The notes beneath the pieces were generated by a model, which was not told the origin of the DNA, made no database searches, and worked only from the letters and a program-made list of their open reading frames with translations. Position numbers and translations under genes: made by a program. A DNA stretch of 64,000 nt. It comes from Chloropicon primus. Taxonomy: Eukaryota. The stretch spans positions 1,302,001 to 1,366,000 of the forward strand of contig CP060754.1 in assembly GCA_023205875.1 (NCBI GenBank), in the 5' to 3' direction. Below are positions 1-64,000 of this stretch, piece after piece (the first letter of the stretch is position 1; each line of letters begins with the position of its first letter).

Positions 1-735
1 GCGGCTTTGGCGGAGGCACTCGTCTCGGATCTCGGGCACCTCTTCGGCCCGGACGAGCCGAAACCCGTTTTTTTTGGACACGGGACGGGGTCCTGGTTCG
101 CCTTCGAGGTCGCCAGGCTGCTGGAGTCCAGGAGCGTCGTCGTCGACGACGACAACAGCGACGAGTCCGCGGGGGATCGCCTCCTCCCTCCCGTCGCCCT
201 TTTCGTGTCCTGCTTCCCCGCCCCCGACATCCCGGTCGAGGACAGGCCGTGGCCAGCGCTTTCGGGCCTCGCGAGCGAGGCGGATCTCCGGAGGCACCTC
301 GTTCAAGTTTGGGGGGTCCCGATCGAAGCGCTGAGGCCGCCGGCCCGGAAGCCCTTTCAGGAGGCTCTCCAGAGAGATTTGGGTCTCTTGGATGCCTACT
401 TGTGCGTCCCGCCGGGGAGCAGCAAGGAGGCGGGTTCTTCGCCGCCGTCGTCGCAGGAGGTGGGAGGCGGCAAAGGCACGAGCGTGGGGGTCACCAAGCT
501 GAAGTGCCCGATCAGTCTTTTCGTGAGCCGGGAAGACCCTTTTGTTGGGCCCATGACGGGATCTCCGGTGCTGATGGAAGCGTGGGGCAGGTTCACCCAA
601 GTTGGAAAGATGTCTGTGGACATCTTTTATGGTGATCACTACTATTTGTGCGATAGGAAGATGGGGAACGACGTCGGCCGGGTCCTTCTGGAGAAAGTGC
701 AGAAGATCGCTGACCTCGTCAGCTTTGAATTCTAA
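1..735 (+). CDS. Thioesterase II-like alpha/beta hydrolase (5' end lies outside the window)
   Basis: Motifs PVFFGHGTGSWFAFEVA (GHSxG-equivalent elbow), PVALFVSC, LKCPISLF and FYGDHYYL (catalytic His region) match the TEII/GrsT layout; the ORF is open to the window edge. Confidence 0.7.
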   Translation, partial: AALAEALVSDLGHLFGPDEPKPVFFGHGTGSWFAFEVARLLESRSVVVDDDNSDESAGDRLLPPVALFVSCFPAPDIPVEDRPWPALSGLASEADLRRHLVQVWGVPIEALRPPARKPFQEALQRDLGLLDAYLCVPPGSSKEAGSSPPSSQEVGGGKGTSVGVTKLKCPISLFVSREDPFVGPMTGSPVLMEAWGRFTQVGKMSVDIFYGDHYYLCDRKMGNDVGRVLLEKVQKIADLVSFEF

Positions 736-1634
736 GTCTAACACGGAATTACAGCCCGTTGGGACAGCAGCTGCTGCTCCATCGCATCGCCCTCCTTTCC
801 TTCGGAGTCCTTCCTCCTGGACTTGCTGGGAAAACGCTCAAGAAATTTCCACAGGGAGAGAGAGACGAGAGAGAGACAGAGAGACGAGAGAGAGACAGAG
901 AGACGAGAGAGAGAGAGAGAGCAAGTCCAAGAAGTCCAAGTCCCTTCGTCTTCTTCTTGAACATTCTTCTTGGGATCCCAAGACCTGTTTAGCGCGACAC
1001 ACGATGAAGACCATGCCGAGGTATACAAGCAAGAAACAAAACAAAACTCAAAACTCAAGACACTCGGTGCCTGGGATCTGCATGAGAAATGTACAAGACC
1101 AAGACGCCCCTTCGTCTTTTGGACTTTGTTGTAGCCCTCCCTTTCCCTTTCCCTTGGTACCCTCCAATTAACGTGGTCTTGCTCTGCTCTGCTTTCCTCT
1201 AAGTAACTCCAAGGCTCCCTCCACTTTCCGTGCAGAAGGAAAGGACGAGGGCACTCCTGTCTTCCCGTCCTCTCTCAAGCCAAAGCCAAGGACAGAGACC
1301 AAGCGCTAGCTGTGTGTGCGTGGGTGGGGGCAAGGCACGACCTTGTTGGAAGGGATGAAGACAGAGAACAGGTTGACCAGCGGACCCTAAAAGAACTCAA
1401 GGGGTGGCGACGCACAACACCTGATATATCAGGTCGTGGACGGAGGAAGAGGGGAAACCCATCAACACCACAGTGAACCCAAAGGTTGGATCTTTGCAAA
1501 GATGAAGACGTGCACGCAGGGATAGAACTTGGCGAAGAGACAGAAAGGTCCCCTTGGGAGGAACGCAAAGGCGGGCGATCTAACTATTGATACGGCACAG
1601 GCACAGGTAGTACCACACTCGCTTAAGCGTCGCC

Positions 1635-3818
1635 ATGAAGGACGGAGGACGTCAGAAGATCGTGTCGCCCCGCATCAGCGTCATGAAGGGGATGCAAGGG
1701 CAGCAAATGAAGGAGCTGGGGAGGCGCCAGTCCGCCTTCACGCTGGAATACAGGCAGCTGAGGACGGAAGCCGACGAGCACGTGTTCAAGACTGCCCTGA
1801 ACAAAGTAAAGAAGCTCTTCACCGGGAACAAGATTGGTGTGAACGACAAACACATTGTGGAGGAGGAGGACCTTCCTGCTCCGAGGCGCAACAGGCCCCG
1901 GTCGATGTCCGTCCAAGAGGACCTCCTTTCCGATAAGCTGAACCAGCCAACCTTTATGTTCAACCCCATTGGGCACACCAAGATGGCGTGGGACGCTTTT
2001 GTCATGTTCTTCGTGATTTGGAACTGCTGCTCTGTGCCCTACCACACTGCGCTTCAGCCGCGGTACAATTGCACGGAGGAGGAGCTCAAGAACGTGGAGT
2101 ACACGGACTGCTACCCGAAAACAAGTCAGAACTTTGACGTCCTTGTCTACATTGTATTCTGGCTGGACTTGTTCGTCCAGTCAAGGACGGGCTACGTGAA
2201 CGATCAGCAGCATATAGTGCTGAATTTCAAGCAAGCGTTTCGCCACTACCTGTGCGGCTGGTTCCTGATCGATTTCGCGTCCGCCATACCTTTCGACTAC
2301 ATAGCGGCATCCAAATCGGAGACCGGCTTCATCGAGATCCGCTTGTTGCAGATGCTCAAGCTCTTCAAGGTGGCGCCGCTCACAAAGGGTCTGGACAAGA
2401 CCCCGCAGGCGAACATCTTCCGCCTTGTCAGAGTCATCCTCGGCCTGATGATGCTCGGGCACTGGATCGGTTGCATGTACTTCTACCTTGGAATGCACCA
2501 GCTCACGTACTACGAGAACGAGGGCTGCAACGACAACACGGGGTGCCCTTGGATCAAGCAATACAACATGACGACGGCAAACCTTTATACGCAGTACTCG
2601 TCTTCCCTCTACTGGGGGATGACCATGCTTACGTCCGTGGAGTTCGGATACGTGTCGCCCCACACGAACGTCGAAAAGTTCTTCGCATGGTTTTGCCAGC
2701 TCCTGGGAGCCATTATCACTGCCATCATCTTCGGAGAGGTCGTCACGGCAGTCCAGGACTTTGAGGGGTCCAACTCCAGGTACAGGAACGTGATGGGTCG
2801 GACCAACCAGTTTCTCAAGTTTTATAACTTGCCCAAAGATTTGGCGAAGAGGGTGAGAAACAACATGGAGTACGGCTGGACCCTGCACAGTGGTATGGAC
2901 CAGCACGAGCTTCTCCAAGTCCTTCCGGATTCTTTGAGGACGGAGGTGCTCATGCACGTGCAAAGGAACGTGATACAGACGTGCACCATGTTCAAAGAGT
3001 GCGACAAGGCTTTCATCAAGGCGATGTGCCTGAATCTGGAGCCTAACGCCTACTTGCCATACGAGGTGGTCTATGAGGAGGGGGATGCAACGCGGGACGT
3101 TTACTTTGTTTCCAGGGGCAGGTTTAAGGTGGTCACGGGAACAGGACGAGCGCTGAGTGTGCTGAGCGAGGGCGATTATTTCGGCGAGCTCTCGTACTTT
3201 GACTACACGAGAAGAAGTGCAAGTGTTGTGGCGATCACATACGGGGAGGTCTACATCATCACCTGTACGAAACTTGACGAAATTCTTGACTCCTTCCCTG
3301 AGTACGTTTCCGTGCTGAGGAGAGAAGCAGCTCAGCACGCCAGGGTGTACGACAAGGGAACATTCTACACTTCACCGGGAGTCCGCCGCAAGTCGGCGCT
3401 GAACCAGCAGCCTGCCCCCGGCGGCGGCACCGTCAAGGAAGACCCCGTGGAGGTGAAGACAAAGTCAATCACCCCGTGGCTGGAAACCCCACAATCCAGG
3501 TCTCCTCTCGGTGGGATCACCGAGGACGAGGAGATGACCGAAGAGGAACTTTCTCTTACCCCAACTGTACCTGTCACGGAAGACGACTACAGCGACGATG
3601 CCCAGAAGGACCTTCCTGGCTCGATATCCAGTCCACCCAAGAGCCCCCAAAAGAAGCAGCTCACGGACATAGAGATCCAGTACAAGACGGCGACCATGTA
3701 TTCTAGCCAACTAAAAAAGATGTATGAGCAGGCTCTCCACCAGGAGAAAATTTTGGCAGCGAACATACAAAACGTGAGGCAAAAGGAGCAGGAGAGGATG
3801 AGGGAGGAAGACATTTAG
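1635..3818 (+). CDS. Cyclic-nucleotide-binding-domain cation channel (EAG/ERG/HCN/CNG superfamily)
   Basis: WDAFVMFFVIWN (S1), WFLIDFASAIPFD (S3), GHWIGCMYF (S5), YSSSLYW...TSVEFGYVSP (pore), C-linker LPDSLRTEV, CNBD GDYFGE...RRSASVVA; an upstream exon is possible. Confidence 0.9.
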   Translation: MKDGGRQKIVSPRISVMKGMQGQQMKELGRRQSAFTLEYRQLRTEADEHVFKTALNKVKKLFTGNKIGVNDKHIVEEEDLPAPRRNRPRSMSVQEDLLSDKLNQPTFMFNPIGHTKMAWDAFVMFFVIWNCCSVPYHTALQPRYNCTEEELKNVEYTDCYPKTSQNFDVLVYIVFWLDLFVQSRTGYVNDQQHIVLNFKQAFRHYLCGWFLIDFASAIPFDYIAASKSETGFIEIRLLQMLKLFKVAPLTKGLDKTPQANIFRLVRVILGLMMLGHWIGCMYFYLGMHQLTYYENEGCNDNTGCPWIKQYNMTTANLYTQYSSSLYWGMTMLTSVEFGYVSPHTNVEKFFAWFCQLLGAIITAIIFGEVVTAVQDFEGSNSRYRNVMGRTNQFLKFYNLPKDLAKRVRNNMEYGWTLHSGMDQHELLQVLPDSLRTEVLMHVQRNVIQTCTMFKECDKAFIKAMCLNLEPNAYLPYEVVYEEGDATRDVYFVSRGRFKVVTGTGRALSVLSEGDYFGELSYFDYTRRSASVVAITYGEVYIITCTKLDEILDSFPEYVSVLRREAAQHARVYDKGTFYTSPGVRRKSALNQQPAPGGGTVKEDPVEVKTKSITPWLETPQSRSPLGGITEDEEMTEEELSLTPTVPVTEDDYSDDAQKDLPGSISSPPKSPQKKQLTDIEIQYKTATMYSSQLKKMYEQALHQEKILAANIQNVRQKEQERMREEDI

Positions 3819-3909
3819 ATGAGCAAGGTTCACTGAGAATTTTATGAAACTTTTGTTAAAAAAAAACTTTCAAAAATAGAGAAAACAGCCTAACCCCCAA
3901 GGCTCGCCC

Positions 3910-4520
3910 CTACCGCGTCCTGTTCTTCGATACCTTCATCCTCTTCTTGCTTCCCTTCCTCGCTTGGGCCTCTGGAGCTTGCTCCTCGGCCTCCACGCCC
4001 CTGTTGCTCGCCTGAGAGAACAAGTAGTCCTTGATCGCAAGGGCTATGAGATAGGAAACGTACAGCGGGATCTGAAATCGATGGCAGTGCGCGGATGTCA
4101 GTACAAGGAAAGGGCGACGGGCTCTTGTTCGGAGGGACTCACCAGACCAAAGATCGCGATTCCCCACTTCATGGACAGCACCGTGAAGAAGTTGCATCCT
4201 CCGATCAGAAATATCAGGTCCTGCAAGTTCTCGATCCACCACGCAGGAGCACGGGTTCCAGTCCTCAGATTCACGGGCAGGAGGGACGTCCCGTTGCCGG
4301 CCACCGTCCCGAGAAACGACAGAGAGAACCATGCCAACAGATTGATGATCGAGAGGAACACCCATCCTTTGGGGGTGTGCATTTCCATAGGTTTCGCCGT
4401 TCGAGTGACTGCAACCGTGCCCACGAAGTGAGCGAACTCGGAGGACACAATCACCTTCCGGAGCAAGGCAAGCCTCGCCCCGTTCTCCTTCGCGAGCTTC
4501 TTCGCAGAACCACCAGCCAT
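3910..4520 (-). CDS. TMEM208: TMEM208/SND2 (DUF788) ER membrane protein; exons 4520-4143 and 4071-3910
   Basis: N-terminus MAGGSAKKLAKEN..L..LR, WIENLQDLIF, then IPLY and a basic C-terminal tail; a 71-nt GTGAGT...TTTCAG intron (4142-4072) joins two ORFs in frame. Confidence 0.75.
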
Positions 4521-4660
4521 CCTCCTCCAAGCCAAAAAAGCAGGTTTCGATGACGAAATTAAGAAAGGAGCTGGCGGAAGGAAGGAGCGTGTGATTGGCG
4601 CTGCGTTGCACATCATTGCGAGCAAAGACAAAAAGAAAAGAAAAGGAGAAAGGCTTCGCT

Positions 4661-6451
4661 TCATTCAACTCGAGTGTCGATTACTGATTTGCAGGTCGCG
4701 TCTTCCTCTCCCCGTGCATGCATGTACAGCGCCCTGTCCAGCACGTTCGCCTTTTCGATGTAATCGATGACTTCCTCGTCGATGAGGTGCCTTTTGTACA
4801 CGATCTGGCGGCCGTACTCATCCTGGACCTTTTGCAGGAACTTGATCTTGTGCTTCATCTCCTTCTTCGACCTGGCCCGGTCAATGCATTGATCGTAGAC
4901 CATTTTCACCGTCGCCTTGTCTGGCGGCATGCCGTACTCGTCAGAGAGCCACGCCTCTTCCGCCTTGATGGGCTCGCCGGCCTTCCGCAACTCCTCCATG
5001 AGCCTCTCCTCCTCCCTTTCGATGTCCCTCAACTCCTTCACTGCGAGATCGTCAGAGCTGTCCTCGCTTGCCCGACGATTTTGCTGCTCGAGCTTTGAGG
5101 CAAGCAAGGACTCGAGGTCATCCTCCAGTTCCACCAGCCTCTCCCTCCTTTCCTCCTCCTTCTTTTGCACGGCCACCCTGAGATTCTCCACCCACCTTTC
5201 CCCGTTCTTGTAGGCCAGCTGATTGAAGTCCCAGCCCCCCGCCTCCAGCAACCCGGCGATCGAGGCGTCGAGGTCCTCGAAGAGGCTGACGTGCCACATC
5301 CCGTCAAGCACGCCCTTTGCCCTGTCCAGGATTGCCTCGCCAAAGGCGTAGTCGCCCTCAAAACTGGTGTCCATCGCGCAACCCCGAAGCTCCTTGGAAA
5401 GCCCGTGCTCCCTCGAGATGTTGGTGATGCCAAGGACCTGGTACACCTGGTTGTTGTGGATCACGTGGTGGACTTCCGGCAGCCTCACGAACTCCGACAG
5501 GGGCATCACCAAGGGGTTGTCGTAGGGGTCCAAATCCGGAAGCACGTTGGCCCCAGGAGGCGGGGCCCCCGCGGTCTCGTTCGAGACTCTGTTGTAGTAC
5601 ACAATGTCCTTGCTGGTGGCGTTGTACTGCACCGACCAAGCGTGCGCCCCGTCCTCGGAATCGACCAAGAGCTTCTCCCTCTCCCTCGTCTTCTGCTTCC
5701 TTCTCCTCATGTCCTCCTCAACGATGGGGATGAGCTCGATCCAAGGCCAGACGTCGTCCGTCGACGTCCTCCTCCCGTCCGTCTTCTTCGGCTTGTACAG
5801 GTACCGGGACGCCGTGCGGACTGTGAACTCGTAGGCGCTCAGCGCGCGGTCAACTGGGTCCCTAAGCTGGGTGAACACGGCCAAGTTCTGCCCGTCGTCC
5901 TGCCCGAAGGGTCGAATTGTCTCCAGGACGGAGAGGTCGTCGTGGGTCCCCTGAAAGCTGCACCTGTGGCCCACCGGATCGAGGGCCCCGACATCGATGG
6001 GGTTGTGCCTGACGTCGGAGGCCCCCGCGGAAGCGGCGGCGTCACCCTGCCCGTCCTGCCTCCACCTCACCGACCTCGTGCGGCTCCCGCTCTTCCCCTC
6101 GCCGTACGAGCTGAGGCACCTCTGGTAGGGCGGGAAGATCCCCTTCATGAGGCAGAAGTTCAGCGTCCTTCCCGCAACCCGAGGGATATGCAGGAAGAAG
6201 TAAAAGTTCGGGTTCGGCGGAGGAGGGGAAGAAGGTTCCCCCCGCTCCACCAGCCTCCCCTCGGCAAAGTTCGGGAGGTCGTCCAACCGCTTCAGACACT
6301 CCTCCGTTGTAGTCGTTGTCCCCTCCGTCGTCCCAACCACCAGCACCAGGAAGAAAACCGCCGCTGCTGCGACGAGACGGGACGAGACGAGGGGGCGAGA
6401 GGACGAGGCGAGAAGACGAGAGGCCTTCCTCCCCATGGCGACGCACCCCAT
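4661..6451 (-). CDS. TPST: Plant-type tyrosylprotein sulfotransferase-like protein
   Basis: N-terminal anchor; FFLHIPRVAGRT (5'-PSB), THDDLS, LRDPVDRALSAYEF (3'-PB), DVWPW..L, IHNNQVYQVLGITN in the order recalled for Arabidopsis TPST. Confidence 0.75.
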   Translation of the reverse strand: MGCVAMGRKASRLLASSSRPLVSSRLVAAAAVFFLVLVVGTTEGTTTTTEECLKRLDDLPNFAEGRLVERGEPSSPPPPNPNFYFFLHIPRVAGRTLNFCLMKGIFPPYQRCLSSYGEGKSGSRTRSVRWRQDGQGDAAASAGASDVRHNPIDVGALDPVGHRCSFQGTHDDLSVLETIRPFGQDDGQNLAVFTQLRDPVDRALSAYEFTVRTASRYLYKPKKTDGRRTSTDDVWPWIELIPIVEEDMRRRKQKTREREKLLVDSEDGAHAWSVQYNATSKDIVYYNRVSNETAGAPPPGANVLPDLDPYDNPLVMPLSEFVRLPEVHHVIHNNQVYQVLGITNISREHGLSKELRGCAMDTSFEGDYAFGEAILDRAKGVLDGMWHVSLFEDLDASIAGLLEAGGWDFNQLAYKNGERWVENLRVAVQKKEEERRERLVELEDDLESLLASKLEQQNRRASEDSSDDLAVKELRDIEREEERLMEELRKAGEPIKAEEAWLSDEYGMPPDKATVKMVYDQCIDRARSKKEMKHKIKFLQKVQDEYGRQIVYKRHLIDEEVIDYIEKANVLDRALYMHARGEEDATCKSVIDTRVE

Positions 6452-6938
6452 TCTAAGCCAGGAGTGGTAGTAGTAGCAGCCCTCTCCGACTTGCGAGGTG
6501 GTACCGGCGCAACGATCTTATTGATCTCACCGCCGGCGTCGTCCTTCTTCCCCTCCACTTCGTCTCCAACACCTCCCGAGCCTCCCCTCGCGCTCGTTCT
6601 CCCCCTCCCCCTCCCTCCTCCCTCTGTCGATCCCCCCAAACCTCTTTCGCGTCCTCAAATCCTCACCACCGGGTCGAATCCTTCAACGAAGGGCTCTTTG
6701 GAAAGAGAAAGACTCCAATCTTCCGCCCGTGTCCCGCTCCCTTTCCCCGCCTCTCTCCCGAGCCTCCCCTCGCGCTCGTTCTCCCCCTCTCCCTCGAGCG
6801 TTAGAGTTCTCCCGTCGCTCGAGAGCTTGTGGAGAGAGAGAGAGAGGAGCGTCGGCGTCGGCGGAAGAGAGAGAAAGAAGGAGCGAAGGAGCTTTGGAGA
6901 CGGTAGGGAGGGGAGACAGTAGAGAGAGAGAGAGAGAG

Positions 6939-7337
6939 ATGGCGTTGAGGTCGATAGCTGGTGCGGTGTCGCAGGCGGTGACGCGGACTATGGGTGTGAA
7001 GGAGCTCGGAACGGTGGGAGCATTCAGAACGCTAGGTCAAACGAACTTGAACTTGTTTGGAACGCGGTTCTACGGCGACGCTGCCTTGTCCAAGGACGAG
7101 GTGACCGCCCGCGTCCTCGACGTCGTGAAGAACATGGAGAAGGTGGACCCGGCCAAGGTGAACGCCGAGTCTTGCGACTTCACCAAGGACTTGGGCTTGG
7201 ACTCCCTCGACACCGTGGAGGTTGTCATGGCTTTCGAGGAGGAGTTCCAGCTCGAGATCCCGGACGAGGAGGCCGACAAGATCGCTTCCTGCCAGCAGGC
7301 GATCGAGTACATCACCAAGCACCCCATGGCCAAGTAA
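6939..7337 (+). CDS. Mitochondrial acyl carrier protein
   Basis: Presequence followed by [30 protein letters not shown] (phosphopantetheine Ser motif), ending HPMAK. Confidence 0.95.
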
Positions 7338-7498
7338 AGGGAAAATTATGATGATGATTCATTAAAAATACACACTTTGGCTTGGCTTGGCTTTGTGGCT
7401 GGCTCGGCGAACGATTAATAGAGAAGATTTTTAAGACAACACAGTTGGCTCCCACCGTCTGCATGTAGGAGCTGGTGGGTGCGGCTCCCCCCCGTGCC

Positions 7499-9733
7499 TC
7501 AGGTCGCCGTGAGCTCCACCTCTTCCAGGGCGGCCTTCCTCTTGGTGAGGTCGAGCTTGTGGAGCAGTATCACGACCTTCCTCGCTCGGGCGGACTCGTC
7601 CGGGGACTCCTCCACCTCCAGGAACTCGAGTGGGGCCTCCTGCATGCAGAACACAAAGGCCAGGGGAGCCCCGCCCCCGATGATGCTCCTGGGGCTGAGC
7701 ACCAGCAGCTCCCCGTCCACCCACTTTGGGTCCGCGTAGCCGTCCCTGGCGGTCTGGCCTCGGCCCCTGTAGAGGTGCTGCACCGCGAGCTCTTCCGGGT
7801 ACCGGTACTGGTTGTGGTACTGCCAGGAGGACCTCCCGGTGGAGAAGGACACCCTGTTCTGCCTGGAGATGTTGGCCTTGAAGCTGACTTTCCCCGCAGG
7901 AACGTTGGAGTCGCCCGTGATTTTCGTCGCCACGACGTGCTCCTGGAACGTCCCGTCGTCCGCGGGAAGCATCTCCCTCCTCAGGCTCAGCAGCTCCGTC
8001 CCGTGGACGCCGTAATTCCCAAAGTAGATCCCCTCGAAAGGGTCGTTCCAGTGGGACCCGTCGATGTTCAGGCGGTCATAGGACACCACGAGCTGGTCTT
8101 CGCCGACGTTGCCGCTCTTGCTGTCCTCCGATAATTCCCGTCGTTTTTGATCCAGTTCGTTCAGCATATCCAGCGTGAGGACTGCGCTGACTGAGTCCTC
8201 GGTCGTCTTCTTCGAGTCATCAGCCTTCTCGTTGTCGGGGTAGATGGCGGACAGGGGGGTGGAGCCGTCCTTCGCCTTGTCCTTGGCATCCCGCACGAGC
8301 TCCTTGAGGGCGACCAGGAGCTCGTTGTACGCCCCCGACTTGGACTGCTGCAGGACGCTGATGTCGCGGAGGCCGTCCTTTGATTCTTCGGAGAACTCGA
8401 TCCGGGGGTGCTGCCAGACGATCTCAAATTTGTTCAGATCGTCCCCGCACACCAGCTCCGCGGGCCTGGGCTCCTCCTCCATCGAGTCAAGCCCGAAGGA
8501 GCTCGTGTCGACGAGCTCAAAGTCCTCCGGGTCGTAATCCCCCCGGGAGAAGAGGTCGGCCAGCTCCCCGTCCATACGAGTGGAGGCGTCGAACGCCTCC
8601 CTCTGCCACTCAAAGTCGCCAAAGTCCAAGTCCGACGACGACGACGACGGCTGCGGCGGCGGCGGCGAGGAGGAGGAGGAGAGCGAGGACGGCGGAGAGG
8701 AGGAGGAGAACTTGTGGAGGAGTTCCTGTAGCTCGTCCGGCACCCCCAACTCGTCGCCGTCGTCGCCCAGCATCAAGTCGTACTGATTCTCGCCCGCCAG
8801 CAGAGAGTACGTCACTGCCATCTGCTTGTACTCGCCGCCGACGTTCTTCAGGTACAGCTCCCAGAGCCTCTCCCCGGGCTCCGCCCAGGAGGAGGAGGGC
8901 CCCAGCATCCCGTCCAGCGGAGGCGACGAGGAGGAGGAGGAGGAGGTGGTGGTGGTTTTGGTGGTGCCGCCCCTCTTCCAGCGCTTCCTACCCCCCGTGG
9001 AAGAGGGGGAGGAAGAAGAAGAGGAAGAGGAAGACGACAGCGGAGAGTAGCCCTCGTCCTTGGTGGAGTAGTACATCTGGGCAAGGTCCGAGCCGCTGTA
9101 GCCCCTCGCGGAGAGGGACGAGAACCGAGGCTCCACGAGAACGACGTGTCCGTAAGGGTCGAGGACGTCTTGGTGGACGGACAAGTCGCCCTCCCCCTCC
9201 TTCCCGGGCCCCAGCCTCTCCTCGCACCTCCCCACCCACCAGCCCTGGAACCGGGTCCCGGCCTCGTCCCTCAGCCCCGCCGCTCTCGAAAAGTCCTCGC
9301 GACGGAGGCAAGCCTCCAGCTCCTGCAGAGCCTGCTCCACGGCGTCCGGCGTCTCCTCCAGCACGGCCCTGAGCTTGTCCTTGAGAGCAAGGGCCTCCTC
9401 GTACTCCTCTTCCCTCACCCGCTGCCGGAGGAGCTGAGAGAGGTGGAGAGCCTGCGAGGAGGCGCTCCTGCACTTGGCGATGTACTCCACCCACTCGTCC
9501 CAGTCCGGCGGATAGAGCGACGACGAGGTGGTGGCGGTAGTGGCGGCGGTGGCGGTGGTGGCCGACGCCACGAGGAGCACCAGCGCTTGCTGTCGCTTAC
9601 TACTACTACTACTCCTACGACGACGACGACGACAACGACGACTCGAGGGCGGAGGCGGCTTTAGTGCACCGCATTGCGGCAAAGCGACGACGCGCTCCGC
9701 CCTCGCGACGAGTTCCGCCCTCGCGGCGGCCAT
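7499..9733 (-). CDS. EXECUTER-like chloroplast protein (UVR repeats + DUF3506)
   Basis: Transit peptide; two UVR-like segments (EEEYEEALALKDKL, REDFSRAAGLRD), GWWVG, DPYGHVV; C-terminal DPFEGIYFGNYGVHGTELL and KITGDSNVPAGKVSF. Confidence 0.85.
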   Translation of the reverse strand: MAAARAELVARAERVVALPQCGALKPPPPSSRRCRRRRRRSSSSSKRQQALVLLVASATTATAATTATTSSSLYPPDWDEWVEYIAKCRSASSQALHLSQLLRQRVREEEYEEALALKDKLRAVLEETPDAVEQALQELEACLRREDFSRAAGLRDEAGTRFQGWWVGRCEERLGPGKEGEGDLSVHQDVLDPYGHVVLVEPRFSSLSARGYSGSDLAQMYYSTKDEGYSPLSSSSSSSSSSPSSTGGRKRWKRGGTTKTTTTSSSSSSSPPLDGMLGPSSSWAEPGERLWELYLKNVGGEYKQMAVTYSLLAGENQYDLMLGDDGDELGVPDELQELLHKFSSSSPPSSLSSSSSPPPPQPSSSSSDLDFGDFEWQREAFDASTRMDGELADLFSRGDYDPEDFELVDTSSFGLDSMEEEPRPAELVCGDDLNKFEIVWQHPRIEFSEESKDGLRDISVLQQSKSGAYNELLVALKELVRDAKDKAKDGSTPLSAIYPDNEKADDSKKTTEDSVSAVLTLDMLNELDQKRRELSEDSKSGNVGEDQLVVSYDRLNIDGSHWNDPFEGIYFGNYGVHGTELLSLRREMLPADDGTFQEHVVATKITGDSNVPAGKVSFKANISRQNRVSFSTGRSSWQYHNQYRYPEELAVQHLYRGRGQTARDGYADPKWVDGELLVLSPRSIIGGGAPLAFVFCMQEAPLEFLEVEESPDESARARKVVILLHKLDLTKRKAALEEVELTAT

Positions 9734-10368
9734 GGAAGACGACACACGAGTAGTCTGTCTGTCTTTCTGTCTGCAGCAAAGGATAAACACAACTCAACTC
9801 CTCCAGTAATGATGCTGATAATATGCTGATGCTGATGCTTGACTGTCGAGGTACCCAAAGGAAAGCAAGAGAGAAAGGGAGAAAAGAAGTGTGCGTGGTG
9901 TGAAGTGAATGCACGCGCCTCGTTCCCCTTCCTTCCCTGGCTCGTCTCGCCTCGGAGTCGAAGAAGAAGCAAACAAAAGTTGCTCCTCCCCTGCTGTCTG
10001 CGCTCGCCCAATGAACAAGATAGAAAACGATATCCAATCGAAACGCGCTGAAGCGAAGCGAAGGGGAGAGGAGGAGAGGAGGAGAGAGAGAGAGGAGGAG
10101 AGAGAGAGAGGAGGAGAGAGCGATTCTGAGACCGAGACCGAGACCGCGAGACCGATACCTCGCCTTCTTTCGGGTGGAATCCAATTGCGCTGTTGAAAGT
10201 GAGCGAGAGACTTGTCTTGGTCTCTGGTCTCTTGCGGAGGGAAAGGCAGGGAGAGAGGGGGGGAAGGGAAGGAGGCATCGTCTTTCTTATCGTGGAATAC
10301 CCGGGACACGGTCAGCGTCTGCGTCATCACCATCGCCGCCCCGGGCTAGCGCTCACTTGGGACAACTC

Positions 10369-10833
10369 ATGAAGACCGCGAGGCAGCTGAGGGCGGACGA
10401 GGTCGTGCAAGAGAGGGCAAAGTACCTGCTGGAGGTCGCCAAGCGCGGCGGCAGCCCGGGCGAGCCGTCGTCGTCCTCGTCGTCGTCGATACCCCGGTGC
10501 ATCGCGGCGAGGTGCGGCCACAAGGCCCTGAGCTTGCACCACGCGAACGCCCTGAGCACGCAGAGGCTCCTGCGAAGGCCGGAGGTCCTTTCCCTGTGCG
10601 GGTACTGCGGGTGCCGCCTGGACGACGACGATGACGCCAAGGGGCGAGGGGGAGGAGGTGAGTCGGAGGGGGCCGTGGTGGCCGTCAAGGGGAAGGCCCT
10701 GAGGAGCATCAGGAAGCACCTGAGGTCCAGGAGGAAGAAGAAAGTCCTTCTCCGGGCGACGTCCAGGGTCTGCAAGCTGTGCGGACGGAAGACGATCTTC
10801 AAGACCCTGAAAAGGGAAGAAGCGGCCGCCTAA
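10369..10833 (+). CDS. RNase P/MRP subunit Rpr2/Rpp21-like zinc-ribbon protein
   Basis: R..YL near the N-terminus, two CxxC pairs (LCGYCG, CKLCG), basic and small. Confidence 0.55.
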   Translation: MKTARQLRADEVVQERAKYLLEVAKRGGSPGEPSSSSSSSIPRCIAARCGHKALSLHHANALSTQRLLRRPEVLSLCGYCGCRLDDDDDAKGRGGGGESEGAVVAVKGKALRSIRKHLRSRRKKKVLLRATSRVCKLCGRKTIFKTLKREEAAA

Positions 10834-11960
10834 CAGAAAAACCACCTGAACAGCAGCAGCAGCAGCAGCAGCACTGAAGAAGAGGAAGAGGTGTTGGATT
10901 GGATTGGATTTGAATGGAATGGAATGGATGGTGGAGCAAGAAAGGTACGTTACAGGCTTGCCGCCAATCGAGTCGTCGCAAGAAAATTACTTGCTGAACT
11001 TGAACAATGTCTGGTGGCGGAACGACTTACCAGTTTTGGGGGTTGGGGGTGTAAAAAAAAACTATTATTATTTCTTGTTGTTTAATATGATTGCTTTTGC
11101 TTTAGTTCGTCATTTGTATTTCCTAGAATCAGATTCTCATTACTCCTTGCTTGGTTTGCTGGTTTTGTTTTTGTGTTTGATTCCCTGCTGGATGGTTCAC
11201 TGGTGCCTGTGATGGGACTTGAGATTGGTGATGGGACTTGAGGTTTTGGTTTCCCCGCTGTGTTGTTGTCTGTGAACGGAAAAAGAAGAAGAAGAACCAA
11301 AGAGGAAGGGGAACCAAACCCAACCCAACCAAAGAGAAGAAGAGGAGACTTCGTCGTTGTCGTTGTCGTTGTCGTTGTCAGAACAAACTAAAGTTTTAAC
11401 TAACAAAAAAGGAAGAAAAAAATCCAAAGGAAGGTCCTCCTTTGGATCTTATCCAAGTCGCCATGTCATCCTCCTTTTCTCGGCAGTAGCGTCTTCTCGG
11501 CCACTAGAATTTGTCCGATTAGAAAAGAGTAGAAAACCCGTTGCCGACTCTAACACGTTTTTTCTCCAAAAAGAGATTTCACCGCAAGTCGCATTCTCTA
11601 CACGTGGCCCGGAGAGGCATTATTAGCCTCAAGATTGGAAAAGAAAGCGCTTTTCGTAAAAGAGGCGTCGACCTCGAACAAACACAAACACAAACGCAAA
11701 CACTGCGCGAGACGAAGAGACGAAGAGACGAAGAACCCGAGGACCGAGGACGAGGTGAACTCCCCGCTTACGTCACGGCGGTCTGGCCTCCTTGGCGGCA
11801 TTCTGCTCCTCCTTTTGCGCTTCTTCCTTTTCCCAGAACAAGCGCACGAGGGCCTGGAAAAAGGAAAAGGGATTTCTCTCCCTCTCTCTCTTTGGCTCTT
11901 TGGCTCTCTCTTTCTGAGTGAGGACGACGACGGTGACGGCGACGCCGGGTGTTGCAGAGA

Positions 11961-13271
11961 ATGGTGCGCCACGACGGCGGTGGTGGTGGAGGAGGAGGCC
12001 TTGTGAAGGCTTCTTCTTCTGCTCCTCCTAATCCTAATCCCAAAAGCAGCAGCAGTCCGGGGCACGGCGGCAGCGAGCACGACTCGTGGTGGACGAACAT
12101 CGACAAGCCGAACGCGTGCTCGTCCTTCTCCGCGGAGAAGGACTGGTTCGCGTACCTGGAGGACATGCAGTACGAGTCGTCGGAGGACATGATCTCGACG
12201 TCCTTCGCGCTCCCGCGAGGGGGGGGAGCCAAGCACCTGGACCGCCTGGACCACCCGACGACGGACGAGGACGAGGGGGAGAACAACAACACGACCTCGT
12301 CGAGGACGTCGACGGACGGCCTGCTGCAGACGTACGTGTACGACGCCCTCCTGCAGCAGGGCATCAACGGGACGCAGCACTTTCCCTTGTGCTGCTCGAC
12401 GTCCTCCTCGCCGTCCACGGGTCACCTGGTGAGCATCTTCGACGCGAGCTTGGACAAGTACGACAAGCAGTTCTCCCTCAAGCCGGTGCAGATCTCCCCG
12501 GAGGAGTTCGAGAAGAGGAGGTTCTACCACTGCGGCAGGGGACCGGGCCGCAAGGCGTCCGGGCTGGTGATGAGCCACCACCACCTCGGGGTGGCGAAGA
12601 GGGGGAGGCAGGCCAAGGGGGCGACGGAGCCAGGAGCCAGGAGGCTGTCGTCCTCCTCCTCCTCGTCGTCGTCGCCGCACAAGCAGAGGAGCGTGCACTA
12701 CCGGGGGGTGAGGCGGCGACCCTGGGGGAAGTGGGCCGCCGAGATCAGGGACCCGACGAAGGGCATCCGGCTGTGGCTCGGGACGTTCAGCACAGCCAAG
12801 GACGCCGCGCTGAAGTACGACGAGGCCGCGAGGAAGATCAGGGGGAAGCAGGCCAAGTGCAACTTTCCCTTGGCGACGATGGCGGCGGCGACTAGGCAGG
12901 TGGAGGAGGAGGAGGAGGAGGAGATGGTGGTGATCGAGCAGCAGCAGCAGCAGGAGCAGGACCAGCAGCAGTCCTCGAGCAGCACGCAGATGAAGCTCGA
13001 GGCGACCATGAGCCCGACGACGACGACGACGACGACGACGATGAGCGGCGCCGGAACGAGGCCCTCGAGGTCCTCGAGCCTGAGGACGACGACGACGACG
13101 ACGACGAGCGGCGGCGTCGGAACGAGGCCCTTGAGGTCCTCCTCCCGGCGCTGCAAGTCGGTGTACCGCAGCGGGGAGCACGAGACGACGTCGACGACGT
13201 CGGCGGACAACAAGAGCAACAACGGCGGCGGTGGCGGGGAGTCGTCGGACTCGGACGGGACGATCGTCTGA
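11961..13271 (+). CDS. AP2/ERF transcription factor (single ERF domain)
   Basis: [20 protein letters not shown]...RLWLGTF.TA.DAA..YD.AA..IRG..A.CNF. Confidence 0.95.
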
Positions 13272-13683
13272 GTCTGAGTCTGAGGATGGACCAAGATGAT
13301 GATGATGAAGAAGGAAGAAGAAGAAGAAGAAGAAGTTTATGAACAACACAAAAATGAAACAGCAAGCATATGAAACAATGAGAATTAGTACAAGCATTCT
13401 TTTTATTCGTTTTTATTTCTTCCATTCTATTTTATTTTGCTTGGTGTGAAAGGAGAGAAAGGCAGGCAAGGCCCAGGTCGCGCGCGCCGCGCTTACGTTA
13501 CTCAATTCAGTTCAGTTCAGTTCAGTTCAGTTCAGTTGAATTGGAGTTCAAGTGAATTGGAGGCCCCAACGTTCCGTTCCATTCTTCTCGCAGCCAGATC
13601 GTCCAACTGCCAGCTACAACCCCCTCACCTCGCCGTTTCCTTACTCTCCTCTCCTCTTCCCTTCTCTCTCTTCTTCTTCTCTC

Positions 13684-14781
13684 TCAGTGGGCCTCGGTGA
13701 TCATGGTCCCCACGCCCTCGTCCGTGAGGATCTCCTGCAAGAGCGAGTGGGGCTGCCTTCCGTCGATGATGTGGGCGGCTTGAACGCCCTGCGCGATGGA
13801 GCGCACGCAGCACTGAACCTTGGGGATCATCCCCCCCGCGATGATCTCCTCGGTGATGAGGCCGCGGGTGGTCTGGATGTCCAGCTCCTTGTACAGGGTC
13901 CCGACGTCGTCCTTGTCCTTCAGGACGCCAGGGACGTCGGTCATCAGGATGAGCTTCTCCGCCCCGAGGCTCGCGGCGATCTCCCCGGCCGCGATGTCCG
14001 CGTTCACGTTCAGGGACTGGCCGGACTCGTCCGAGGCCACCGAGGCGATGACGGGGATGCTCCCCTTCTCCACGATGGCCCCGATGAGTGCGGGGTCGAC
14101 CCCGGTGACGTCCCCGACGTAACCGAGCTCCCTGTCGCTCGTCTGCCTGGCGCTGATGAGGTTGGCGTCCTTGCCGCATAGTCCGACCGCCTTCCCCCCC
14201 GCCTTGTTGATCAGGCTCACGATGCTCTTGTTCACCTTGCCCGCGAGGACGGCCTCCACGATCTCCATCGTCGCCTCGTCCGTCACCCTCAGCCCGTTGT
14301 GGAACCTCGGCTCGATCCCGACCTTGTCCAGCCACCTGTTGATCTCCGGTCCGCCGCCGTGGACCATCACGATCCTGATCCCCACGCAGGACAGGAGCAC
14401 CACGTCACTCACCACCCTCGCCTTCAGCGTCGGGTCCTTCATCGCCGCCCCGCCGTACTTGACCACGATGGTCTTGTTCGCGAACCTCTGCAGGTAAGGC
14501 AGGGCCTCCGCGAGGATCTGCACCCGGTCGAAGGCCGAAGGCTTAGGAGCAGCAGGACCCCCTGCTTCTGCTGCTGCTGCTGCTGCTTTCGTTGTTGTTG
14601 TTGTTGATGATGATGGGGTGGAGGAGGAGAGGTGATGGTGACGACGGAGACGACGGGTGGTAACGGTGGTGGTGGTGGTGGTGGCGGCGCGGCGTGCGAC
14701 CGATGGTGATGATGGTGGTGATCTCGTCGGCGGTGGTGCTGCTGCCGACCTGGCGGAGGCGAAGACGGCGGCGACGGCCAT
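13684..14781 (-). CDS. argB: Plastid N-acetylglutamate kinase
   Basis: Ser/Thr-rich transit peptide; [55 protein letters not shown]. Confidence 0.97.
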
Positions 14782-15334
14782 TGTTTGCTTGTGTGTGCTT
14801 GGTTTGGACTCCTCGCCCGTCGTCGCGTCGTCGTCGTCGGATTGTTTTTTTTGGATTGAGAGGAGAGGAGGAGAGAGAGGAGGAGGAGGAGGGGAGGAAG
14901 GAGGAGGAGGGGAGGAAGGAGGAGGAGATCGGTGGTGCACGGCGATGTAACCAGCGGCATGGCTTCTCGCATTGCAGAGGTCTTGGGACAAGGTGAGGAG
15001 CTCGCACGCCCTCTCCCTTTCCTTCTCCTCGTCGCTCAGTGGTCTGTTATTTGTGTGTTGAAGTTGAGGATACCCTTCTTCGTGGCACCGCTGGCCAAGG
15101 CATGGCAGTATGCCCGAGGTATTCGCGGCAGCATGGCACGTAAGGCATCGCTCCTGGACTTCCTTCTCCACATCCATCATCATCATCATCATCATCTCTC
15201 CGAAAAGCTGGAAGCTGCTGAGAACCACCTCGAAGAGGTCTGGCAAGGGCAACGGGAAGGAGACTCTGATGCTGCTGCTGATGCTACGGAGCAAGCGAAA
15301 CCAGGGGAGGAGTCGGAGAAGGAGATCTAAAACT

Positions 15335-15576
15335 CAGTGGGCTCGAAGCCAGGACCCGCCTTGCCCTTGGGACCCAATTGAATGCATGGTGTGGGCGGAC
15401 AGCAGGAAAGACCAGGACGTCATCGAATGGATCGATGCCAATTCGTAACCAAGAACAATGTCTCACGACGAACCTGTCATCGACCTTCGCTTCCTCTTCT
15501 GATTCCTCCTCCTCCTTTCTCCTTTGTTTTCTCTCTTCCGGTGGATTTTCTCCCTTCCGCTGAACCATCATAACGG
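15335..15576 (+). pseudogene. Orphan 3' fragment of the ankyrin-repeat gene (last repeat, stop codon and 3' flank)
   Basis: Encodes QWARSQDPPCPWD...VIEWIDANS*; 15417-15576 is identical by eye to 17376-17535; no F-box or earlier repeats lie upstream. Confidence 0.75.
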
Positions 15577-15647
15577 CCCGAGGCCACGAGGGGCCGAACG
15601 AGGACGAGCACGAGAGAGAAACGAAGAGGACGGGAGCGCGTGGAGGA

Positions 15648-15682
<35 letters not shown>

Positions 15683-15973
15683 ACAGGAAAGAAGGAAGCG
15701 TCGTCTCGTGCTCTTTCGAACGAGCTCTCGCGCGAAAGAAACGACCCAGTGGTGAGGATCTGGCGACACGAAACGCGAAAAATTGAGGCAGAAAGAAATC
15801 GAGGAGTAGATCACCGAGGAAGGGAGGCGACGACGAGGGCGGGATTTTGTGCCGGAGGTTTCTCTCGAGTGATAGACGAGTGGAAGGAGTGTCTTTTCCT
15901 CATTAGAACGAGCCCTCGCGCGCGACAAGAAGGACCCGGTGGTGAGGATCGTCTGAGGAGCACGGACGTGAAG

Positions 15974-17407
15974 ATGGCGGTGACGATGGAGGGCAAGAGG
16001 CAGAGGAGGGAGGGCAGGGATGCACTGGACGTGCTGCCGGGGGTACTGTGGAGCGTCATTGGCACGCATGTGGCCGACTACGACCGGGTCGCTTTCGGGT
16101 TTACCTGCAAGACGTTCCTCGAGGCGGTGACAATGGCGACGACGGCGACGGCGACGGCGGCGAACCCTGAGCAGAAGAAGGTTGCTCTGAAGACGGACCT
16201 GACGGACGACAAGTTGTTCGAGCAGATGCCTTGCTTCAGTTTGGGTTGGTTCCAGTGGGTGCTTCGGTCGTTCAAAAGGAGGAAGGGAGCACGGCATAAC
16301 TGGGAATACTACGATCACTTGTACGACTCTGACCTGCTGCACCTCGCCGCTTTCCAGGGCAGCAAGAAGGTGATCAAGTGGTTGGTGAGCCAAGGGATCC
16401 CTTTGGATATGGAGCGCGAGGATGACGATGGTATGGAGCGCGAGGATGACGATGGGGTACCCGCATCGGTGGTAGCAGCTAAAGGAGCTGCTTGCGGAGG
16501 TCATATTGAGTTGCTCGAATGGTTGAGGAGCGAGGGGTGCTGGTTTGATGAAGAGACTTGTGCTCGTGCAGCTGGAGGAGGTCACCTTCACGTTCTGCAG
16601 TGGGCTCGAAGCCAGGACCCGCCTTGCCCTTGGGACGCGGGGACTTGTTCTTGGGCAGCTCGAGAAGGTCACCTTGACGTTCTGCAGTGGGCTCGAAGCC
16701 AGGACCCGCCTTGCCGTTGGGACCGGCAGACTTGTTCTTCTGCAGCTGAAGGAGGTCACCTTGAGGTTCTGCAGTGGGCTCGAAGCCAGGACCCGCCTTG
16801 CCGTTGGGACCGGCAGACTTGTTCTTCTGCAGCTGAAGGAGGTCACCTTGAGGTTCTGCAGTGGGCTCGAAGCCAGGACCCGCCTTGTGATTGGAACTAC
16901 GAGACTTGTAAAGAGGCAGCTTCAAGAGGTCATCTTCACATTCTGCAGTGGGCTCGAAGCCAGGACCCGCCTTGCCCTTGGGACGAGGAGACTTGTTATG
17001 AGGCAGCTCGAAGAGGTCACCTTGACGTTCTGCAGTGGGCTCGAAGCCAGGACCCGCCTTGTGATTGGGACAAGAGGACTTGTAGAGAGGCAGCTCGAAG
17101 AGGTCACCTTCACATTCTCCAGTGGGCTCGAAGCCAGGACCCGCCTTGCCCTTGGAACTGGGAGACTTGTGATTGGGCAGCTCGAAGAGGTCACCTTCAC
17201 ATTCTCCAGTGGGCTCGAAGCCAGGATCCGCCTTGCCCTTGGAACAAGGCGACTTGTGAGTGGGCAGCTGGAGGAGGTCACCTTGAGGTTCTGCAGTGGG
17301 CTCGAAGCCAGGATCCGCCTTGTGATTGGAACCCAGAGGATTGCAGAAGAGAGGCGAAGTACTACAATCAACAGCACGTCATCGAATGGATCGATGCCAA
17401 TTCGTAA
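15974..17407 (+). CDS. F-box-like + ankyrin-repeat protein (algal/giant-virus-type 'LQWAR..GCPWD' family)
   Basis: N-terminal LDVLPGVLWSVIGTHVADYDRVAFGFTCKTF (F-box-like), then nine 29-aa repeats xxLQWARSQDPPCxWxxxTCxxAAxxGHL. Confidence 0.85.
   Translation: MAVTMEGKRQRREGRDALDVLPGVLWSVIGTHVADYDRVAFGFTCKTFLEAVTMATTATATAANPEQKKVALKTDLTDDKLFEQMPCFSLGWFQWVLRSFKRRKGARHNWEYYDHLYDSDLLHLAAFQGSKKVIKWLVSQGIPLDMEREDDDGMEREDDDGVPASVVAAKGAACGGHIELLEWLRSEGCWFDEETCARAAGGGHLHVLQWARSQDPPCPWDAGTCSWAAREGHLDVLQWARSQDPPCRWDRQTCSSAAEGGHLEVLQWARSQDPPCRWDRQTCSSAAEGGHLEVLQWARSQDPPCDWNYETCKEAASRGHLHILQWARSQDPPCPWDEETCYEAARRGHLDVLQWARSQDPPCDWDKRTCREAARRGHLHILQWARSQDPPCPWNWETCDWAARRGHLHILQWARSQDPPCPWNKATCEWAAGGGHLEVLQWARSQDPPCDWNPEDCRREAKYYNQQHVIEWIDANS
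16592..17345 (+). repeat. Coding tandem repeat, 87-bp unit, about 9 copies
   Basis: cagtgggctcgaagccagga(c/t)ccgccttg recurs every 87 nt from about 16598 to about 17294. Confidence 0.95.
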
Positions 17408-17749
17408 CCAAGAACAATGTCTCACGACGAACCTGTCATCGACCTTCGCTTCCTCTTCTGATTCCTCCTCCTCCTTTCTCCTTTGTTTTCTCTCTTCCGG
17501 TGGATTTTCTCCCTTCCGCTGAACCATCATAACGGGCGGCTCTCTCTTCTCGCCTCGTCCTCGTCGTCCTCCTCGTCGTCGTCGTCGCCGTCGTCGTCGC
17601 CGTCGTCGTCGTCGTCGTCGCCGTCCTCCGCCGTTACCATCAACGATCTCGTTGTCCTTGTGTAATTAACGTCTCTCACCGATCCTTTGTCTCACGGAGC
17701 AAGAGGAGAGGCGACTGTTGTTTCGCCGCCTCATCGGTTTGACACGCCT

Positions 17750-17865
17750 TCGTAGGCTGACGCGCTTCCATTGCGCCAAGGCCGCAACGCACGACAGAGC
17801 AGAGCTCCGAGTAATGTCATACAGCAAATAGCGACCTGTGGGGCTCGAACCCACAACCTTCAGCT
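17750..17865 (-). tRNA. Circularly permuted tRNA-Arg(ACG): 3' half 17865-17830, 44-nt spacer, 5' half 17785-17750
   Basis: Minus strand reads A-GCTGA-AGGTT-GTGGG-TTCGAGC-CCCAC-AGGTCGC-T, then 44 nt, then GCGGCCT-TG-GCGC-AATGGAA-GCGC-G-TCAGC-CT-ACG-A. Acceptor stem GCGGCCT/AGGTCGC (one G.U) and anticodon stem TCAGC/GCTGA pair across the halves. Confidence 0.88.
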
Positions 17866-17991
17866 CGTTACGCGGTGCGTGGACGAAACGAGATGACATT
17901 TTTTTCATTATGTAGAGATGATGGCGGGCTGCGTGAGGAGGGAGGAAGCCCGGGGGGGAGGGAAGCCCTTGCTTTCCACGATTTTTGGAGC

Positions 17992-18459
17992 ATGCAGCGC
18001 CCACCCGAGCCCGAGCCCAAGTCCAACAAGGCCGCCAAGTCCTCCTTTTTGCTGACGGACACCCTGGACTTCCTGGCGAGCGCGGAGGTCGTGGTGGAGA
18101 CCAGGGACTCCACCGTGTACCGCGGCGTCCTCGAGGAGTCCTCCTCGCCGTCCACGCATCATCATCGTCATCATCGTCAACATCATCAACACCTGGTGCT
18201 CCGTTCTGTGCGATGCGAGAACGTTTCGACGGGTCGTCGGTGGGAGGCGGCCAGGGTCCACGTCCTTCACCGAATGGTCCGCTCCGTCGTCCTTCCCCCG
18301 TCCTTCGACCCCATCACGGAGCTCGACCAGCTCCGGCAACACGAGAGGAGGAACACCGAGGTCGCCTCGAGGAGGAGGAAGCTCATGACAAGGAAGGCGC
18401 TCAAAGCCAGGCAGCAGCAGGTGCAGCAGGTGCAGCAGCAGATACACCGCCACCGCTAG
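17992..18459 (+). CDS. Sm/LSM-fold protein, most like Lsm10 (U7 snRNP) or a divergent SmD1/D3
   Basis: Sm1-like EVVVETRDSTVYRGVL, LVLRSV, Sm2-like VHVLHRMVRSVVLP followed by a short helix. Confidence 0.55.
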   Translation: MQRPPEPEPKSNKAAKSSFLLTDTLDFLASAEVVVETRDSTVYRGVLEESSSPSTHHHRHHRQHHQHLVLRSVRCENVSTGRRWEAARVHVLHRMVRSVVLPPSFDPITELDQLRQHERRNTEVASRRRKLMTRKALKARQQQVQQVQQQIHRHR

Positions 18460-19637
18460 AGCACCACCACCACCAACCGTACAGGCTGGACGTGCTGGAC
18501 CCGCCACCCCCGAATCTTGTCTCTCCCCTCGGACCGAGGGTGGAGCACATCGTCATCTCTGGTGGTGGTGCTGGTGCTGCTCCCTCGCGTTTGTCCTCGG
18601 CGATCGCGTCCCTCCTCCCCTGCGGCGGGGTGCCTCTGGAGTTCGCGGAGAGGCTCATCGCGTTCGGGGCGGTGCACTGGAGCCCGATCCCTCCGGCAAT
18701 CGGTCACGCCGTTGCCCTGAGGGACGAGCTCGTGCGGGAGCGGGGCATCAAGGACCCGACCCACCCGAGGTACGCGTGCAGGAGGGCCAAGCCCTCGGAC
18801 GGGGAGGTGGCGGGGTACGGGACGTACATCAGGGTCCACCTGCAGCCGAGGAGGTTCCCCGCGGCCCTTCGCACGGACTGGAGCAAGAGGGTGGTGGAGG
18901 GACTGGACAGCGAGCACTACGTGGTCATCGACAAGCCGTACGGCGTGGGGGTCCCCCCCACCGTCGACAACGCGGAGGAGAACTGCCTGCACATGACCCG
19001 CAGGGTTCTCGGCTTGGAGGACCTCAGGATCACCCACAGGCTGGACCAGCCCACGAGCGGGGTCCTCGTCCTCGCCAGGACCAAGGAGTTCGCGTCCTAC
19101 TTCAACGGGCTCTTGGCCAGGAGGGACGGGTCCGTGAGGAAGCACTACAAGGTGTTCACGAGAAGGGAGGTGCCTCGGGGAGCCCTGGACGAGGAAGGGG
19201 TCCTCACGCATTACGCCAGGGTGGGGGTGAGGGCCGCCAAGTCCAAGACGAGGACGGTGATGTACGACGAGGACGCCGAGGGGAGGCACGTGTGCAAGCT
19301 CCGGGTTTTGGGCTCCGAGGCCGTTGTCGACGGCGGCGGCAAGGTCCAGGGGTACGAGACCGAGGTCGTGCTGATGACGGGGAGGACCCACCAGATCCGG
19401 GCCCAGTTCGCCGCGGTGGGCTGCCCCGTGGTCGGGGACACCGTCTACGACGGCCGCGGGGAGGACTCGGCCCGGTACCGCGAGGGGGAGTTCGAATTCT
19501 TGGAGAAGATCGGCCTGCAGGCTTGCAAAATGGCCGTCAAGGACGAATCCTCCTCCCCCTCCCCCAAGTACTTTCCGGCCCAAGGCATCGAGTTCAGCGC
19601 CCTGAGCGACCCTTGGTGGAGGGTTGAGTTGAGTTGA
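18213..19637 (+). CDS. RluA-family RNA pseudouridine synthase (plant PUS6-like); true start uncertain
   Basis: PRVEHIVIS, LIAFGAV, YIRVHLQPRRFP, VIDKPYG, HRLDQPTSG (catalytic Asp), TGRTHQIRAQ, PVVGD.VY. Confidence 0.88.
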   Translation: MRERFDGSSVGGGQGPRPSPNGPLRRPSPVLRPHHGARPAPATREEEHRGRLEEEEAHDKEGAQSQAAAGAAGAAADTPPPLEHHHHQPYRLDVLDPPPPNLVSPLGPRVEHIVISGGGAGAAPSRLSSAIASLLPCGGVPLEFAERLIAFGAVHWSPIPPAIGHAVALRDELVRERGIKDPTHPRYACRRAKPSDGEVAGYGTYIRVHLQPRRFPAALRTDWSKRVVEGLDSEHYVVIDKPYGVGVPPTVDNAEENCLHMTRRVLGLEDLRITHRLDQPTSGVLVLARTKEFASYFNGLLARRDGSVRKHYKVFTRREVPRGALDEEGVLTHYARVGVRAAKSKTRTVMYDEDAEGRHVCKLRVLGSEAVVDGGGKVQGYETEVVLMTGRTHQIRAQFAAVGCPVVGDTVYDGRGEDSARYREGEFEFLEKIGLQACKMAVKDESSSPSPKYFPAQGIEFSALSDPWWRVELS

Positions 19638-19689
19638 GTGGAGTGGAGTGGAGTTGGAGTGGAGTTGGAGTGGAGTTGGAGTGGAGTAG

Positions 19690-19903
19690 ATCGAACCTAA
19701 ACCTTTGGCTTTGGTGGAGGTGGCTTTGGACTCAAACAACAACATGAACGAACAACTTTAATCCACCTGAACCGTCCATCCATCATCCGTCCGTCCATCG
19801 AACCTAAACCTTTGGCTTTGGTGGAGGTGGCTTTGGACTCAAACAACAACATGAACGAACAACTTTAATCCACCTGAACCGTCCATCCATCGTCCGTCCG
19901 TCC
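19690..19903. repeat. Direct tandem duplication, 107-bp unit x2, preceded by a (GAGTG/GAGTT)n pentamer run
   Basis: atcgaacctaaacctttggctttggtggagg... starts at both 19690 and 19797 and is nearly identical. Confidence 0.9.
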
Positions 19904-19968
19904 ATCACCATCCATCCCTCGGTTTCATCCTCATTTCACATTTCCCGCCAACCCACACTCTCTGGAGA

Positions 19969-22119
19969 ATGAGAATGATGGCTGCTGCTTCCTCCGCGGG
20001 TCCCCTGGAGGGGGACGGAGTCATGGCGGCGGATTGCCCGAACCGCCTCGCCATCCTCGTGGACGTCGCGCAACTCAGGAGGTACCCCGGCGACAACAAA
20101 AGCAACGACGAAGACGCATCCGCAACGACGACGACACGCGATGCTGGTGATGCTGTTGCTGCTGCTACTAATGCTGCTACTAATGCTGCTGCTTCTGGTG
20201 ACGCTCCACCATCCGCCCCCGGCGTCTACTGCCCTCTCCGAGCGAGGGCACTGATGGCGGACGTGGCGTGCCTCGTGGCGCAGTCCGCGGCGTCCCACAT
20301 GTTGTTTGGATCTTCGTCATCACCATCACCATCATCTTCATCACCATCATCACCACCATCACCATCACCTTCACCAACATCACCTTCACCATCACCTTCA
20401 CCAACATCTCTTCGCAGCCGCAGGTGCAGCTGGACCTGGAGAATCTTCGACTCGCAGCTGAGCCTGATGGCGACGGAGAAGGACGTGGCCCAGCTGGCTC
20501 GGGAGGACGTGGCCCAGCTGGCTCGGGAGGACGTGGCCCAGCTGGCTCGGGATCGTCACAAGCCTGGCGTGGCCCACCAGACGTTCGAGGCCTTCGATTA
20601 CGCGCACTTCACGCACTTTCTGAGGGTGCTGGAGAGGTTCACCGCGACTTGTAGGGGGAGGGTCAACAAGGGGGTGGTGGTGGACAGGCTTCAGCAGGTG
20701 TCGAGGTGCCTCACAGGGGTCCTGTCCACGTTGGACCACAACGCCTCGATCGTGTCTTGGGTGTTCAGCAGCTACGAGGCGGGGAGCGACAGGGTCGAGG
20801 AGATCAAGACTATAGGAGCGAGGGGGAGCCTCCTGAGGTGGTTCTCCCCCGGGAACGTGGGCTCCTCGGGCTCCCCGGGCTCCCCGGGCCTTCCGAAAGC
20901 CATCGAGGTGCTCGAGCTGCGCCAGGTGATGGCGGAGCTCAGGGAAAGGAGGAGGGAAATGCGGGAGCGGGGCATGGCGGTGCTTCGGGAGGCCACCTCG
21001 CTCGCCACCTTCGCCCCGAGCTCCTCAGAGGGAACGGAGGTTCTCTGCCCCCCCGCGAGGACCTCGGGCCGAGGCGTGGCCAAGGCAGCGGACGTGGAGA
21101 GAACCAGAGCGCTGCTGGACCAGAGCCTCGAGTCGTACAACAACAAGCGCGGGGCGGTGGGGGAGAGGGGGGGGGGGACCCCGGAAGCGAGCGACGGCGA
21201 CGGCGACGGCTCCCTCTCCAGGCTTGTGGCGGACAGCAACTTGGAGCTGCAGTCGTTCTACAACACGTCGGAGAGCGGCTTGAGGCCCCACACAGTGGTC
21301 CACAAGGTCGTCAGCAGCTTCTTCTCGAGCAGGGCTTGCAAGCCCTCCGAGGCCTTCTCCGGATGCAAGGACCTGTTCGTGGACCGCGCCACGCTCAAGG
21401 AAAAGTACGGCAAGGGCTTCAAGGGCAGCAAAGAGATGAAGGTGAAGGAGTACCTGACGCAGATTCTGCTCCGCTTGGAGTCGGCCAACCAGGCGATGAC
21501 AAAGGCGCCCGAATCAAGGGAAGAGGGGCTGCTGCTCGGCAAGCAGCAGTTGAAGGAGCTGAAGCAGATGCTGAAGGACATCATGTTCAGCATGCCTGCG
21601 GCTATCCCTGGAAGCGGGGTCAAGGAGCTTCTGGAAACGATCGTGTCCCCGTCCTTTCCGCACTTGGAGAGGACGGTGCACCAGCTCAAGTCCCACTTCG
21701 GCTTGGCGTCCCAGGCGAACAACAGGAAGAGGGCGGAAAAGGCCGAGGAAAGCGCTCAGCTGAACGGCTTTGGCGTGAAGAAGGAGGAGGGCCGAGGAGG
21801 GAGATCCTCCTCGAGAAGGATCTCGTCTTCCAAGGCCAAGCCAAAGCCAAAGTCCGCGATCCCTTCGACCGCCGCGGCGTACCCCCTCCTCCCCCAGAGT
21901 CAGTCGAGCCAGGCACCAAAGGTGTGCCAGCAGTCGCAGTCTGCGGCCCAGCAGCAGCCCCGATTCCACGGGAACCTGGCAAGGCAAGTCTCCCTGAAGC
22001 TTGGGGTACCAGCAAAGAGCAAAAGGCGGGGGGGGAGGCCCGAGCTGGGCAGGGAGAACAAGAAGCCGTGCGTCAGGAAAGACACCGTCTTGGAGACCCC
22101 GTTCCTGAAGAAGCGGTGA
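19969..22119 (+). CDS. Treslin/TICRR (Sld3)-like replication initiation factor
   Basis: N-terminal LAILVD...WTWRIFDS (vWA-like CIT start), KVKEYLTQILLRLE (Sld3/Treslin-domain-like), C-terminal CDK site VLETP; contains a 24-bp x3 repeat (EDVAQLAR). Confidence 0.55.
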   Translation: MRMMAAASSAGPLEGDGVMAADCPNRLAILVDVAQLRRYPGDNKSNDEDASATTTTRDAGDAVAAATNAATNAAASGDAPPSAPGVYCPLRARALMADVACLVAQSAASHMLFGSSSSPSPSSSSPSSPPSPSPSPTSPSPSPSPTSLRSRRCSWTWRIFDSQLSLMATEKDVAQLAREDVAQLAREDVAQLARDRHKPGVAHQTFEAFDYAHFTHFLRVLERFTATCRGRVNKGVVVDRLQQVSRCLTGVLSTLDHNASIVSWVFSSYEAGSDRVEEIKTIGARGSLLRWFSPGNVGSSGSPGSPGLPKAIEVLELRQVMAELRERRREMRERGMAVLREATSLATFAPSSSEGTEVLCPPARTSGRGVAKAADVERTRALLDQSLESYNNKRGAVGERGGGTPEASDGDGDGSLSRLVADSNLELQSFYNTSESGLRPHTVVHKVVSSFFSSRACKPSEAFSGCKDLFVDRATLKEKYGKGFKGSKEMKVKEYLTQILLRLESANQAMTKAPESREEGLLLGKQQLKELKQMLKDIMFSMPAAIPGSGVKELLETIVSPSFPHLERTVHQLKSHFGLASQANNRKRAEKAEESAQLNGFGVKKEEGRGGRSSSRRISSSKAKPKPKSAIPSTAAAYPLLPQSQSSQAPKVCQQSQSAAQQQPRFHGNLARQVSLKLGVPAKSKRRGGRPELGRENKKPCVRKDTVLETPFLKKR

Positions 22120-22336
22120 CCGGGAGGGGGTCCTTGGAGATAAAGAGGAAGTCTTGACAACAGCAAAAGTCGAAATGTCCATCATCTGGTTCATGTGTCA
22201 CCCCCAACCAACCCCCAGGCAACAACGACGGACAACGAAAAGCAAAACAGACCTCCACACGTTACGCCGTGTTTTACATCATCATCACAATCGATCGACC
22301 CCAACAAAATTTTGATATATCATATCAAAACACAAA

Positions 22337-24049
22337 TCACATCGAGTTTACCATCTTGAAGTCGGTGCTGGCGATTGCCATGGCGAAGGCCTGGAGGATG
22401 CTGCAAGGGGCGGCGACGTCGAGGGAGAACTCGTTCTTTCCCCTCTTCCCAAAGATGACAACCTCCTTCTTGGATGGCAAGACAGCGCGAACGGTCTTGC
22501 CAACCTTGGACGACCCGTCGTCCATCTTGGCACCCGCGATCGTCTTGCTGGCCTTCGAGTCGGCCATGACGAAGTTCTTCACACTGGCTTCCGTGACCCT
22601 TCCCTTGAAGTCGAGCACGTAGGACTGAAGGTCCTCCCTCCACTGGGGCTCCAAACTCTTCAGGACCACCTGGGGAGGAAACGAGGAGGAGCCCGCCTTT
22701 GCAGCGCCGCTCCCCTGCCCGCCAACGCCGTCGCTCTTGGCCCTCTCCTTGCTCTCCTTGTAGCAGTGGATAAGCTCCGTGTTCGCACCCGCCTGGTGCG
22801 CGCACTTGGGATCCGTGAAGATCGCTGTCATGGACCTGGGGCCCCCGTCTTTGGTCAGCAGAGTTTGCTTGTACCTGATGGCCAGCAGCTCGTCCCCGCC
22901 CTCGGCGTCGCCCTTGTCAGCGTTGCTCCTCTTGAAGAGGGTGTACTCCGAGCCCAAGATGTTTCCTCTGAGCTTGGCGATGTACCCCTCCGACTCTCTC
23001 GTGAGCCCTTCCCTCTTTACGCTGATGATGTAGTAAGAGCTCTTGCTCTTCTTCCTCTTCCTCGCGCAAAGAAGGAAAGCCTTGCTGTCGGGGAGCCCGG
23101 GGACATTGTCCAGGAGCATCTCGAAAACGGGGTACGAGCCAACAATCCCCCGCTTCCTGATCATGCGGCACTGGAGCATCTTCTTCATCTCCAAGGGCCT
23201 GAGCAGGGCCTCGAGCCTGCTCTCGTTCAGCAGGGACATGATGCCCTCCGTGCTGGCCATTCCCATATCCAGCCCGCGGCGCCCCACGTCTGCTCCCAAG
23301 CCTGGCTTGCTCTGCTCGCTGGCCTCCTTCGGCCTCGCCAGAACTTTTTCGCCATCCCCCCCATCGCTCCTCTCCCCCTCCTGCTGAAAGAGCTTTCTGC
23401 TGGTGCCCCCCGCCCTGCCGTGGTCGGCAGTGCCTTGCATCATCGAGGACGGCGTTCTCTGGCTGATGTGGTCCGCCAGGGCCACCCCTCTCCCTTTCCC
23501 ACCGCTGCCCAACTCGAGGCCCGGCTTCTCCTCCTCTTTGCTGACAAGCTCCTCCTCTTCCCTGAGAGCGGCCTTCAGACTGCTCATGGGCGTCTTGGGA
23601 GCCATGATGCCTGGGGACCCCTGCGTCCTGGCCGCGAGCGATCGGCCCGCCCGGTACAGGTTGCTTCCGTTGTTCAAGACCTGGTCTTTGGTTATCTTTG
23701 CCCTGCCTCCCCCGCCATGGTGCTTACCAGACGGCTCATGGCTCGTGCTGCGGGTCCTCAAGTTGAACACCGGATTGTCTTGAGAGAGCTGGGGCGCGAA
23801 GGGTGACGAGAGGGTGGCCCTCACGCCCGCCTCCGACACTGGGCTCACAACAAACGAGTCCTCGCAGCTGCTCGAAGTCCTCTGGCTGCTCGCTGGACTC
23901 TTCTCATCCGGGATGGAAAGGTTCTCGTCCGATTCAGAGTCACTGGACAGGCCGCCATCATCCCCCGAGCCCTTGTACCCTCTGTACCCACCAAGGCCCC
24001 TGACCGTAGTGGTCCCACTGGCCAAGCTACGCCGGAACGCCACGCCCTT
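22337..24049 (-). CDS. Tubby-like protein (5' exon(s) upstream of 24049 unresolved)
   Basis: FLLCARKRKKSKSSYYIIS, KLRGNILGSEY, GPRSM, LDFKGRVTEASVKNF, FSLDV..P.S.LQAFAMAI; probable intron 24154-24050. Confidence 0.92.
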   Translation of the reverse strand, partial: KGVAFRRSLASGTTTVRGLGGYRGYKGSGDDGGLSSDSESDENLSIPDEKSPASSQRTSSSCEDSFVVSPVSEAGVRATLSSPFAPQLSQDNPVFNLRTRSTSHEPSGKHHGGGGRAKITKDQVLNNGSNLYRAGRSLAARTQGSPGIMAPKTPMSSLKAALREEEELVSKEEEKPGLELGSGGKGRGVALADHISQRTPSSMMQGTADHGRAGGTSRKLFQQEGERSDGGDGEKVLARPKEASEQSKPGLGADVGRRGLDMGMASTEGIMSLLNESRLEALLRPLEMKKMLQCRMIRKRGIVGSYPVFEMLLDNVPGLPDSKAFLLCARKRKKSKSSYYIISVKREGLTRESEGYIAKLRGNILGSEYTLFKRSNADKGDAEGGDELLAIRYKQTLLTKDGGPRSMTAIFTDPKCAHQAGANTELIHCYKESKERAKSDGVGGQGSGAAKAGSSSFPPQVVLKSLEPQWREDLQSYVLDFKGRVTEASVKNFVMADSKASKTIAGAKMDDGSSKVGKTVRAVLPSKKEVVIFGKRGKNEFSLDVAAPCSILQAFAMAIASTDFKMVNSM

Positions 24050-24743
24050 CTGCAAGAGGTTGATTCAAGGACAAGACAAAGCGGTGAGACCAGTGTCGTC
24101 AGCAACCGAGCAGGAAGACGAATGCCGGATGATGCAGCGCCCTCTCAAGCTTACCTTCCCCGTGTACTTCTCCCTCAAGGTCTGGTGGTAGTCACCACGA
24201 TCTTCCAAGATCAAGCTCGAGTTGGCATTGCCTCGAAACTAGGACGGAGGCAATCCATCCGCGCGACGCGAGAGAAGCAAGATCAGTTTTGAGATGGATG
24301 GATGGAATCAAAAGTCAGCACACGAGGTGTGTCTCCAGTCTCGCTTGCTCTGAGCACTCGGGCGAGCCAGCCTCCCCGTCCTCATTGCTGGAGCGAAGCA
24401 ACAAGGTGGTGGAAAGCTTCAAAAACCTTTGGCCAACTTTGGGCTCGGAAAAGGAGAAGGAAAAGGTCGCTCACCTTGGGTTGGAGAGCCTCGGCTGCCT
24501 CGCCCAGTAAGTCTCGTCCTGACATGGTAGGCCAGCAGTGCTTTGTGCTTGGGCTTGCTTTGGTCTGGGAGGAAGTCCAACCAACCCAAGCCAACCGATG
24601 GGGACTTTGCGAAGTGGTTTTCGAACTAGTCCGTAATTCAAGGATAGGAGGCGTAGACGAGACCTCGAAGGGATTATTGGGATTGGTGAGAATGCACACA
24701 AGAACGTGTGTTGTGAGATAAAAAGAGGAGCAAAAAGATGGAA

Positions 24744-26495
24744 TTATTGGCACATGGAGATGGCCTCGAGGCCCTCCGCGTTGCTGAGCTGCTCTGGGAC
24801 ATGGGGGACTAGCCCTGTCTCGAGCTCTCTCTCCAGGACGACGCCGACCTTCTCGCCGGGCTGCTGCTGCTGCTGCTGCTGCCCGGGGGAAGAGACTGAT
24901 CCGAGTGCGGGCGCCCCTGACGCAGAGGGAGAGGCCGACGAGTACGATGGCTGCATCGTCGTGGCCATCACCGGGGACGGGGACCCGCCGAGCTGCTGCA
25001 GCAGCTTCCTGCCAAGGCTAGAGGTGCCGGACGACGGGACAAGAGGCGGAGCCATCACGCCCGAGGTGCCAGGCGCCCCGGCCATTCCTGGCATTCCTGG
25101 CATTCCTGGCGTGCCTGAGATGGCTCCCAGCTCAGGCCTAAGGATGTTCACCGTCTGGGGCTTGAAAGGGAAAGGATTGATCTTGCCCAGACCCATCTCC
25201 CCGGACTGCCTCGTGTGAAGGAGTTCCTCGATCATGCCAATGGCCGCAGTCATCATCACGGGGAGCTGGCTTCGTGGCCCCGTGGGGTTGACGACCATGC
25301 TCACGTCCACCTCGCTGGCCACGATCCTGGCCAAGTCCTTGTCCGGGTCCCCAACCGTGAAGTTGTTGGGGGGTTTCCACATGCAGTTCTCGCCCTGGGC
25401 GATGGGCCCCTCCGTGAAGGACGCGCACTGCATCCCCCAGGCCTCCGCCGGGGAGACTTTGGTGCAGATCAAGCGGGCGAAGAACGTGTACTCGGGCAGG
25501 AGCTGCGGCCTTATCTCGAAGTTCTTGCTCTTGCACTCGTTGGCCACTGGGTCCCACGCGTTGAGGTAGGTCGTCTTCTCCGTTGGCCCGCACACGATCT
25601 GGTACGACACGAACTCGGGCACGCCGCGAGTGTCCGTCCTCCTCAGCCCGTCGAGGTCCAGGTCGGCAATCGGCAGGGCCCCGCCGTGCATCAGCTCGCC
25701 CGCCTCGTTCCTCGGCATCTTCTGCAGCTTCTGCATCAAATCCCTGACTCCGATGTTGATCGTCCCGGCCCTCGTGCCGTTCTTCAGGTTGCCCGCGGTG
25801 AGCAGGATGGGGTACGCGATGGCGGTCTTCTTGTCGAACCTCCTCCTTATCACGCTCATCCTGGGATCCCCCGACTTGATCGGGACGAGCCCTGGCCCGA
25901 ACGCCTGCAAGACCTTCGTGGACTCCCTGACGGTGGACGTGAACCCCATGATGTAGCTCTTGTCCCACATCAGGTTCACCGCGCCTCCCCCAAAGTTCGC
26001 GTTCGGATCGCTCGCGTAGGAGGGGCCGCTCAGGGGCGCCTGGGGGGCAAGCGTCGTCGAGATGGGCCCGCCAGCAGAGGGCTTCCCGTCGTAAAGGCTG
26101 CCCCCCCCTCCCGAGATGGCCCCGAGGGACGCGTTGAGGTCTTCCACCTTGTCACCATCCCCGGAAGAAGAAGAAGAAGTAGAAGAAGCTGACGGGGAGG
26201 TGATGGCCCCGAGGGACGCGTTGAGGTCGTCCACCTTGTCACCATCCCCGGAAGAAGAAGAAGAAGTAGAAGCTGACGGGGAGGTGATGGCCCCGAGGGA
26301 CGCGTCGAGGTCGTCCACCTTGTCACCGGGCGAGATCACGCCCAAGGTCGTGCTGACCTGACCCGACGGAGCAGCCCCGCCCTCGCCGCTGGAAACGGCA
26401 CCGGGCTCCTGGCAGTGCGCCACGTAGGGCCCCACCAGGAGCCCCACCAGGAGCACGACCGCCCAGCAGGAGATGATGGTGTCGAACTTCCTCAT
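24744..26495 (-). CDS. Secreted/cell-surface protein of unknown function with N-terminal repeats and a Cys-containing core
   Basis: Long ORF with coding-like codon use; signal-peptide-like WAVVLLVGLLVGPYVAHC; 3x GDKVDDLNASLGAI repeat (26115-26330). Confidence 0.65.
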   Translation of the reverse strand: MRKFDTIISCWAVVLLVGLLVGPYVAHCQEPGAVSSGEGGAAPSGQVSTTLGVISPGDKVDDLDASLGAITSPSASTSSSSSGDGDKVDDLNASLGAITSPSASSTSSSSSGDGDKVEDLNASLGAISGGGGSLYDGKPSAGGPISTTLAPQAPLSGPSYASDPNANFGGGAVNLMWDKSYIMGFTSTVRESTKVLQAFGPGLVPIKSGDPRMSVIRRRFDKKTAIAYPILLTAGNLKNGTRAGTINIGVRDLMQKLQKMPRNEAGELMHGGALPIADLDLDGLRRTDTRGVPEFVSYQIVCGPTEKTTYLNAWDPVANECKSKNFEIRPQLLPEYTFFARLICTKVSPAEAWGMQCASFTEGPIAQGENCMWKPPNNFTVGDPDKDLARIVASEVDVSMVVNPTGPRSQLPVMMTAAIGMIEELLHTRQSGEMGLGKINPFPFKPQTVNILRPELGAISGTPGMPGMPGMAGAPGTSGVMAPPLVPSSGTSSLGRKLLQQLGGSPSPVMATTMQPSYSSASPSASGAPALGSVSSPGQQQQQQQPGEKVGVVLERELETGLVPHVPEQLSNAEGLEAISMCQ

Positions 26496-26816
26496 GACTC
26501 GCGCGCGCGGTTCCGTTCCGTTGCCTCGTCGTCGTCCTCGTCCCCGTGCGTCTCTCCAGCGCTGGGAAAGAACCACGTCGTCGTCGGCGCCGTCGTCAAG
26601 TTCCCCTGGCCTGAGTAACCGCCCGCCTTTGCTGTTGTCGATTCATTCCGAGACGAGCGAGGATTCAAGGTTGTCAAAAATATCCAGAGGAATGGAGAAT
26701 AGAATAGGTGAGGGATGAGATGGCGGTCGGTCGTCGTCGTTGTCGTGGGAAGCGATGGCGATGCGCTGGTGATCCTCTGGTTTGTGTTACAACTTTTTGT
26801 TTTGTTTTGTTTACTG

Positions 26817-27462
26817 TCAACTGCACCGGACGAGGGGAGACTGGGCTTCTTCCGGGGTCAATTGAGAAACCTTTTTTATCGTCATCGCCCCGCCGAGGAG
26901 GTCGTTCGCCCCGCTCAAGGAGTCCTCCGTGGCCATCGTCCCGGGCTCGATCGCGCCGCTGGACTCCGGGCGGCGTCCTCTCTCGGTGCCCCTGCAGGCC
27001 AGTGCCTTGAACACGTCGTACTTTCCCGGTCTCGCGTTGATCTTGGCGGTCGTGCAACCGCCCTCCGAAGGGACGCGGATCACCGCGTGGCGCACGACGG
27101 TCTCGTCTGCGGCAACGACAGCGCGGGAAACCGTCAGCTCGCTGGAGATCGCGCGATATCTCTCTCTGTGTGTGTGTGTGTGTGCCTGCTTCAGACTTAC
27201 CGGTGCAATCCACGACGTACGTGACTATGGACTTAGACCCATCCTCAAACGACAGCAAGCCGCCCCTCTCCCCGTCCTCGAACGTGTAGCCACCGATCAC
27301 GGTGACGTTCATGTCCGCCCCCGAGTCGCCGACCCCGGGCATCACCAACTCGATCTCGTAAGGCTTTTCGAAATCGACGACGGGAGCCATCACAGCAGCC
27401 ACCACGGAGCTCAGACACCAAAAAGCCAGAGCGAGAATGACACCCCTCGCCGTCGTCGCCAT
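26817..27462 (-). CDS. Small secreted protein of unknown function; exons 27462-27201 and 27106-26817
   Basis: Signal peptide MATTARGVILALAFWCLSSVVAA; GTAAGT...CGCAG intron with a CTGAC branch point restores frame. Confidence 0.55.
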
Positions 27463-27687
27463 GTTCTCTCTCGCTCGCTCAAACACCCTTTTCCTCGATC
27501 GATGACTGCCTCCGCCGCCCCGATCCGCGCAAGAACTAAACTGCCGGGACCGGTCGAGCGTTACGGCCCCCCCCAAGGTCAAGGTCTCTCTGCCTTTCCT
27601 CTTCTAATGGATAAGGTAAGAATTTTTTTTTTCAGCCACAAGACAGAGAGAGGTGCTGCTGAAGGACAGACAGAACGAAGGCGCGAG

Positions 27688-28696
27688 ATGGAGAGAGCTG
27701 CAACGAGAGTGGGAGCGAGGGTAAGTGAACCTTTCATTCGGAATTCAGCTCCACGTTCTCGCTCGCCTGTGCGTGTGCGTGTGCGTGTGCGTTCCTCTGC
27801 CATTGTGCTGTGTCCAGAGGAACCTTCCCTTTCCCTTTCTCTTCACAGGAGCGGCTCTCGCTGCTTCGCCCGTGCGCGCTCGATGCCTGGCTAACGCAAC
27901 TCTCTGTCTGTCTCTTTCGCCCTCCTGTCTATTCTCTTGCTCTTCGTTCCTCTTCGCCGTCATGCACCAGGGTCCCTTGAGGATTCCCAGCAGGCGAGTG
28001 GGAAGAGGGCAGCTGCAGGTCGTGGCCTTCAAGAAGGTGTCCAAGAAGGTCGAGGTGGTGCTTTCCAAGGACGTCGCTTCGGTTGGAACCTCTGGGACTG
28101 TCAAGAAAGTATCGAGGGGCTACTTCAAGAACTACCTGTATCCCCAGGGACTCGCGGAGCCTGTTACCGACCAGGTCATGGAGAAGATGAAGGCTCAGCA
28201 GGCGCGCGACGCGGCGGCAAAGGAAGCTGTAAGTTCCGACCCCTCCCGAAATCAATCAGAACATCGCCCCCACACGGAGAGAGGGAATCCACTGACACGC
28301 TGACAACGTGCTGAACTTCGTGCTGAACTTTTTTGACGATGCGTTCATCCTCGACCAGCTGAAAGAGGATGCCAAGAAGATTGCGACGGCCCTCTCGATA
28401 GCGAAGAACTTCACGGTGAAGAAGGAGGCCAACGAGGAGAACACCTACGGAAGGTATGTGAATTCTTGAGCCACGATCGCGATGACAGCGCCGATGACGC
28501 AAATTGCTGACCCATCTGCCTCTCCAGTGTCACCATGGCGGAGCTCAAAGCCATCATCAAGAAGCAGACGACCCTCGACTTGAGCGACGACGTGATCGAC
28601 TTGCCTGTGATCAAGGAGCTCGGAACCTTCACCGTTACGGCGAACTTGCACCCCGAAGTGAAGCAGGACTTCACAGTCACCGTCGAGAAAGCTTGA
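27688..28696 (+). CDS. rpl9: Plastid 50S ribosomal protein L9 (multi-exon)
   Basis: VEVVLSKDV..VG..G.V.KVSRGYFKNYLYPQGLA, YGSV, IKELGTFTVTANLHPEV; GTAAGT/GTATGT donors at 27721, 28229 and 28454. Confidence 0.92.
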
Positions 28697-28893
28697 TTTA
28701 ATAGCCACTTTTGGTGACACCGAGTCTTGTTATGTGCCACACTTGTGCTTCCAGCACGCACTCGCCGTCCGCCCGCACCACTTGCTCCGCCCGGGCTTCC
28801 CAAGAAAGGAAGACTCACCGCGATAAAGGAACAGGCACACAATATACTATCGATAGAATTACACGGGGGCGCCAAAACTGCCCTCTCTTCCCT

Positions 28894-29078
28894 TTACCTT
28901 TTCCCCTTGCCCTTGCCCTGGGCTTGCTGGTCCTCCAGAGCATCGAGGTCCACGTCGCCTCCTCTCGCCATGACCGCGCTCATGATGCGGTTGAGCTTCT
29001 CCATCTTCTTCAGGTCGCTCGCTTGATTCGTCTTGTACGTGAAGCACTGCCGCCAGACGCAGAGCCACAGAGAGAAAG

Positions 29079-29111
<33 letters not shown>

Positions 29112-29453
29112 ACCAACGAGAGAGGAAGAAGAGTCAGCCTTCTTGGAAGCTCCGCCACCAGATTGTCACGTCCCGCTCAGCCGACTTCGCAGCATCGCAA
29201 GCGAAGCCCCGAAGGGATTCGAACAACACGCGCTTCCCAATGATCGCCTCTAGCGCACTCGACACAAGCACGCCGAGCATCATCATGGTTTGATCATTTT
29301 GCCTTCGCCCTTTCTTACCTCCTCGTTGTCTGTTGCCTTTAAGGTCATCTTCCCCTCCGCGTGTTTGTACTTGACGACGTATCGCGTGTGGAGAGGATTC
29401 CTCCGTGCCATCTCCTCCGCCTTGGCGGCGAACTCGTCCCACTCCAGCAGCAT
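28894..29453 (-). CDS. SRP9: Signal recognition particle 9 kDa protein; exons 29453-29319 and 29046-28894
   Basis: WDEF...AEEM..RNP..TRYVVKYKH.EGK..LKATDN / CFTYKTNQASDLKKMEKLN; 272-nt GTAAGA...CAG intron. Confidence 0.92.
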
Positions 29454-29513
29454 GACCTCCTCCTCTTGGGCCTTTGGCTGGCTCCTCTCTCTCCTTGGCT
29501 CGCGAACCCTAGA

Positions 29514-31807
29514 GGAGAGAGAGAGAACGGATAACGCCTCGCGGGGGTTTGTCGGCGCATGACGGGGAGAGGGTAGGTGCTTGTCGAGGACTTTGTGCGC
29601 GAACGGTGACGGGGAAAGGGAGGAGGTGTGGAAAGAACGCAAGGGCGTCTCAAGGGCTTTCGATTGATACCTCAGCTGAAGGTTTTCACGAAAAAGAGGA
29701 GTGGTCCTCCCTTTGAGACGACAGGCGTTAGAGAAGGCTGCCTCGAAGTTTGTTTTGCGAGTTGTTGGCTCGGTTCGTGAAGAGGAAGAGGAAGGCAAGT
29801 CTTCGTCGAGCTGTGCAGTGTTTTGCGGTGCTTTGTTTCATCATGAGGCGTCCCACGAGACAGAGACGCTGGACACGCACCAGGTCGACGGCGGCGATGA
29901 TCGCGGCGGCGAGGGCCGTCGCCGGTGGTGATGACGACAAGGGAGGGTTGTCCCCAGGTGCCATGGACATGGACGTGGACGGAGAGTGTGTGCAGAGCTT
30001 CATGACGGACTCCACCACCATCATCGAAGAGGAGAGCGACAGTGAGGACATGGACATGGACGGAGAGTGTTTGGGGAGCTTCGTGACGGGCTCTACGACG
30101 ATCATCGAAGAGGAGAGCGACAGTGAGGAGGATAGTGGTGGTGCGGATTCGTCCTGCCAACCTGAGACAGCGCAGGTGACTATGATGGGAGGCAACGCAC
30201 GTCCTTTCAGGACTCGCAATGGAAAGAGAACTCTTGTGGCTGCCGTCTATCTCGTTCTTCAAGATGCGGGAGGGAGCGTGCGCGCCAAAGAGATCCATGC
30301 ACGGATCCAGGCCAAGAAGTTGTATGTGTTCAGGCGGAGAGATGGCTCTGTTCATACTGATCCGAAGAGTATGCGGAAAACTGTCAGGTCTGCTTGTTCA
30401 AGGAGCCCCTTCTTTGTTCGCACTGCCTTGGGAAGATATGCCATTGCCAAGAAATACTTGAATGGGTCCAATACTCAAGGTGCGCCTGGCACCTCACCGC
30501 TTCGGGATGCCATCTATCGCGTTCTTCAAGATGCGGGAGGGAGCTTGCGCGCCAAAGAGATCCTTGGCCGGATCCGGGCCAAGAAGTTGTATGTGTTCAG
30601 GCGGAGAGATGGCTCTGTTCATACTGATCTGCAGAGAATGCGGAAAGCTGTCAATTGGGCTTGTATAGCGAGCCCCTTCTTCGTTCGCACTGCATACGGA
30701 AGATATGCCATTGCCAAGGAATCCTTGAATGGGTCCAATACTCAAGGTGCTGTCAGGCCCTCACCGCTTCGGGATGCCATCTACCGCGTTCTTCAAGATG
30801 CGAGAGGGAGCTTGCACTACGAAGAGATCTTTGGTCGGATCCGGGCGAAGAAGCTACATGTGTTTAGGCGAAAAGATGGTTCTGTTTCTACTGATCTGAA
30901 GAGAATGAGGGATACTGTCATCTCTGTTTGTTCACACAGCCCCCGCTTTGTTCGCACTGAACGCGGAACTTATGCCATTGCCAAGAAATACTTGAATGGG
31001 TCCAATACTCAAGATGCTGTCAGCACCTCACCGCTTCGGGATGCCATCTATCGCGTTCTTCAAGATGCGGGAGGGAGCTTGCACTACAGAGAGATCCAGG
31101 CCAAGGTCCAGGCCAAGAAGTTGTATGTGTTCAAGCGGAGAGATGGTTCTCTTTCTACTGATCTGAAGAGAATGAGGGATACTGTCATCTCTGTTTGTTC
31201 ACACAGCCCCCGCTTTGTTCGCACTGCACGTGGAACTTATGCCATTGCCAAGAAATACTTGAATCGATCAACCGCCGACAACCTCAATGAGCAGAATTCC
31301 AACGCCGCCAACAACAACAACAACATGAAGACGACGAGATCTCCTTCTCCTTCTCCCTATGCTTTGGATTTGAGAGAGGCTCTCGAGTCCGGCCTGATGA
31401 CGGAGGAGGAATACGCCAGCGCAGTGCAGGAGGCCCAGCGTTATGACAGCAAGTCCCCGGAGAAGAAGAGAGAGATCGCGGACTACAACGAGGCGTTGAG
31501 GATCATCTTTGCGGACGCATCTCTTAAGCTGAGCGACAAGGAACAATGCATTGTGAAGAGAGAGTACCTGGAAGAGGTCGGGCTCTGCAATCCTCGTCGT
31601 TCGTCGAAGAGAAGACCAAGCAAGGCGGTCCCTTCCATTGTCAAGGTCAAGCAGGAAGAGTGAGGAGGGAGATTACCGTGAGAGCAAAACAAGCCGTAGG
31701 AGACTAGATATAAGCAAGCTGTAGATACAAATATCACTCTGTGCCATCATGGCCTTTTCTCCTCCTCCTCATCGCCACCGACGACACGAGACCGCCGCCG
31801 CGTACGT
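29514..31807 (+). repeat. Duplicated cassette, copy A (inverted copy at 53558-55497)
   Basis: Shared sequence runs from ggagagagagagaacggataacgcc to accgccgccgcgtacgt, covering upstream region, ORF and 3' flank. Confidence 0.92.
29843..31663 (+). CDS. Protein with four tandem 89-aa HARE-HTH-like (winged-helix) repeats
   Basis: Unit LRDAIYRVLQDAGGSLxxxEIxxxIxAKKLY...D..xMxxxVxxxC..SPxFVRTxxGxYAIAK at a 267-bp period; fits the HARE-HTH (ASXL/RpoE/Mrr N-terminal) pattern; acidic N-terminus; start uncertain. Confidence 0.75.
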   Translation: MRRPTRQRRWTRTRSTAAMIAAARAVAGGDDDKGGLSPGAMDMDVDGECVQSFMTDSTTIIEEESDSEDMDMDGECLGSFVTGSTTIIEEESDSEEDSGGADSSCQPETAQVTMMGGNARPFRTRNGKRTLVAAVYLVLQDAGGSVRAKEIHARIQAKKLYVFRRRDGSVHTDPKSMRKTVRSACSRSPFFVRTALGRYAIAKKYLNGSNTQGAPGTSPLRDAIYRVLQDAGGSLRAKEILGRIRAKKLYVFRRRDGSVHTDLQRMRKAVNWACIASPFFVRTAYGRYAIAKESLNGSNTQGAVRPSPLRDAIYRVLQDARGSLHYEEIFGRIRAKKLHVFRRKDGSVSTDLKRMRDTVISVCSHSPRFVRTERGTYAIAKKYLNGSNTQDAVSTSPLRDAIYRVLQDAGGSLHYREIQAKVQAKKLYVFKRRDGSLSTDLKRMRDTVISVCSHSPRFVRTARGTYAIAKKYLNRSTADNLNEQNSNAANNNNNMKTTRSPSPSPYALDLREALESGLMTEEEYASAVQEAQRYDSKSPEKKREIADYNEALRIIFADASLKLSDKEQCIVKREYLEEVGLCNPRRSSKRRPSKAVPSIVKVKQEE

Positions 31808-32284
31808 TCCATACAGGCAGCGCGGGTCCAACTCCTTTCTTGATCAATGGAGAGCAAGCAAGGCCTTCCTTTTATACTGCTCTCCCTTCCCTCTTGCTCT
31901 CGTCGTCCCCTTCTGCATCATCACTCCTCTCAATCCATTCGTCCTCCCTGTCTCGCAGCAGTCGCCTCCTGCCTGCATGCAGAGGGAGGAGAAACTCAAC
32001 CAAACCAGCCCAGCAGAGAGAAAGCGAAAGAATCATGGGATCCAGAGATTGATTGCTGTATACAATAGTTTTATTACTTAGCTCGGGGGAGGAGGCATAC
32101 TTAGCTGAACTCATAATATGGTCACTCCAAGCCTCGCTTCCCTCACCTCTTCTTGTCCGCTCTCCCAAGGCAAAGGAAAGACAGAATAAAAATACGAGTA
32201 TCCCATACAATCCCAAACCCGATTCGATTGCGTGTGCTCGCACCCGATCGAGGAACCCAAGCGATCCCCGCCAACCGTTGGAGC

Positions 32285-33607
32285 TCATTCGCCGTCGCCC
32301 TTGTCTTCCCTCAGAATATCCACCAGCTCAATTTGGATTTCCACAGGCTTGGTCCCCCCGTTCTCGACCCTGCTCGTTTCCCGGTCCCGGAACTCCGTCG
32401 AAACCTTGTCTCTCAGGGGGTGATCCTGGGGCAAGGGAGCCTTCACGCCCACCCTGCCGTCAAAACTCGTTTGCATCGGGTCGATCTTTTGCTCCTTGAG
32501 GCTGGACGCAGTTTCCACCAAACCAACCAGATTCATTCTCGAGTCTGACCTCTTGCTCTTTCGATCGGATGACCGCTTCCTTCCCCCCTTCCCCATCCCG
32601 CTCTCCACGCCGCCCATCCAGCGGGACACGATAACCGAGTCGATGAGGATCTGCACCAGGTGGCTCACCACGCAGGGCACGACCAGGAGGCCATGATACC
32701 CCTCGTAGGGCTCGGGCAAGAAGTTGATCACGGTCACGGCAATGGGAAGCGTCTTCTGGCTCGTGCACAGCAACAGAGCCCTGTACTCCGGTTGCTCCAC
32801 TCGGAGGAGGCTCACGCTGATGAAGTTGAAGACCAGAAACGCGATGTGAATGCCTATTCCCCCGGCGACCAGCAAGAGCAGGTCCCCGGCGCTCTGATCA
32901 ATCACCTCCGGCTGGGCTTTGCTCAAGGTCTGCCACACGATGAGGACGAGGCACAGCGAGTTGGCCATCGAAAACTTTTGCTTCTTCTCCTTGGCAAACT
33001 TCCCAAGCGCTTGGTGCGAGTGGCGCAAGAGCTTGCCCAGGATGAGGGGCGCCAGAATCGTGATCGCAAGCTTGATGAGAAGGGACAGGGCATCAAAGTC
33101 GAAGTCTTCCTCGGAGTCCAAGACCAACTTGACAGCGAAAGGAACCGTTAAAATCCCCAGCAAGTTTGTCCCCACCGTAAGCAAAAGTGCCAAGGCAGCA
33201 TTGCCTCCTCCCTGGGTCACCAGCGCCACCCCAGACGACAGCGTTGTCGGCACCGCACAGAACACGGAGAGGCCGCTCGCAAAGGCCTTTGGCTTGAACG
33301 GTAGCTTCATGATTCCGAATCCCAAGGTTGGCGTGATGAGCAAGATGGCCACGAAGCCGTACCCCACGGCAACGTAGTTCTTCGCCGCCTTCATGATGTC
33401 ATCCGTCTTCAAGGTGAAGCCGGACGAAAGGAAGATGAGGAAAATCAAGCAGCTCGAGACTAACTTGTAGTCGTTCCCATTCCCCTCGACCATGTGCTTT
33501 TGAACCTCCCTCCCTGGTGGTGGGTACACCATGGCGACCGTCGCCGCAGTGACGAGGCCGAGGGGCAGGAAGTTCTTCTTCAAGAAAGGCCAGACTTTGC
33601 TGGACAT
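32285..33607 (-). CDS. Bile acid:sodium symporter family transporter (BASS4/SLC10A7-like)
   Basis: NFLPLGL, IFLSSGFTL, PTTLSSGVAL, GNAALALLLTV.TNLLGI, SQKTLP, PCVVSHLVQI.IDS. Confidence 0.9.
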   Translation of the reverse strand: MSSKVWPFLKKNFLPLGLVTAATVAMVYPPPGREVQKHMVEGNGNDYKLVSSCLIFLIFLSSGFTLKTDDIMKAAKNYVAVGYGFVAILLITPTLGFGIMKLPFKPKAFASGLSVFCAVPTTLSSGVALVTQGGGNAALALLLTVGTNLLGILTVPFAVKLVLDSEEDFDFDALSLLIKLAITILAPLILGKLLRHSHQALGKFAKEKKQKFSMANSLCLVLIVWQTLSKAQPEVIDQSAGDLLLLVAGGIGIHIAFLVFNFISVSLLRVEQPEYRALLLCTSQKTLPIAVTVINFLPEPYEGYHGLLVVPCVVSHLVQILIDSVIVSRWMGGVESGMGKGGRKRSSDRKSKRSDSRMNLVGLVETASSLKEQKIDPMQTSFDGRVGVKAPLPQDHPLRDKVSTEFRDRETSRVENGGTKPVEIQIELVDILREDKGDGE

Positions 33608-33999
33608 GACGGCCCTTGGCAAGTCGGCTGTCCTTCCTTGCCTCGGTTCTCTTTGCTTCTGTATGCTCCTCCGAGTATTCGCTCAAAGCGAGAGAATATT
33701 ATGGGAATTGAGACTTTGTTGTCATAATATTCTTCCAGCTAAAGTACTGCAAGCTCTGAGGTCCCCGTGGCGCTAGCAGGGACGATGCTCGACTTCATTC
33801 CTTGGCCGCTTCCTGTCCAATGACCTCCCGAGTCCTTCACGACGTTATACCTGCGACCAACTTTACGACGATGGACCCTTGGAATCCTTCCGAGATCCAC
33901 AAGCTGCTGCTCTGGCTCGAGAGGGGGGGGCGTTTCAGGTCGAAAACCGACGTTTGGGACGGAGGAGGAGGAGGTGGTGATTAGTGATCACTGATTACG

Positions 34000-36603
34000 T
34001 TACATGACAACCAAGAGAGGGAGGCCTCCCCAGTGTTGAATCCAGTTATAGCTGCCTAGCTTGAAGGAGCATCCGAGAACTCTCGCTGCGCACGGGCCTT
34101 CTCCGTGTCTTGTTGGCGTGAAGGTCAAGACGCTTTCCGCTTTCCCTTTTGCGCCAATTTGGATCCTAGACGCGAAGGTGATGGTCACGCCTTCCCCCCG
34201 CTCCTTGTGCACCAGCAGCTCGCACAGCACGTCGAGCTCGGCAGGGAAAGGGTTTTTCAGAGCGACGCCCACCTGGACCGTTTGCCCACTTTTCATGGTG
34301 TACTCCTGGCACGCGCCGGCCTCCTCGCCAACCGTGGGTGCGGGTTCGTACAGGAACACCTGCCTCTTCCTCGAGGCCTGAACAACTTTGGAAGGGGTGA
34401 ATTTCCCCGCGTCAAGAACAATGGTTACGCTGGTGAGCAAGCTCAAGAAGTACTTCCGCTCTTGGTGGACAGATGCGTTGCTGCCCGCGCTGCGGATCAC
34501 CCGCAGCAACCAATCGAGAGTCTTGTGATCCAAGTCGTCCTCACCTCCGTGGATCGCGTGGCTCCACAGGTAGAGGAAGTAAAAGGCTGCTTTGGCGGCA
34601 AGAAGCCCCTTTCCTTGGGACAAGGCATTTGTGATGATGCTGAACTGGACGGTTTGGACAACCTTTGGCCAAGTGGAATGCTGACCCCTCGACTTGTTCA
34701 ACTCCGCGATGTTTCTTGAATACAAGTCGAGCAACCCCCATTTCTTGAGCAGCTTCCAGTTGCAATGGTTCCGAAAGTCGTTCTCAAGCCCGTACAGGTG
34801 TCCTGCGCTCACTGTGAGATGCAAGGTGAGCTCCTTGTGCCTGTCTGGAAACGAAGAGGCCGCGAGGAGCATGTACTGCCCGACCTTTTTCTTCTTGCTG
34901 CAAAGGGCGTAAATCTTTGCGACGTCCAGGAGGCAGCACGCCACGGATTCCTGGTTTGAAACAAGCTGCATGTTGGGCAAGGAGTCAACAACGCTCTCGA
35001 TGTACTTTTCGATCTGGATTTGAGTCATGTAACTGAAGTAAGACCAAGGCTCGCACCAAGCCTTGAGCTGGCTCCCGAAGTGGGCAGTCTTCAAAAGCAG
35101 ACTCGCTCTCAGAGTGGGCAAGCTCTTGTACAGATTTGCGGCCTGGTCGCATGCCTGCCGCACAGAAAGCCACAGCTGCTCGAGTTTCTTTGATGCAACT
35201 GGCTCGACCATCTCATTGTCCCTGAAAAATGCGCACACGTCTACCGCACACGTGCCCTCGAGGGCGGAGGCGTGCCAAAGGATGTCGCCGCACTCTTTGG
35301 TCACATCCAGCGCAGCTGCGTAGTGCACCAAGGCGTCGTCCGGGCTCCGCACGCACAAGCAGTAGTCCCCCAACTCTTTCTTCAGCCTTCCGACGTGAGA
35401 GAACTTCATGTGCGCGATCCTGTCGTGAGCGTCTATGGCCGACGACCCAAGATCTGACGACCGCAACAAGTCAAGCGGCGTGGTCAGCGCCAGCGATGCA
35501 GGGGACGCCTTCGATATCCAATGCTCCATGGCAACGAGGAGAGATGCGCCGACCCTGTGCATGGTCGAATCCATGGAGCACCTCGCCTGAAAGTAGCACG
35601 TGGAAGGAGACGCCGCCGGGGCAGAGGACAGCTCGCCCAGCGCCTGGTGGTACCTGGTGAAGAGTGTCACGCCAACCTCTTCCCCGCTCGTGTCCCCTTC
35701 GAGGAGCGTGAGAATGTCCACGGATTCGTCCACCCTTATGATGAAGTAAACCAGCGCAGGAAAAGCCACGCACATCTCTGCGAAAAGGATCTGCAAGCTC
35801 TCGCTCGTCACTTCGCCCTCCCCTCCCCCTTCTTCGTCTTCGGGTGGACTCACGATGACCCCGATCGAAACAAGAGGCTGCATGTACAGCCTCAGGCACT
35901 CCCATTGCTTGCTCACGGAGGCGGACGAGTCGTCCTCGACCCCCGGGCGCCTCCGGGATGAGCTGGTGACCTCACCGCCCGGCCCCGTGAAGAACCGCAG
36001 TTGATTGCCGTGCAGGTACCGAAAGTGCAAGTGAGAGTTCTCCGAGGTCCAATCCAGGTTGGAAAGGGGGTCCTCGTCGGGAATTCTCTGCGTTTGACCC
36101 CCTGAACCTTTGAAGCTCGAGTAAAATGGATAGATGTCACGAAGCGCGACCAGGGTACGCCTCTCCACCCTCAGAGCAGTGGCCTTCATCCTGGCATCCT
36201 GAGTTTCCGACAAGGGGTCGCCGCCGCGGGGGCCCTCCCTCCTCAGCACCAAAGGGCAGATGTTGGCCTTGATCGTGCTCGCGTCGGAAAAGTTGGAGCC
36301 GTACTCGTAGGGCGGGTGGTAGATGCTCTCTTCCCCCTCCGCAGCGCCGGCATCCGGGAGCAAGGCCTCGTCCGCGCTCCTCGACTTTTTGTGGTTTCGC
36401 CTCGCGCCTTTCAGGGTGATTCCCATCGCAGGAAGCTTCGCTATTGCATCGTCCAGGTCGTTGGTGTTGAAGTGCGCTGTGTCTTCCGGCTGCTCCACCG
36501 AGCCCACGCTCGAAGACTCCCGCAGCCTCATCCTGGACGAGAGAGTCCCTTCGTCGCCCCCCCCACCATCCCTGCTCCCGCTTCGAAACACGGTCCACGA
36601 CAT
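34000..36603 (-). CDS. TRAPP II subunit TRS120/TRAPPC9-like
   Basis: GRLKKELGDYCL....PDDA..HY..A......GD.LW.ASALEG; FLYEP; V.V.LKNPF Ig-like domain start. Confidence 0.8.
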   Translation of the reverse strand: MSWTVFRSGSRDGGGGDEGTLSSRMRLRESSSVGSVEQPEDTAHFNTNDLDDAIAKLPAMGITLKGARRNHKKSRSADEALLPDAGAAEGEESIYHPPYEYGSNFSDASTIKANICPLVLRREGPRGGDPLSETQDARMKATALRVERRTLVALRDIYPFYSSFKGSGGQTQRIPDEDPLSNLDWTSENSHLHFRYLHGNQLRFFTGPGGEVTSSSRRRPGVEDDSSASVSKQWECLRLYMQPLVSIGVIVSPPEDEEGGGEGEVTSESLQILFAEMCVAFPALVYFIIRVDESVDILTLLEGDTSGEEVGVTLFTRYHQALGELSSAPAASPSTCYFQARCSMDSTMHRVGASLLVAMEHWISKASPASLALTTPLDLLRSSDLGSSAIDAHDRIAHMKFSHVGRLKKELGDYCLCVRSPDDALVHYAAALDVTKECGDILWHASALEGTCAVDVCAFFRDNEMVEPVASKKLEQLWLSVRQACDQAANLYKSLPTLRASLLLKTAHFGSQLKAWCEPWSYFSYMTQIQIEKYIESVVDSLPNMQLVSNQESVACCLLDVAKIYALCSKKKKVGQYMLLAASSFPDRHKELTLHLTVSAGHLYGLENDFRNHCNWKLLKKWGLLDLYSRNIAELNKSRGQHSTWPKVVQTVQFSIITNALSQGKGLLAAKAAFYFLYLWSHAIHGGEDDLDHKTLDWLLRVIRSAGSNASVHQERKYFLSLLTSVTIVLDAGKFTPSKVVQASRKRQVFLYEPAPTVGEEAGACQEYTMKSGQTVQVGVALKNPFPAELDVLCELLVHKERGEGVTITFASRIQIGAKGKAESVLTFTPTRHGEGPCAARVLGCSFKLGSYNWIQHWGGLPLLVVM

Positions 36604-36805
36604 GCCACCTTCCCTCTCTCAAACCCAGGCAAGCGAGGGACCAATCGAAAGCCCTTGAAACGAACTATTCCCCGCCACCCTCTCCCTCTCCCGCCTCCCC
36701 CTCCTCCCAAGTTGAAGAACCTGCCGCCTCCTCCGCTGGCTCCGTCGGTTACAGTTTGGGCGCCATCCTGGCTGCCTCCTCAAAAAGTGGAGCTGGTCTC
36801 TCGCC

Positions 36806-38536
36806 ATGGCGGACGAGAAGGTGGCAGCGCTTCTGCGGATGGACACGGACTCCGACGAGGAGGAGGAGAATGCTTCGGAGGGACGGGACGATGGCGGCGG
36901 CATCGATGCTGTTACGGCGGACCGCCTCGTCGTTCTGCGGGATCACCTCAAAAGGTATCCTCAATCGTACGAGGGTCATGCGGAGTACGTCGAGCTCCTG
37001 AGGGGAGCGAGGAGGGGGCTGACTGGCGAGGGTGGGGAGGCCGAGGAGGTGTGGAGGCTTTTGTCCAGCGCTAGGGAGAGTTTTGCCGAGGAGTTCCCCC
37101 TCAACGAGACTCTGTGGCTCGAATGGGCCAAGGACTGCGTCGAGCACGGCGACGGCTTGGAGGTGGCTGCTGGGCTGCTGGAGAGAGCGGTGGCCGACTA
37201 CCCGACGCCAGCGGTGTGGAAGGAGCGCCTGGTGACGGAGCGTGGGGCAGGGAGGGGGGAAGAGGAAGTTCGACGCCTTGCGGAGGAAGCGGTCTTGTCT
37301 TGCGGCTTGCACGTGGCCGAGGGTGCCACCTTGTGGGAAGAGTACGCCCAGTTCGAGGAGGGCAACCTCAAGGCCAGGGAGGTCGAAGGGAGCAGGGGTG
37401 AGGCGGGGGAGCAGAGGGAGAGGGTTAGGAAGGTGTACAAGCGGTGTCTGGGCACGCCCCTTCAGAACTTGGACAAGCTGCACGAGAGGTATCGCGCCTT
37501 CGAGGGCTTGGAGGCAAAGGATCCGTCGCCTTTGGCCGACGCGGTCGAAGCCTCCGTCAAGGAGTTGGAGGCCCGGGCGATCTACGAGAGGGGCTTGGCC
37601 TCCCCGGGCCAATCCGACGAGGACGCGATGCTCACATTCCAAAAGTACTTGAGGTACGAGAACAAGTACGGTAGCCCGACCAGAGTCCTTTCTGTCTTTC
37701 AGAGGCTGGTGTGCAGGTTCCCGTGCTCCGACACGTGCTGGGATGCCTTTGGCAAGTACGTGGAAGGGACCCTGAAGAGCGGGAAGGAGGCGGGCCAAGT
37801 GTACCGCAGGGCTGCGAGGAACTGTCACTGGACCCCCCAATTCTGGATAAGCGCCCTGGTTTGGTCGGAAGGCCCCGACCGAGAGGACCTGATCCGCGAC
37901 ATGGCGAGGAGGTTCAAGGCCCCCTCCAGCGGCGCGGGAGAGAGCATCACACTGTGCGTCGCCAAAGCTCCAGAGGGCGGCGGAGCGGCGGCGACTGGCG
38001 CGCACCAGGAGAAACCCGCGGCCCGGAAGGCAGCAGGGAAGAAGAAGAAGCGGGAAGCGAAGAAGGCGGGCGCCAAAACGACGACGACGGCCGCGGACGA
38101 ACCCGGCACGGCGAAATCGAAATCGGAATCGGGCGCCGAAGCTGGCGGGAAGCGGGTGTTTCTGGATCAGTGCACCCTCTTCGTCAAGAACCTTCCCCAC
38201 GACGTCTCGGAAGGGGGTCTCACCAGCCTTCTCGGGGGGGGCGAGATCGTCCAGGAGTGCCGACTCGTTCTCGACAGATACACCGGAAAGCCCAAAGGAT
38301 TCGCGTACGTGGACTGCAAGAGCGAGGAGTGCTTGCAGAAGGCTCTGGAGAAGGACGGCGCAGACTTTTCGGGGAGGAAAATTTTCGTGGCCCGGTCCAA
38401 GCCCACGAAGAAGAGGCCAAGAGGGGAAGCGACTGCTGGGGGGAATTCAAATGCTCCTGCCAAGGCTCATCCAAAACGGTCATCGAATCCTCTCCCCCTC
38501 ATGCCTCGGAAAGTGAAACTCAGACTCCAGATGTAG
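36806..38536 (+). CDS. SART3/Prp24-like HAT-repeat + RRM protein
   Basis: HAT-like helices (FPLNETLWLEW, ERAVADY, GLHVAEG..LWEEY, RAARNC.W), RRM LFVKNLP...KGFAYVD. Confidence 0.85.
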   Translation: MADEKVAALLRMDTDSDEEEENASEGRDDGGGIDAVTADRLVVLRDHLKRYPQSYEGHAEYVELLRGARRGLTGEGGEAEEVWRLLSSARESFAEEFPLNETLWLEWAKDCVEHGDGLEVAAGLLERAVADYPTPAVWKERLVTERGAGRGEEEVRRLAEEAVLSCGLHVAEGATLWEEYAQFEEGNLKAREVEGSRGEAGEQRERVRKVYKRCLGTPLQNLDKLHERYRAFEGLEAKDPSPLADAVEASVKELEARAIYERGLASPGQSDEDAMLTFQKYLRYENKYGSPTRVLSVFQRLVCRFPCSDTCWDAFGKYVEGTLKSGKEAGQVYRRAARNCHWTPQFWISALVWSEGPDREDLIRDMARRFKAPSSGAGESITLCVAKAPEGGGAAATGAHQEKPAARKAAGKKKKREAKKAGAKTTTTAADEPGTAKSKSESGAEAGGKRVFLDQCTLFVKNLPHDVSEGGLTSLLGGGEIVQECRLVLDRYTGKPKGFAYVDCKSEECLQKALEKDGADFSGRKIFVARSKPTKKRPRGEATAGGNSNAPAKAHPKRSSNPLPLMPRKVKLRLQM

Positions 38537-38799
38537 ACAATAAAACCACAAAGCCGGGGGTGGACACTCCTCCATTGTCAATCCAAGACCTTCCCCCGAT
38601 GACATGACATGTCTCTCCCCCCCCCTCTCTCTCTCTCCCAGACTGAGGAGATCATTTGTCCTCCCCCTCGAGCTTATCCCCCGGCCGGGCCGGGTAAAAG
38701 TGGGGCGGACCCCTGTCGGAGAGTGGGGCCGAAAGGTGCGGGCGGAGGGAACCAATGGCAGGACGCGGTGGAGGACATCTCGGCGACATGGGGGGGACA

Positions 38800-40461
38800 A
38801 TGTCCTGCCGTGCGAAGATATCCATCGCCGTGGTGGAGTTCGACCTTACCGTGGGTCAGGTCTGCCGTTGTCTTGTGCCCGAGGACGCTCTGGACGACAA
38901 GGAGAAGAAGGACCTCGCGTACCACGCGTTTCCGGACTCGAAGAGCGTGGAGCTTACTCTGAGCTCTGGGAACAACTCCATTCACGACACGCTCTTTCAC
39001 TTTCGGATAAAGAACCGCAGGGAGGCAGGGGAATGGCGCTACGCTTACGCTTTCTGCAGGCAGAGGCACGACCCGAGCTTGCCCAGGGGAGGGGACCAGA
39101 TAAGCGTGGTGGTGGTGTCGAACACGCCAATGGCGACGACCCTGATGCAGATCACCAAATTCGCGGGAGAGGTTTACTTCGCCAAGGGCCAGGAGGCTCT
39201 GGCACAAGTGGTTGACTCCGTGGACGCCTGGGGCCGGGACGAGGAGGAGGGAGGGGTGGTGGAATGCGAGCTGGAGGTCCCCGGGGAGGGGGAGGGGGAG
39301 GGCGAGGAGAACGGCAACGGCAGGCAGGCCAGCGCGGCTTGGAAGCACATGAGTAGCAGCAGGGGCGGGAAGCAGCTCACGGTGAGGGCGGACGAGTTCG
39401 TGGCGCCGATCATCTTTCCGGAGAGGAGGGCTTCCACCCTGGACGCAAAGGAGGGGCAGGAGGAGAGCCAGACCGACGCGCAGACGAGAATGAGCTTCAG
39501 CAAGGTCTGTACGTACTCCTGCCTGTCTGGGGTCGTGAAGCACTTGTGGCGGATATGGGAGGCCATGCTTCTCGCGGAGCCCTTTGTGATATTCGGAAGC
39601 AACCCAGAGATCGTTTCTTCCTCGGTCTCCGCGTGCATGGATCTCATCTTCCCCCTGCCCTACAGCGCGGACTATAGGCCGTACTTCACGATTCACGACA
39701 GCGAGTTCAACGAGATCCAGAACCCGGAGAACTGCGGTGCGGAGGGAAACCCCACTTTGATTGGGGTGACCAACACGTACTTTCTCAAGGCCTATAGCAG
39801 TTGGCCGAACATTTTGTCCGTGGGGGGCGGGGACGCCGCGGGGGGGCTCGCGTACAATTCCCCCATGTCCTCCCCGAGGTCCCCCAGGCGAGGGAGCCTG
39901 AAGTCCTGGTTCTCCTTCCGGTCCGAGGACAGGAGCAACCTCATCAACGTAGTCGACTCGTACACCCAGGAGTTGTACGCGATGGGCCCAGGCCTGGTGA
40001 AAGAGAGCTACAAGATCCTGGGGTCCCTTGACCTCACCCCGGACGATGCCAGCGAGATGCAGTGGGTCACCTCCGCCACCATCAACACGAAGATACTCAA
40101 GAAACACTTTCAGGAGCTCACGGAGACGTTCCTCGCCCAGATCGATCCTTACGCGAAGGGCTTGTACGACGTCGAAGGGGGGAACGAGGAGATCCTGACG
40201 TGCTTGTCGACTCAAGCGTCATTCCCCCCGGTCCTCACGCAGAGCATGGACAGGACGAAGCTCTTGCAATTGTACGAAAAGGTACGGTGTTATGACTCGC
40301 TTGACGCGTTCGAGGACGTCGAGCCTCTCACGCAGACAAATACACTGACGACTACATCGATCGATCGACTCCTTTCTTGGTTTGTGTGTGTGTTTGTGTG
40401 CCCTTTCCAGTTTCTGAATTCGCCCAACTGCGATCCCTGGTTCAAGAGCCGCTCATTGTAA
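38800..40461 (+). CDS. DENND6/FAM116-like DENN-domain Rab GEF; probable in-frame intron 40282-40410
   Basis: VEFDL.VGQ, AFPDS, FHFRI, FCRQ..D..L.RG..Q.SVVV, LWRIWE.MLL.EP, DYRPYFTIHDS.F, IGVTN.YF. Confidence 0.88.
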   Translation: MSCRAKISIAVVEFDLTVGQVCRCLVPEDALDDKEKKDLAYHAFPDSKSVELTLSSGNNSIHDTLFHFRIKNRREAGEWRYAYAFCRQRHDPSLPRGGDQISVVVVSNTPMATTLMQITKFAGEVYFAKGQEALAQVVDSVDAWGRDEEEGGVVECELEVPGEGEGEGEENGNGRQASAAWKHMSSSRGGKQLTVRADEFVAPIIFPERRASTLDAKEGQEESQTDAQTRMSFSKVCTYSCLSGVVKHLWRIWEAMLLAEPFVIFGSNPEIVSSSVSACMDLIFPLPYSADYRPYFTIHDSEFNEIQNPENCGAEGNPTLIGVTNTYFLKAYSSWPNILSVGGGDAAGGLAYNSPMSSPRSPRRGSLKSWFSFRSEDRSNLINVVDSYTQELYAMGPGLVKESYKILGSLDLTPDDASEMQWVTSATINTKILKKHFQELTETFLAQIDPYAKGLYDVEGGNEEILTCLSTQASFPPVLTQSMDRTKLLQLYEKVRCYDSLDAFEDVEPLTQTNTLTTTSIDRLLSWFVCVFVCPFQFLNSPNCDPWFKSRSL

Positions 40462-40780
40462 CAACATCACGATCTATTCATTGTTGACACCGTCCCCTTC
40501 CCTTGTCCCGTCCCGTCCCTCCCTGGACGTCCCAGGAAAACACTTTGCACGAGCTGGATGATTGGCATTCCTTTCAGGAGAAGGGATGAACCTCTTGCTG
40601 ATCAGACAACATCCTTCAGCCTTGAAGACATCCAAGCAACCACCCGATGAAAGGAAGCCAGCCATTCAGTGTTCCTCCAATCCTGGCCTCAATCCTCGAA
40701 GCCCCTGCTCCACTTTTTCCTTTTGCCTTTTCAAATTCTCTGAAACAGGAAGGAGAGGCTCGGCTCGCATCACCATCACC

Positions 40781-43700
40781 ATGGACCCGACGTTCCCTTC
40801 CTCCCTGGGCGAGGCCAAGCCCGCGGGTTTGCTGTCGACAAAGTTCGGTGAGCTTGGGCTCGATGCGTCGACGGCGGCGACGTTTTCCACGATACGCGTC
40901 GGCGTTTGCACCATGGACAAGAAGGCCAAGTCCAAACCCATGATCGCCATCTTGACGAGGTTGAACCTCTTCGCTGACTTTGACATCTTGACGTTCGGGG
41001 ACGACCTGATCCTGGACAAGCCGATCGAGCAGTGGCCGCAGGTGGACTGCCTGGTGTCGTTCTACTCGAGCGGGTTTCCCCTGGAGAAGGCCGAGAAGTA
41101 TGCAGAGATGATGAAGGAGAAGGACCCAAAGTTCATGTGTCTGAACGACCTCAAGCTCCAGCACGTGCTTCACGACAGGAGGAGCGTGTACCGGACCCTG
41201 GCGGACGAGCTCATCCCGGTGACCAAGTACATCCAGGTGACGAGGACGCCCCGCGTGGTCAAGCCCGCCACGGAGGACAGCGAGGAGGAAGTCGAGTGGG
41301 ATGATCCAGAAGGCTTCGTTGAGACGGAGGACTCCATCACGATGAACGGGATGACGATCACCAAGCCATTCGTCGAGAAGCCTATCCACGGGGAGGACCA
41401 CAACGTTTGGATCTATTACCCCGCGGACACCCTCAACGGAGGCGTGAAGAAACTTTTCAGAAAGAAGGGGAACAAGAGCAGCGAGTTTTACCCGGAACAT
41501 CCTGGCACGGTGAGGAGGAACGGCTCGTTTCTTTACGAGAGGTGAGTAGCCCGATCTTCTTCGATCTCGTTCTCGACGCTTGCTCTCATTTTTTTTGGCT
41601 GCGCACTGACTCCAAAGACTTCACGCGGCGTGTGTAGGTTCATGCAGACTGGCGGGACCGATGTCAAGGTGTACACGGTGGGCCCGCACTATGCGCACGC
41701 CGAGGCAAGGAAGTCCCCGGTCGTGGATGGTTTCGTGGAGAGGTTCCCGGACGGGAAGGAGATAAGGTACCCTGTTCTGCTGACCTTGGCCGAAAAAGAG
41801 ATCGCGAGGAAGGTGAACCTGGCCTTTGGCCAGTTCGTCTGCGGTTTCGACCTCTTGAGGAGCGAGGGCAAGTCTTATGTCTGCGATGTGAACGGGTGGT
41901 CTTTTGTGAAGAACTCGGAAAAGTACTACGCGGATGCCGCGGATATCATGAGGCAGCACATCCTCCACCACCTCTCACCACACAAAACGGCTTCGGGAAG
42001 GGACATCGCTGTGGACACCTCCAACCTCCTGGGGTTGGAAAGCCCGGGGGCGTCACCGGCGGGGGCAAGTTCCGGGTCGAGAAAACTTGATCGGACGGGG
42101 TCGATATCGATCCCTATCATGGGCAGCAGCAAGATGAGTGCCCCGACCGTGTCTGCAAAGAGCGATGATGTTCACGGGTCGCCCAATTATTTTTCTGTGA
42201 TGGACAACGGCAGCCTGCCTAGCTTCATGCTCAAAGAGGGGAGCTACGAGGACATAACCAAGGCGGCGCAATCATGGCACAGGACGAGGCATGAGCTCAG
42301 AGCCATTATTGCTGTGATACGGCACGGGGATAGGACGCCAAAGCAGAAGATGAAAGTGAAAGTCACGCAGAAGCCGCTTTTGGATCTCATGTCCAAGTTT
42401 GGGGGGGGCTACTTCAATGGTAAGCTCAAGCAAGCGAAGCTGAAGAAGCCCCATGAGCTCCAGGACGTCTTGGACACCATCAGGCAGACTCTCAACGACC
42501 TTGAGGAGACCTGCAGCTACAAGATGTATGACCTGATGTCGCAAGTGGAGGGCAATTCGGACGATGACGAGGAGAGAGAGTTTCTGCACAAGATGAGGCT
42601 GGCGAAACACATTTTGGAGAGAGGGGGGAAGTTCTCTGGAATCAACAGGAAGGTCCAGATGAAACCCCTCGAGGTGAAGATAAACGAGGAGAAAGGGCAC
42701 GTGGAGGTGGTGGAGGCCCTGATGATAATTAAGCACGGAGGCGTGCTCACTGACTGTGGAAAGAAGCAATCTATAGAGCTCGGGGCCAAGTTCAGGAAGC
42801 AGATGTACCCCCAGGGCAAGGGGGGAGAAGGGGACGGGCTGTTGAGACTGCACTCTACGTACAGGCACGACTTGAAGATTTACAGCTCAGACGAGGGCAG
42901 AGTCCAAGTCAGCGCAGCTGCTTTTACCAAAGGCCTCTTGGACCTTGAGGGCGACTCCCTCGTTCCAATCATGGCGAGTCTGGTGAACAAGGAGCAGCAG
43001 ATCCTCGACGCGTTTGGGAAGGGCGTGGATGAGGCCCTGCAGGAAGTCAAGATCAAGCTGCAGTGTGCCATTACAGGTGGCTTGAACAAGCTCATTCTGC
43101 CGAAGTTCGCTTCTCAGCCGACCAACACCACCGTGACGCTGTCCCAGTCTCCCATGAAGGGCAAGAAGGTCGTGGTGGACGTCGGGGAGACCCCCAAAGT
43201 CGAGGGGATACCAGAGAATTCGATTGAGATTCTCCAGGAGATGAACTCATGTATCAGGACGCTTTGCGACCACATGCTCGAACGCCTTGGCCATAAGGAG
43301 GAGATCGAGGACCACGAAGACTTTATGATGGAGACCCAGGCTATGCTGGACTACGAGCGCTGGAAGGCGCACCTCCTCAGCTTTTGCAAGAGGGGGAAGT
43401 ACAACATCAGTGAAATCTCGGACATCTACGATTCGTGCAAGCACGACTTGATCAGCGAGAAGTTCAAGGACACGGACGAGGACTTTCTATTGATCAAGAA
43501 GACGTACTGTCTGGCGAAGACGATGGCCGCCATTGTGGTTCCCAACGAGTATGGGATGACGGGGCAAGAGAAGTTGAACATTGGTCACAGGATCTGCTCG
43601 GAGCTCCTGAAGAAGCTTCACAGGGACTTTTCCGCGATGCGGCAGCAGTCAAAGCTTGACGTCCAAGAGTTCCTGGACCAGGAGGAGAGGGAGAGGGAGG

Positions 43701-44101
43701 CTTCTGAGGAGGACGATGAGGAGGGAGGTGGAGGGGGGACCCACAGGCTCGCGGCCGAGTTCGCAGAGGGGGTGAAAACGCCCCTCCGCCACGTAAGATC
43801 AAGGTTTTACCACACCTCGGAGTCCCACATCCATGCCCTTCACAACGTGCTGGCGATGGAGGGAATCTTCTCGGCGGTGAAGGGGGTTGAGTTTGACTAC
43901 CTCAGCTCCATCGTGTTCCGGGTTTTCGAGAACCCGGAGATGGAGGAGAAGGACGACGCCAGGTGGACTGTGGACATCCTCTTCTCCCCGGGGTGCGTTG
44001 GCGAACCCTCCGATGGGTGCGCCAGTGCTGTGGACCTCGTCAAGTTGTCCACGGTCACTCTGAAGGACCTTGAGAGCATCATCAACCTCAAACCGTCGTA
44101 A
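40781..44101 (+). CDS. VIP1: Inositol pyrophosphate synthase VIP1/PPIP5K; exons 40781-41541 and 41638-44101
   Basis: VGVCTM.KK..SKPM, FYS.GFPL.KA, KPFVEKP, DVKVYTV, HAEARKSP, CDVNGWSFVK, RHGDRTPKQK, LHSTYRHDLKIYSSDEGRVQ; GTGAGT...TAG intron. Confidence 0.97.
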
Positions 44102-44605
44102 GCATCGTGTAAACACCTTAACGAAGATCCAACGGAGTGCCAACCAAGCCCCCACCTTCTCCCCATCTCTCTCTCGATCGATCGATCGCCTTCCACTCCT
44201 AACACCCTCACCACAGCGCTGATTCTTTCGAGTGAGAGCTCTTTCGAAAGATCAAGAGGCGAAGATTCCCCTCACTCCCACTCCCGCCCCCGTCCCTCCC
44301 GTCCCACGCCGTCCCTCATTGCCATGCGTCCCTCCCTCCACCAATCCCGATTGGGGCAGTTACCTTTCTGGAGCCCAGTGGACCAAAACCAAATTGACGG
44401 CTTCGATCGAGTCGAGCGATCGTCGCAAGGCTTTGCGGCAAGTGCGTCGTCGAAGGCGCGCGACGAGTGCGAGGAGAAGGGCGAAGCGAGTGGTGGACCG
44501 GACGCCGCCGCCTTCCTCACGCGCGAGCGAGGTCGAGGTCGAGATCGAGGTTTCCGTCCTCGTTCACGTCGTCGCCGGACGAGGCCTCACTCACGGGGCG
44601 CCGCT

Positions 44606-47600
44606 ATGGCTGCGGCAATGGACGCGACCATGGATGACGTCGTGGTGACGGAGGAGGAGGAAGAGGTCCTGCGGGAGAAGGCGCGGAAATGGTCGAAGCA
44701 CGCGTCGAAGCGGTTCGGGAACAAGAAGAGGCACGGGTACGTGGAAAGCAACACGAACATGCTTCCCGCCGAGGTGTGCAGGAAGATAGTGAGGGATCAC
44801 GGGGACATGAGCTCGAGGAAGTTTCGTCACGATCGTCGGGTGTACCTCGGAGCTCTCAAGTTCCTTCCTCACGGGGTCTACAAGCTCTTGGAGAACGTGC
44901 CGATGCCGTGGGAGCAGGTGCGGATGGTTCCGGTGCTCTACCACGTCACCGGGGCGATATCGTTCGTGAACGAGACTCCGAAGGTCATCGAACCGATCTT
45001 CGTGGCCCAGTGGGCGAGCATATGGCTCATGCAAAGGAGGGAGAAGAGGGACAGGAGGCACTTCAAGAGGATAAGGCTGCCGTGCTTCGACGACGAGGAG
45101 CCGATATTGGATTACGCGGACAACCTGCTTGACGTGGAGCCACTGGACGCGATCGAGCTGGAGCTCGACGAGGAGGAGGACGAGAGCATTATCGAGTGGT
45201 TTTACGACCACAAGCCCCTCATCGACGACCCAAGGTTCGTGAACGGCACGTCCTACAAGAAGTGGAAGCTGCCGTTGCCGGTGATGAGCAACCTATACCG
45301 GATCGCCTCCCAGTTGCTGTCCGATATCGTGGACCAGAACTACTTCTACCTCTTCGACAAGGATTCCTTCATCACGGCAAAGTCTCTGAATATGTGCGTC
45401 CCGGGGGGACCAAAGTATGAGCCCCTGTTTCGTGACATGGACGCCCGGGACGAGGACTGGAACGAGTTCAACGATATCAACAAGCTGATCATCCGTCAGC
45501 CTCTTAGGACGGAGTACAAGATCGCCTTCCCCTTCCTGTACAACAACAGGCCCAGGAGTGTCAGGCTGGGAGCGTACCACGAGCCCATGTGCATGTACAT
45601 CAAGCAGGAAGACCCAGACCTGCCCGCATACCACTACGACCCGCTTATCCACCCCATAGCTGCGTACAGATCGTCCGCAAGGGCGAGCAGGGTTGGGGGG
45701 AGCGAAGGGGGAGAGGGGGGGAAGAGGAGGAAAGTCGAGGAGAACGGGGTGAGCGGTCACCCACCCGCCTCCTGGGACGACGACAATGACGACAACGACT
45801 TTGAGGAGGACGACGAGTTCGTTCTTCCCCGAGGCGTGAACGCGTTTTGCAGCACGAGCAAGCTCGAGACACCGAATACGAGGGATGCAATCGAGTTGTG
45901 GTGGGCCCCTCGGCCTTTCAACCAGCGCAGCGGCCGGACGAGACGTGCGATGGATGTCCCCTTGGTCAACACCTGGTTCAAGGAGCACTGCCCCAGGGAC
46001 AACCCCGTGAAAGTCAGGGTGAGTTACCAGAAGCTGCTCAAGTGCTACGTCTTGAATGCCTTGCACCACCGAAAGCCAAAGTCCATGAAGAGGAAAGACC
46101 TGATGAAGTCCCTCAAGGCGACCAAATTTTTTCAGCAGACGGAGCTGGATTGGGTGGAGGCAGGCTTGCAAGTGTGCAGGCAAGGGTACAACATGCTCAA
46201 CCTCCTCATCAATCGAAAGAACCTGAATTACCTTCACCTGGACTATAACTTCAACCTCAAGCCAGTGAAGACGTTGACGACGAAGGAGAGGAAGAAGAGC
46301 AGGTTTGGAAATGCCTTTCACCTTTGCAGGGAGATCCTGAGGCTCACCAAAATGATTGTGGATGCCCACGTCCAGTACAGGCTGGGGCATGTGGACGCCT
46401 ACCAGCTGGCGGACGGCCTCCAGTACACCTTTGCGCACGTGGGGCAACTCACGGGAATGTACAGGTACAAGTACAGGCTGATGCGCCAGATCAGGATGAC
46501 AAAGGACTTGAAGCACCTTATCTACTACCGCTTCAACACGGGAAGCGTTGGCAAGGGCCCTGGAGTGGGTTTCTGGGCCCCCATGTGGCGTGTTTGGCTC
46601 TTCTTCCTCAGGGGCATGATCCCCTTGCTGGAAAGGTGGCTAGGAAACCTGCTGGCCAGGCAGTTTGAGGGAAGGAGCAGCAAGGGCGTGGCGAAGACGG
46701 TGACGAAGCAGAGGATCGAGTCGCACTTTGATTTGGAACTAAGGGCTGCAGTGATGCACGATATTCTTGACATGATGCCTGAAGGGGTCAAGCAGAACAA
46801 AGCGAGGACGATACTCCAGCACCTTTCGGAGGCGTGGCGCTGCTGGAAAGCGAACATTCCTTGGAAGGTCCCAGGCTTGCCTGCACCAATAGAGAACATG
46901 ATTATCAGGTACGTCAAGTCCAAGGCGGATTGGTGGACTAACGTGGCCCACTACAACCGCGAGCGCATCAGGAGAGGCGCGACTGTGGACAAGACTGTCG
47001 TCAGGAAGAATCTCGGCCGCCTCACAAGGCTGTGGCTGAAGGCTGAGCAGGAGAGGCAGCACAACTATCTGAAGGATGGCCCTTACGTGAGCCCTGAAGA
47101 GGCCGTGGCAATCTGGACCACGGCGGTGCACTGGCTCGAGTCGCGGAAGTTCTCGCCGATCCCCTTTCCCCCTCTCTCGTACAAGCATGACACAAAGCTT
47201 TTGATTCTGGCCTTGGAGCGACTCAAGGAGTCTTACACCGTCTCCGTGAGGTTGAACCAGACGCAGAGGGAGGAACTTGGGCTGATTGAGCAGGCTTATG
47301 ACAACCCTCACGAGGCACTTTCACGGATCAAGAGGCACCTGCTCACCCAGAGGTCCTTCAAGGAGGTTGGAATAGAGTTCTTGGACTTGTACAGTCACCT
47401 TATTCCTGTGCATGATATTGAGCCCCTGGAGAAGATATCTGATGCTTACCTCGACCAGTATCTGTGGTACGAGGCAGACAAGCGGCAACTTTTCCCGAAC
47501 TGGATCAAGCCCAGCGACAATGAGCCTCCGCCGCTGCTCGTGTACAAGTGGTGCCAAGGCATCAACAACCTGACGGATGTCTGGGAGACGGCAAATGATG

Positions 47601-50600
47601 AATGTGTTGTGATGATGCAGACGAGGCTCGAGAAGCTCTTCGAGAAGATCGACCTCACGCTGCTCAACAGGCTGCTGAGGCTGATCGTTGATCACAACCT
47701 CGCCGATTACATGACGTCAAAGAACAACGTGGTGATCTCGTACAAGGACATGTCGCACACCAACTCGTACGGACTCCTTAGGGGCCTGCAATTCAGCTCG
47801 TTCATCACGCAGTACTATGGACTGATCGTGGACCTCCTACTCCTGGGTTTGACCAGGTCGAGCGAGATCGCTGGCCCAGCGAACCATCCAAACGATTTCC
47901 TCTGCTTCAAGAATGTCCAGGCAGAGACAAAGCATCCGATAAGGCTGTACTGCCGGTACATTGACAAGGTCTACATGCTCTTTAAGTTTGAGGCGGACGA
48001 GACCAAGGATTTGATCCAGCGGTATCTCACGGAGCACCCTGACCCAAACAATGAAAACATTGTTGGCTATAACAATAAGAAGTGCTGGCCAAGGGATGCC
48101 AGAATGAGGCTGATGAAGCACGACGTGAACCTGGGGAGGGCTGTCTTCTGGGACATGAAGAACAGACTGCCAAGGAGCATGACAACTTTTGAGTGGGAGA
48201 ACAGCCTCGTCAGTGTGTATAGCAAGGACAACCCAAACGTCTTGTTCAGCATGGCTGGCTTTGAGGTCAGAATACTTCCCAGGTGCAGAATGTCTCAGGA
48301 AGGTTTTGCGCAGAGGGAAGGCGTCTGGAGCCTCACCAACGAGGTGACGAAGGAGAGGACGGCCCAGGCATTCCTGAGAGTGGACGATGAGGCGATGAAG
48401 GCGTTTGAGAACAGGATAAGACAGGTTCTCATGTCCTCTGGTGCAACGACCTTCACCAAGATTGCAAACAAGTGGAACACGGCTCTGATTGGATTGATGA
48501 CCTACTACAGGGAGGCCGTCATCCATACCCAAGAGCTCCTTGACCTGCTGGTGAAGTGCGAGAACAAGATCCAGACGAGAATCAAGATTGGCCTTAACTC
48601 AAAGATGCCTTCGAGGTTCCCTCCTGTTCTGTTCTACACGCCAAAGGAAATCGGTGGTCTTGGGATGCTCAGCATGGGCCACATCTTGATCCCTCAGTCG
48701 GATTTGAGGTATGCCGGACAGACTGACTTGGGAGTCACGCACTTCCGCGCGGGAATGACCCACGAAGAGGAGCACCTCATACCAAACCTGTACAGGTACA
48801 TCCAACCCTGGCTCAGCGAGTTCACGGACTCGCAAAGAGTGTGGGCAGAATACGCGCTGAAAAGGCAAGAAGCTATGTCGCAGAACAGGCGTTTGACCTT
48901 GGAGGATTTGGAGGATAGCTGGGACAGGGGAATACCGAGGATCAATACCTTGTTCCAGAAGGACAGGCACACCCTGGCCTATGATAAGGGCTGGAGAATA
49001 AGGACGGACTTCAAGCAGTACCAGATCACGAGGCAGAATCCGTTCTGGTGGACCCACCAAAGGCACGACGGCAAGCTGTGGAACCTGAACAACTACAGAA
49101 CGGACGTGATCCAGGCCCTTGGAGGCGTGGAGGGTATCTTGGAGCACACCCTCTTCAAGGGGACCTACTTTCCCACGTGGGAGGGTCTGTTTTGGGAGAA
49201 GGCCTGCTTTGCCACAGGCACCAAGCTGCTCCTTGCCGACGGCTCAACCATTACGGCTGGGGAGGTGAGGAGAGGGCATCAGCTCATGGGTGATGATGGC
49301 ACGCCCCGCCTGGTGCAGGAGGTGGTCACGGGCCTGAGCAAGCTTTACGAGATCACCTTTGGGTATTCTAAGGAGGAGCCTCTTGTCGTGACAGGCAACC
49401 ACATCTTGTGCTTCAAGACCACGAGCCGTTTCTGCATGTGCTGGTCAGATGAGCGGGGTGCTGTTGTGGTTTACTACTTTGATGGGAATTCATGCCGCAG
49501 TAAGCAGTTCCGTGTCCATGCTGACTGGGATTCATTCTACTACAGCAAGGAGGAAGCCCATGCTGCTGCTCAGAAGTACCTGAAGGAGGTGCATCGCTCA
49601 GGTCGTGGCCTCACTGTGATTGACAACAATGCTTCTGGCCTCACCGGAATCGAGGAGCGCAGCGGTTCGATTCGTGTCCTTGTTCCAGGCGAGAAGAACA
49701 AGCGCCGCGTGTTCTCCTGGAGTGCAAAGGGGCGCAAGTCTGCTGACACTGTGATGGTAAAGAACCGCGAGGAGGCGTTCCAGCAAGCACACTCCATGAA
49801 TCAAGATTTTCGCAACAAGGGCCAGTGCATGGAGGGCAAGGAAAACCTGAAGGAGATGAATCTGTCCTGGTGCAAAGCTGATGGGGCGTATCGCGTAGCC
49901 CACAAGGTGGATGGCAAGACCAAGACCATGAGCTTCAACGTGACCAATCGCATCTACTACGAAAATCGCGCCAGTGCTGAGCGGGCTGCTGAGGCTTACA
50001 TGAGTGGGCTTGGCAAAGCAAACATGGGCAAGGGGGAGGTGTGTGAAACGACAGTGGAGGAGTACCTTGAGCTGCCTGTTTCTGTGCAGCGCATGCTGCT
50101 GTTCTACCGTGCGCCAGCCCTCAAGTTCAACGAATCGCTCAGTGTGGAGCAGATGCCTGTGAACCCCTACTTTCTCGGACTTTGGCTTGGAGATGGCACA
50201 TCAACAACAATCAGCAACAATCATGAGGAGCAGATTATTTCCTTCCTGCAACAGCATGCTGATGGGCTTGGGATGAAGCTCACTAACTCTGATGGCAGCA
50301 TTGCATACCGCACGGTGGGCGGCTTCGGCAACACCAATGCCCTCTTGGATGCTCTTCGGAGGCTTGGTGTGGTCAGGGATGTGGGACAGGCAGGATCTCA
50401 GAAGGATTGCAAGCACATTCCACGGATTTATCTGGAGGCGAGTGAAGAGGTGCGGCTGATGCTACTTGCTGGCCTCATTGATTCTGACGGCAGCTACCAT
50501 GATTCAAGCCTGCACTTTGCCTTTACACAGGCTGAGCGATGGCACAAGACGCTGTTTGAGAATGTTCTCTTCCTTGCTCGTAGCCTGGGCTTCAATGCCA

Positions 50601-53383
50601 ACTATGCACGCCACTGGAGAGAGGGTGGGTTTTGTGAGTCGCTGCAGGCTGAGATTCCTGCAGGCTGGTGCCTCAGCATGAAGGTGACGGGCGACATTGA
50701 CAGGGTACCTACCCTGCTCCCACGCAAGCAGGCTCGCAAACGTTCAGATCGTGACTGGAGTGTGCACTCGGTGATGCAGGTGAAGCAAAGGCCACAGCCA
50801 GAGCTGTACGCGGGTTTCCTTGTGGATGGCAACAAGCGTTTCCTGAGGAGCGACTTTCTTGTGGTGCACAACAGTGGCTTTGAGGAGAGCATGAAATTCA
50901 AGAAGCTGACCAGAGCCCAGCGTTCGGGTTTGAACCAAATCCCCAACAGGCGTTTCACCTTGTGGTGGTCCCCGACAATCAACAGGGCGAACGTGTACGT
51001 GGGTTTCCAGGTTCAGCTGGACTTGACAGGCATCTTCATGCACGGGAAGATTCCGACGTTGAAGATCTCTCTGATCCAGATCTTCAGGGCTCACTTGTGG
51101 CAGAAGATCCACGAGTCCATCGTCATGGACCTCTGCCAGGTCCTCGATAAGGAGCTTGACGCCCTGGAAATTGAGACGGTGCAGAAGGAGACGATCCACC
51201 CGAGGAAGAGCTACAAGATGAACTCTTCCTGTGCCGACATCCTTCTCTTCGCGGCATTCAAGTGGCAGATTTCCAAGCCCTCTTTGATGACGGAGGGCAA
51301 GGACGTGTTTGACCAGAAGCCGAGCAACAAGTACTGGCTTGACGTCCAGCTGAGGTGGGGTGATTTCGACTCTCACGATATTGAGAGATACACCAGGGCC
51401 AAGTTCCTTGACTATACCACGGACAACATGTCGATCTACCCGAGCCCCACGGGCTGCATGATTGGGCTCGACTTGGCTTACAATCTCCACGCTGGGTTTG
51501 GCAACTTCTTCCCGGGGATGAAGCCCCTGTTGTCCCAGGCAATGGGAAAGATCATGAAGTCCAACCCTGCTCTGTACGTGCTGAGGGAGAGGGTCAGAAA
51601 GGGGCTGCAGCTTTACAGCTCCGAGCCAACTGAGCCTTACCTGAACAGCCAGAACTACGGGGAGCTGTTTTCCAACCAGCTCATTTGGTTTGTGGATGAC
51701 ACGAACGTTTACCGCGTCACGATACACAAGACCTTTGAAGGTAACCTCACGACCAAGCCGATCAACGGTGCCATCTTCATCTTCAACCCCAGGACCGGGC
51801 AGCTGTTCTTGAAGATCATTCATACGTCGGTGTGGGCAGGCCAGAAACGCCTGGGCCAGCTCGCAAAATGGAAGACAGCAGAGGAGGTGGCTGCCCTGAT
51901 TCGGTCGCTCCCTATCGAAGAGCAACCGAAGAGGATCATCTGCAGCAGGAAGGGAATGCTCGACCCGTTGGAGGTCCACTGCCTGGATTTTCCTAACATC
52001 GTGATCACTGGAACGGAGCTCCAACTGCCGTTCCAAGCTGCCCTGAAGGTGGAGAAGTTCGGAGACTTGATTCTCAAGGCCACGGAGCCCCAAATGGTCC
52101 TTTTCAACATCTACGACGACTGGCTGAAATCGATCTCGTCCTACACGGCCTTCTCGAGGCTGATATTGATCCTCAGGTCCTTGCACGTGAATGTGGACAA
52201 GACGAAGATGCTCCTGAGACCAGACAAGAGCATCGTTTCGGAGGCCCACCACGTTTGGCCCTCGCTGACGGACGAGCAGTGGATCAAGGTCGAGGTCGCG
52301 CTGAAGGACCTCATCCTGGCAGACTTTGCGAAGAAGAACAACGTGAATGTCGGGGCCCTGACCCAGACGGAGATCAGGGACATCATCCTTGGTGCAGACA
52401 TTGCGCCACCTTCCATGCAGCGCCAGCAGATTGCGGACATCGAGAAGCAGGCCAAGGAATCCTTGCACCAGAGCGCGGTGACCACCAAGACTGTGAACAA
52501 GCACGGAGAGGAGATGGTGGTGACGACGACCTCTGCGTATGAGCAGCAGGTCTTCAGCAGCAGGACGGACTGGCGGGTGAGGGCCATCTCGTGCTCGAAC
52601 CTTCACTTGCGTGTGAACCACATTTACGTCAATTCGGAGGACCTGCACTTCGACACGGGGTACACGTACATCCTGCCGAAAAACGTTTTGAAGAAGTTCA
52701 TCATGATCTCGGACCTCAGGACTCAGGTCATGGGCTTCATGTACGGTGTCAGCCCGCCGGATCACTCTCAGGTCAAGGAGATCAGGTGCATCGTGATGCC
52801 GCCGCAGTGGGGCAACCACCAGCAGGTGAATGTGCCGCAGCAGCTTCCGGACCACGACTACCTGGACGACCTCGAGCCCCTGGGGTGGCTCCACACCCAG
52901 CCCAACGAGACGGGCGGTCTCAGCGAAAAGGACATCCAGATGCACAGTGGGATCCTGGAGAGGCAGGAGTCTTGGGACGGGGAGAGGTGCATCGTGGTCA
53001 CCTGCAGCTTCACCCCTGGCAGCGTGAGCCTCACAGCCTATAAGCTTACCCCGCAGGGCTACGAGTGGGGAAGGGGCCAGAACAAGGACGGAGGAAGAGG
53101 AGGTGGTGGCAGTGGGGGAGAGCCCCAGCCCGGATCCTTCGAGAAGGTCCAGATGCTCTTGAGCGATCGGTTCATGGGTTACTTCATGGTCCCCGAGATC
53201 GGGTCCTGGAACTACAACTTCATGGGCGTCAAGGCTTCGCCAAACATGTCCTGGAACATCAAGCTGGACAACCCGAAGGAGTTCTACAATCCGCTGCACC
53301 GTCCTACGCACTTCTTGGAGTTCTCCGGCTCGGGCGCAGAAGGAAAGCTCTCCCAGGCCGACGTGGAGGACCACCTGGCCTAA
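44606..53383 (+). CDS. PRP8: Pre-mRNA splicing factor PRP8 precursor (2925 aa including a 556-aa intein; about 2369 aa mature)
   Basis: Continuous, highly conserved PRP8 sequence ([23 protein letters not shown]-like and RNaseH-like regions, [13 protein letters not shown], Jab1/[13 protein letters not shown]...HRP.HFL.F). Confidence 0.99.
49205..50872 (+). mobile_element. PRP8-a intein with LAGLIDADG homing endonuclease
   Basis: In-frame insertion between FWEKA and SGFEES; block A CFATGT, block B VTGNHIL, blocks [13 protein letters not shown] and [39 protein letters not shown] followed by +1 Ser. Confidence 0.97.
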
Positions 53384-53557
53384 ACCATTTTAACGCACGA
53401 CCAAAAGAAAGCTTTGTACAACAAGAAATTATTTTAAACCTAAACGGCAACGACTACACAACCCAGCTCAATGACCCACCCTCTTAGCCTGAGAGTCTCA
53501 GCAGGGCGTTCGATTGATCGAGATCGAGACATGAATGGATCCGCCCCTTGCTTTGTC

Positions 53558-55497
53558 ACGTACGCGGCGGCGGTCTCGTGTCGTCGGTGGCGATGAGGAG
53601 GAGAAAAGGCCATGATGGCACAGAGTGATATTTGTATCTACAGCTTGCTTATATCTAGTCTCCTACGGCTTGTTTTGCTCTCACGGTAATCTCCCTCCTC
53701 ACTCTTCCTGCTTGACCTTGACAATGGAAGGGACCGCCTTGCTCGGTCTTCTCTTCGACGAACGACGAGCATTGCAGAGCCCGACCTCTTCGAGGTACTC
53801 TCTCTTCACAATGCATTGTTCCTTGTCGCTCAGCTTAAGAGATGCGTCCGCAAAGATGATCCTCAACGCCTCGTTGTAGTCCGCGATCTCTCTCTTCTTC
53901 TCCGGGGACTTGCTGTCATAACACTGGGCCTCCTGCACGGCTTCGGCGTACTCCTCCTCCGTCATCAGGCCGGACTCGAGAGCCTCTCTCAAATCCAAAG
54001 CATAGGGAGAAGGAGAACTCATCGTCTTCATGTTGTTGTTGTTGTTGGCGGCGTTGGAATTCTGCTCATTGAGGTTGTCGGCGGTTGATCGATTCAAGTA
54101 TTTCTTGGCAATGGCATAAGTTCCACGTGCAGTGCGAGCAACGCGGGGGCTGTGTCTACAAGCAGACCTGACACAGTGCAGCATTCTCTCCAGATCAGTA
54201 GAAACAGAACCATCCATACGCCTGAACACATGTAGCTTCTTGGCCTGGATCCGTGCATGGATCTCTTTGACGCGCAAGCTCCTTCCCGCATCTTGAAGAA
54301 CGCGATAGACGGCATCCCGAAGCGGTGAGGTGCTGACAGCATCTTGAGTATTGGACCCATTCAAGGGTTCCTTGGCAATGGCAGAAGTTCCACGTGCAGT
54401 GCGAACAAAGCGGGGGCTCTTTGAACAAGCAGTCCCGACACATATCCGCATACTCTCCGGATCAGTAGAAACAGAACCATTCAGACGCCTAAACACATAT
54501 AGCTTCTTCGCCTGGATCCGGCCAAGGATCTCTTTGGCGCGCAAGCTTCCTCCCGCATCTTGAAGAACACGATAGATGGCATCCCGAAGCGTTGAGGTGC
54601 TGACAGCACCTTGAGTATTGGACCCATTCAAGTATTCCTTGGCAATGGCATATCTTCCCAAGGCAGTGCGAACGAAGAAGGGGCTCGCTATGCAAGCCCC
54701 ATTGACAGCTTTCCGCATTCTCTTCGGATCAGTATGAACAGAGCCATCTCTCCGCCTGAACACATACAACTTCTTGGCCTGGATCCGTGCATGGATCTCT
54801 TGGGCGCACAAGCTCCCTCCCGCAGCATCTTGAAGAACGAGATAGACGGCAGTCACAAGAGTTCTCTTTCCATTGCGAGTCCTGAAAGGACGTGCGTTGC
54901 CTCCCATCATAGTCACCTCTGCTGGCTCAGGTTGGCAGGACGAATCCGCACCACCACTATCCTCCTCACTGTCGCTCTCCTCTTCGATGATCGTCGTAGA
55001 GCCCGTCACGAAGCTCGCCAAACACTCTCCGTCCACGTCCATGTCCATGGCACCTGGGGACAACCCTCCCTTGTCGTCATCACCACCGGCGACGGCCCTC
55101 GCCGCCGCGATCATCGCCGCCGTCGACCTGGTGCGTGTCCAGCGTCTCTGTCTCGTGGGACGCCTCATGATAAAACAAAGCACCGCAAAACACTGCACAG
55201 CTCGACGAAGACTTGCCTTCCTCTTCCTCTTCACGAACCGAGCCAACAACTCGCAAAACAAACTTCGAGGCAGCCTTCTCTAACGCCTGTCGTCTCAAAG
55301 GGAGGACCACTCCTCTTTTTCGTGAAAACCTTCAGCTGAGGTATCAATCGAAAGCCCTTGAGACGCCCTTGCGTTCTTTCCACACCTCCTCCCTTTCCTC
55401 GTCCCCGTCCGTGCACAAAGTCCTCGACAAGCACCTACCCTCTCCCCGTCATGCGCCGACAAACCCCCGCGAGGCGTTATCCGTTCTCTCTCTCTCC
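53558..55497 (-). repeat. Duplicated cassette, copy B (inverted relative to 29514-31807)
   Basis: Reverse complement matches copy A at both ends and throughout; shorter by one 267-bp repeat and one ~85-bp acidic repeat. Confidence 0.92.
53699..55168 (-). CDS. Paralog with three tandem HARE-HTH-like repeats
   Basis: N- and C-terminal parts are nearly identical to 29843-31663; three 89-aa units. Confidence 0.75.
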   Translation of the reverse strand: MRRPTRQRRWTRTRSTAAMIAAARAVAGGDDDKGGLSPGAMDMDVDGECLASFVTGSTTIIEEESDSEEDSGGADSSCQPEPAEVTMMGGNARPFRTRNGKRTLVTAVYLVLQDAAGGSLCAQEIHARIQAKKLYVFRRRDGSVHTDPKRMRKAVNGACIASPFFVRTALGRYAIAKEYLNGSNTQGAVSTSTLRDAIYRVLQDAGGSLRAKEILGRIQAKKLYVFRRLNGSVSTDPESMRICVGTACSKSPRFVRTARGTSAIAKEPLNGSNTQDAVSTSPLRDAVYRVLQDAGRSLRVKEIHARIQAKKLHVFRRMDGSVSTDLERMLHCVRSACRHSPRVARTARGTYAIAKKYLNRSTADNLNEQNSNAANNNNNMKTMSSPSPYALDLREALESGLMTEEEYAEAVQEAQCYDSKSPEKKREIADYNEALRIIFADASLKLSDKEQCIVKREYLEEVGLCNARRSSKRRPSKAVPSIVKVKQEE

Positions 55498-55520
55498 AAA
55501 TTCCATTTCTCAGGGGACGA

Positions 55521-56894
55521 ATGGCGATGGCGATGGCGCGGGGAGGTGCTTTGGTGGCCGCACTTTGGGCGGTGGTGCTTGCCCTGTCGCGGCCGGCGGA
55601 GGCGACGGAGACGAATGACAACTACAATTTAAGGGGAGGTGCGAGGCAGGGCGGCGTCACGACGACGGGTCTTGATAGGATGTGTTCCTCTCCTTCCTTT
55701 GCCAAAGTTGTGACCGGTGGCAAGCCGACGTGCATCCTCGCCCACGCTGCGTCCGTCCTTCCTGACTTGACGCATGCCGTGGATGCTTTGGCTCAGACGA
55801 GCTCCGGCGTGAAGTTGACATCGGTGTTGGCGCCGGAGCACGGGTTCAGGGGCGCTCAGCAAGCGGGGCATGGAGGGAAGAACTCCACCGTGGACCCTCG
55901 GACGGGCCTGCAGGTGTACAGCATCTACCTTAAGGGCTACGAGCAGATCTTGTCCCTGATGCAGAAGGATGGATCTCAGGTGGTGCTTGTTGACCTCCAG
56001 GATTGTGGTGCTCGGTTCTATACTTACATATGGAGCCTGTATGATGTGCTGGTGGCCGCGGCGGGGTCCAAGGTGGGAGGCCAGGGCGCCGGTTACCCGG
56101 TGAAGGTTGTGGTTCTGGACCGGCCAAACCCCTTGGGGGGCGAGAGGATCGGCGGCCCTGTCCTCGATGCGGACTTCAGCAGCGGCGTGGGGAAGAGGCC
56201 GCTGAGTATGCAGCACGGGATGACGATAGGGGAGTTGGCGAACTTGTTTAACGAGGAGTACGTGGGGCTGGAGGACTTCAGCAAGGGGAACAAGGCCGAC
56301 CTGCAAGTGGTGACGATGGAGAACTGGAGAAGGGAGCTCTCGTTTACGGATACCGGGCTGCCCTACGTCCCCCCGAGCCCGAACCTGCCCACCCCCACGA
56401 GCGTTTACCTTTACGTGGGACTTGGACTCATCGAGGGGGTGAACATTAGCGAGGGGAGGGGGACTGCCCTGCCTTTCCAGCTGATAGGGGCGCCCTACAT
56501 GGGCTGGGAGTACGCGGACGCGCTGAGGAAGCTGCAAATGGACGGGACCGAGGTAAGGGAAGCTTATTTTGTTCCGGTGATGAGCAAGCACGCGAACCAG
56601 ACTTGCGGCGGGGTGGAGGTGTCCTTGCCCCCCAAGGGTGGCCCGCAGGGGGAGCTGGATGCGATCAGGGTCGGCATCCAAGTCATTAAGCTGGCCCACG
56701 ATATGTACAAGGACCAAGGGGGGTTCGATTGGGTGAAGAGTGGCTCGAGATACTGGATCGACCTCCTCACCGGGAACGAGCTGGTGAGAACCGGCATCGA
56801 GAGCGGTCTTCAGGTGGACCAGATCGTCGCACAGTGGCAGCACGAGCTCGAGTGGTTCAAAATCTTGGCCCAGAAGTACCTCCTCTATCAATGA
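55521..56894 (+). CDS. namZ: Exo-beta-N-acetylmuramidase NamZ/YbbC (DUF1343, GH171)-like, with signal peptide
   Basis: APEHGFRG, DLQD.GARFYTYI, LDRPNPLGG, HGMTIGELA, PPSPNLPT, SEGRGT.LPF..IGAP, IDLL.G; hydrophobic N-terminus ALVAALWAVVLALSRPAEA. Confidence 0.92.
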   Translation: MAMAMARGGALVAALWAVVLALSRPAEATETNDNYNLRGGARQGGVTTTGLDRMCSSPSFAKVVTGGKPTCILAHAASVLPDLTHAVDALAQTSSGVKLTSVLAPEHGFRGAQQAGHGGKNSTVDPRTGLQVYSIYLKGYEQILSLMQKDGSQVVLVDLQDCGARFYTYIWSLYDVLVAAAGSKVGGQGAGYPVKVVVLDRPNPLGGERIGGPVLDADFSSGVGKRPLSMQHGMTIGELANLFNEEYVGLEDFSKGNKADLQVVTMENWRRELSFTDTGLPYVPPSPNLPTPTSVYLYVGLGLIEGVNISEGRGTALPFQLIGAPYMGWEYADALRKLQMDGTEVREAYFVPVMSKHANQTCGGVEVSLPPKGGPQGELDAIRVGIQVIKLAHDMYKDQGGFDWVKSGSRYWIDLLTGNELVRTGIESGLQVDQIVAQWQHELEWFKILAQKYLLYQ

Positions 56895-57187
56895 TGTAGA
56901 CGGAGACGGAAGACGGAGATGGAGAGATGGAACTCCACCTCCATCTGTCCCTCGTTCCTCCATAACTCCATCCTCCATAACTTTTATAATTTTTTTGATT
57001 CAAAACCAAACCATCTGTCTTGCTGTTTCTGTCCCACAAGAGCAAGAGGAACTGCCGAGGTGCTGCCGATCGTCCGAGTTGCTCGTTGCCCGGCGCTTGG
57101 CGAATGAAGCGACGCGACGCGAGGGAAGACTAGCAGCCACGACAGCGTTGCGGAACTCGGCCAAAGGTAGCATCTTGGTTCGTCGCC

Positions 57188-57952
57188 ATGAGCGAAACGG
57201 AGACGGAAGAGAAGAGTCCCGTGGAGGTCGGGACCCCGGAGAGGGAAGGGGTGAGGTCCGAGGAGGAGGAGGAGGAGGAGGAAGCAGCAGAGGAGCTTGA
57301 GCTCGTGACGGCTGCGATGCAGAACGGGAAGGACATGAGTCTCGTGGTGGACTCAGCTGCGGGAGCGCTGGAGGACATGGACACGGCCATCAAGGGGCTT
57401 CGAGACTGGCAGAGAGAACACAGCGAGCAGGTGGCGCGGTTGGAGAAGGAGAACGAGAACCTGCTTAAGAGTCTCTTGGAGCAAGGCAGCTCGAGGTCGA
57501 TGGCTGAGGGCCAGGGTGATGCCGAGAACGAGGCTCCCGCTGCGGAAAACGCCGAGTACCTGGACATACTGAACGAGCTCAAAAAGTACGAGTCGAGGCC
57601 TGAAGTGGTGGAGAAGGTTTTGGGTGCGGTTTCATCAGTGGGGAAGACAGAACTCAGCGAGGAGAAGCTTAGGCTCGTCACCTCAGCCGCGAAGATGACC
57701 TTCGCAGTGGAGGCCGAGAAAGCTGGGAAGAGCCCAGACCGACGTCCTGAGGTCTCGGACTCCACAAAGTCCATACTGCAAGAAGCCGACGAGCTGCTTC
57801 AGTCCCTCGCTTCCGAGGAGGATGACCAGGGGTTGCTGAGCGGGAGCTCGAACGACGCGATTGCCTGGAGCTCTGACTTGCAGTCTGTGCTATCGAAGCT
57901 GGAGATGCTGGAATCGCCTTCGAAACAAGTGAAGCAGGAAGACGCCGCGTGA
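57188..57952 (+). CDS. Hypothetical acidic coiled-coil protein
   Basis: 254-aa ATG-initiated ORF with coding-like codon bias; no recognised motif. Confidence 0.6.
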   Translation: MSETETEEKSPVEVGTPEREGVRSEEEEEEEEAAEELELVTAAMQNGKDMSLVVDSAAGALEDMDTAIKGLRDWQREHSEQVARLEKENENLLKSLLEQGSSRSMAEGQGDAENEAPAAENAEYLDILNELKKYESRPEVVEKVLGAVSSVGKTELSEEKLRLVTSAAKMTFAVEAEKAGKSPDRRPEVSDSTKSILQEADELLQSLASEEDDQGLLSGSSNDAIAWSSDLQSVLSKLEMLESPSKQVKQEDAA

Positions 57953-58061
57953 GGGCGCAGGCGCAGGTTCTCAGTAGAGTCCAGGCAAAAACAACAACGA
58001 GTAAACCATTTTTTCTTTTTCTTTTTTTGTGGGGGGAGAACGAAGACCGGTGTCATTCACC

Positions 58062-59681
58062 TTAGCACGCCTGTGCGGAGTACACGCTCCACGAGTACAC
58101 AGAAAAACCAAAGGCCAGAGCAGCCCCAAAGGTGGCGGACACGTAGATCCAGCCCTTGAAGTTCCTGGGGTATTCGAACGAGTATTTGTGGACTTCGGCG
58201 ACGAAGGTGGACACCGTGCTGAGAGACCCATTGAACCCGGTCTCAAATGCGCCCATTCCAACGGCGAGCCAGTAAAGGTTGGTCTCCGAGATGCAGTAGT
58301 GCCGCTCGAACGCCGAGACAATGGAGTTGAGGAGCGTGCCCGTGAGGTTGATGGAAAACGTTCCCAGCGGAAACCAGGCCATCTGGCCCTTCAACACTCC
58401 CGACTTGTTGTTGTTGAAGTTCATTGACATCTTCCACCGGGCAAAGCACCCGAACGGTGCGAAGAGCAAGGACATCCAGCACTTCCTGCGCTTGTAACTG
58501 CCATCGTACCTCAAGAGGCAGGCCCACAAGGTCGTCAGGGCCAGGAAAGCCACAGTGAAGACGACATTGCTGAAGGCGATCAGCCTCCTCTGCCCCTTGC
58601 TCGCTTCGCTTTTGGGGAGGCTCTTCTTGCTCCCCGTTCCTTCCCTTGGACCTCCTCTCGCGGCGCTGCTTGGCGCGGGTGGGAAATCGCCGCACTCCCG
58701 AAGCGACAAGTTCTCGCTCGTCAGGACGAGAGGCCCCTGCACCTCGTACTTTTGCGAGACGACATCGGCGGCCGGCACGCTCGGATCCGGGTTTCTCCTC
58801 ACGAGCCACACCTCGTCCCCCTTCCCCCCCTCGAGGACGTGAATGGCCGGCGTCGTCCCGCTCTCCCCCCCGCCGTCTTCCGGAAGCGCGGGCGGCGGCC
58901 CTCTCGGCCGGTGGTTGATCGTGGACAGGATGGCGTTCTTCCTGATGTTGTGCCACAGCCTGACCCTCTCCCTCTTGTCGCGGTGACTCACTCCGACGAC
59001 CCACATGTGCATCCTAATCGCGGCGTGCTCCCCCAGGATGAAGCACAGGAGCGAGGAGGAGACCTCGAGGAGGAGGACGATGGCGACGGCCCCGACCCTG
59101 CAAGAACAAGGAGAAGAAGAAGAAGAAAAAGGCGGAGGTCGAGTCAGTCGAGGTTCTGCCAGGGGAAGCCAGAAGCCCACGCACCTTCCCCTCGTCAGGA
59201 TCGACACCATCTGAAAGGCCCAGCTCGCGAAGGTTGTCAGGGAGCCGCAAAACCCCACCCTGAGTCCGAGGAGGAGGTCCTCGTGGTGCTGAATCAGGTG
59301 GTCCTCGGGCAGGAAGCTCACGGGCATTTTGGGCTGCTCGAACCACACGAGGTGGGCCTTGTTCTCCGTGAGGAACCCCATGAAGAAGGACCCCACCATG
59401 TTCGCCACGAGGATCCCCAGCACGCTCCTCACCTCGTCCTCGGCGCTGCTGGAGCAGCTGGGACCGTCGGCGAGCACGTCGTGCCCGTAGCAGGTGGAGG
59501 TGATGCCCTCGTCGATCCAGAAGCGGACGAGCACGCCGAGCTGGGCCCACAAAGCGAGGTGGACGAGGGTGAAGAGGGCGCCTCCTCCTCCCGGGAGGAG
59601 GAGGGCAGGGGGGGAGGAAGAGGGCCACGACGCGGGCACGCCCCCCCCTTCGCGGGGACTCCTTCCCATCTCCACCTCCAT
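58062..59681 (-). CDS. Fluoride exporter FEX (tandem CrcB/Fluc domains); probable in-frame intron 59184-59098
   Basis: ANMVGSFFMG, GLRVGFCGSLTTFASW; second domain APFGCFARW, PLGTF.IN..G, GFNGSLSTVSTF.AE. Confidence 0.92.
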   Translation of the reverse strand: MEVEMGRSPREGGGVPASWPSSSPPALLLPGGGGALFTLVHLALWAQLGVLVRFWIDEGITSTCYGHDVLADGPSCSSSAEDEVRSVLGILVANMVGSFFMGFLTENKAHLVWFEQPKMPVSFLPEDHLIQHHEDLLLGLRVGFCGSLTTFASWAFQMVSILTRGRCVGFWLPLAEPRLTRPPPFSSSSSPCSCRVGAVAIVLLLEVSSSLLCFILGEHAAIRMHMWVVGVSHRDKRERVRLWHNIRKNAILSTINHRPRGPPPALPEDGGGESGTTPAIHVLEGGKGDEVWLVRRNPDPSVPAADVVSQKYEVQGPLVLTSENLSLRECGDFPPAPSSAARGGPREGTGSKKSLPKSEASKGQRRLIAFSNVVFTVAFLALTTLWACLLRYDGSYKRRKCWMSLLFAPFGCFARWKMSMNFNNNKSGVLKGQMAWFPLGTFSINLTGTLLNSIVSAFERHYCISETNLYWLAVGMGAFETGFNGSLSTVSTFVAEVHKYSFEYPRNFKGWIYVSATFGAALAFGFSVYSWSVYSAQAC

Positions 59682-59736
59682 CGCACTCGCGAGAAGCTCC
59701 CTTCCGTCGCCCTGCTACACCCGGTGCGAGAGAGAG

Positions 59737-59770
<34 letters not shown>

Positions 59771-60257
59771 AATGTGCGTGTGAAGGCCAGAGCACACGAG
59801 GAGGAGGAGGAGGAGAGAGAGAGAGGGGGGGCGGTGGTGGTGCTCTCCACGCCCCCCTCGTACCTTGTCCCAGGCCATGCAGCCTCAACCCGAGGCCATC
59901 CGCTCCCGACCCAATGCAACCGCGTCCTCAATTCCCAAGAAAGCAAGATAGGGGAGAAGAGACGGAGCAACCCTCGTGCCTCCCCTCGGGAGCGCGCGCA
60001 CGCCGCGAGCGAGCGAGCGAGCGAGAGCGAGAAACAACGACGAACGACGATTGAAGCCCAGCAACAGCTCAACTCAGCCGTTACGAATCGGTTACACTCG
60101 TGTTGCCTGGTAACCTCTTTCTTCGAACGATCGGAGATAAGATCGGGGGAGATCTCATTGGTCAAGAGATCTTCTTCAAGGCAGGCGCTGAAGGAAGAGA
60201 GAGAGGAGGCGAGAGAGACGAGACGAGAGACGAGACGAGAGAGACAGAGGACCAACC

Positions 60258-60951
60258 ATGAGCATGAACGCGGGGAGCAGAGTATGCCTCGGAAGCAAGA
60301 ACGCTGTCGCCACCAGGCCACGCGTCACCGTCCCGGCAAGGGTAAGAGAACCAAGAACCGAGAGCCGAACGAAACCACAATGATATGGGATGGGGTCTCT
60401 TTCGTGTTTCTTCAGGACTTTTTTTGCGTGTTTTTTATGCAGGGGGTGTGCACCGTGCTGACGCTTCCGCTTTCCCTTTCTCTTCCTTCCCTCGCCCCCT
60501 CTCTCCCTCTCTCTGCCTCGTCAGAGCCTGGCTCCTCGCGCGAGGATTGCAGCGAACAAGATGATCAGGTGTGACTGGCTGTCAGAGCACTTGAACAGCG
60601 GCGGCTTCATCGGATCCCAGACCAACATCGTAAGTGGCGGGAGCTTTCGTGGTCAAATCGGCGAGGAATGCATTCGCTTCTCGCTCTGTGTCGCTGACTT
60701 TTCGTTGTTGTTGCTTTCTCCTCCCCTCTCCCCTCTGCGCTTCCTAGGCCGTGTGCACGGGAACGGCCATCATGTTGTTCGCCGTGAGGAACGGCTGGGC
60801 TCCAAGCACCTCCCAGAACTCGAAGCTCGAGAAGGGTCTCGGTTTGGAGGACTCTGGATCGGACATGCTCTCCGGAGACCCAATGGGTGAGTAGTAGTGT
60901 CGGAGGGTGTGTGTGTGCGTGTGTGTGAGAGAGAGGCAGAGCAAAGAGAGC

Positions 60952-60982
<31 letters not shown>

Positions 60983-61178
60983 CGGGTGGATCGACTTCTC
61001 GTGCTCTTTTTTTCTTGCTGAGGCGAGGCAAGCGCTGACTTGAATTTTTTTCTCCCTCCTTGGTCTCCACTTGCTGCGCGCCGCAGGAATGACGTTCGTG
61101 GACGTGTTGGCAGCCGGATCCTTTGGACACATCCTCGCCGCAGGAATGCTCTTGGGACTCCACAACATGGGAAAGTAA
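60258..61178 (+). CDS. psaK: Photosystem I subunit K; exons 60258-60341, 60525-60629, 60748-60886 and 61087-61178
   Basis: Spliced product: transit peptide, GFIGSQTNI, MLFAVRNGWAPS, SGDPMGMTFVDVLAAGSFGHILAAGMLLGL; canonical GT-AG junctions; not visible as one ORF in the track. Confidence 0.88.
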
Positions 61179-61330
61179 GGAACCAGAGCGGGCTCCGAAG
61201 GGTTGTGAGAGAAGGCGGCAGAGCGATAATTTCTGTTATTTAGAGAAGGATTTCGATTTCAAGGAGCAGGCACACGCGGCACGCGCTGCTGCGTGTTTTT
61301 GGGATTGCGAGAGAACACCCCCCCGCCCTC

Positions 61331-61648
61331 CTAGGTGTCCTCCCAGAACGCCAGGCCCCTCTTGCCCACCTGCTTCACCATCCTCGCCCTGGTCTCCTTG
61401 TCCATGCCCGACATGCTCTTCACCCACTTGTTGTGCGTCTCCAGCATCCTCCGCCTCTCCTCGTCCGAGAGCGGGCACGCCGGGTCGAACGGGTCCACGG
61501 CCACCACGATGCCGCCTTTCTCGCGACCCTCCTCCCCCTCCTCCTTCCTCGACGACGACGCTGGCGAAGGTTGTGGGGCGAGGGTTGTGGGGCAGTTCTC
61601 CTTCCCGCTGCCGTCCCACGCCTTGGAAAACTTCCACCTCCAGCTCAT
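61331..61648 (-). CDS. Hypothetical small protein
   Basis: 105-aa ATG ORF with G/C-ending codons; no motif recognised. Confidence 0.4.
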   Translation of the reverse strand: MSWRWKFSKAWDGSGKENCPTTLAPQPSPASSSRKEEGEEGREKGGIVVAVDPFDPACPLSDEERRRMLETHNKWVKSMSGMDKETRARMVKQVGKRGLAFWEDT

Positions 61649-61976
61649 GACGCCCGCGGAACCCTAGCGACGAAGACGACGCACGCGAGGGCGACGCCAA
61701 TTGCCGATGTACGATGTACGATGTACGATGAGCCGCGCGCGAGAGAGAGGCCTGTCTCTCTGTCTCGTCTCTCCAAATTCTAATTTTTTTTCGAGGAGAG
61801 AAGACGATGACCTTGGATCTCAGTAACCGACACGCCACAACCTTAAAAGAAAGAGGCCAAGAGCGCAGAGCCGCACGCCAGACAAGAGAGAGCAGAGTTT
61901 CGACGACGACGACGACGACGTGTGTTGTGTGTGTACACCAGAGCAGAAGAAGAGTGTGTTTGCGTTTGCGAGGAGG

Positions 61977-62288
61977 ATGATGAAGACGAAGGTTCTTGCG
62001 GTTGCGGCAGTGATGATGGTGTTTGTTTCGGTGGTTTCGGCCACAGCCGTGAAGCAGCACAGGAGGTTGCAGCAGAACCCGTTCCCTCTGGACTGGGAGG
62101 GTTTCTCCGAATCCCTCCTGGACGAGTTGTCCGACAACTACGACTTTGGAGACCTCCTTGGCGTCCCGACGACGAACGGCTACGATTCCGTCTTCAACGA
62201 GTTCGTCCTCGCGTTGGGGGCCATCCTCGGGGCGGGTGCCCAGAGGGCCTACGACGGGCCCGTCGCCGCGGCGAGCCCCTTGGGATAA
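61977..62288 (+). CDS. Small secreted protein/peptide precursor
   Basis: Signal peptide MMKTKVLAVAAVMMVFVSVVSA, RRL motif, acidic body. Confidence 0.55.
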   Translation: MMKTKVLAVAAVMMVFVSVVSATAVKQHRRLQQNPFPLDWEGFSESLLDELSDNYDFGDLLGVPTTNGYDSVFNEFVLALGAILGAGAQRAYDGPVAAASPLG

Positions 62289-62920
62289 GAAGCCGCCGCT
62301 GCTCTCTCTGTCTCTCTCTGTCTGTCTGTGTGACTCCCCCGGCGGCGGAGGAGGTCTCTGTCTGTGGGCACCTCGGCTGCTGGCGGGGAGGAGTCAGGGA
62401 GGAGGGCGAGGAGTTTGGCCGCATGCCTGGTCTCTTGTAACAAGGTTTACCCACTTTTTCCTTCTTCTTTTTCTTTGGTCAACGAGAACGAACGAGCGAG
62501 ACGACTTGGACGATCCCCAACCCGGCTCACACCTTCACAAGAGGCACACACAAAAGACGCGCACAAACGAGGGAAAAAGGAACACGGGACGACTGGGGGG
62601 TGGCTTTTCGACTTTCACCTCTTGGATCTCTCTCGGTGTCATCATTCAGTCAGCACGCACGCGCGCGTACAACAACATGGGACAAGCTTCCGCTCTGAAT
62701 ATTTAGTGTCGTGGTTTCCTTCGCGAGTCGTCGTCGTCGTCTTCACATCTCCGCGGGAGGCCCCCTCGCGCTCCCTCCACCCCCATCATCCTCGCACGCG
62801 GGTGGTGCACCGAGGACAGGCCCCGAGCTCAACTCAACTCTCAGCCGAGCGGGACCCCGCGTTCTTCCGGAGCGCCTCAACCCCCAAGGCGCCCCAAGGC
62901 ACCGCTCCCCCCTCACCCTC

Positions 62921-63232
62921 TCACTTGCTCGCCTTGGCCTCCAACTCCCTCCTCACTGCCTCCTCGAGCTCCTCCTTGGCCCCTCCGGGGCTCGTCCCCC
63001 GCACCGCCCTCATGGTGTACAAGTACGCTCCCCCCACGAAGAAGCACAGGCTGACACCAAAGACCCAGTTGGGCAGCCCCGTCTTGGTCTTCCTCCCTTG
63101 GCCGTACCCTGCCGCCCTGAGCATCTCCGGGTAGTCTGACTTCTTCATCCTGAATGCCGTCGGACTCACGACCTTGCTCCCACCACCACCGACTCCTCCC
63201 TTCTCATTCCTCTCGAACGGCGTCTTCGCCAT
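62921..63232 (-). CDS. COA3/CCDC56-like cytochrome c oxidase assembly factor
   Basis: Single TM NWVFGVSLCFFVGGAYLYTMRAV followed by a short acidic helix, as in plant COA3-like proteins. Confidence 0.6.
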   Translation of the reverse strand: MAKTPFERNEKGGVGGGGSKVVSPTAFRMKKSDYPEMLRAAGYGQGRKTKTGLPNWVFGVSLCFFVGGAYLYTMRAVRGTSPGGAKEELEEAVRRELEAKASK

Positions 63233-64000
63233 CCTCAACCACCTTGCTGCTTGCTCAAGACAGATCAAACCCAACCCAACCCATCACATAAGACAAAAAA
63301 AAAGAAAGAGACAGAGACAGAGAGACAGAACGTTTGTTTCCTCTATCAGTCTTCACCCTGGGATCAAACGACGCACTCGATGCTCCGTCCCTCCTCTCGG
63401 GGATCGTTCGAGACTCACCTCACCTCACCTCCTCTCCAACTGGCCACGACCACGAATCAAAGCCAACAAAGCAAACAAAACAATCACAATGGAGAGAGAG
63501 AGCGCCCGCGAGAGAGAGCGAGAGAATGCGGATGTCTTGATCGATGCCGAAGAACCCTCTGTTCCCTTCTTCTGTTCCCTTCTTCTGTTCCCTTCTGTGG
63601 AGTGAAACCTCCTCCTCGTCGTCGTCGTCTGAGAATTTTAGTTTTTTGTTTTGTTTTGTGGGCCACAGAAACTGGATAAGGGGGAAAAGGACGAGAACAC
63701 ACACAGACGGAGGAAGACGGCGTCGAGGGCGACGAGAGGAGGGCGACGCTTTCAGGGGACGTCGTGCATATCGAAACGTCTTGTTGAGATCTTTCCATCG
63801 ACTCCTTTCTCGAAAGGAACGACGAAAGGGTGAGGATTCCTCGACCGAAAGAGGTCGGTGCCTTCTGTGCTAGTTGAGGGATTGGTTGATCCTCGAGGGA
63901 AGCGTTACGTTGCGTTGCGCTAACTAACCGACGAAGCCCCTTCTCTCGCGCGCGCTCTATCTCTCTGTCTCTTGGGGGACAAAAGGCTTGGACCGATTCA

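Follow-up and report, generated by a model that had tools for sequence, protein, structure and literature searches.

Tandem HARE-type winged-helix units with a variable helix 3 form a Chloropicon primus-specific protein family

Two duplicated genes of the green alga Chloropicon primus led us to a family of proteins with tandem winged-helix units. The family is real, was not previously described and belongs to the HARE-HTH domain family. The explanation that we favor, and consider rather probable, is that of a dispersed, C. primus-specific family whose tandem units are reshuffled by gene conversion and likely serve as sequence-specific DNA-binding modules, the variable helix 3 of each unit being predicted to read bases. 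On our best reading, by analogy, the proteins would work like KRAB-zinc-finger or PRDM9 arrays without being a member of either group.

Results

Two duplicated genes encode seven winged-helix units

The window, by which we mean the whole stretch of 64,000 nucleotides that was analyzed (assembly GCA_023205875.1, contig CP060754.1, positions 1,302,001 to 1,366,000), is compact eukaryotic DNA. Self-BLAST and alignment delimited two copies of a duplicated block, and we refer to their genes as gene A and gene B:

29514..31807, + strand, duplicated block A: upstream region, gene and 3' region, common to block B
29897..31663, + strand, gene A: intronless ORF, 588 aa, four units; second in-frame ATG at 29843
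29897..30196, + strand, acidic disordered N-terminus of gene A: 26 D/E and 2 K/R per 100 aa
30230..30496, + strand, unit A1, winged helix: helix 3 at 30362-30403
30497..30763, + strand, unit A2, winged helix: helix 3 at 30629-30670
30764..31030, + strand, unit A3, winged helix: helix 3 at 30896-30937
31031..31264, + strand, unit A4, winged helix: helix 3 at 31163-31204
31355..31660, + strand, conserved C-terminal helical tail of gene A: four helices, pLDDT about 55
53558..55497, - strand, duplicated block B
53699..55114, - strand, gene B: intronless ORF, 471 aa, three units
54593..54862, - strand, unit B1: helix 3 at 54686-54727; A1-like scaffold with an A2-like helix
54326..54592, - strand, unit B2: helix 3 at 54419-54460
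54092..54325, - strand, unit B3: helix 3 at 54152-54193

The flanks of the two blocks share 93-100 matches per 100 alignment columns and the arrays 80-92 (self-BLAST and alignment). TRF reported 267-bp arrays at 30241-31264 (3.8 copies) and 54092-54851 (2.8 copies). A first-pass annotation of this DNA had listed seven 267-bp units in two paralogs and quoted their helix strings; TRF and translation gave four plus three units, and every quoted string was exact. The helix-3 DNA of A3 and A4 is identical. The region of the gene A N-terminus contains an 81-bp duplication (29965-30129), the array is basic (70 K/R versus 25 D/E), and the C-terminal tail has a weak SHOCT match, a basic cluster and two psi-K-x-E motifs (VKRE and VKQE), the latter two features being a putative nuclear localization signal and putative SUMO sites.

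Gene A lies head to head with SRP9 (29319-29496) and gene B with a NamZ-like muramidase gene (55521-56894), whose ATG is 24 bp from the end of block B. Since both genes are head to head with a neighbor, the duplicated upstream region may be a shared promoter. No TIR or TSD was found at the ends of either block, nor poly(A), fixed ends or a transposase, and we therefore rejected a DNA transposon or retrocopy; copies of the block elsewhere start and stop at several places. An empty-site check of the gene B locus found no bridging contig of X13, X8, X6 or X2. We also rejected a diversity-generating retroelement target because the variable codons change at all four bases and not specifically at adenine, and no reverse transcriptase was found among 23 proteins scanned.

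Gene A has a counterpart, A3770_01p07630, that is 99% identical (4 residues differ). Gene B is syntenic with A3770_01p07700; the two have identical tails, and their arrays differ by 39 residues. In a comparison of units, the second one of A3770_01p07700 clusters with A3 of the window. The gene order L9, SRP9, A, SBF, TRAPPC9, 07660, DENND6, PPIP5K, PRP8, B is the same in the window and in the published gene table (PMC6731263).

The units have a HARE-type winged-helix fold

A HARE-type winged-helix fold had been proposed from the sequence, and the profile search, AlphaFold2 and Foldseek agree with it. Against PF05066 (HARE-HTH) the gene A and gene B proteins scored 55.1 and 41.0 bits, above the cut-off of 25.9; among single units, two of seven exceeded the cut-off (A4 with 29.9 bits and B2 with 27.9 bits) and six of seven gave any match. 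AlphaFold2 modeled three helices and a wing in each 89-aa unit, with disordered linkers (pLDDT < 50). Unit A2 modeled alone has the order H1-H2-insert-H3-wing (pLDDT 86.6). The insert between H2 and H3 comprises 16 residues and was modeled as a loop with two bridges, or a hairpin (pLDDT about 80); the HARE-HTH trait stated in PMC11037411 is an extra helix inserted in the HTH motif.

The top Foldseek rows for the unit were winged helices only, none at an E-value of 0.001. TM-scores were 0.62-0.71 for forkhead-DNA complexes (FOXA 0.71), 0.62 for RNAP delta and 0.55 for Rok, the top match in the PDB and viral libraries, and the matches also included Z-alpha, with both protein-binding and Z-DNA-binding winged helices represented. 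PF23159 matched weakly (20 bits versus a cut-off of 27.6). Whole-protein structure matches were tandem winged-helix proteins such as TFIIIC tauB and SelB. None of the seven window units matched PF00250 (forkhead), and neither the unit nor its profile found a winged helix in sequence searches of the PDB. A domain scan of both proteins found no nuclease, PHD, KRAB, SCAN, ZAD, PR/SET, C2H2 or catalytic domain.

The family is dispersed, transcribed and specific to C. primus

A first homolog search returned 23 proteins, namely 20 named C. primus proteins, window gene B and 2 unnamed proteins, and a search for shorter proteins gave 31 additional homologs. The architecture is constant, with an acidic N-terminus, one to four units, an Asn-rich linker and the helical tail; tail-only and array-only genes also exist, and many members are truncated. 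At least 11 named C. primus records consist of the C-terminal tail alone, some of them clustered on chromosome 8, and could be decay products, truncated annotations or modulators. In HOP50_16g78960, the family tail is fused behind an unrelated hydrophobic segment.

As far as the consulted parts of PMC12301720 go, orthogroups OG0000020 and OG0000026 are C. primus-specific, contain 20 and 18 genes in each strain, spread over 11 chromosomes, carry the label 'hypothetical protein' on all genes but one, and have no equivalent among the C. roscoffensis orthogroups. In the portion of the table of PMC6731263 covered here, the two syntenic genes have no homolog in 13 other green algae and show RNA-seq depths of 43.8 and 32.5, values that may include multi-mapped reads. 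The family is transcribed. Three sequencing runs, each from a different study and presumed to be RNA, contained spliced neighbors as well as family contigs at a likeness of at least 85%, not assignable to gene A. Summed contig depth was about 3900-17000 in the block versus 107-162 in the flanks, which fits many copies and is not a copy number.

Among the species-specific families of C. primus, this is one of the larger ones, and it lacks annotation. In the published gene table (PMC6731263), nine members are labeled K01006 (PPDK), a label that is spurious because a later genome paper reports C. primus to lack PPDK. A term search in the accessible text of the two C. primus genome papers gave no mention of the family. 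Our literature search found no paper joining 'Chloropicon' and 'HARE-HTH' and none on tandem winged helices under selection; most subscription papers lay outside this search and may note tandem algal HARE arrays.

Units are shuffled between genes and differ between strains

Of 78 extracted units, we removed 7 that duplicated the window genes and 6 with an odd length, 13 in all, and retained 57 unique units of the C. primus type. Judged by their patterns of shared sites, the units are mosaics, clearly shaped by recombination: B1 most resembles A1 outside helix 3 and A2 within it, 271 of 741 site pairs are incompatible in the four-gamete test, and linkage (r2) falls with distance across the 57 units.

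The two annotated strains have an ANI of 99.91% and are perfectly collinear. We compared 12 named syntenic gene pairs, matched by locus tag. The helix code is identical in six pairs, differs by a 3-residue deletion in one and is different in five, four of which also differ in unit number. Heterozygosity or polishing errors in a repeat family could account for some of these differences. Unit number and helix content change between paralogs and strains, as the first-pass annotation had anticipated.

Variation is concentrated in helix 3

The variable helix had been taken for the third helix of the fold, and this was borne out: the modeled helix 3 covers unit positions 45-58 and coincides with the entropy peak. 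Among 14-residue windows, entropy is highest in the one that begins at position 45, the first position of the modeled helix 3, a concentration greater than expected by chance (permutation p = 0.002). A larger set of 69 units carries 58 different helices and 52 five-site words. With helix exposure assigned by the helical pattern, exposed sites average 2.08 bits in helix 3 versus 0.70 in helix 1 and 0.80 in helix 2; entropy peaks at position 50 (3.2 bits, 12 residue types), followed by 57, 51, 53 and 58. The four helix residues said to be fixed, D44, M48, V52 and C56, are invariant in all seven window units; among the 57 unique units, D, V and C are present in 57 and M in 56. The motif SPxFVRT was said to follow the helix; B3 instead reads SPRVART. 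The scaffold had been called near-constant, which was too strong, as positions 18-19, 23, 37 and 42 and the wing positions 61, 67 and 69 also vary (1.4-2.0 bits).

We computed dN/dS at the DNA level for the seven window units, which are related and recombining. In helix 3, dN is 0.45 and dS 0.198 (pairwise dN/dS 2.27), compared with 0.145 and 0.196 (0.74) in the rest of the unit and a unit-wide ratio of 0.98. As the earlier reading had it, variation is thus uneven, with amino-acid change concentrated in helix 3 and dN above dS there. Local hypermutation of helix 3 was ruled out because its synonymous divergence equals that of the rest of the unit. A codon bootstrap of helix-3 dN gave 1.07-4.59 against unit-wide dS and 0.88-6.61 against helix-3 dS. 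Minimum-change counts gave ratios of 1.67 for helix 3 and 0.78 for the rest, with p = 0.010 against unit-wide synonymous sites and p = 0.20 against helix 3's own, and a Fisher test of helix 3 versus the rest gave p = 0.15. Since the bootstrap and minimum-change results differ by test, these sequence comparisons lend moderate support to selection on helix 3.

These data bear on the strongest competing explanation, to which we give perhaps a one-in-five standing: a churning, weakly constrained family in which exposed helix-3 residues are near-neutral, conversion mixes old variants, and DNA binding is non-specific or the proteins matter little. Such a family would fit the unit-wide dN/dS near one, the conservative tests that are not significant, the many truncated, tail-only and array-only copies, and the absence from C. 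roscoffensis orthogroups. However, relaxed constraint would not readily explain why variability is so much lower at the exposed sites of helices 1 and 2, why helix-3 dN is about twice dS while dS equals that of the rest, or why core residues and reading frames are kept; a second family, described below, also varies at the same positions.

A second family and the forkhead register

Searched with a profile, 1.84 billion representatives yielded 48 matches, among them a second group (group II, with the C. primus family as group I) of unnamed proteins that have 1-4 HARE units and come from metagenome and marine catalogue records. Among its 27 helices, positions 50, 54 and 58 carry 3.1-3.6 bits, and V52 and C56 are fixed in all 27, the search pattern itself having required V/I and C/I. 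In hhalign, group I aligned to group II at 97.6%, on V52 and C56. A quick tree built from 88 rows and 75 columns, with C. primus represented by 20 sampled units, placed each group on one side of a branch (SH-aLRT 94 and 92) and did not join them. Scans of viral contigs with both families found no relative, a metagenome scan gave 168 pattern matches, 1 of them a distant bacterial-type HARE protein, and one match at 0.76 in the Atlas search was uninformative. Bacterial-type proteins with two to six tandem HARE units also occur, some fused to Mrr, HEPN or sigma-like domains.

Group II aligned weakly to FOXA1 (E 1.2), with Asn, Ser, Arg and His at positions 50, 51, 53 and 54. For FOXO1, PMC8034652 describes base contacts by Asn211 and His215 and a backbone contact by Ser218, a spacing of i, i+4, i+7. 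By this indirect and weak route, the FOXO1 contacts would map to unit positions 50, 54 and 57, and the variable sites may include, on equally indirect and weak grounds, those aligning with the base-reading Asn and His of forkhead proteins.

In the manner of a variable repeat receptor, the variable surface might instead have proteins or RNA (such as viral products) as its ligands, and not double-stranded DNA. We regard this as improbable. Cullin, RPA, SelB and Z-alpha winged helices are among the fold matches, but the variation is highest on that face of the helix with which forkhead proteins read bases, and both the array (strongly so) and the tail are basic.

Discussion

Most known examples of fast-diversifying tandem DNA-binding arrays are animal C2H2 zinc fingers and bacterial TALEs. 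If such arrays were also built from winged helices, in an alga whose genome measures 17.5 Mb, the strategy would have evolved with another fold. Among known systems, HARE-HTH proteins (PF05066; ASXL1, HB1, RNAP delta, Mrr-type fusions) are akin to the C. primus family in the Pfam cut-off passed, the winged-helix fold and the bacterial-type relatives with 2-6 HARE units. The C. primus family differs in having no nuclease, PHD or other chromatin domain, and in its near-identical tandem units, about 20 paralogs and hypervariable helix, and in the insert between H2 and H3, which was modeled as a loop or hairpin. Forkhead domains give the best TM-scores and have the same helix-to-strand register, but the C. 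primus units are tandem, do not match PF00250 and have variable residues in place of the N-S-I-R-H motif. The xenogeneic silencer Rok is the top Foldseek match, with a weak PF23159 match; it has one domain, which reads the minor groove, and the C. primus units fall below the PF23159 cut-off.

KRAB, SCAN and ZAD zinc-finger proteins resemble the C. primus family in combining a constant flank domain with a variable tandem DNA-binding array, and in lineage-specific expansion, gain and loss of units and tail-only copies; the C. primus proteins differ in their 89-aa winged-helix modules, 1-4 per protein, 15-aa flexible linkers and dispersed loci. TALEs share repeat units with variable specificity residues, but the C. 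primus arrays have neither a 34-aa repeat nor a long rigid array and have six or more variable sites per unit. We rejected TALE membership, which entails 33-35-aa repeats, a long array and a two-residue code, and a TALE-like programmable code, suggested in the first-pass annotation, is not supported because there are only 1-4 units and the linkers have a pLDDT below 50.

The PRDM9 array is likewise built of minisatellite-like units with gene conversion, allelic polymorphism and change concentrated at predicted base-contact sites. The C. primus family has concerted evolution of its arrays, and its helix 3, which holds the candidate base-contact sites, has a dN/dS of 1.7-2.3 on seven units (p 0.01-0.2 by test). 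It differs in being multigene, in lacking PR/SET, KRAB and C2H2 domains and in being transcribed where meiosis genes are not. We think it very unlikely that the arrays are PRDM9-like or drive-like, marking recombination sites, centromeric or self/non-self DNA, with turnover reflecting intragenomic conflict in meiosis: concerted evolution with helix diversification resembles PRDM9, and dispersed copies undergo non-allelic conversion, but there is no catalytic or KRAB domain, there are about 20 loci instead of one, and the transcripts occur in RNA data in which meiosis genes are nil or very low (PMC6731263). Equally slim is the chance that the units are readers of 6mA or 5mC, in line with the modified-base reading proposed for HARE-HTH domains and mentioned in the first-pass annotation; the proposal accords with PF05066 membership and is quoted in PMC4738411 and PMC11037411, but it derives from domain context, the latter giving a suggestion only, helix 3 has no conserved pocket among the 57 unique units, its would-be reading surface is the least conserved, and the examined part of the gene table (PMC6731263) has no convincing DNMT, Dicer or Argonaute row, the sole DNMT label there being secondary and without algal homologs.

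Under the favored explanation of sequence-specific DNA-binding modules, helix 3 of each unit would insert into the major groove, where positions 50, 51, 53, 54, 57 and 58 would set a short motif and wing positions 61, 67 and 69 would tune it. One to four flexibly linked units could then sum to longer sites, and the constant ends, acidic at the N-terminus and helical at the C-terminus, would recruit a shared partner or oligomerize, most likely to repress. New specificities would start as point changes in the helix, probably selected, and then spread by conversion. According to PMC6212790, Rok contacts the minor groove through the beginning of its helix 3; because this top fold match uses another mode, the units may bind the major or the minor groove. 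Conflict with mobile or viral DNA, which the fast turnover suggests, would be the most likely driver, with about an even chance within the favored explanation. IS605-type transposase families are also C. primus-specific, and repeats make up 8.3-9.1% versus 5.5-6.0% in C. roscoffensis, a two-species coincidence and not evidence of targeting.

A bolder extension, which we offer tentatively and consider doubtful, is that marine picoeukaryotes built a zinc-finger-like winged-helix repertoire at least twice, with helix swapping making new specificities that silence mobile elements or viruses via a shared C-terminal effector, and with tail-only genes as modulators. If true, nature would have provided about 60 forkhead-like recognition helices on a single scaffold, and a recognition code for winged helices might be read from this library. 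The 58 natural helices on one scaffold, in small soluble units, could yield a recognition code for forkhead-like helices, and the same units permit an initial test of whether it is sequence or modification that HARE-HTH domains read.

The window has two other features of note. PRP8 (44324-53383) contains an intein of 556 aa (49205-50872, + strand), inserted between WEKA and SGFEE, whose domains are of the Hint and LAGLIDADG-type homing endonuclease kinds; Bathycoccus is known to carry PRP8 inteins (PMC3749507). An ankyrin-like gene (15974-17407, + strand) has an 87-bp array at 16553-17322 that encodes roughly nine repeats of 29 aa, with helix residues differing from copy to copy. This gene is likely a member of a large ankyrin family specific to C. 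primus, and represents a second family of variable repeats alongside the winged-helix arrays in this genome.

Follow-up and report, generated by a model that had tools for sequence, protein, structure and literature searches.

The PRP8 site-a intein of Chloropicon primus carries, directly after splicing block B, three modules that are real homologous repeats predicted to have the AP2 fold. This array probably acts as an accessory DNA-binding arm. During homing it would give the LAGLIDADG endonuclease a better hold on a PRP8 allele without the intein, and after fixation it would be deleted. The analysis concerned a 64,000-nucleotide window of contig CP060754.1 (assembly GCA_023205875.1, positions 1,302,001 to 1,366,000, forward strand), whose relevant features are collected in Table 1.

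Table 1. Features of the PRP8 locus, in window coordinates
Feature	Position	Strand	Basis or remark
Prp8 host gene	44606..53383	+	single open frame spanning the intein; start codon inferred
Putative homing site, 5' half	49175..49204	+	inferred
PRP8 site-a intein, 556 aa	49205..50872	+	Cys1...His-Asn, Ser+1; in frame at WEKA/C...HN/SGFE
N-terminal Hint region, blocks A and B (TGNH)	49205..49414	+	matches Cryptococcus Prp8 intein and PI-SceI chains
AP2-like module 1 (M1), intein residues 76-128	49430..49588	+	AlphaFold2 model; hhalign; phmmer
Predicted linker helix ahead of module 2	49601..49633	+	runs into conserved N-x-x-x-G-x-x-G-I start
AP2-like module 2 (M2), residues 144-206	49634..49822	+	module best retained in ascomycete inteins
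AP2-like module 3 (M3), residues 218-268	49856..50008	+	AlphaFold2 model; hhalign to Pfam-AP2 repeats P 94%
Conserved segment 3' of array	50033..50110	+	retained in mini-inteins; described in the available part of Butler 2006 (PMC1508164)
LAGLIDADG endonuclease, two motifs	50156..50734	+	approximate bounds; both aspartates present
C-terminal splicing region, blocks F/G	50762..50872	+	start approximate
Putative homing site, 3' half	50873..50902	+	inferred

Intein anatomy and predicted fold of the modules

The element has Cys1, a block B TGNH, a terminal His-Asn and a Ser at +1, which fits the pattern of VMA1-type (Hom_end) inteins (block B TxxH; Ser, Cys or Thr at +1), and both its WEKA/SGFE insertion point and its membership of a 52-row clade (SH-aLRT 100) place it at PRP8 site a. 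A Pfam scan of the intein returned Hom_end_hint (E 3e-21), Hom_end (E 1e-8) and a weak LAGLIDADG_3 match, with no match to an HNH nuclease domain; the nuclease is LAGLIDADG, and its two motifs, GLWLGDG (residues 322-331, 50168-50197) and AGLIDSDG (residues 420-429, 50462-50491), keep both catalytic aspartates when aligned to PI-SceI. From block B TGNH (residues 63-66) to the first motif the distance is about 253 aa, in agreement with the roughly 250 aa originally estimated, and the array takes up about 207 of these (residues 70-276). Third-position GC is 0.65 in the intein versus 0.78 and 0.82 in the exteins. The available part of PMC10710043 names C. primus inteins solely in DNA polymerases.

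On the structural level, an AlphaFold2 model built from a 47-row alignment contains three strand-strand-strand-helix units (mean pLDDT 90.6, pTM 0.71), each with a three-stranded sheet followed by one helix, the build of the 55-60-aa AP2 domain; prediction from the single sequence gave a pLDDT of 34. The model thus returned all three beta-beta-beta-alpha folds anticipated by the original prediction, whose quoted module strings are also present approximately as placed (49436-49579, 49646-49798 and 49862-49999); the signature it gave for every module, a K/R-x-F sheet end followed by an E-x-A-x-x-x-A helix, fails in M3, which has M-S-F and a helix without the leading E. Identity to M1 is 16% for M2 and 21% for M3. 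In profile-profile comparison M1 and M3 match with a probability of 96%, a score reached by 0 of 40 column shuffles, and M1 reaches the same probability against the single modules of non-PRP8 inteins; the 90% match of M2 to M1 is restricted to a 23-column helix. The core G/W/F/A columns of the modules are conserved.

The AP2/ApiAP2 assignment is supported by the predicted fold together with family-level profiles. Six of the seven PDB matches of the module profile are ApiAP2 chains, PF00847 is matched by 8 of the 19 members of that profile, the M3 ortholog P0003 matches PF00847 at E 0.0016, and M1 finds 3igm by phmmer at E 0.068. A weaker result came from a profile of non-PRP8 modules, whose score of 8.6 bits on the insert only equals the best of 1000 shuffles. 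Aligned to AP2 repeats by hhalign, M1 reaches 8% and M2 12-37%, far from the value for M3 in Table 1, and each module beats 50 of 50 shuffles in a test biased by reuse of the reference proteins P0231 and P0232. The AP2 identity originally proposed is therefore supported at the level of fold and family profile and not by Pfam scores of the window's own modules: Pfam gave no PF00847 match for the insert or for any of the three modules taken singly, and no intein module for which bits are given reaches the AP2 gathering cut-off of 33.3 bits (best homolog 31.8). Structural-comparison Z scores are all below 8, within the background range of the tool. Among the 51 matches of an insert-profile search, two (P0231, P0232) are true multi-AP2 proteins, and four repeat proteins (P0220, P0221, P0228 and P0233, three of them cadherin-like by Pfam) scored equally or nearly so, which means that this search is not clean AP2 support. 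AP2-bearing Atlas clusters at 0.88-0.90, with low recognition, are a lead only, and when longer proteins were searched by words taken from the insert, none of 456 candidates matched.

Distribution, mobility and loss of the array

Module number varies widely among the 59 complete site-a inteins (63 minus four near-duplicates): five have three modules, nine an ascomycete-type array, six two, eight one and 31 none, with named carriers including Botryotinia, Meristemomyces, Rachicladosporium, Geranomyces, Entomortierella, Thamnidium and Durusdinium. The three-module order is retained from the window's lineage to ascomycetes, in which M1 and M3 look degenerate, and to a chytrid; all three modules are likewise present in P0131, from a more distant host (Prp8 85% identical). 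In the set examined, every intein homologous over the three-module array and with flanks lies at site a, with P0216, at another Prp8 site, as a possible exception. Beyond PRP8, 98 of 120 listed intein homologs (own count) are non-PRP8, and 19 of these 98, several of them near-duplicates, have a 50-80-aa insert at the equivalent spot. The hosts of single-module inteins include Pif1, EF1A-like, AAA and MutS proteins, which we take to be typical of giant viruses; a locus search for a viral origin of these inteins found none. In a phage tblastn search, coverage among the matches listed was limited to residues 267-556. The suggestion that the endonuclease is chimeric, with an array that redirects target recognition, consequently finds little footing: the insertion point is the usual site a, nothing points to retargeting, site-a inteins of algal type and those of chytrids and ascomycetes have the array in common, and non-PRP8 Hom_end inteins carry one copy of the module in the same slot.

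An insert-free core tree (62 rows, quick search, midpoint root, leaving out 11 site-a and 16 of 25 non-PRP8 rows as duplicates, odd sequences or parsing failures) places site a in one clade, within which array-bearing and array-less alleles are interleaved, beside inteins that mostly have one module. This topology is most simply read as an ancestor with the array from which it was lost repeatedly.

The closest relatives add a finer time scale. Between the window and metagenomic locus L001, extein dS is 1.72 (300 codons) and 1.25 (87 codons), against 0.05-0.20 in the intein parts, and four host Prp8 types that are 92-96% identical carry near-identical intein cores (within about 0.1 substitutions per site); low intein divergence beside high extein dS points to recent movement of the intein between host species, and such movement of a nuclear intein is thereby recorded in a marine microbial eukaryote. 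Array-less close relatives comprise P0132, P0133 and L001, with endonuclease, and the mini-inteins P0141 and P0142. At the point of deletion these alleles show three distinct junctions that still contain pieces of M1 and/or of the M3 helix, so the spreading ancestor carried the array; because close alleles lost the array by three different deletions, it looks dispensable for splicing. Marine runs contain full, array-deleted and mini alleles: in X12 one contig spans the entire array and a mini joint is also present, and X8 has array pieces and a 531-base skip. One lineage thus offers a natural series of full, array-less and mini alleles a few percent apart, in which the role of an accessory domain in homing would be directly testable.

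Excision of the array as a spliceosomal intron was also considered and is unlikely, as the frame is open and contigs span the array in X4 (guessed to be RNA) and X12 (an RNA library).

Other inteins of related build were noted in passing. A second LAGLIDADG intein of 539 aa occupies Prp8 site VMDL/C in L001 (about 2520-4140), P0007 and P0132, at a site that is empty in the window, and apparently has a tandem pair of AP2-like modules following block B; the first of the pair scores on a module profile that it helped build. P0131 contains a further 551-aa intein at PPVVFY/TPKE (residues about 1304-1854) with two module-like stretches after block B by eye, which score below 12 bits on the module profile. 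P0219 and P0226 are other inteins with two module-like units, P0216 bears an ascomycete-like array, the 354-aa site-a inteins P0144 and P0155 of Geranomyces retain modules 1 and 3 and no endonuclease, and P0155 has three intein ends in Prp8.

Candidate roles of the array

In the accessory-arm explanation favoured here, the free, self-excised intein would bind the empty PRP8 site, where the LAGLIDADG domain would read and cut the core while the AP2 sheets would add contacts to flanking DNA, as the DNA-recognition region (DRR) of PI-SceI does from the equivalent slot; repair would then copy the intein into the cut allele. A single module was likely ancestral, early tandem duplication in the site-a lineage having produced three, and once the intein was fixed the array would likely become dispensable and be deleted with or before the endonuclease. 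A LAGLIDADG nuclease has its own DNA-reading saddle. Superposition of the region on PI-SceI residues 82-179 suggests that the array is an amplified form of a known accessory DNA-binding slot, and a target-binding role would be plausible. The ancestor that recently spread between hosts bore the array. Strict catalytic motifs are found in 11 of 14 full-array inteins versus 17 of 35 other endonuclease-bearing ones (Fisher p 0.066, rows not independent), a weak link. Against a homing role stand the many catalytically intact array-less alleles, the weak constraint on the array, and the retention of two modules in three endonuclease-less mini-inteins (P0144 and P0155 of Geranomyces, and P0207); ApiAP2 folds, moreover, also act as non-DNA-binding scaffolds (PMC11742926).

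The first alternative, which we regard as unlikely while giving it more credit than the others, is that the modules derive from AP2 domains and have become nearly neutral passengers in a loop that tolerates insertions, with homing carried out by the LAGLIDADG domain alone. It would account for the many independent losses across the tree and for the absence of an array from 21 of the 59 site-a inteins that keep both catalytic aspartates, among them P0132, P0133 and L001, alleles with 94% identity; the available part of Butler 2006 (PMC1508164) describes the region as indel-tolerant and N. fischeri as having an endonuclease and no insert. Compared with a wild full-array allele from X12, the insert has 15 nonsynonymous and 7 synonymous codon changes (427 and 116 sites), a dN/dS of about 0.6 from small counts, while in the L001 comparison, a different pair, the ratio was 0.30 in the endonuclease and 0.08-0.10 in the splicing parts; by these ratios the array is under looser constraint than either. 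Neutrality, however, sits poorly with the conserved module order and core columns, with identities to distant three-module homologs of 29-47% in the modules versus 45-50% in the endonuclease, and with a recently spreading ancestor that bore the array.

Rather improbable, in our judgement, is a second alternative, in which the array relaxes or shifts specificity by providing sequence-tolerant affinity, allowing the intein to cut synonymously diverged PRP8 or new sites and to cross species. The accessory domain of an archaeal intein made it more promiscuous (PMC8966425), the present intein appears to have crossed between hosts whose synonymous sites are saturated, and tandem modules occur in PRP8 inteins at other sites too; yet in the set examined the three-module arrays with flanks lie at site a, P0216 possibly excepted, there is no sign of a changed target, and the proposal overlaps with the accessory-arm explanation. 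That the modules serve a non-homing role, such as RNA or protein binding in the Prp8 precursor or after excision, is very improbable, for even though endonuclease-less minis keep modules and ApiAP2 domains have been repurposed in a mitoribosome (PMC11742926), the array has been repeatedly deleted in close relatives and the module also occurs in inteins of unrelated hosts (MutS, Pif1, EF1A-like), which ties it to the intein and not to Prp8.

Relation to known systems and neighbouring genes

Among the closest known systems are PI-SceI, the VMA1 intein, and HO endonuclease, which is grouped with it. Like the PI-SceI DRR, the window's array lies within the Hint domain and directly follows block B, and the DNA-gripping arm of PI-SceI likely occupies the equivalent slot, presumably with one unit where the window's intein has three. 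The reading that the original prediction set against its own, that of an ordinary DNA-recognition linker, is in this respect partly borne out by the superposition, which does not thereby remove the AP2 reading. A bolder and tentative possibility is that the PI-SceI DRR is itself a diverged AP2 domain, in which case the Hom_end family (VMA1, HO, PRP8, virus-type) would be an old AP2-plus-LAGLIDADG fusion whose PRP8 members amplified the unit to a two- or three-finger array, with a longer footprint powering cross-species homing. The best-studied intein endonuclease might then carry an unrecognised AP2 domain, the orphan 2006 insertion of Aspergillus fumigatus and Botrytis inteins would gain a name, and inteins would form a second mobile AP2 reservoir beside HNH endonucleases. 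The module profile gave no match to PI-SceI at E <= 10, PI-SceI is absent from the best 50 Foldseek matches, and its DRR is not termed AP2-like in the available portions of the literature examined.

Equally relevant are the fungal inteins AfuPRP8 and BciPRP8, which share the site, the clade and a large insertion after block B. According to the available part of Butler 2006 (PMC1508164), the A. fumigatus insertion measures 203 aa, lies right after block B and has no similarity to known proteins, and that of B. cinerea is 33 aa longer (about 236 aa). In the compared set, in which neither of these two sequences turned up, the block-B slot of Botryotinia calthae spans 277 aa and is 234 aa longer than the 43 aa of B. 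sinoallii, and the middle Botryotinia module is homologous to M2 (P 95%); through Botryotinia, the 2006 insertion is likely an array of the window's type. Unlike the window's intein, the fungal ones have degenerate-looking M1 and M3 and a long spacer between endonuclease motifs C and D. For the B. cinerea intein a homing rate of 100% is reported (PMC3158057), and a construct of it assayed in yeast cleaved its native site as well as human ones (PMC3159444).

With ApiAP2 domains (PF14_0633 3igm, SIP2 6sy0, T. gondii AP2IX-6 and AP2VIIb-2; PF00847) the modules share a profile match and the predicted beta-beta-beta-alpha fold, and with SIP2 also the tandem arrangement, but they are nested in an intein and fall below the Pfam cut-off. 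HNH-AP2 homing endonucleases of phages and large DNA viruses likewise set an AP2 module beside a mobile nuclease, and viral Foldseek matches include HNH endonucleases and AP2/ERF proteins; in the window's intein, by contrast, the nuclease is LAGLIDADG and the modules lie inside the Hint domain. In the archaeal inteins TliVMA, PI-PfuI and PI-TkoII an extra DNA-binding domain modulates the endonuclease (PMC8966425), but there it lies between the endonuclease and the C-terminal Hint region and is in some cases HTH-like.

Accessory DNA-binding domains in inteins are thus known; what appears undescribed is that those of PRP8 inteins are AP2-like and amplified in tandem. In the full-text literature searched, which lacks most subscription papers, no description of AP2 domains in a LAGLIDADG intein was found; the main texts of PMC10710043, PMC3749507, PMC6805012, PMC8966425 and PMC5784728 do not contain the term AP2, and PMC12220804 uses it for an HNH protein. 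The original impression of a new architecture consequently survives for the AP2 identity and not for the insert, which had already been noticed in PRP8 inteins of fungi in 2006, though no fold was assigned to it (PMC1508164, available part). The present reading offers that region a predicted fold and a testable job, and connects AP2 domains with LAGLIDADG inteins, both of them families of mobile parts that bind DNA, whose link was not found in print.

Several neighbouring genes were also noted. Adjoining PRP8, a minus-strand reading frame (53699-55279) encodes a protein with a SHOCT-like end and three winged-helix-like repeats in tandem; Pfam matches it to HARE-HTH (E 2e-10). A secreted-looking homolog of the exo-beta-N-acetylmuramidase NamZ follows on the plus strand (55362-56894; Pfam E 6e-63 and 5e-42), NamZ being a peptidoglycan-recycling family unusual in a eukaryote. 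Three further plus-strand genes, assigned by eye, are presumably DENN-domain-like (38698-40461), VIP1/PPIP5K-like (41546-44101) and Fluc/CrcB-like (58062-59714).
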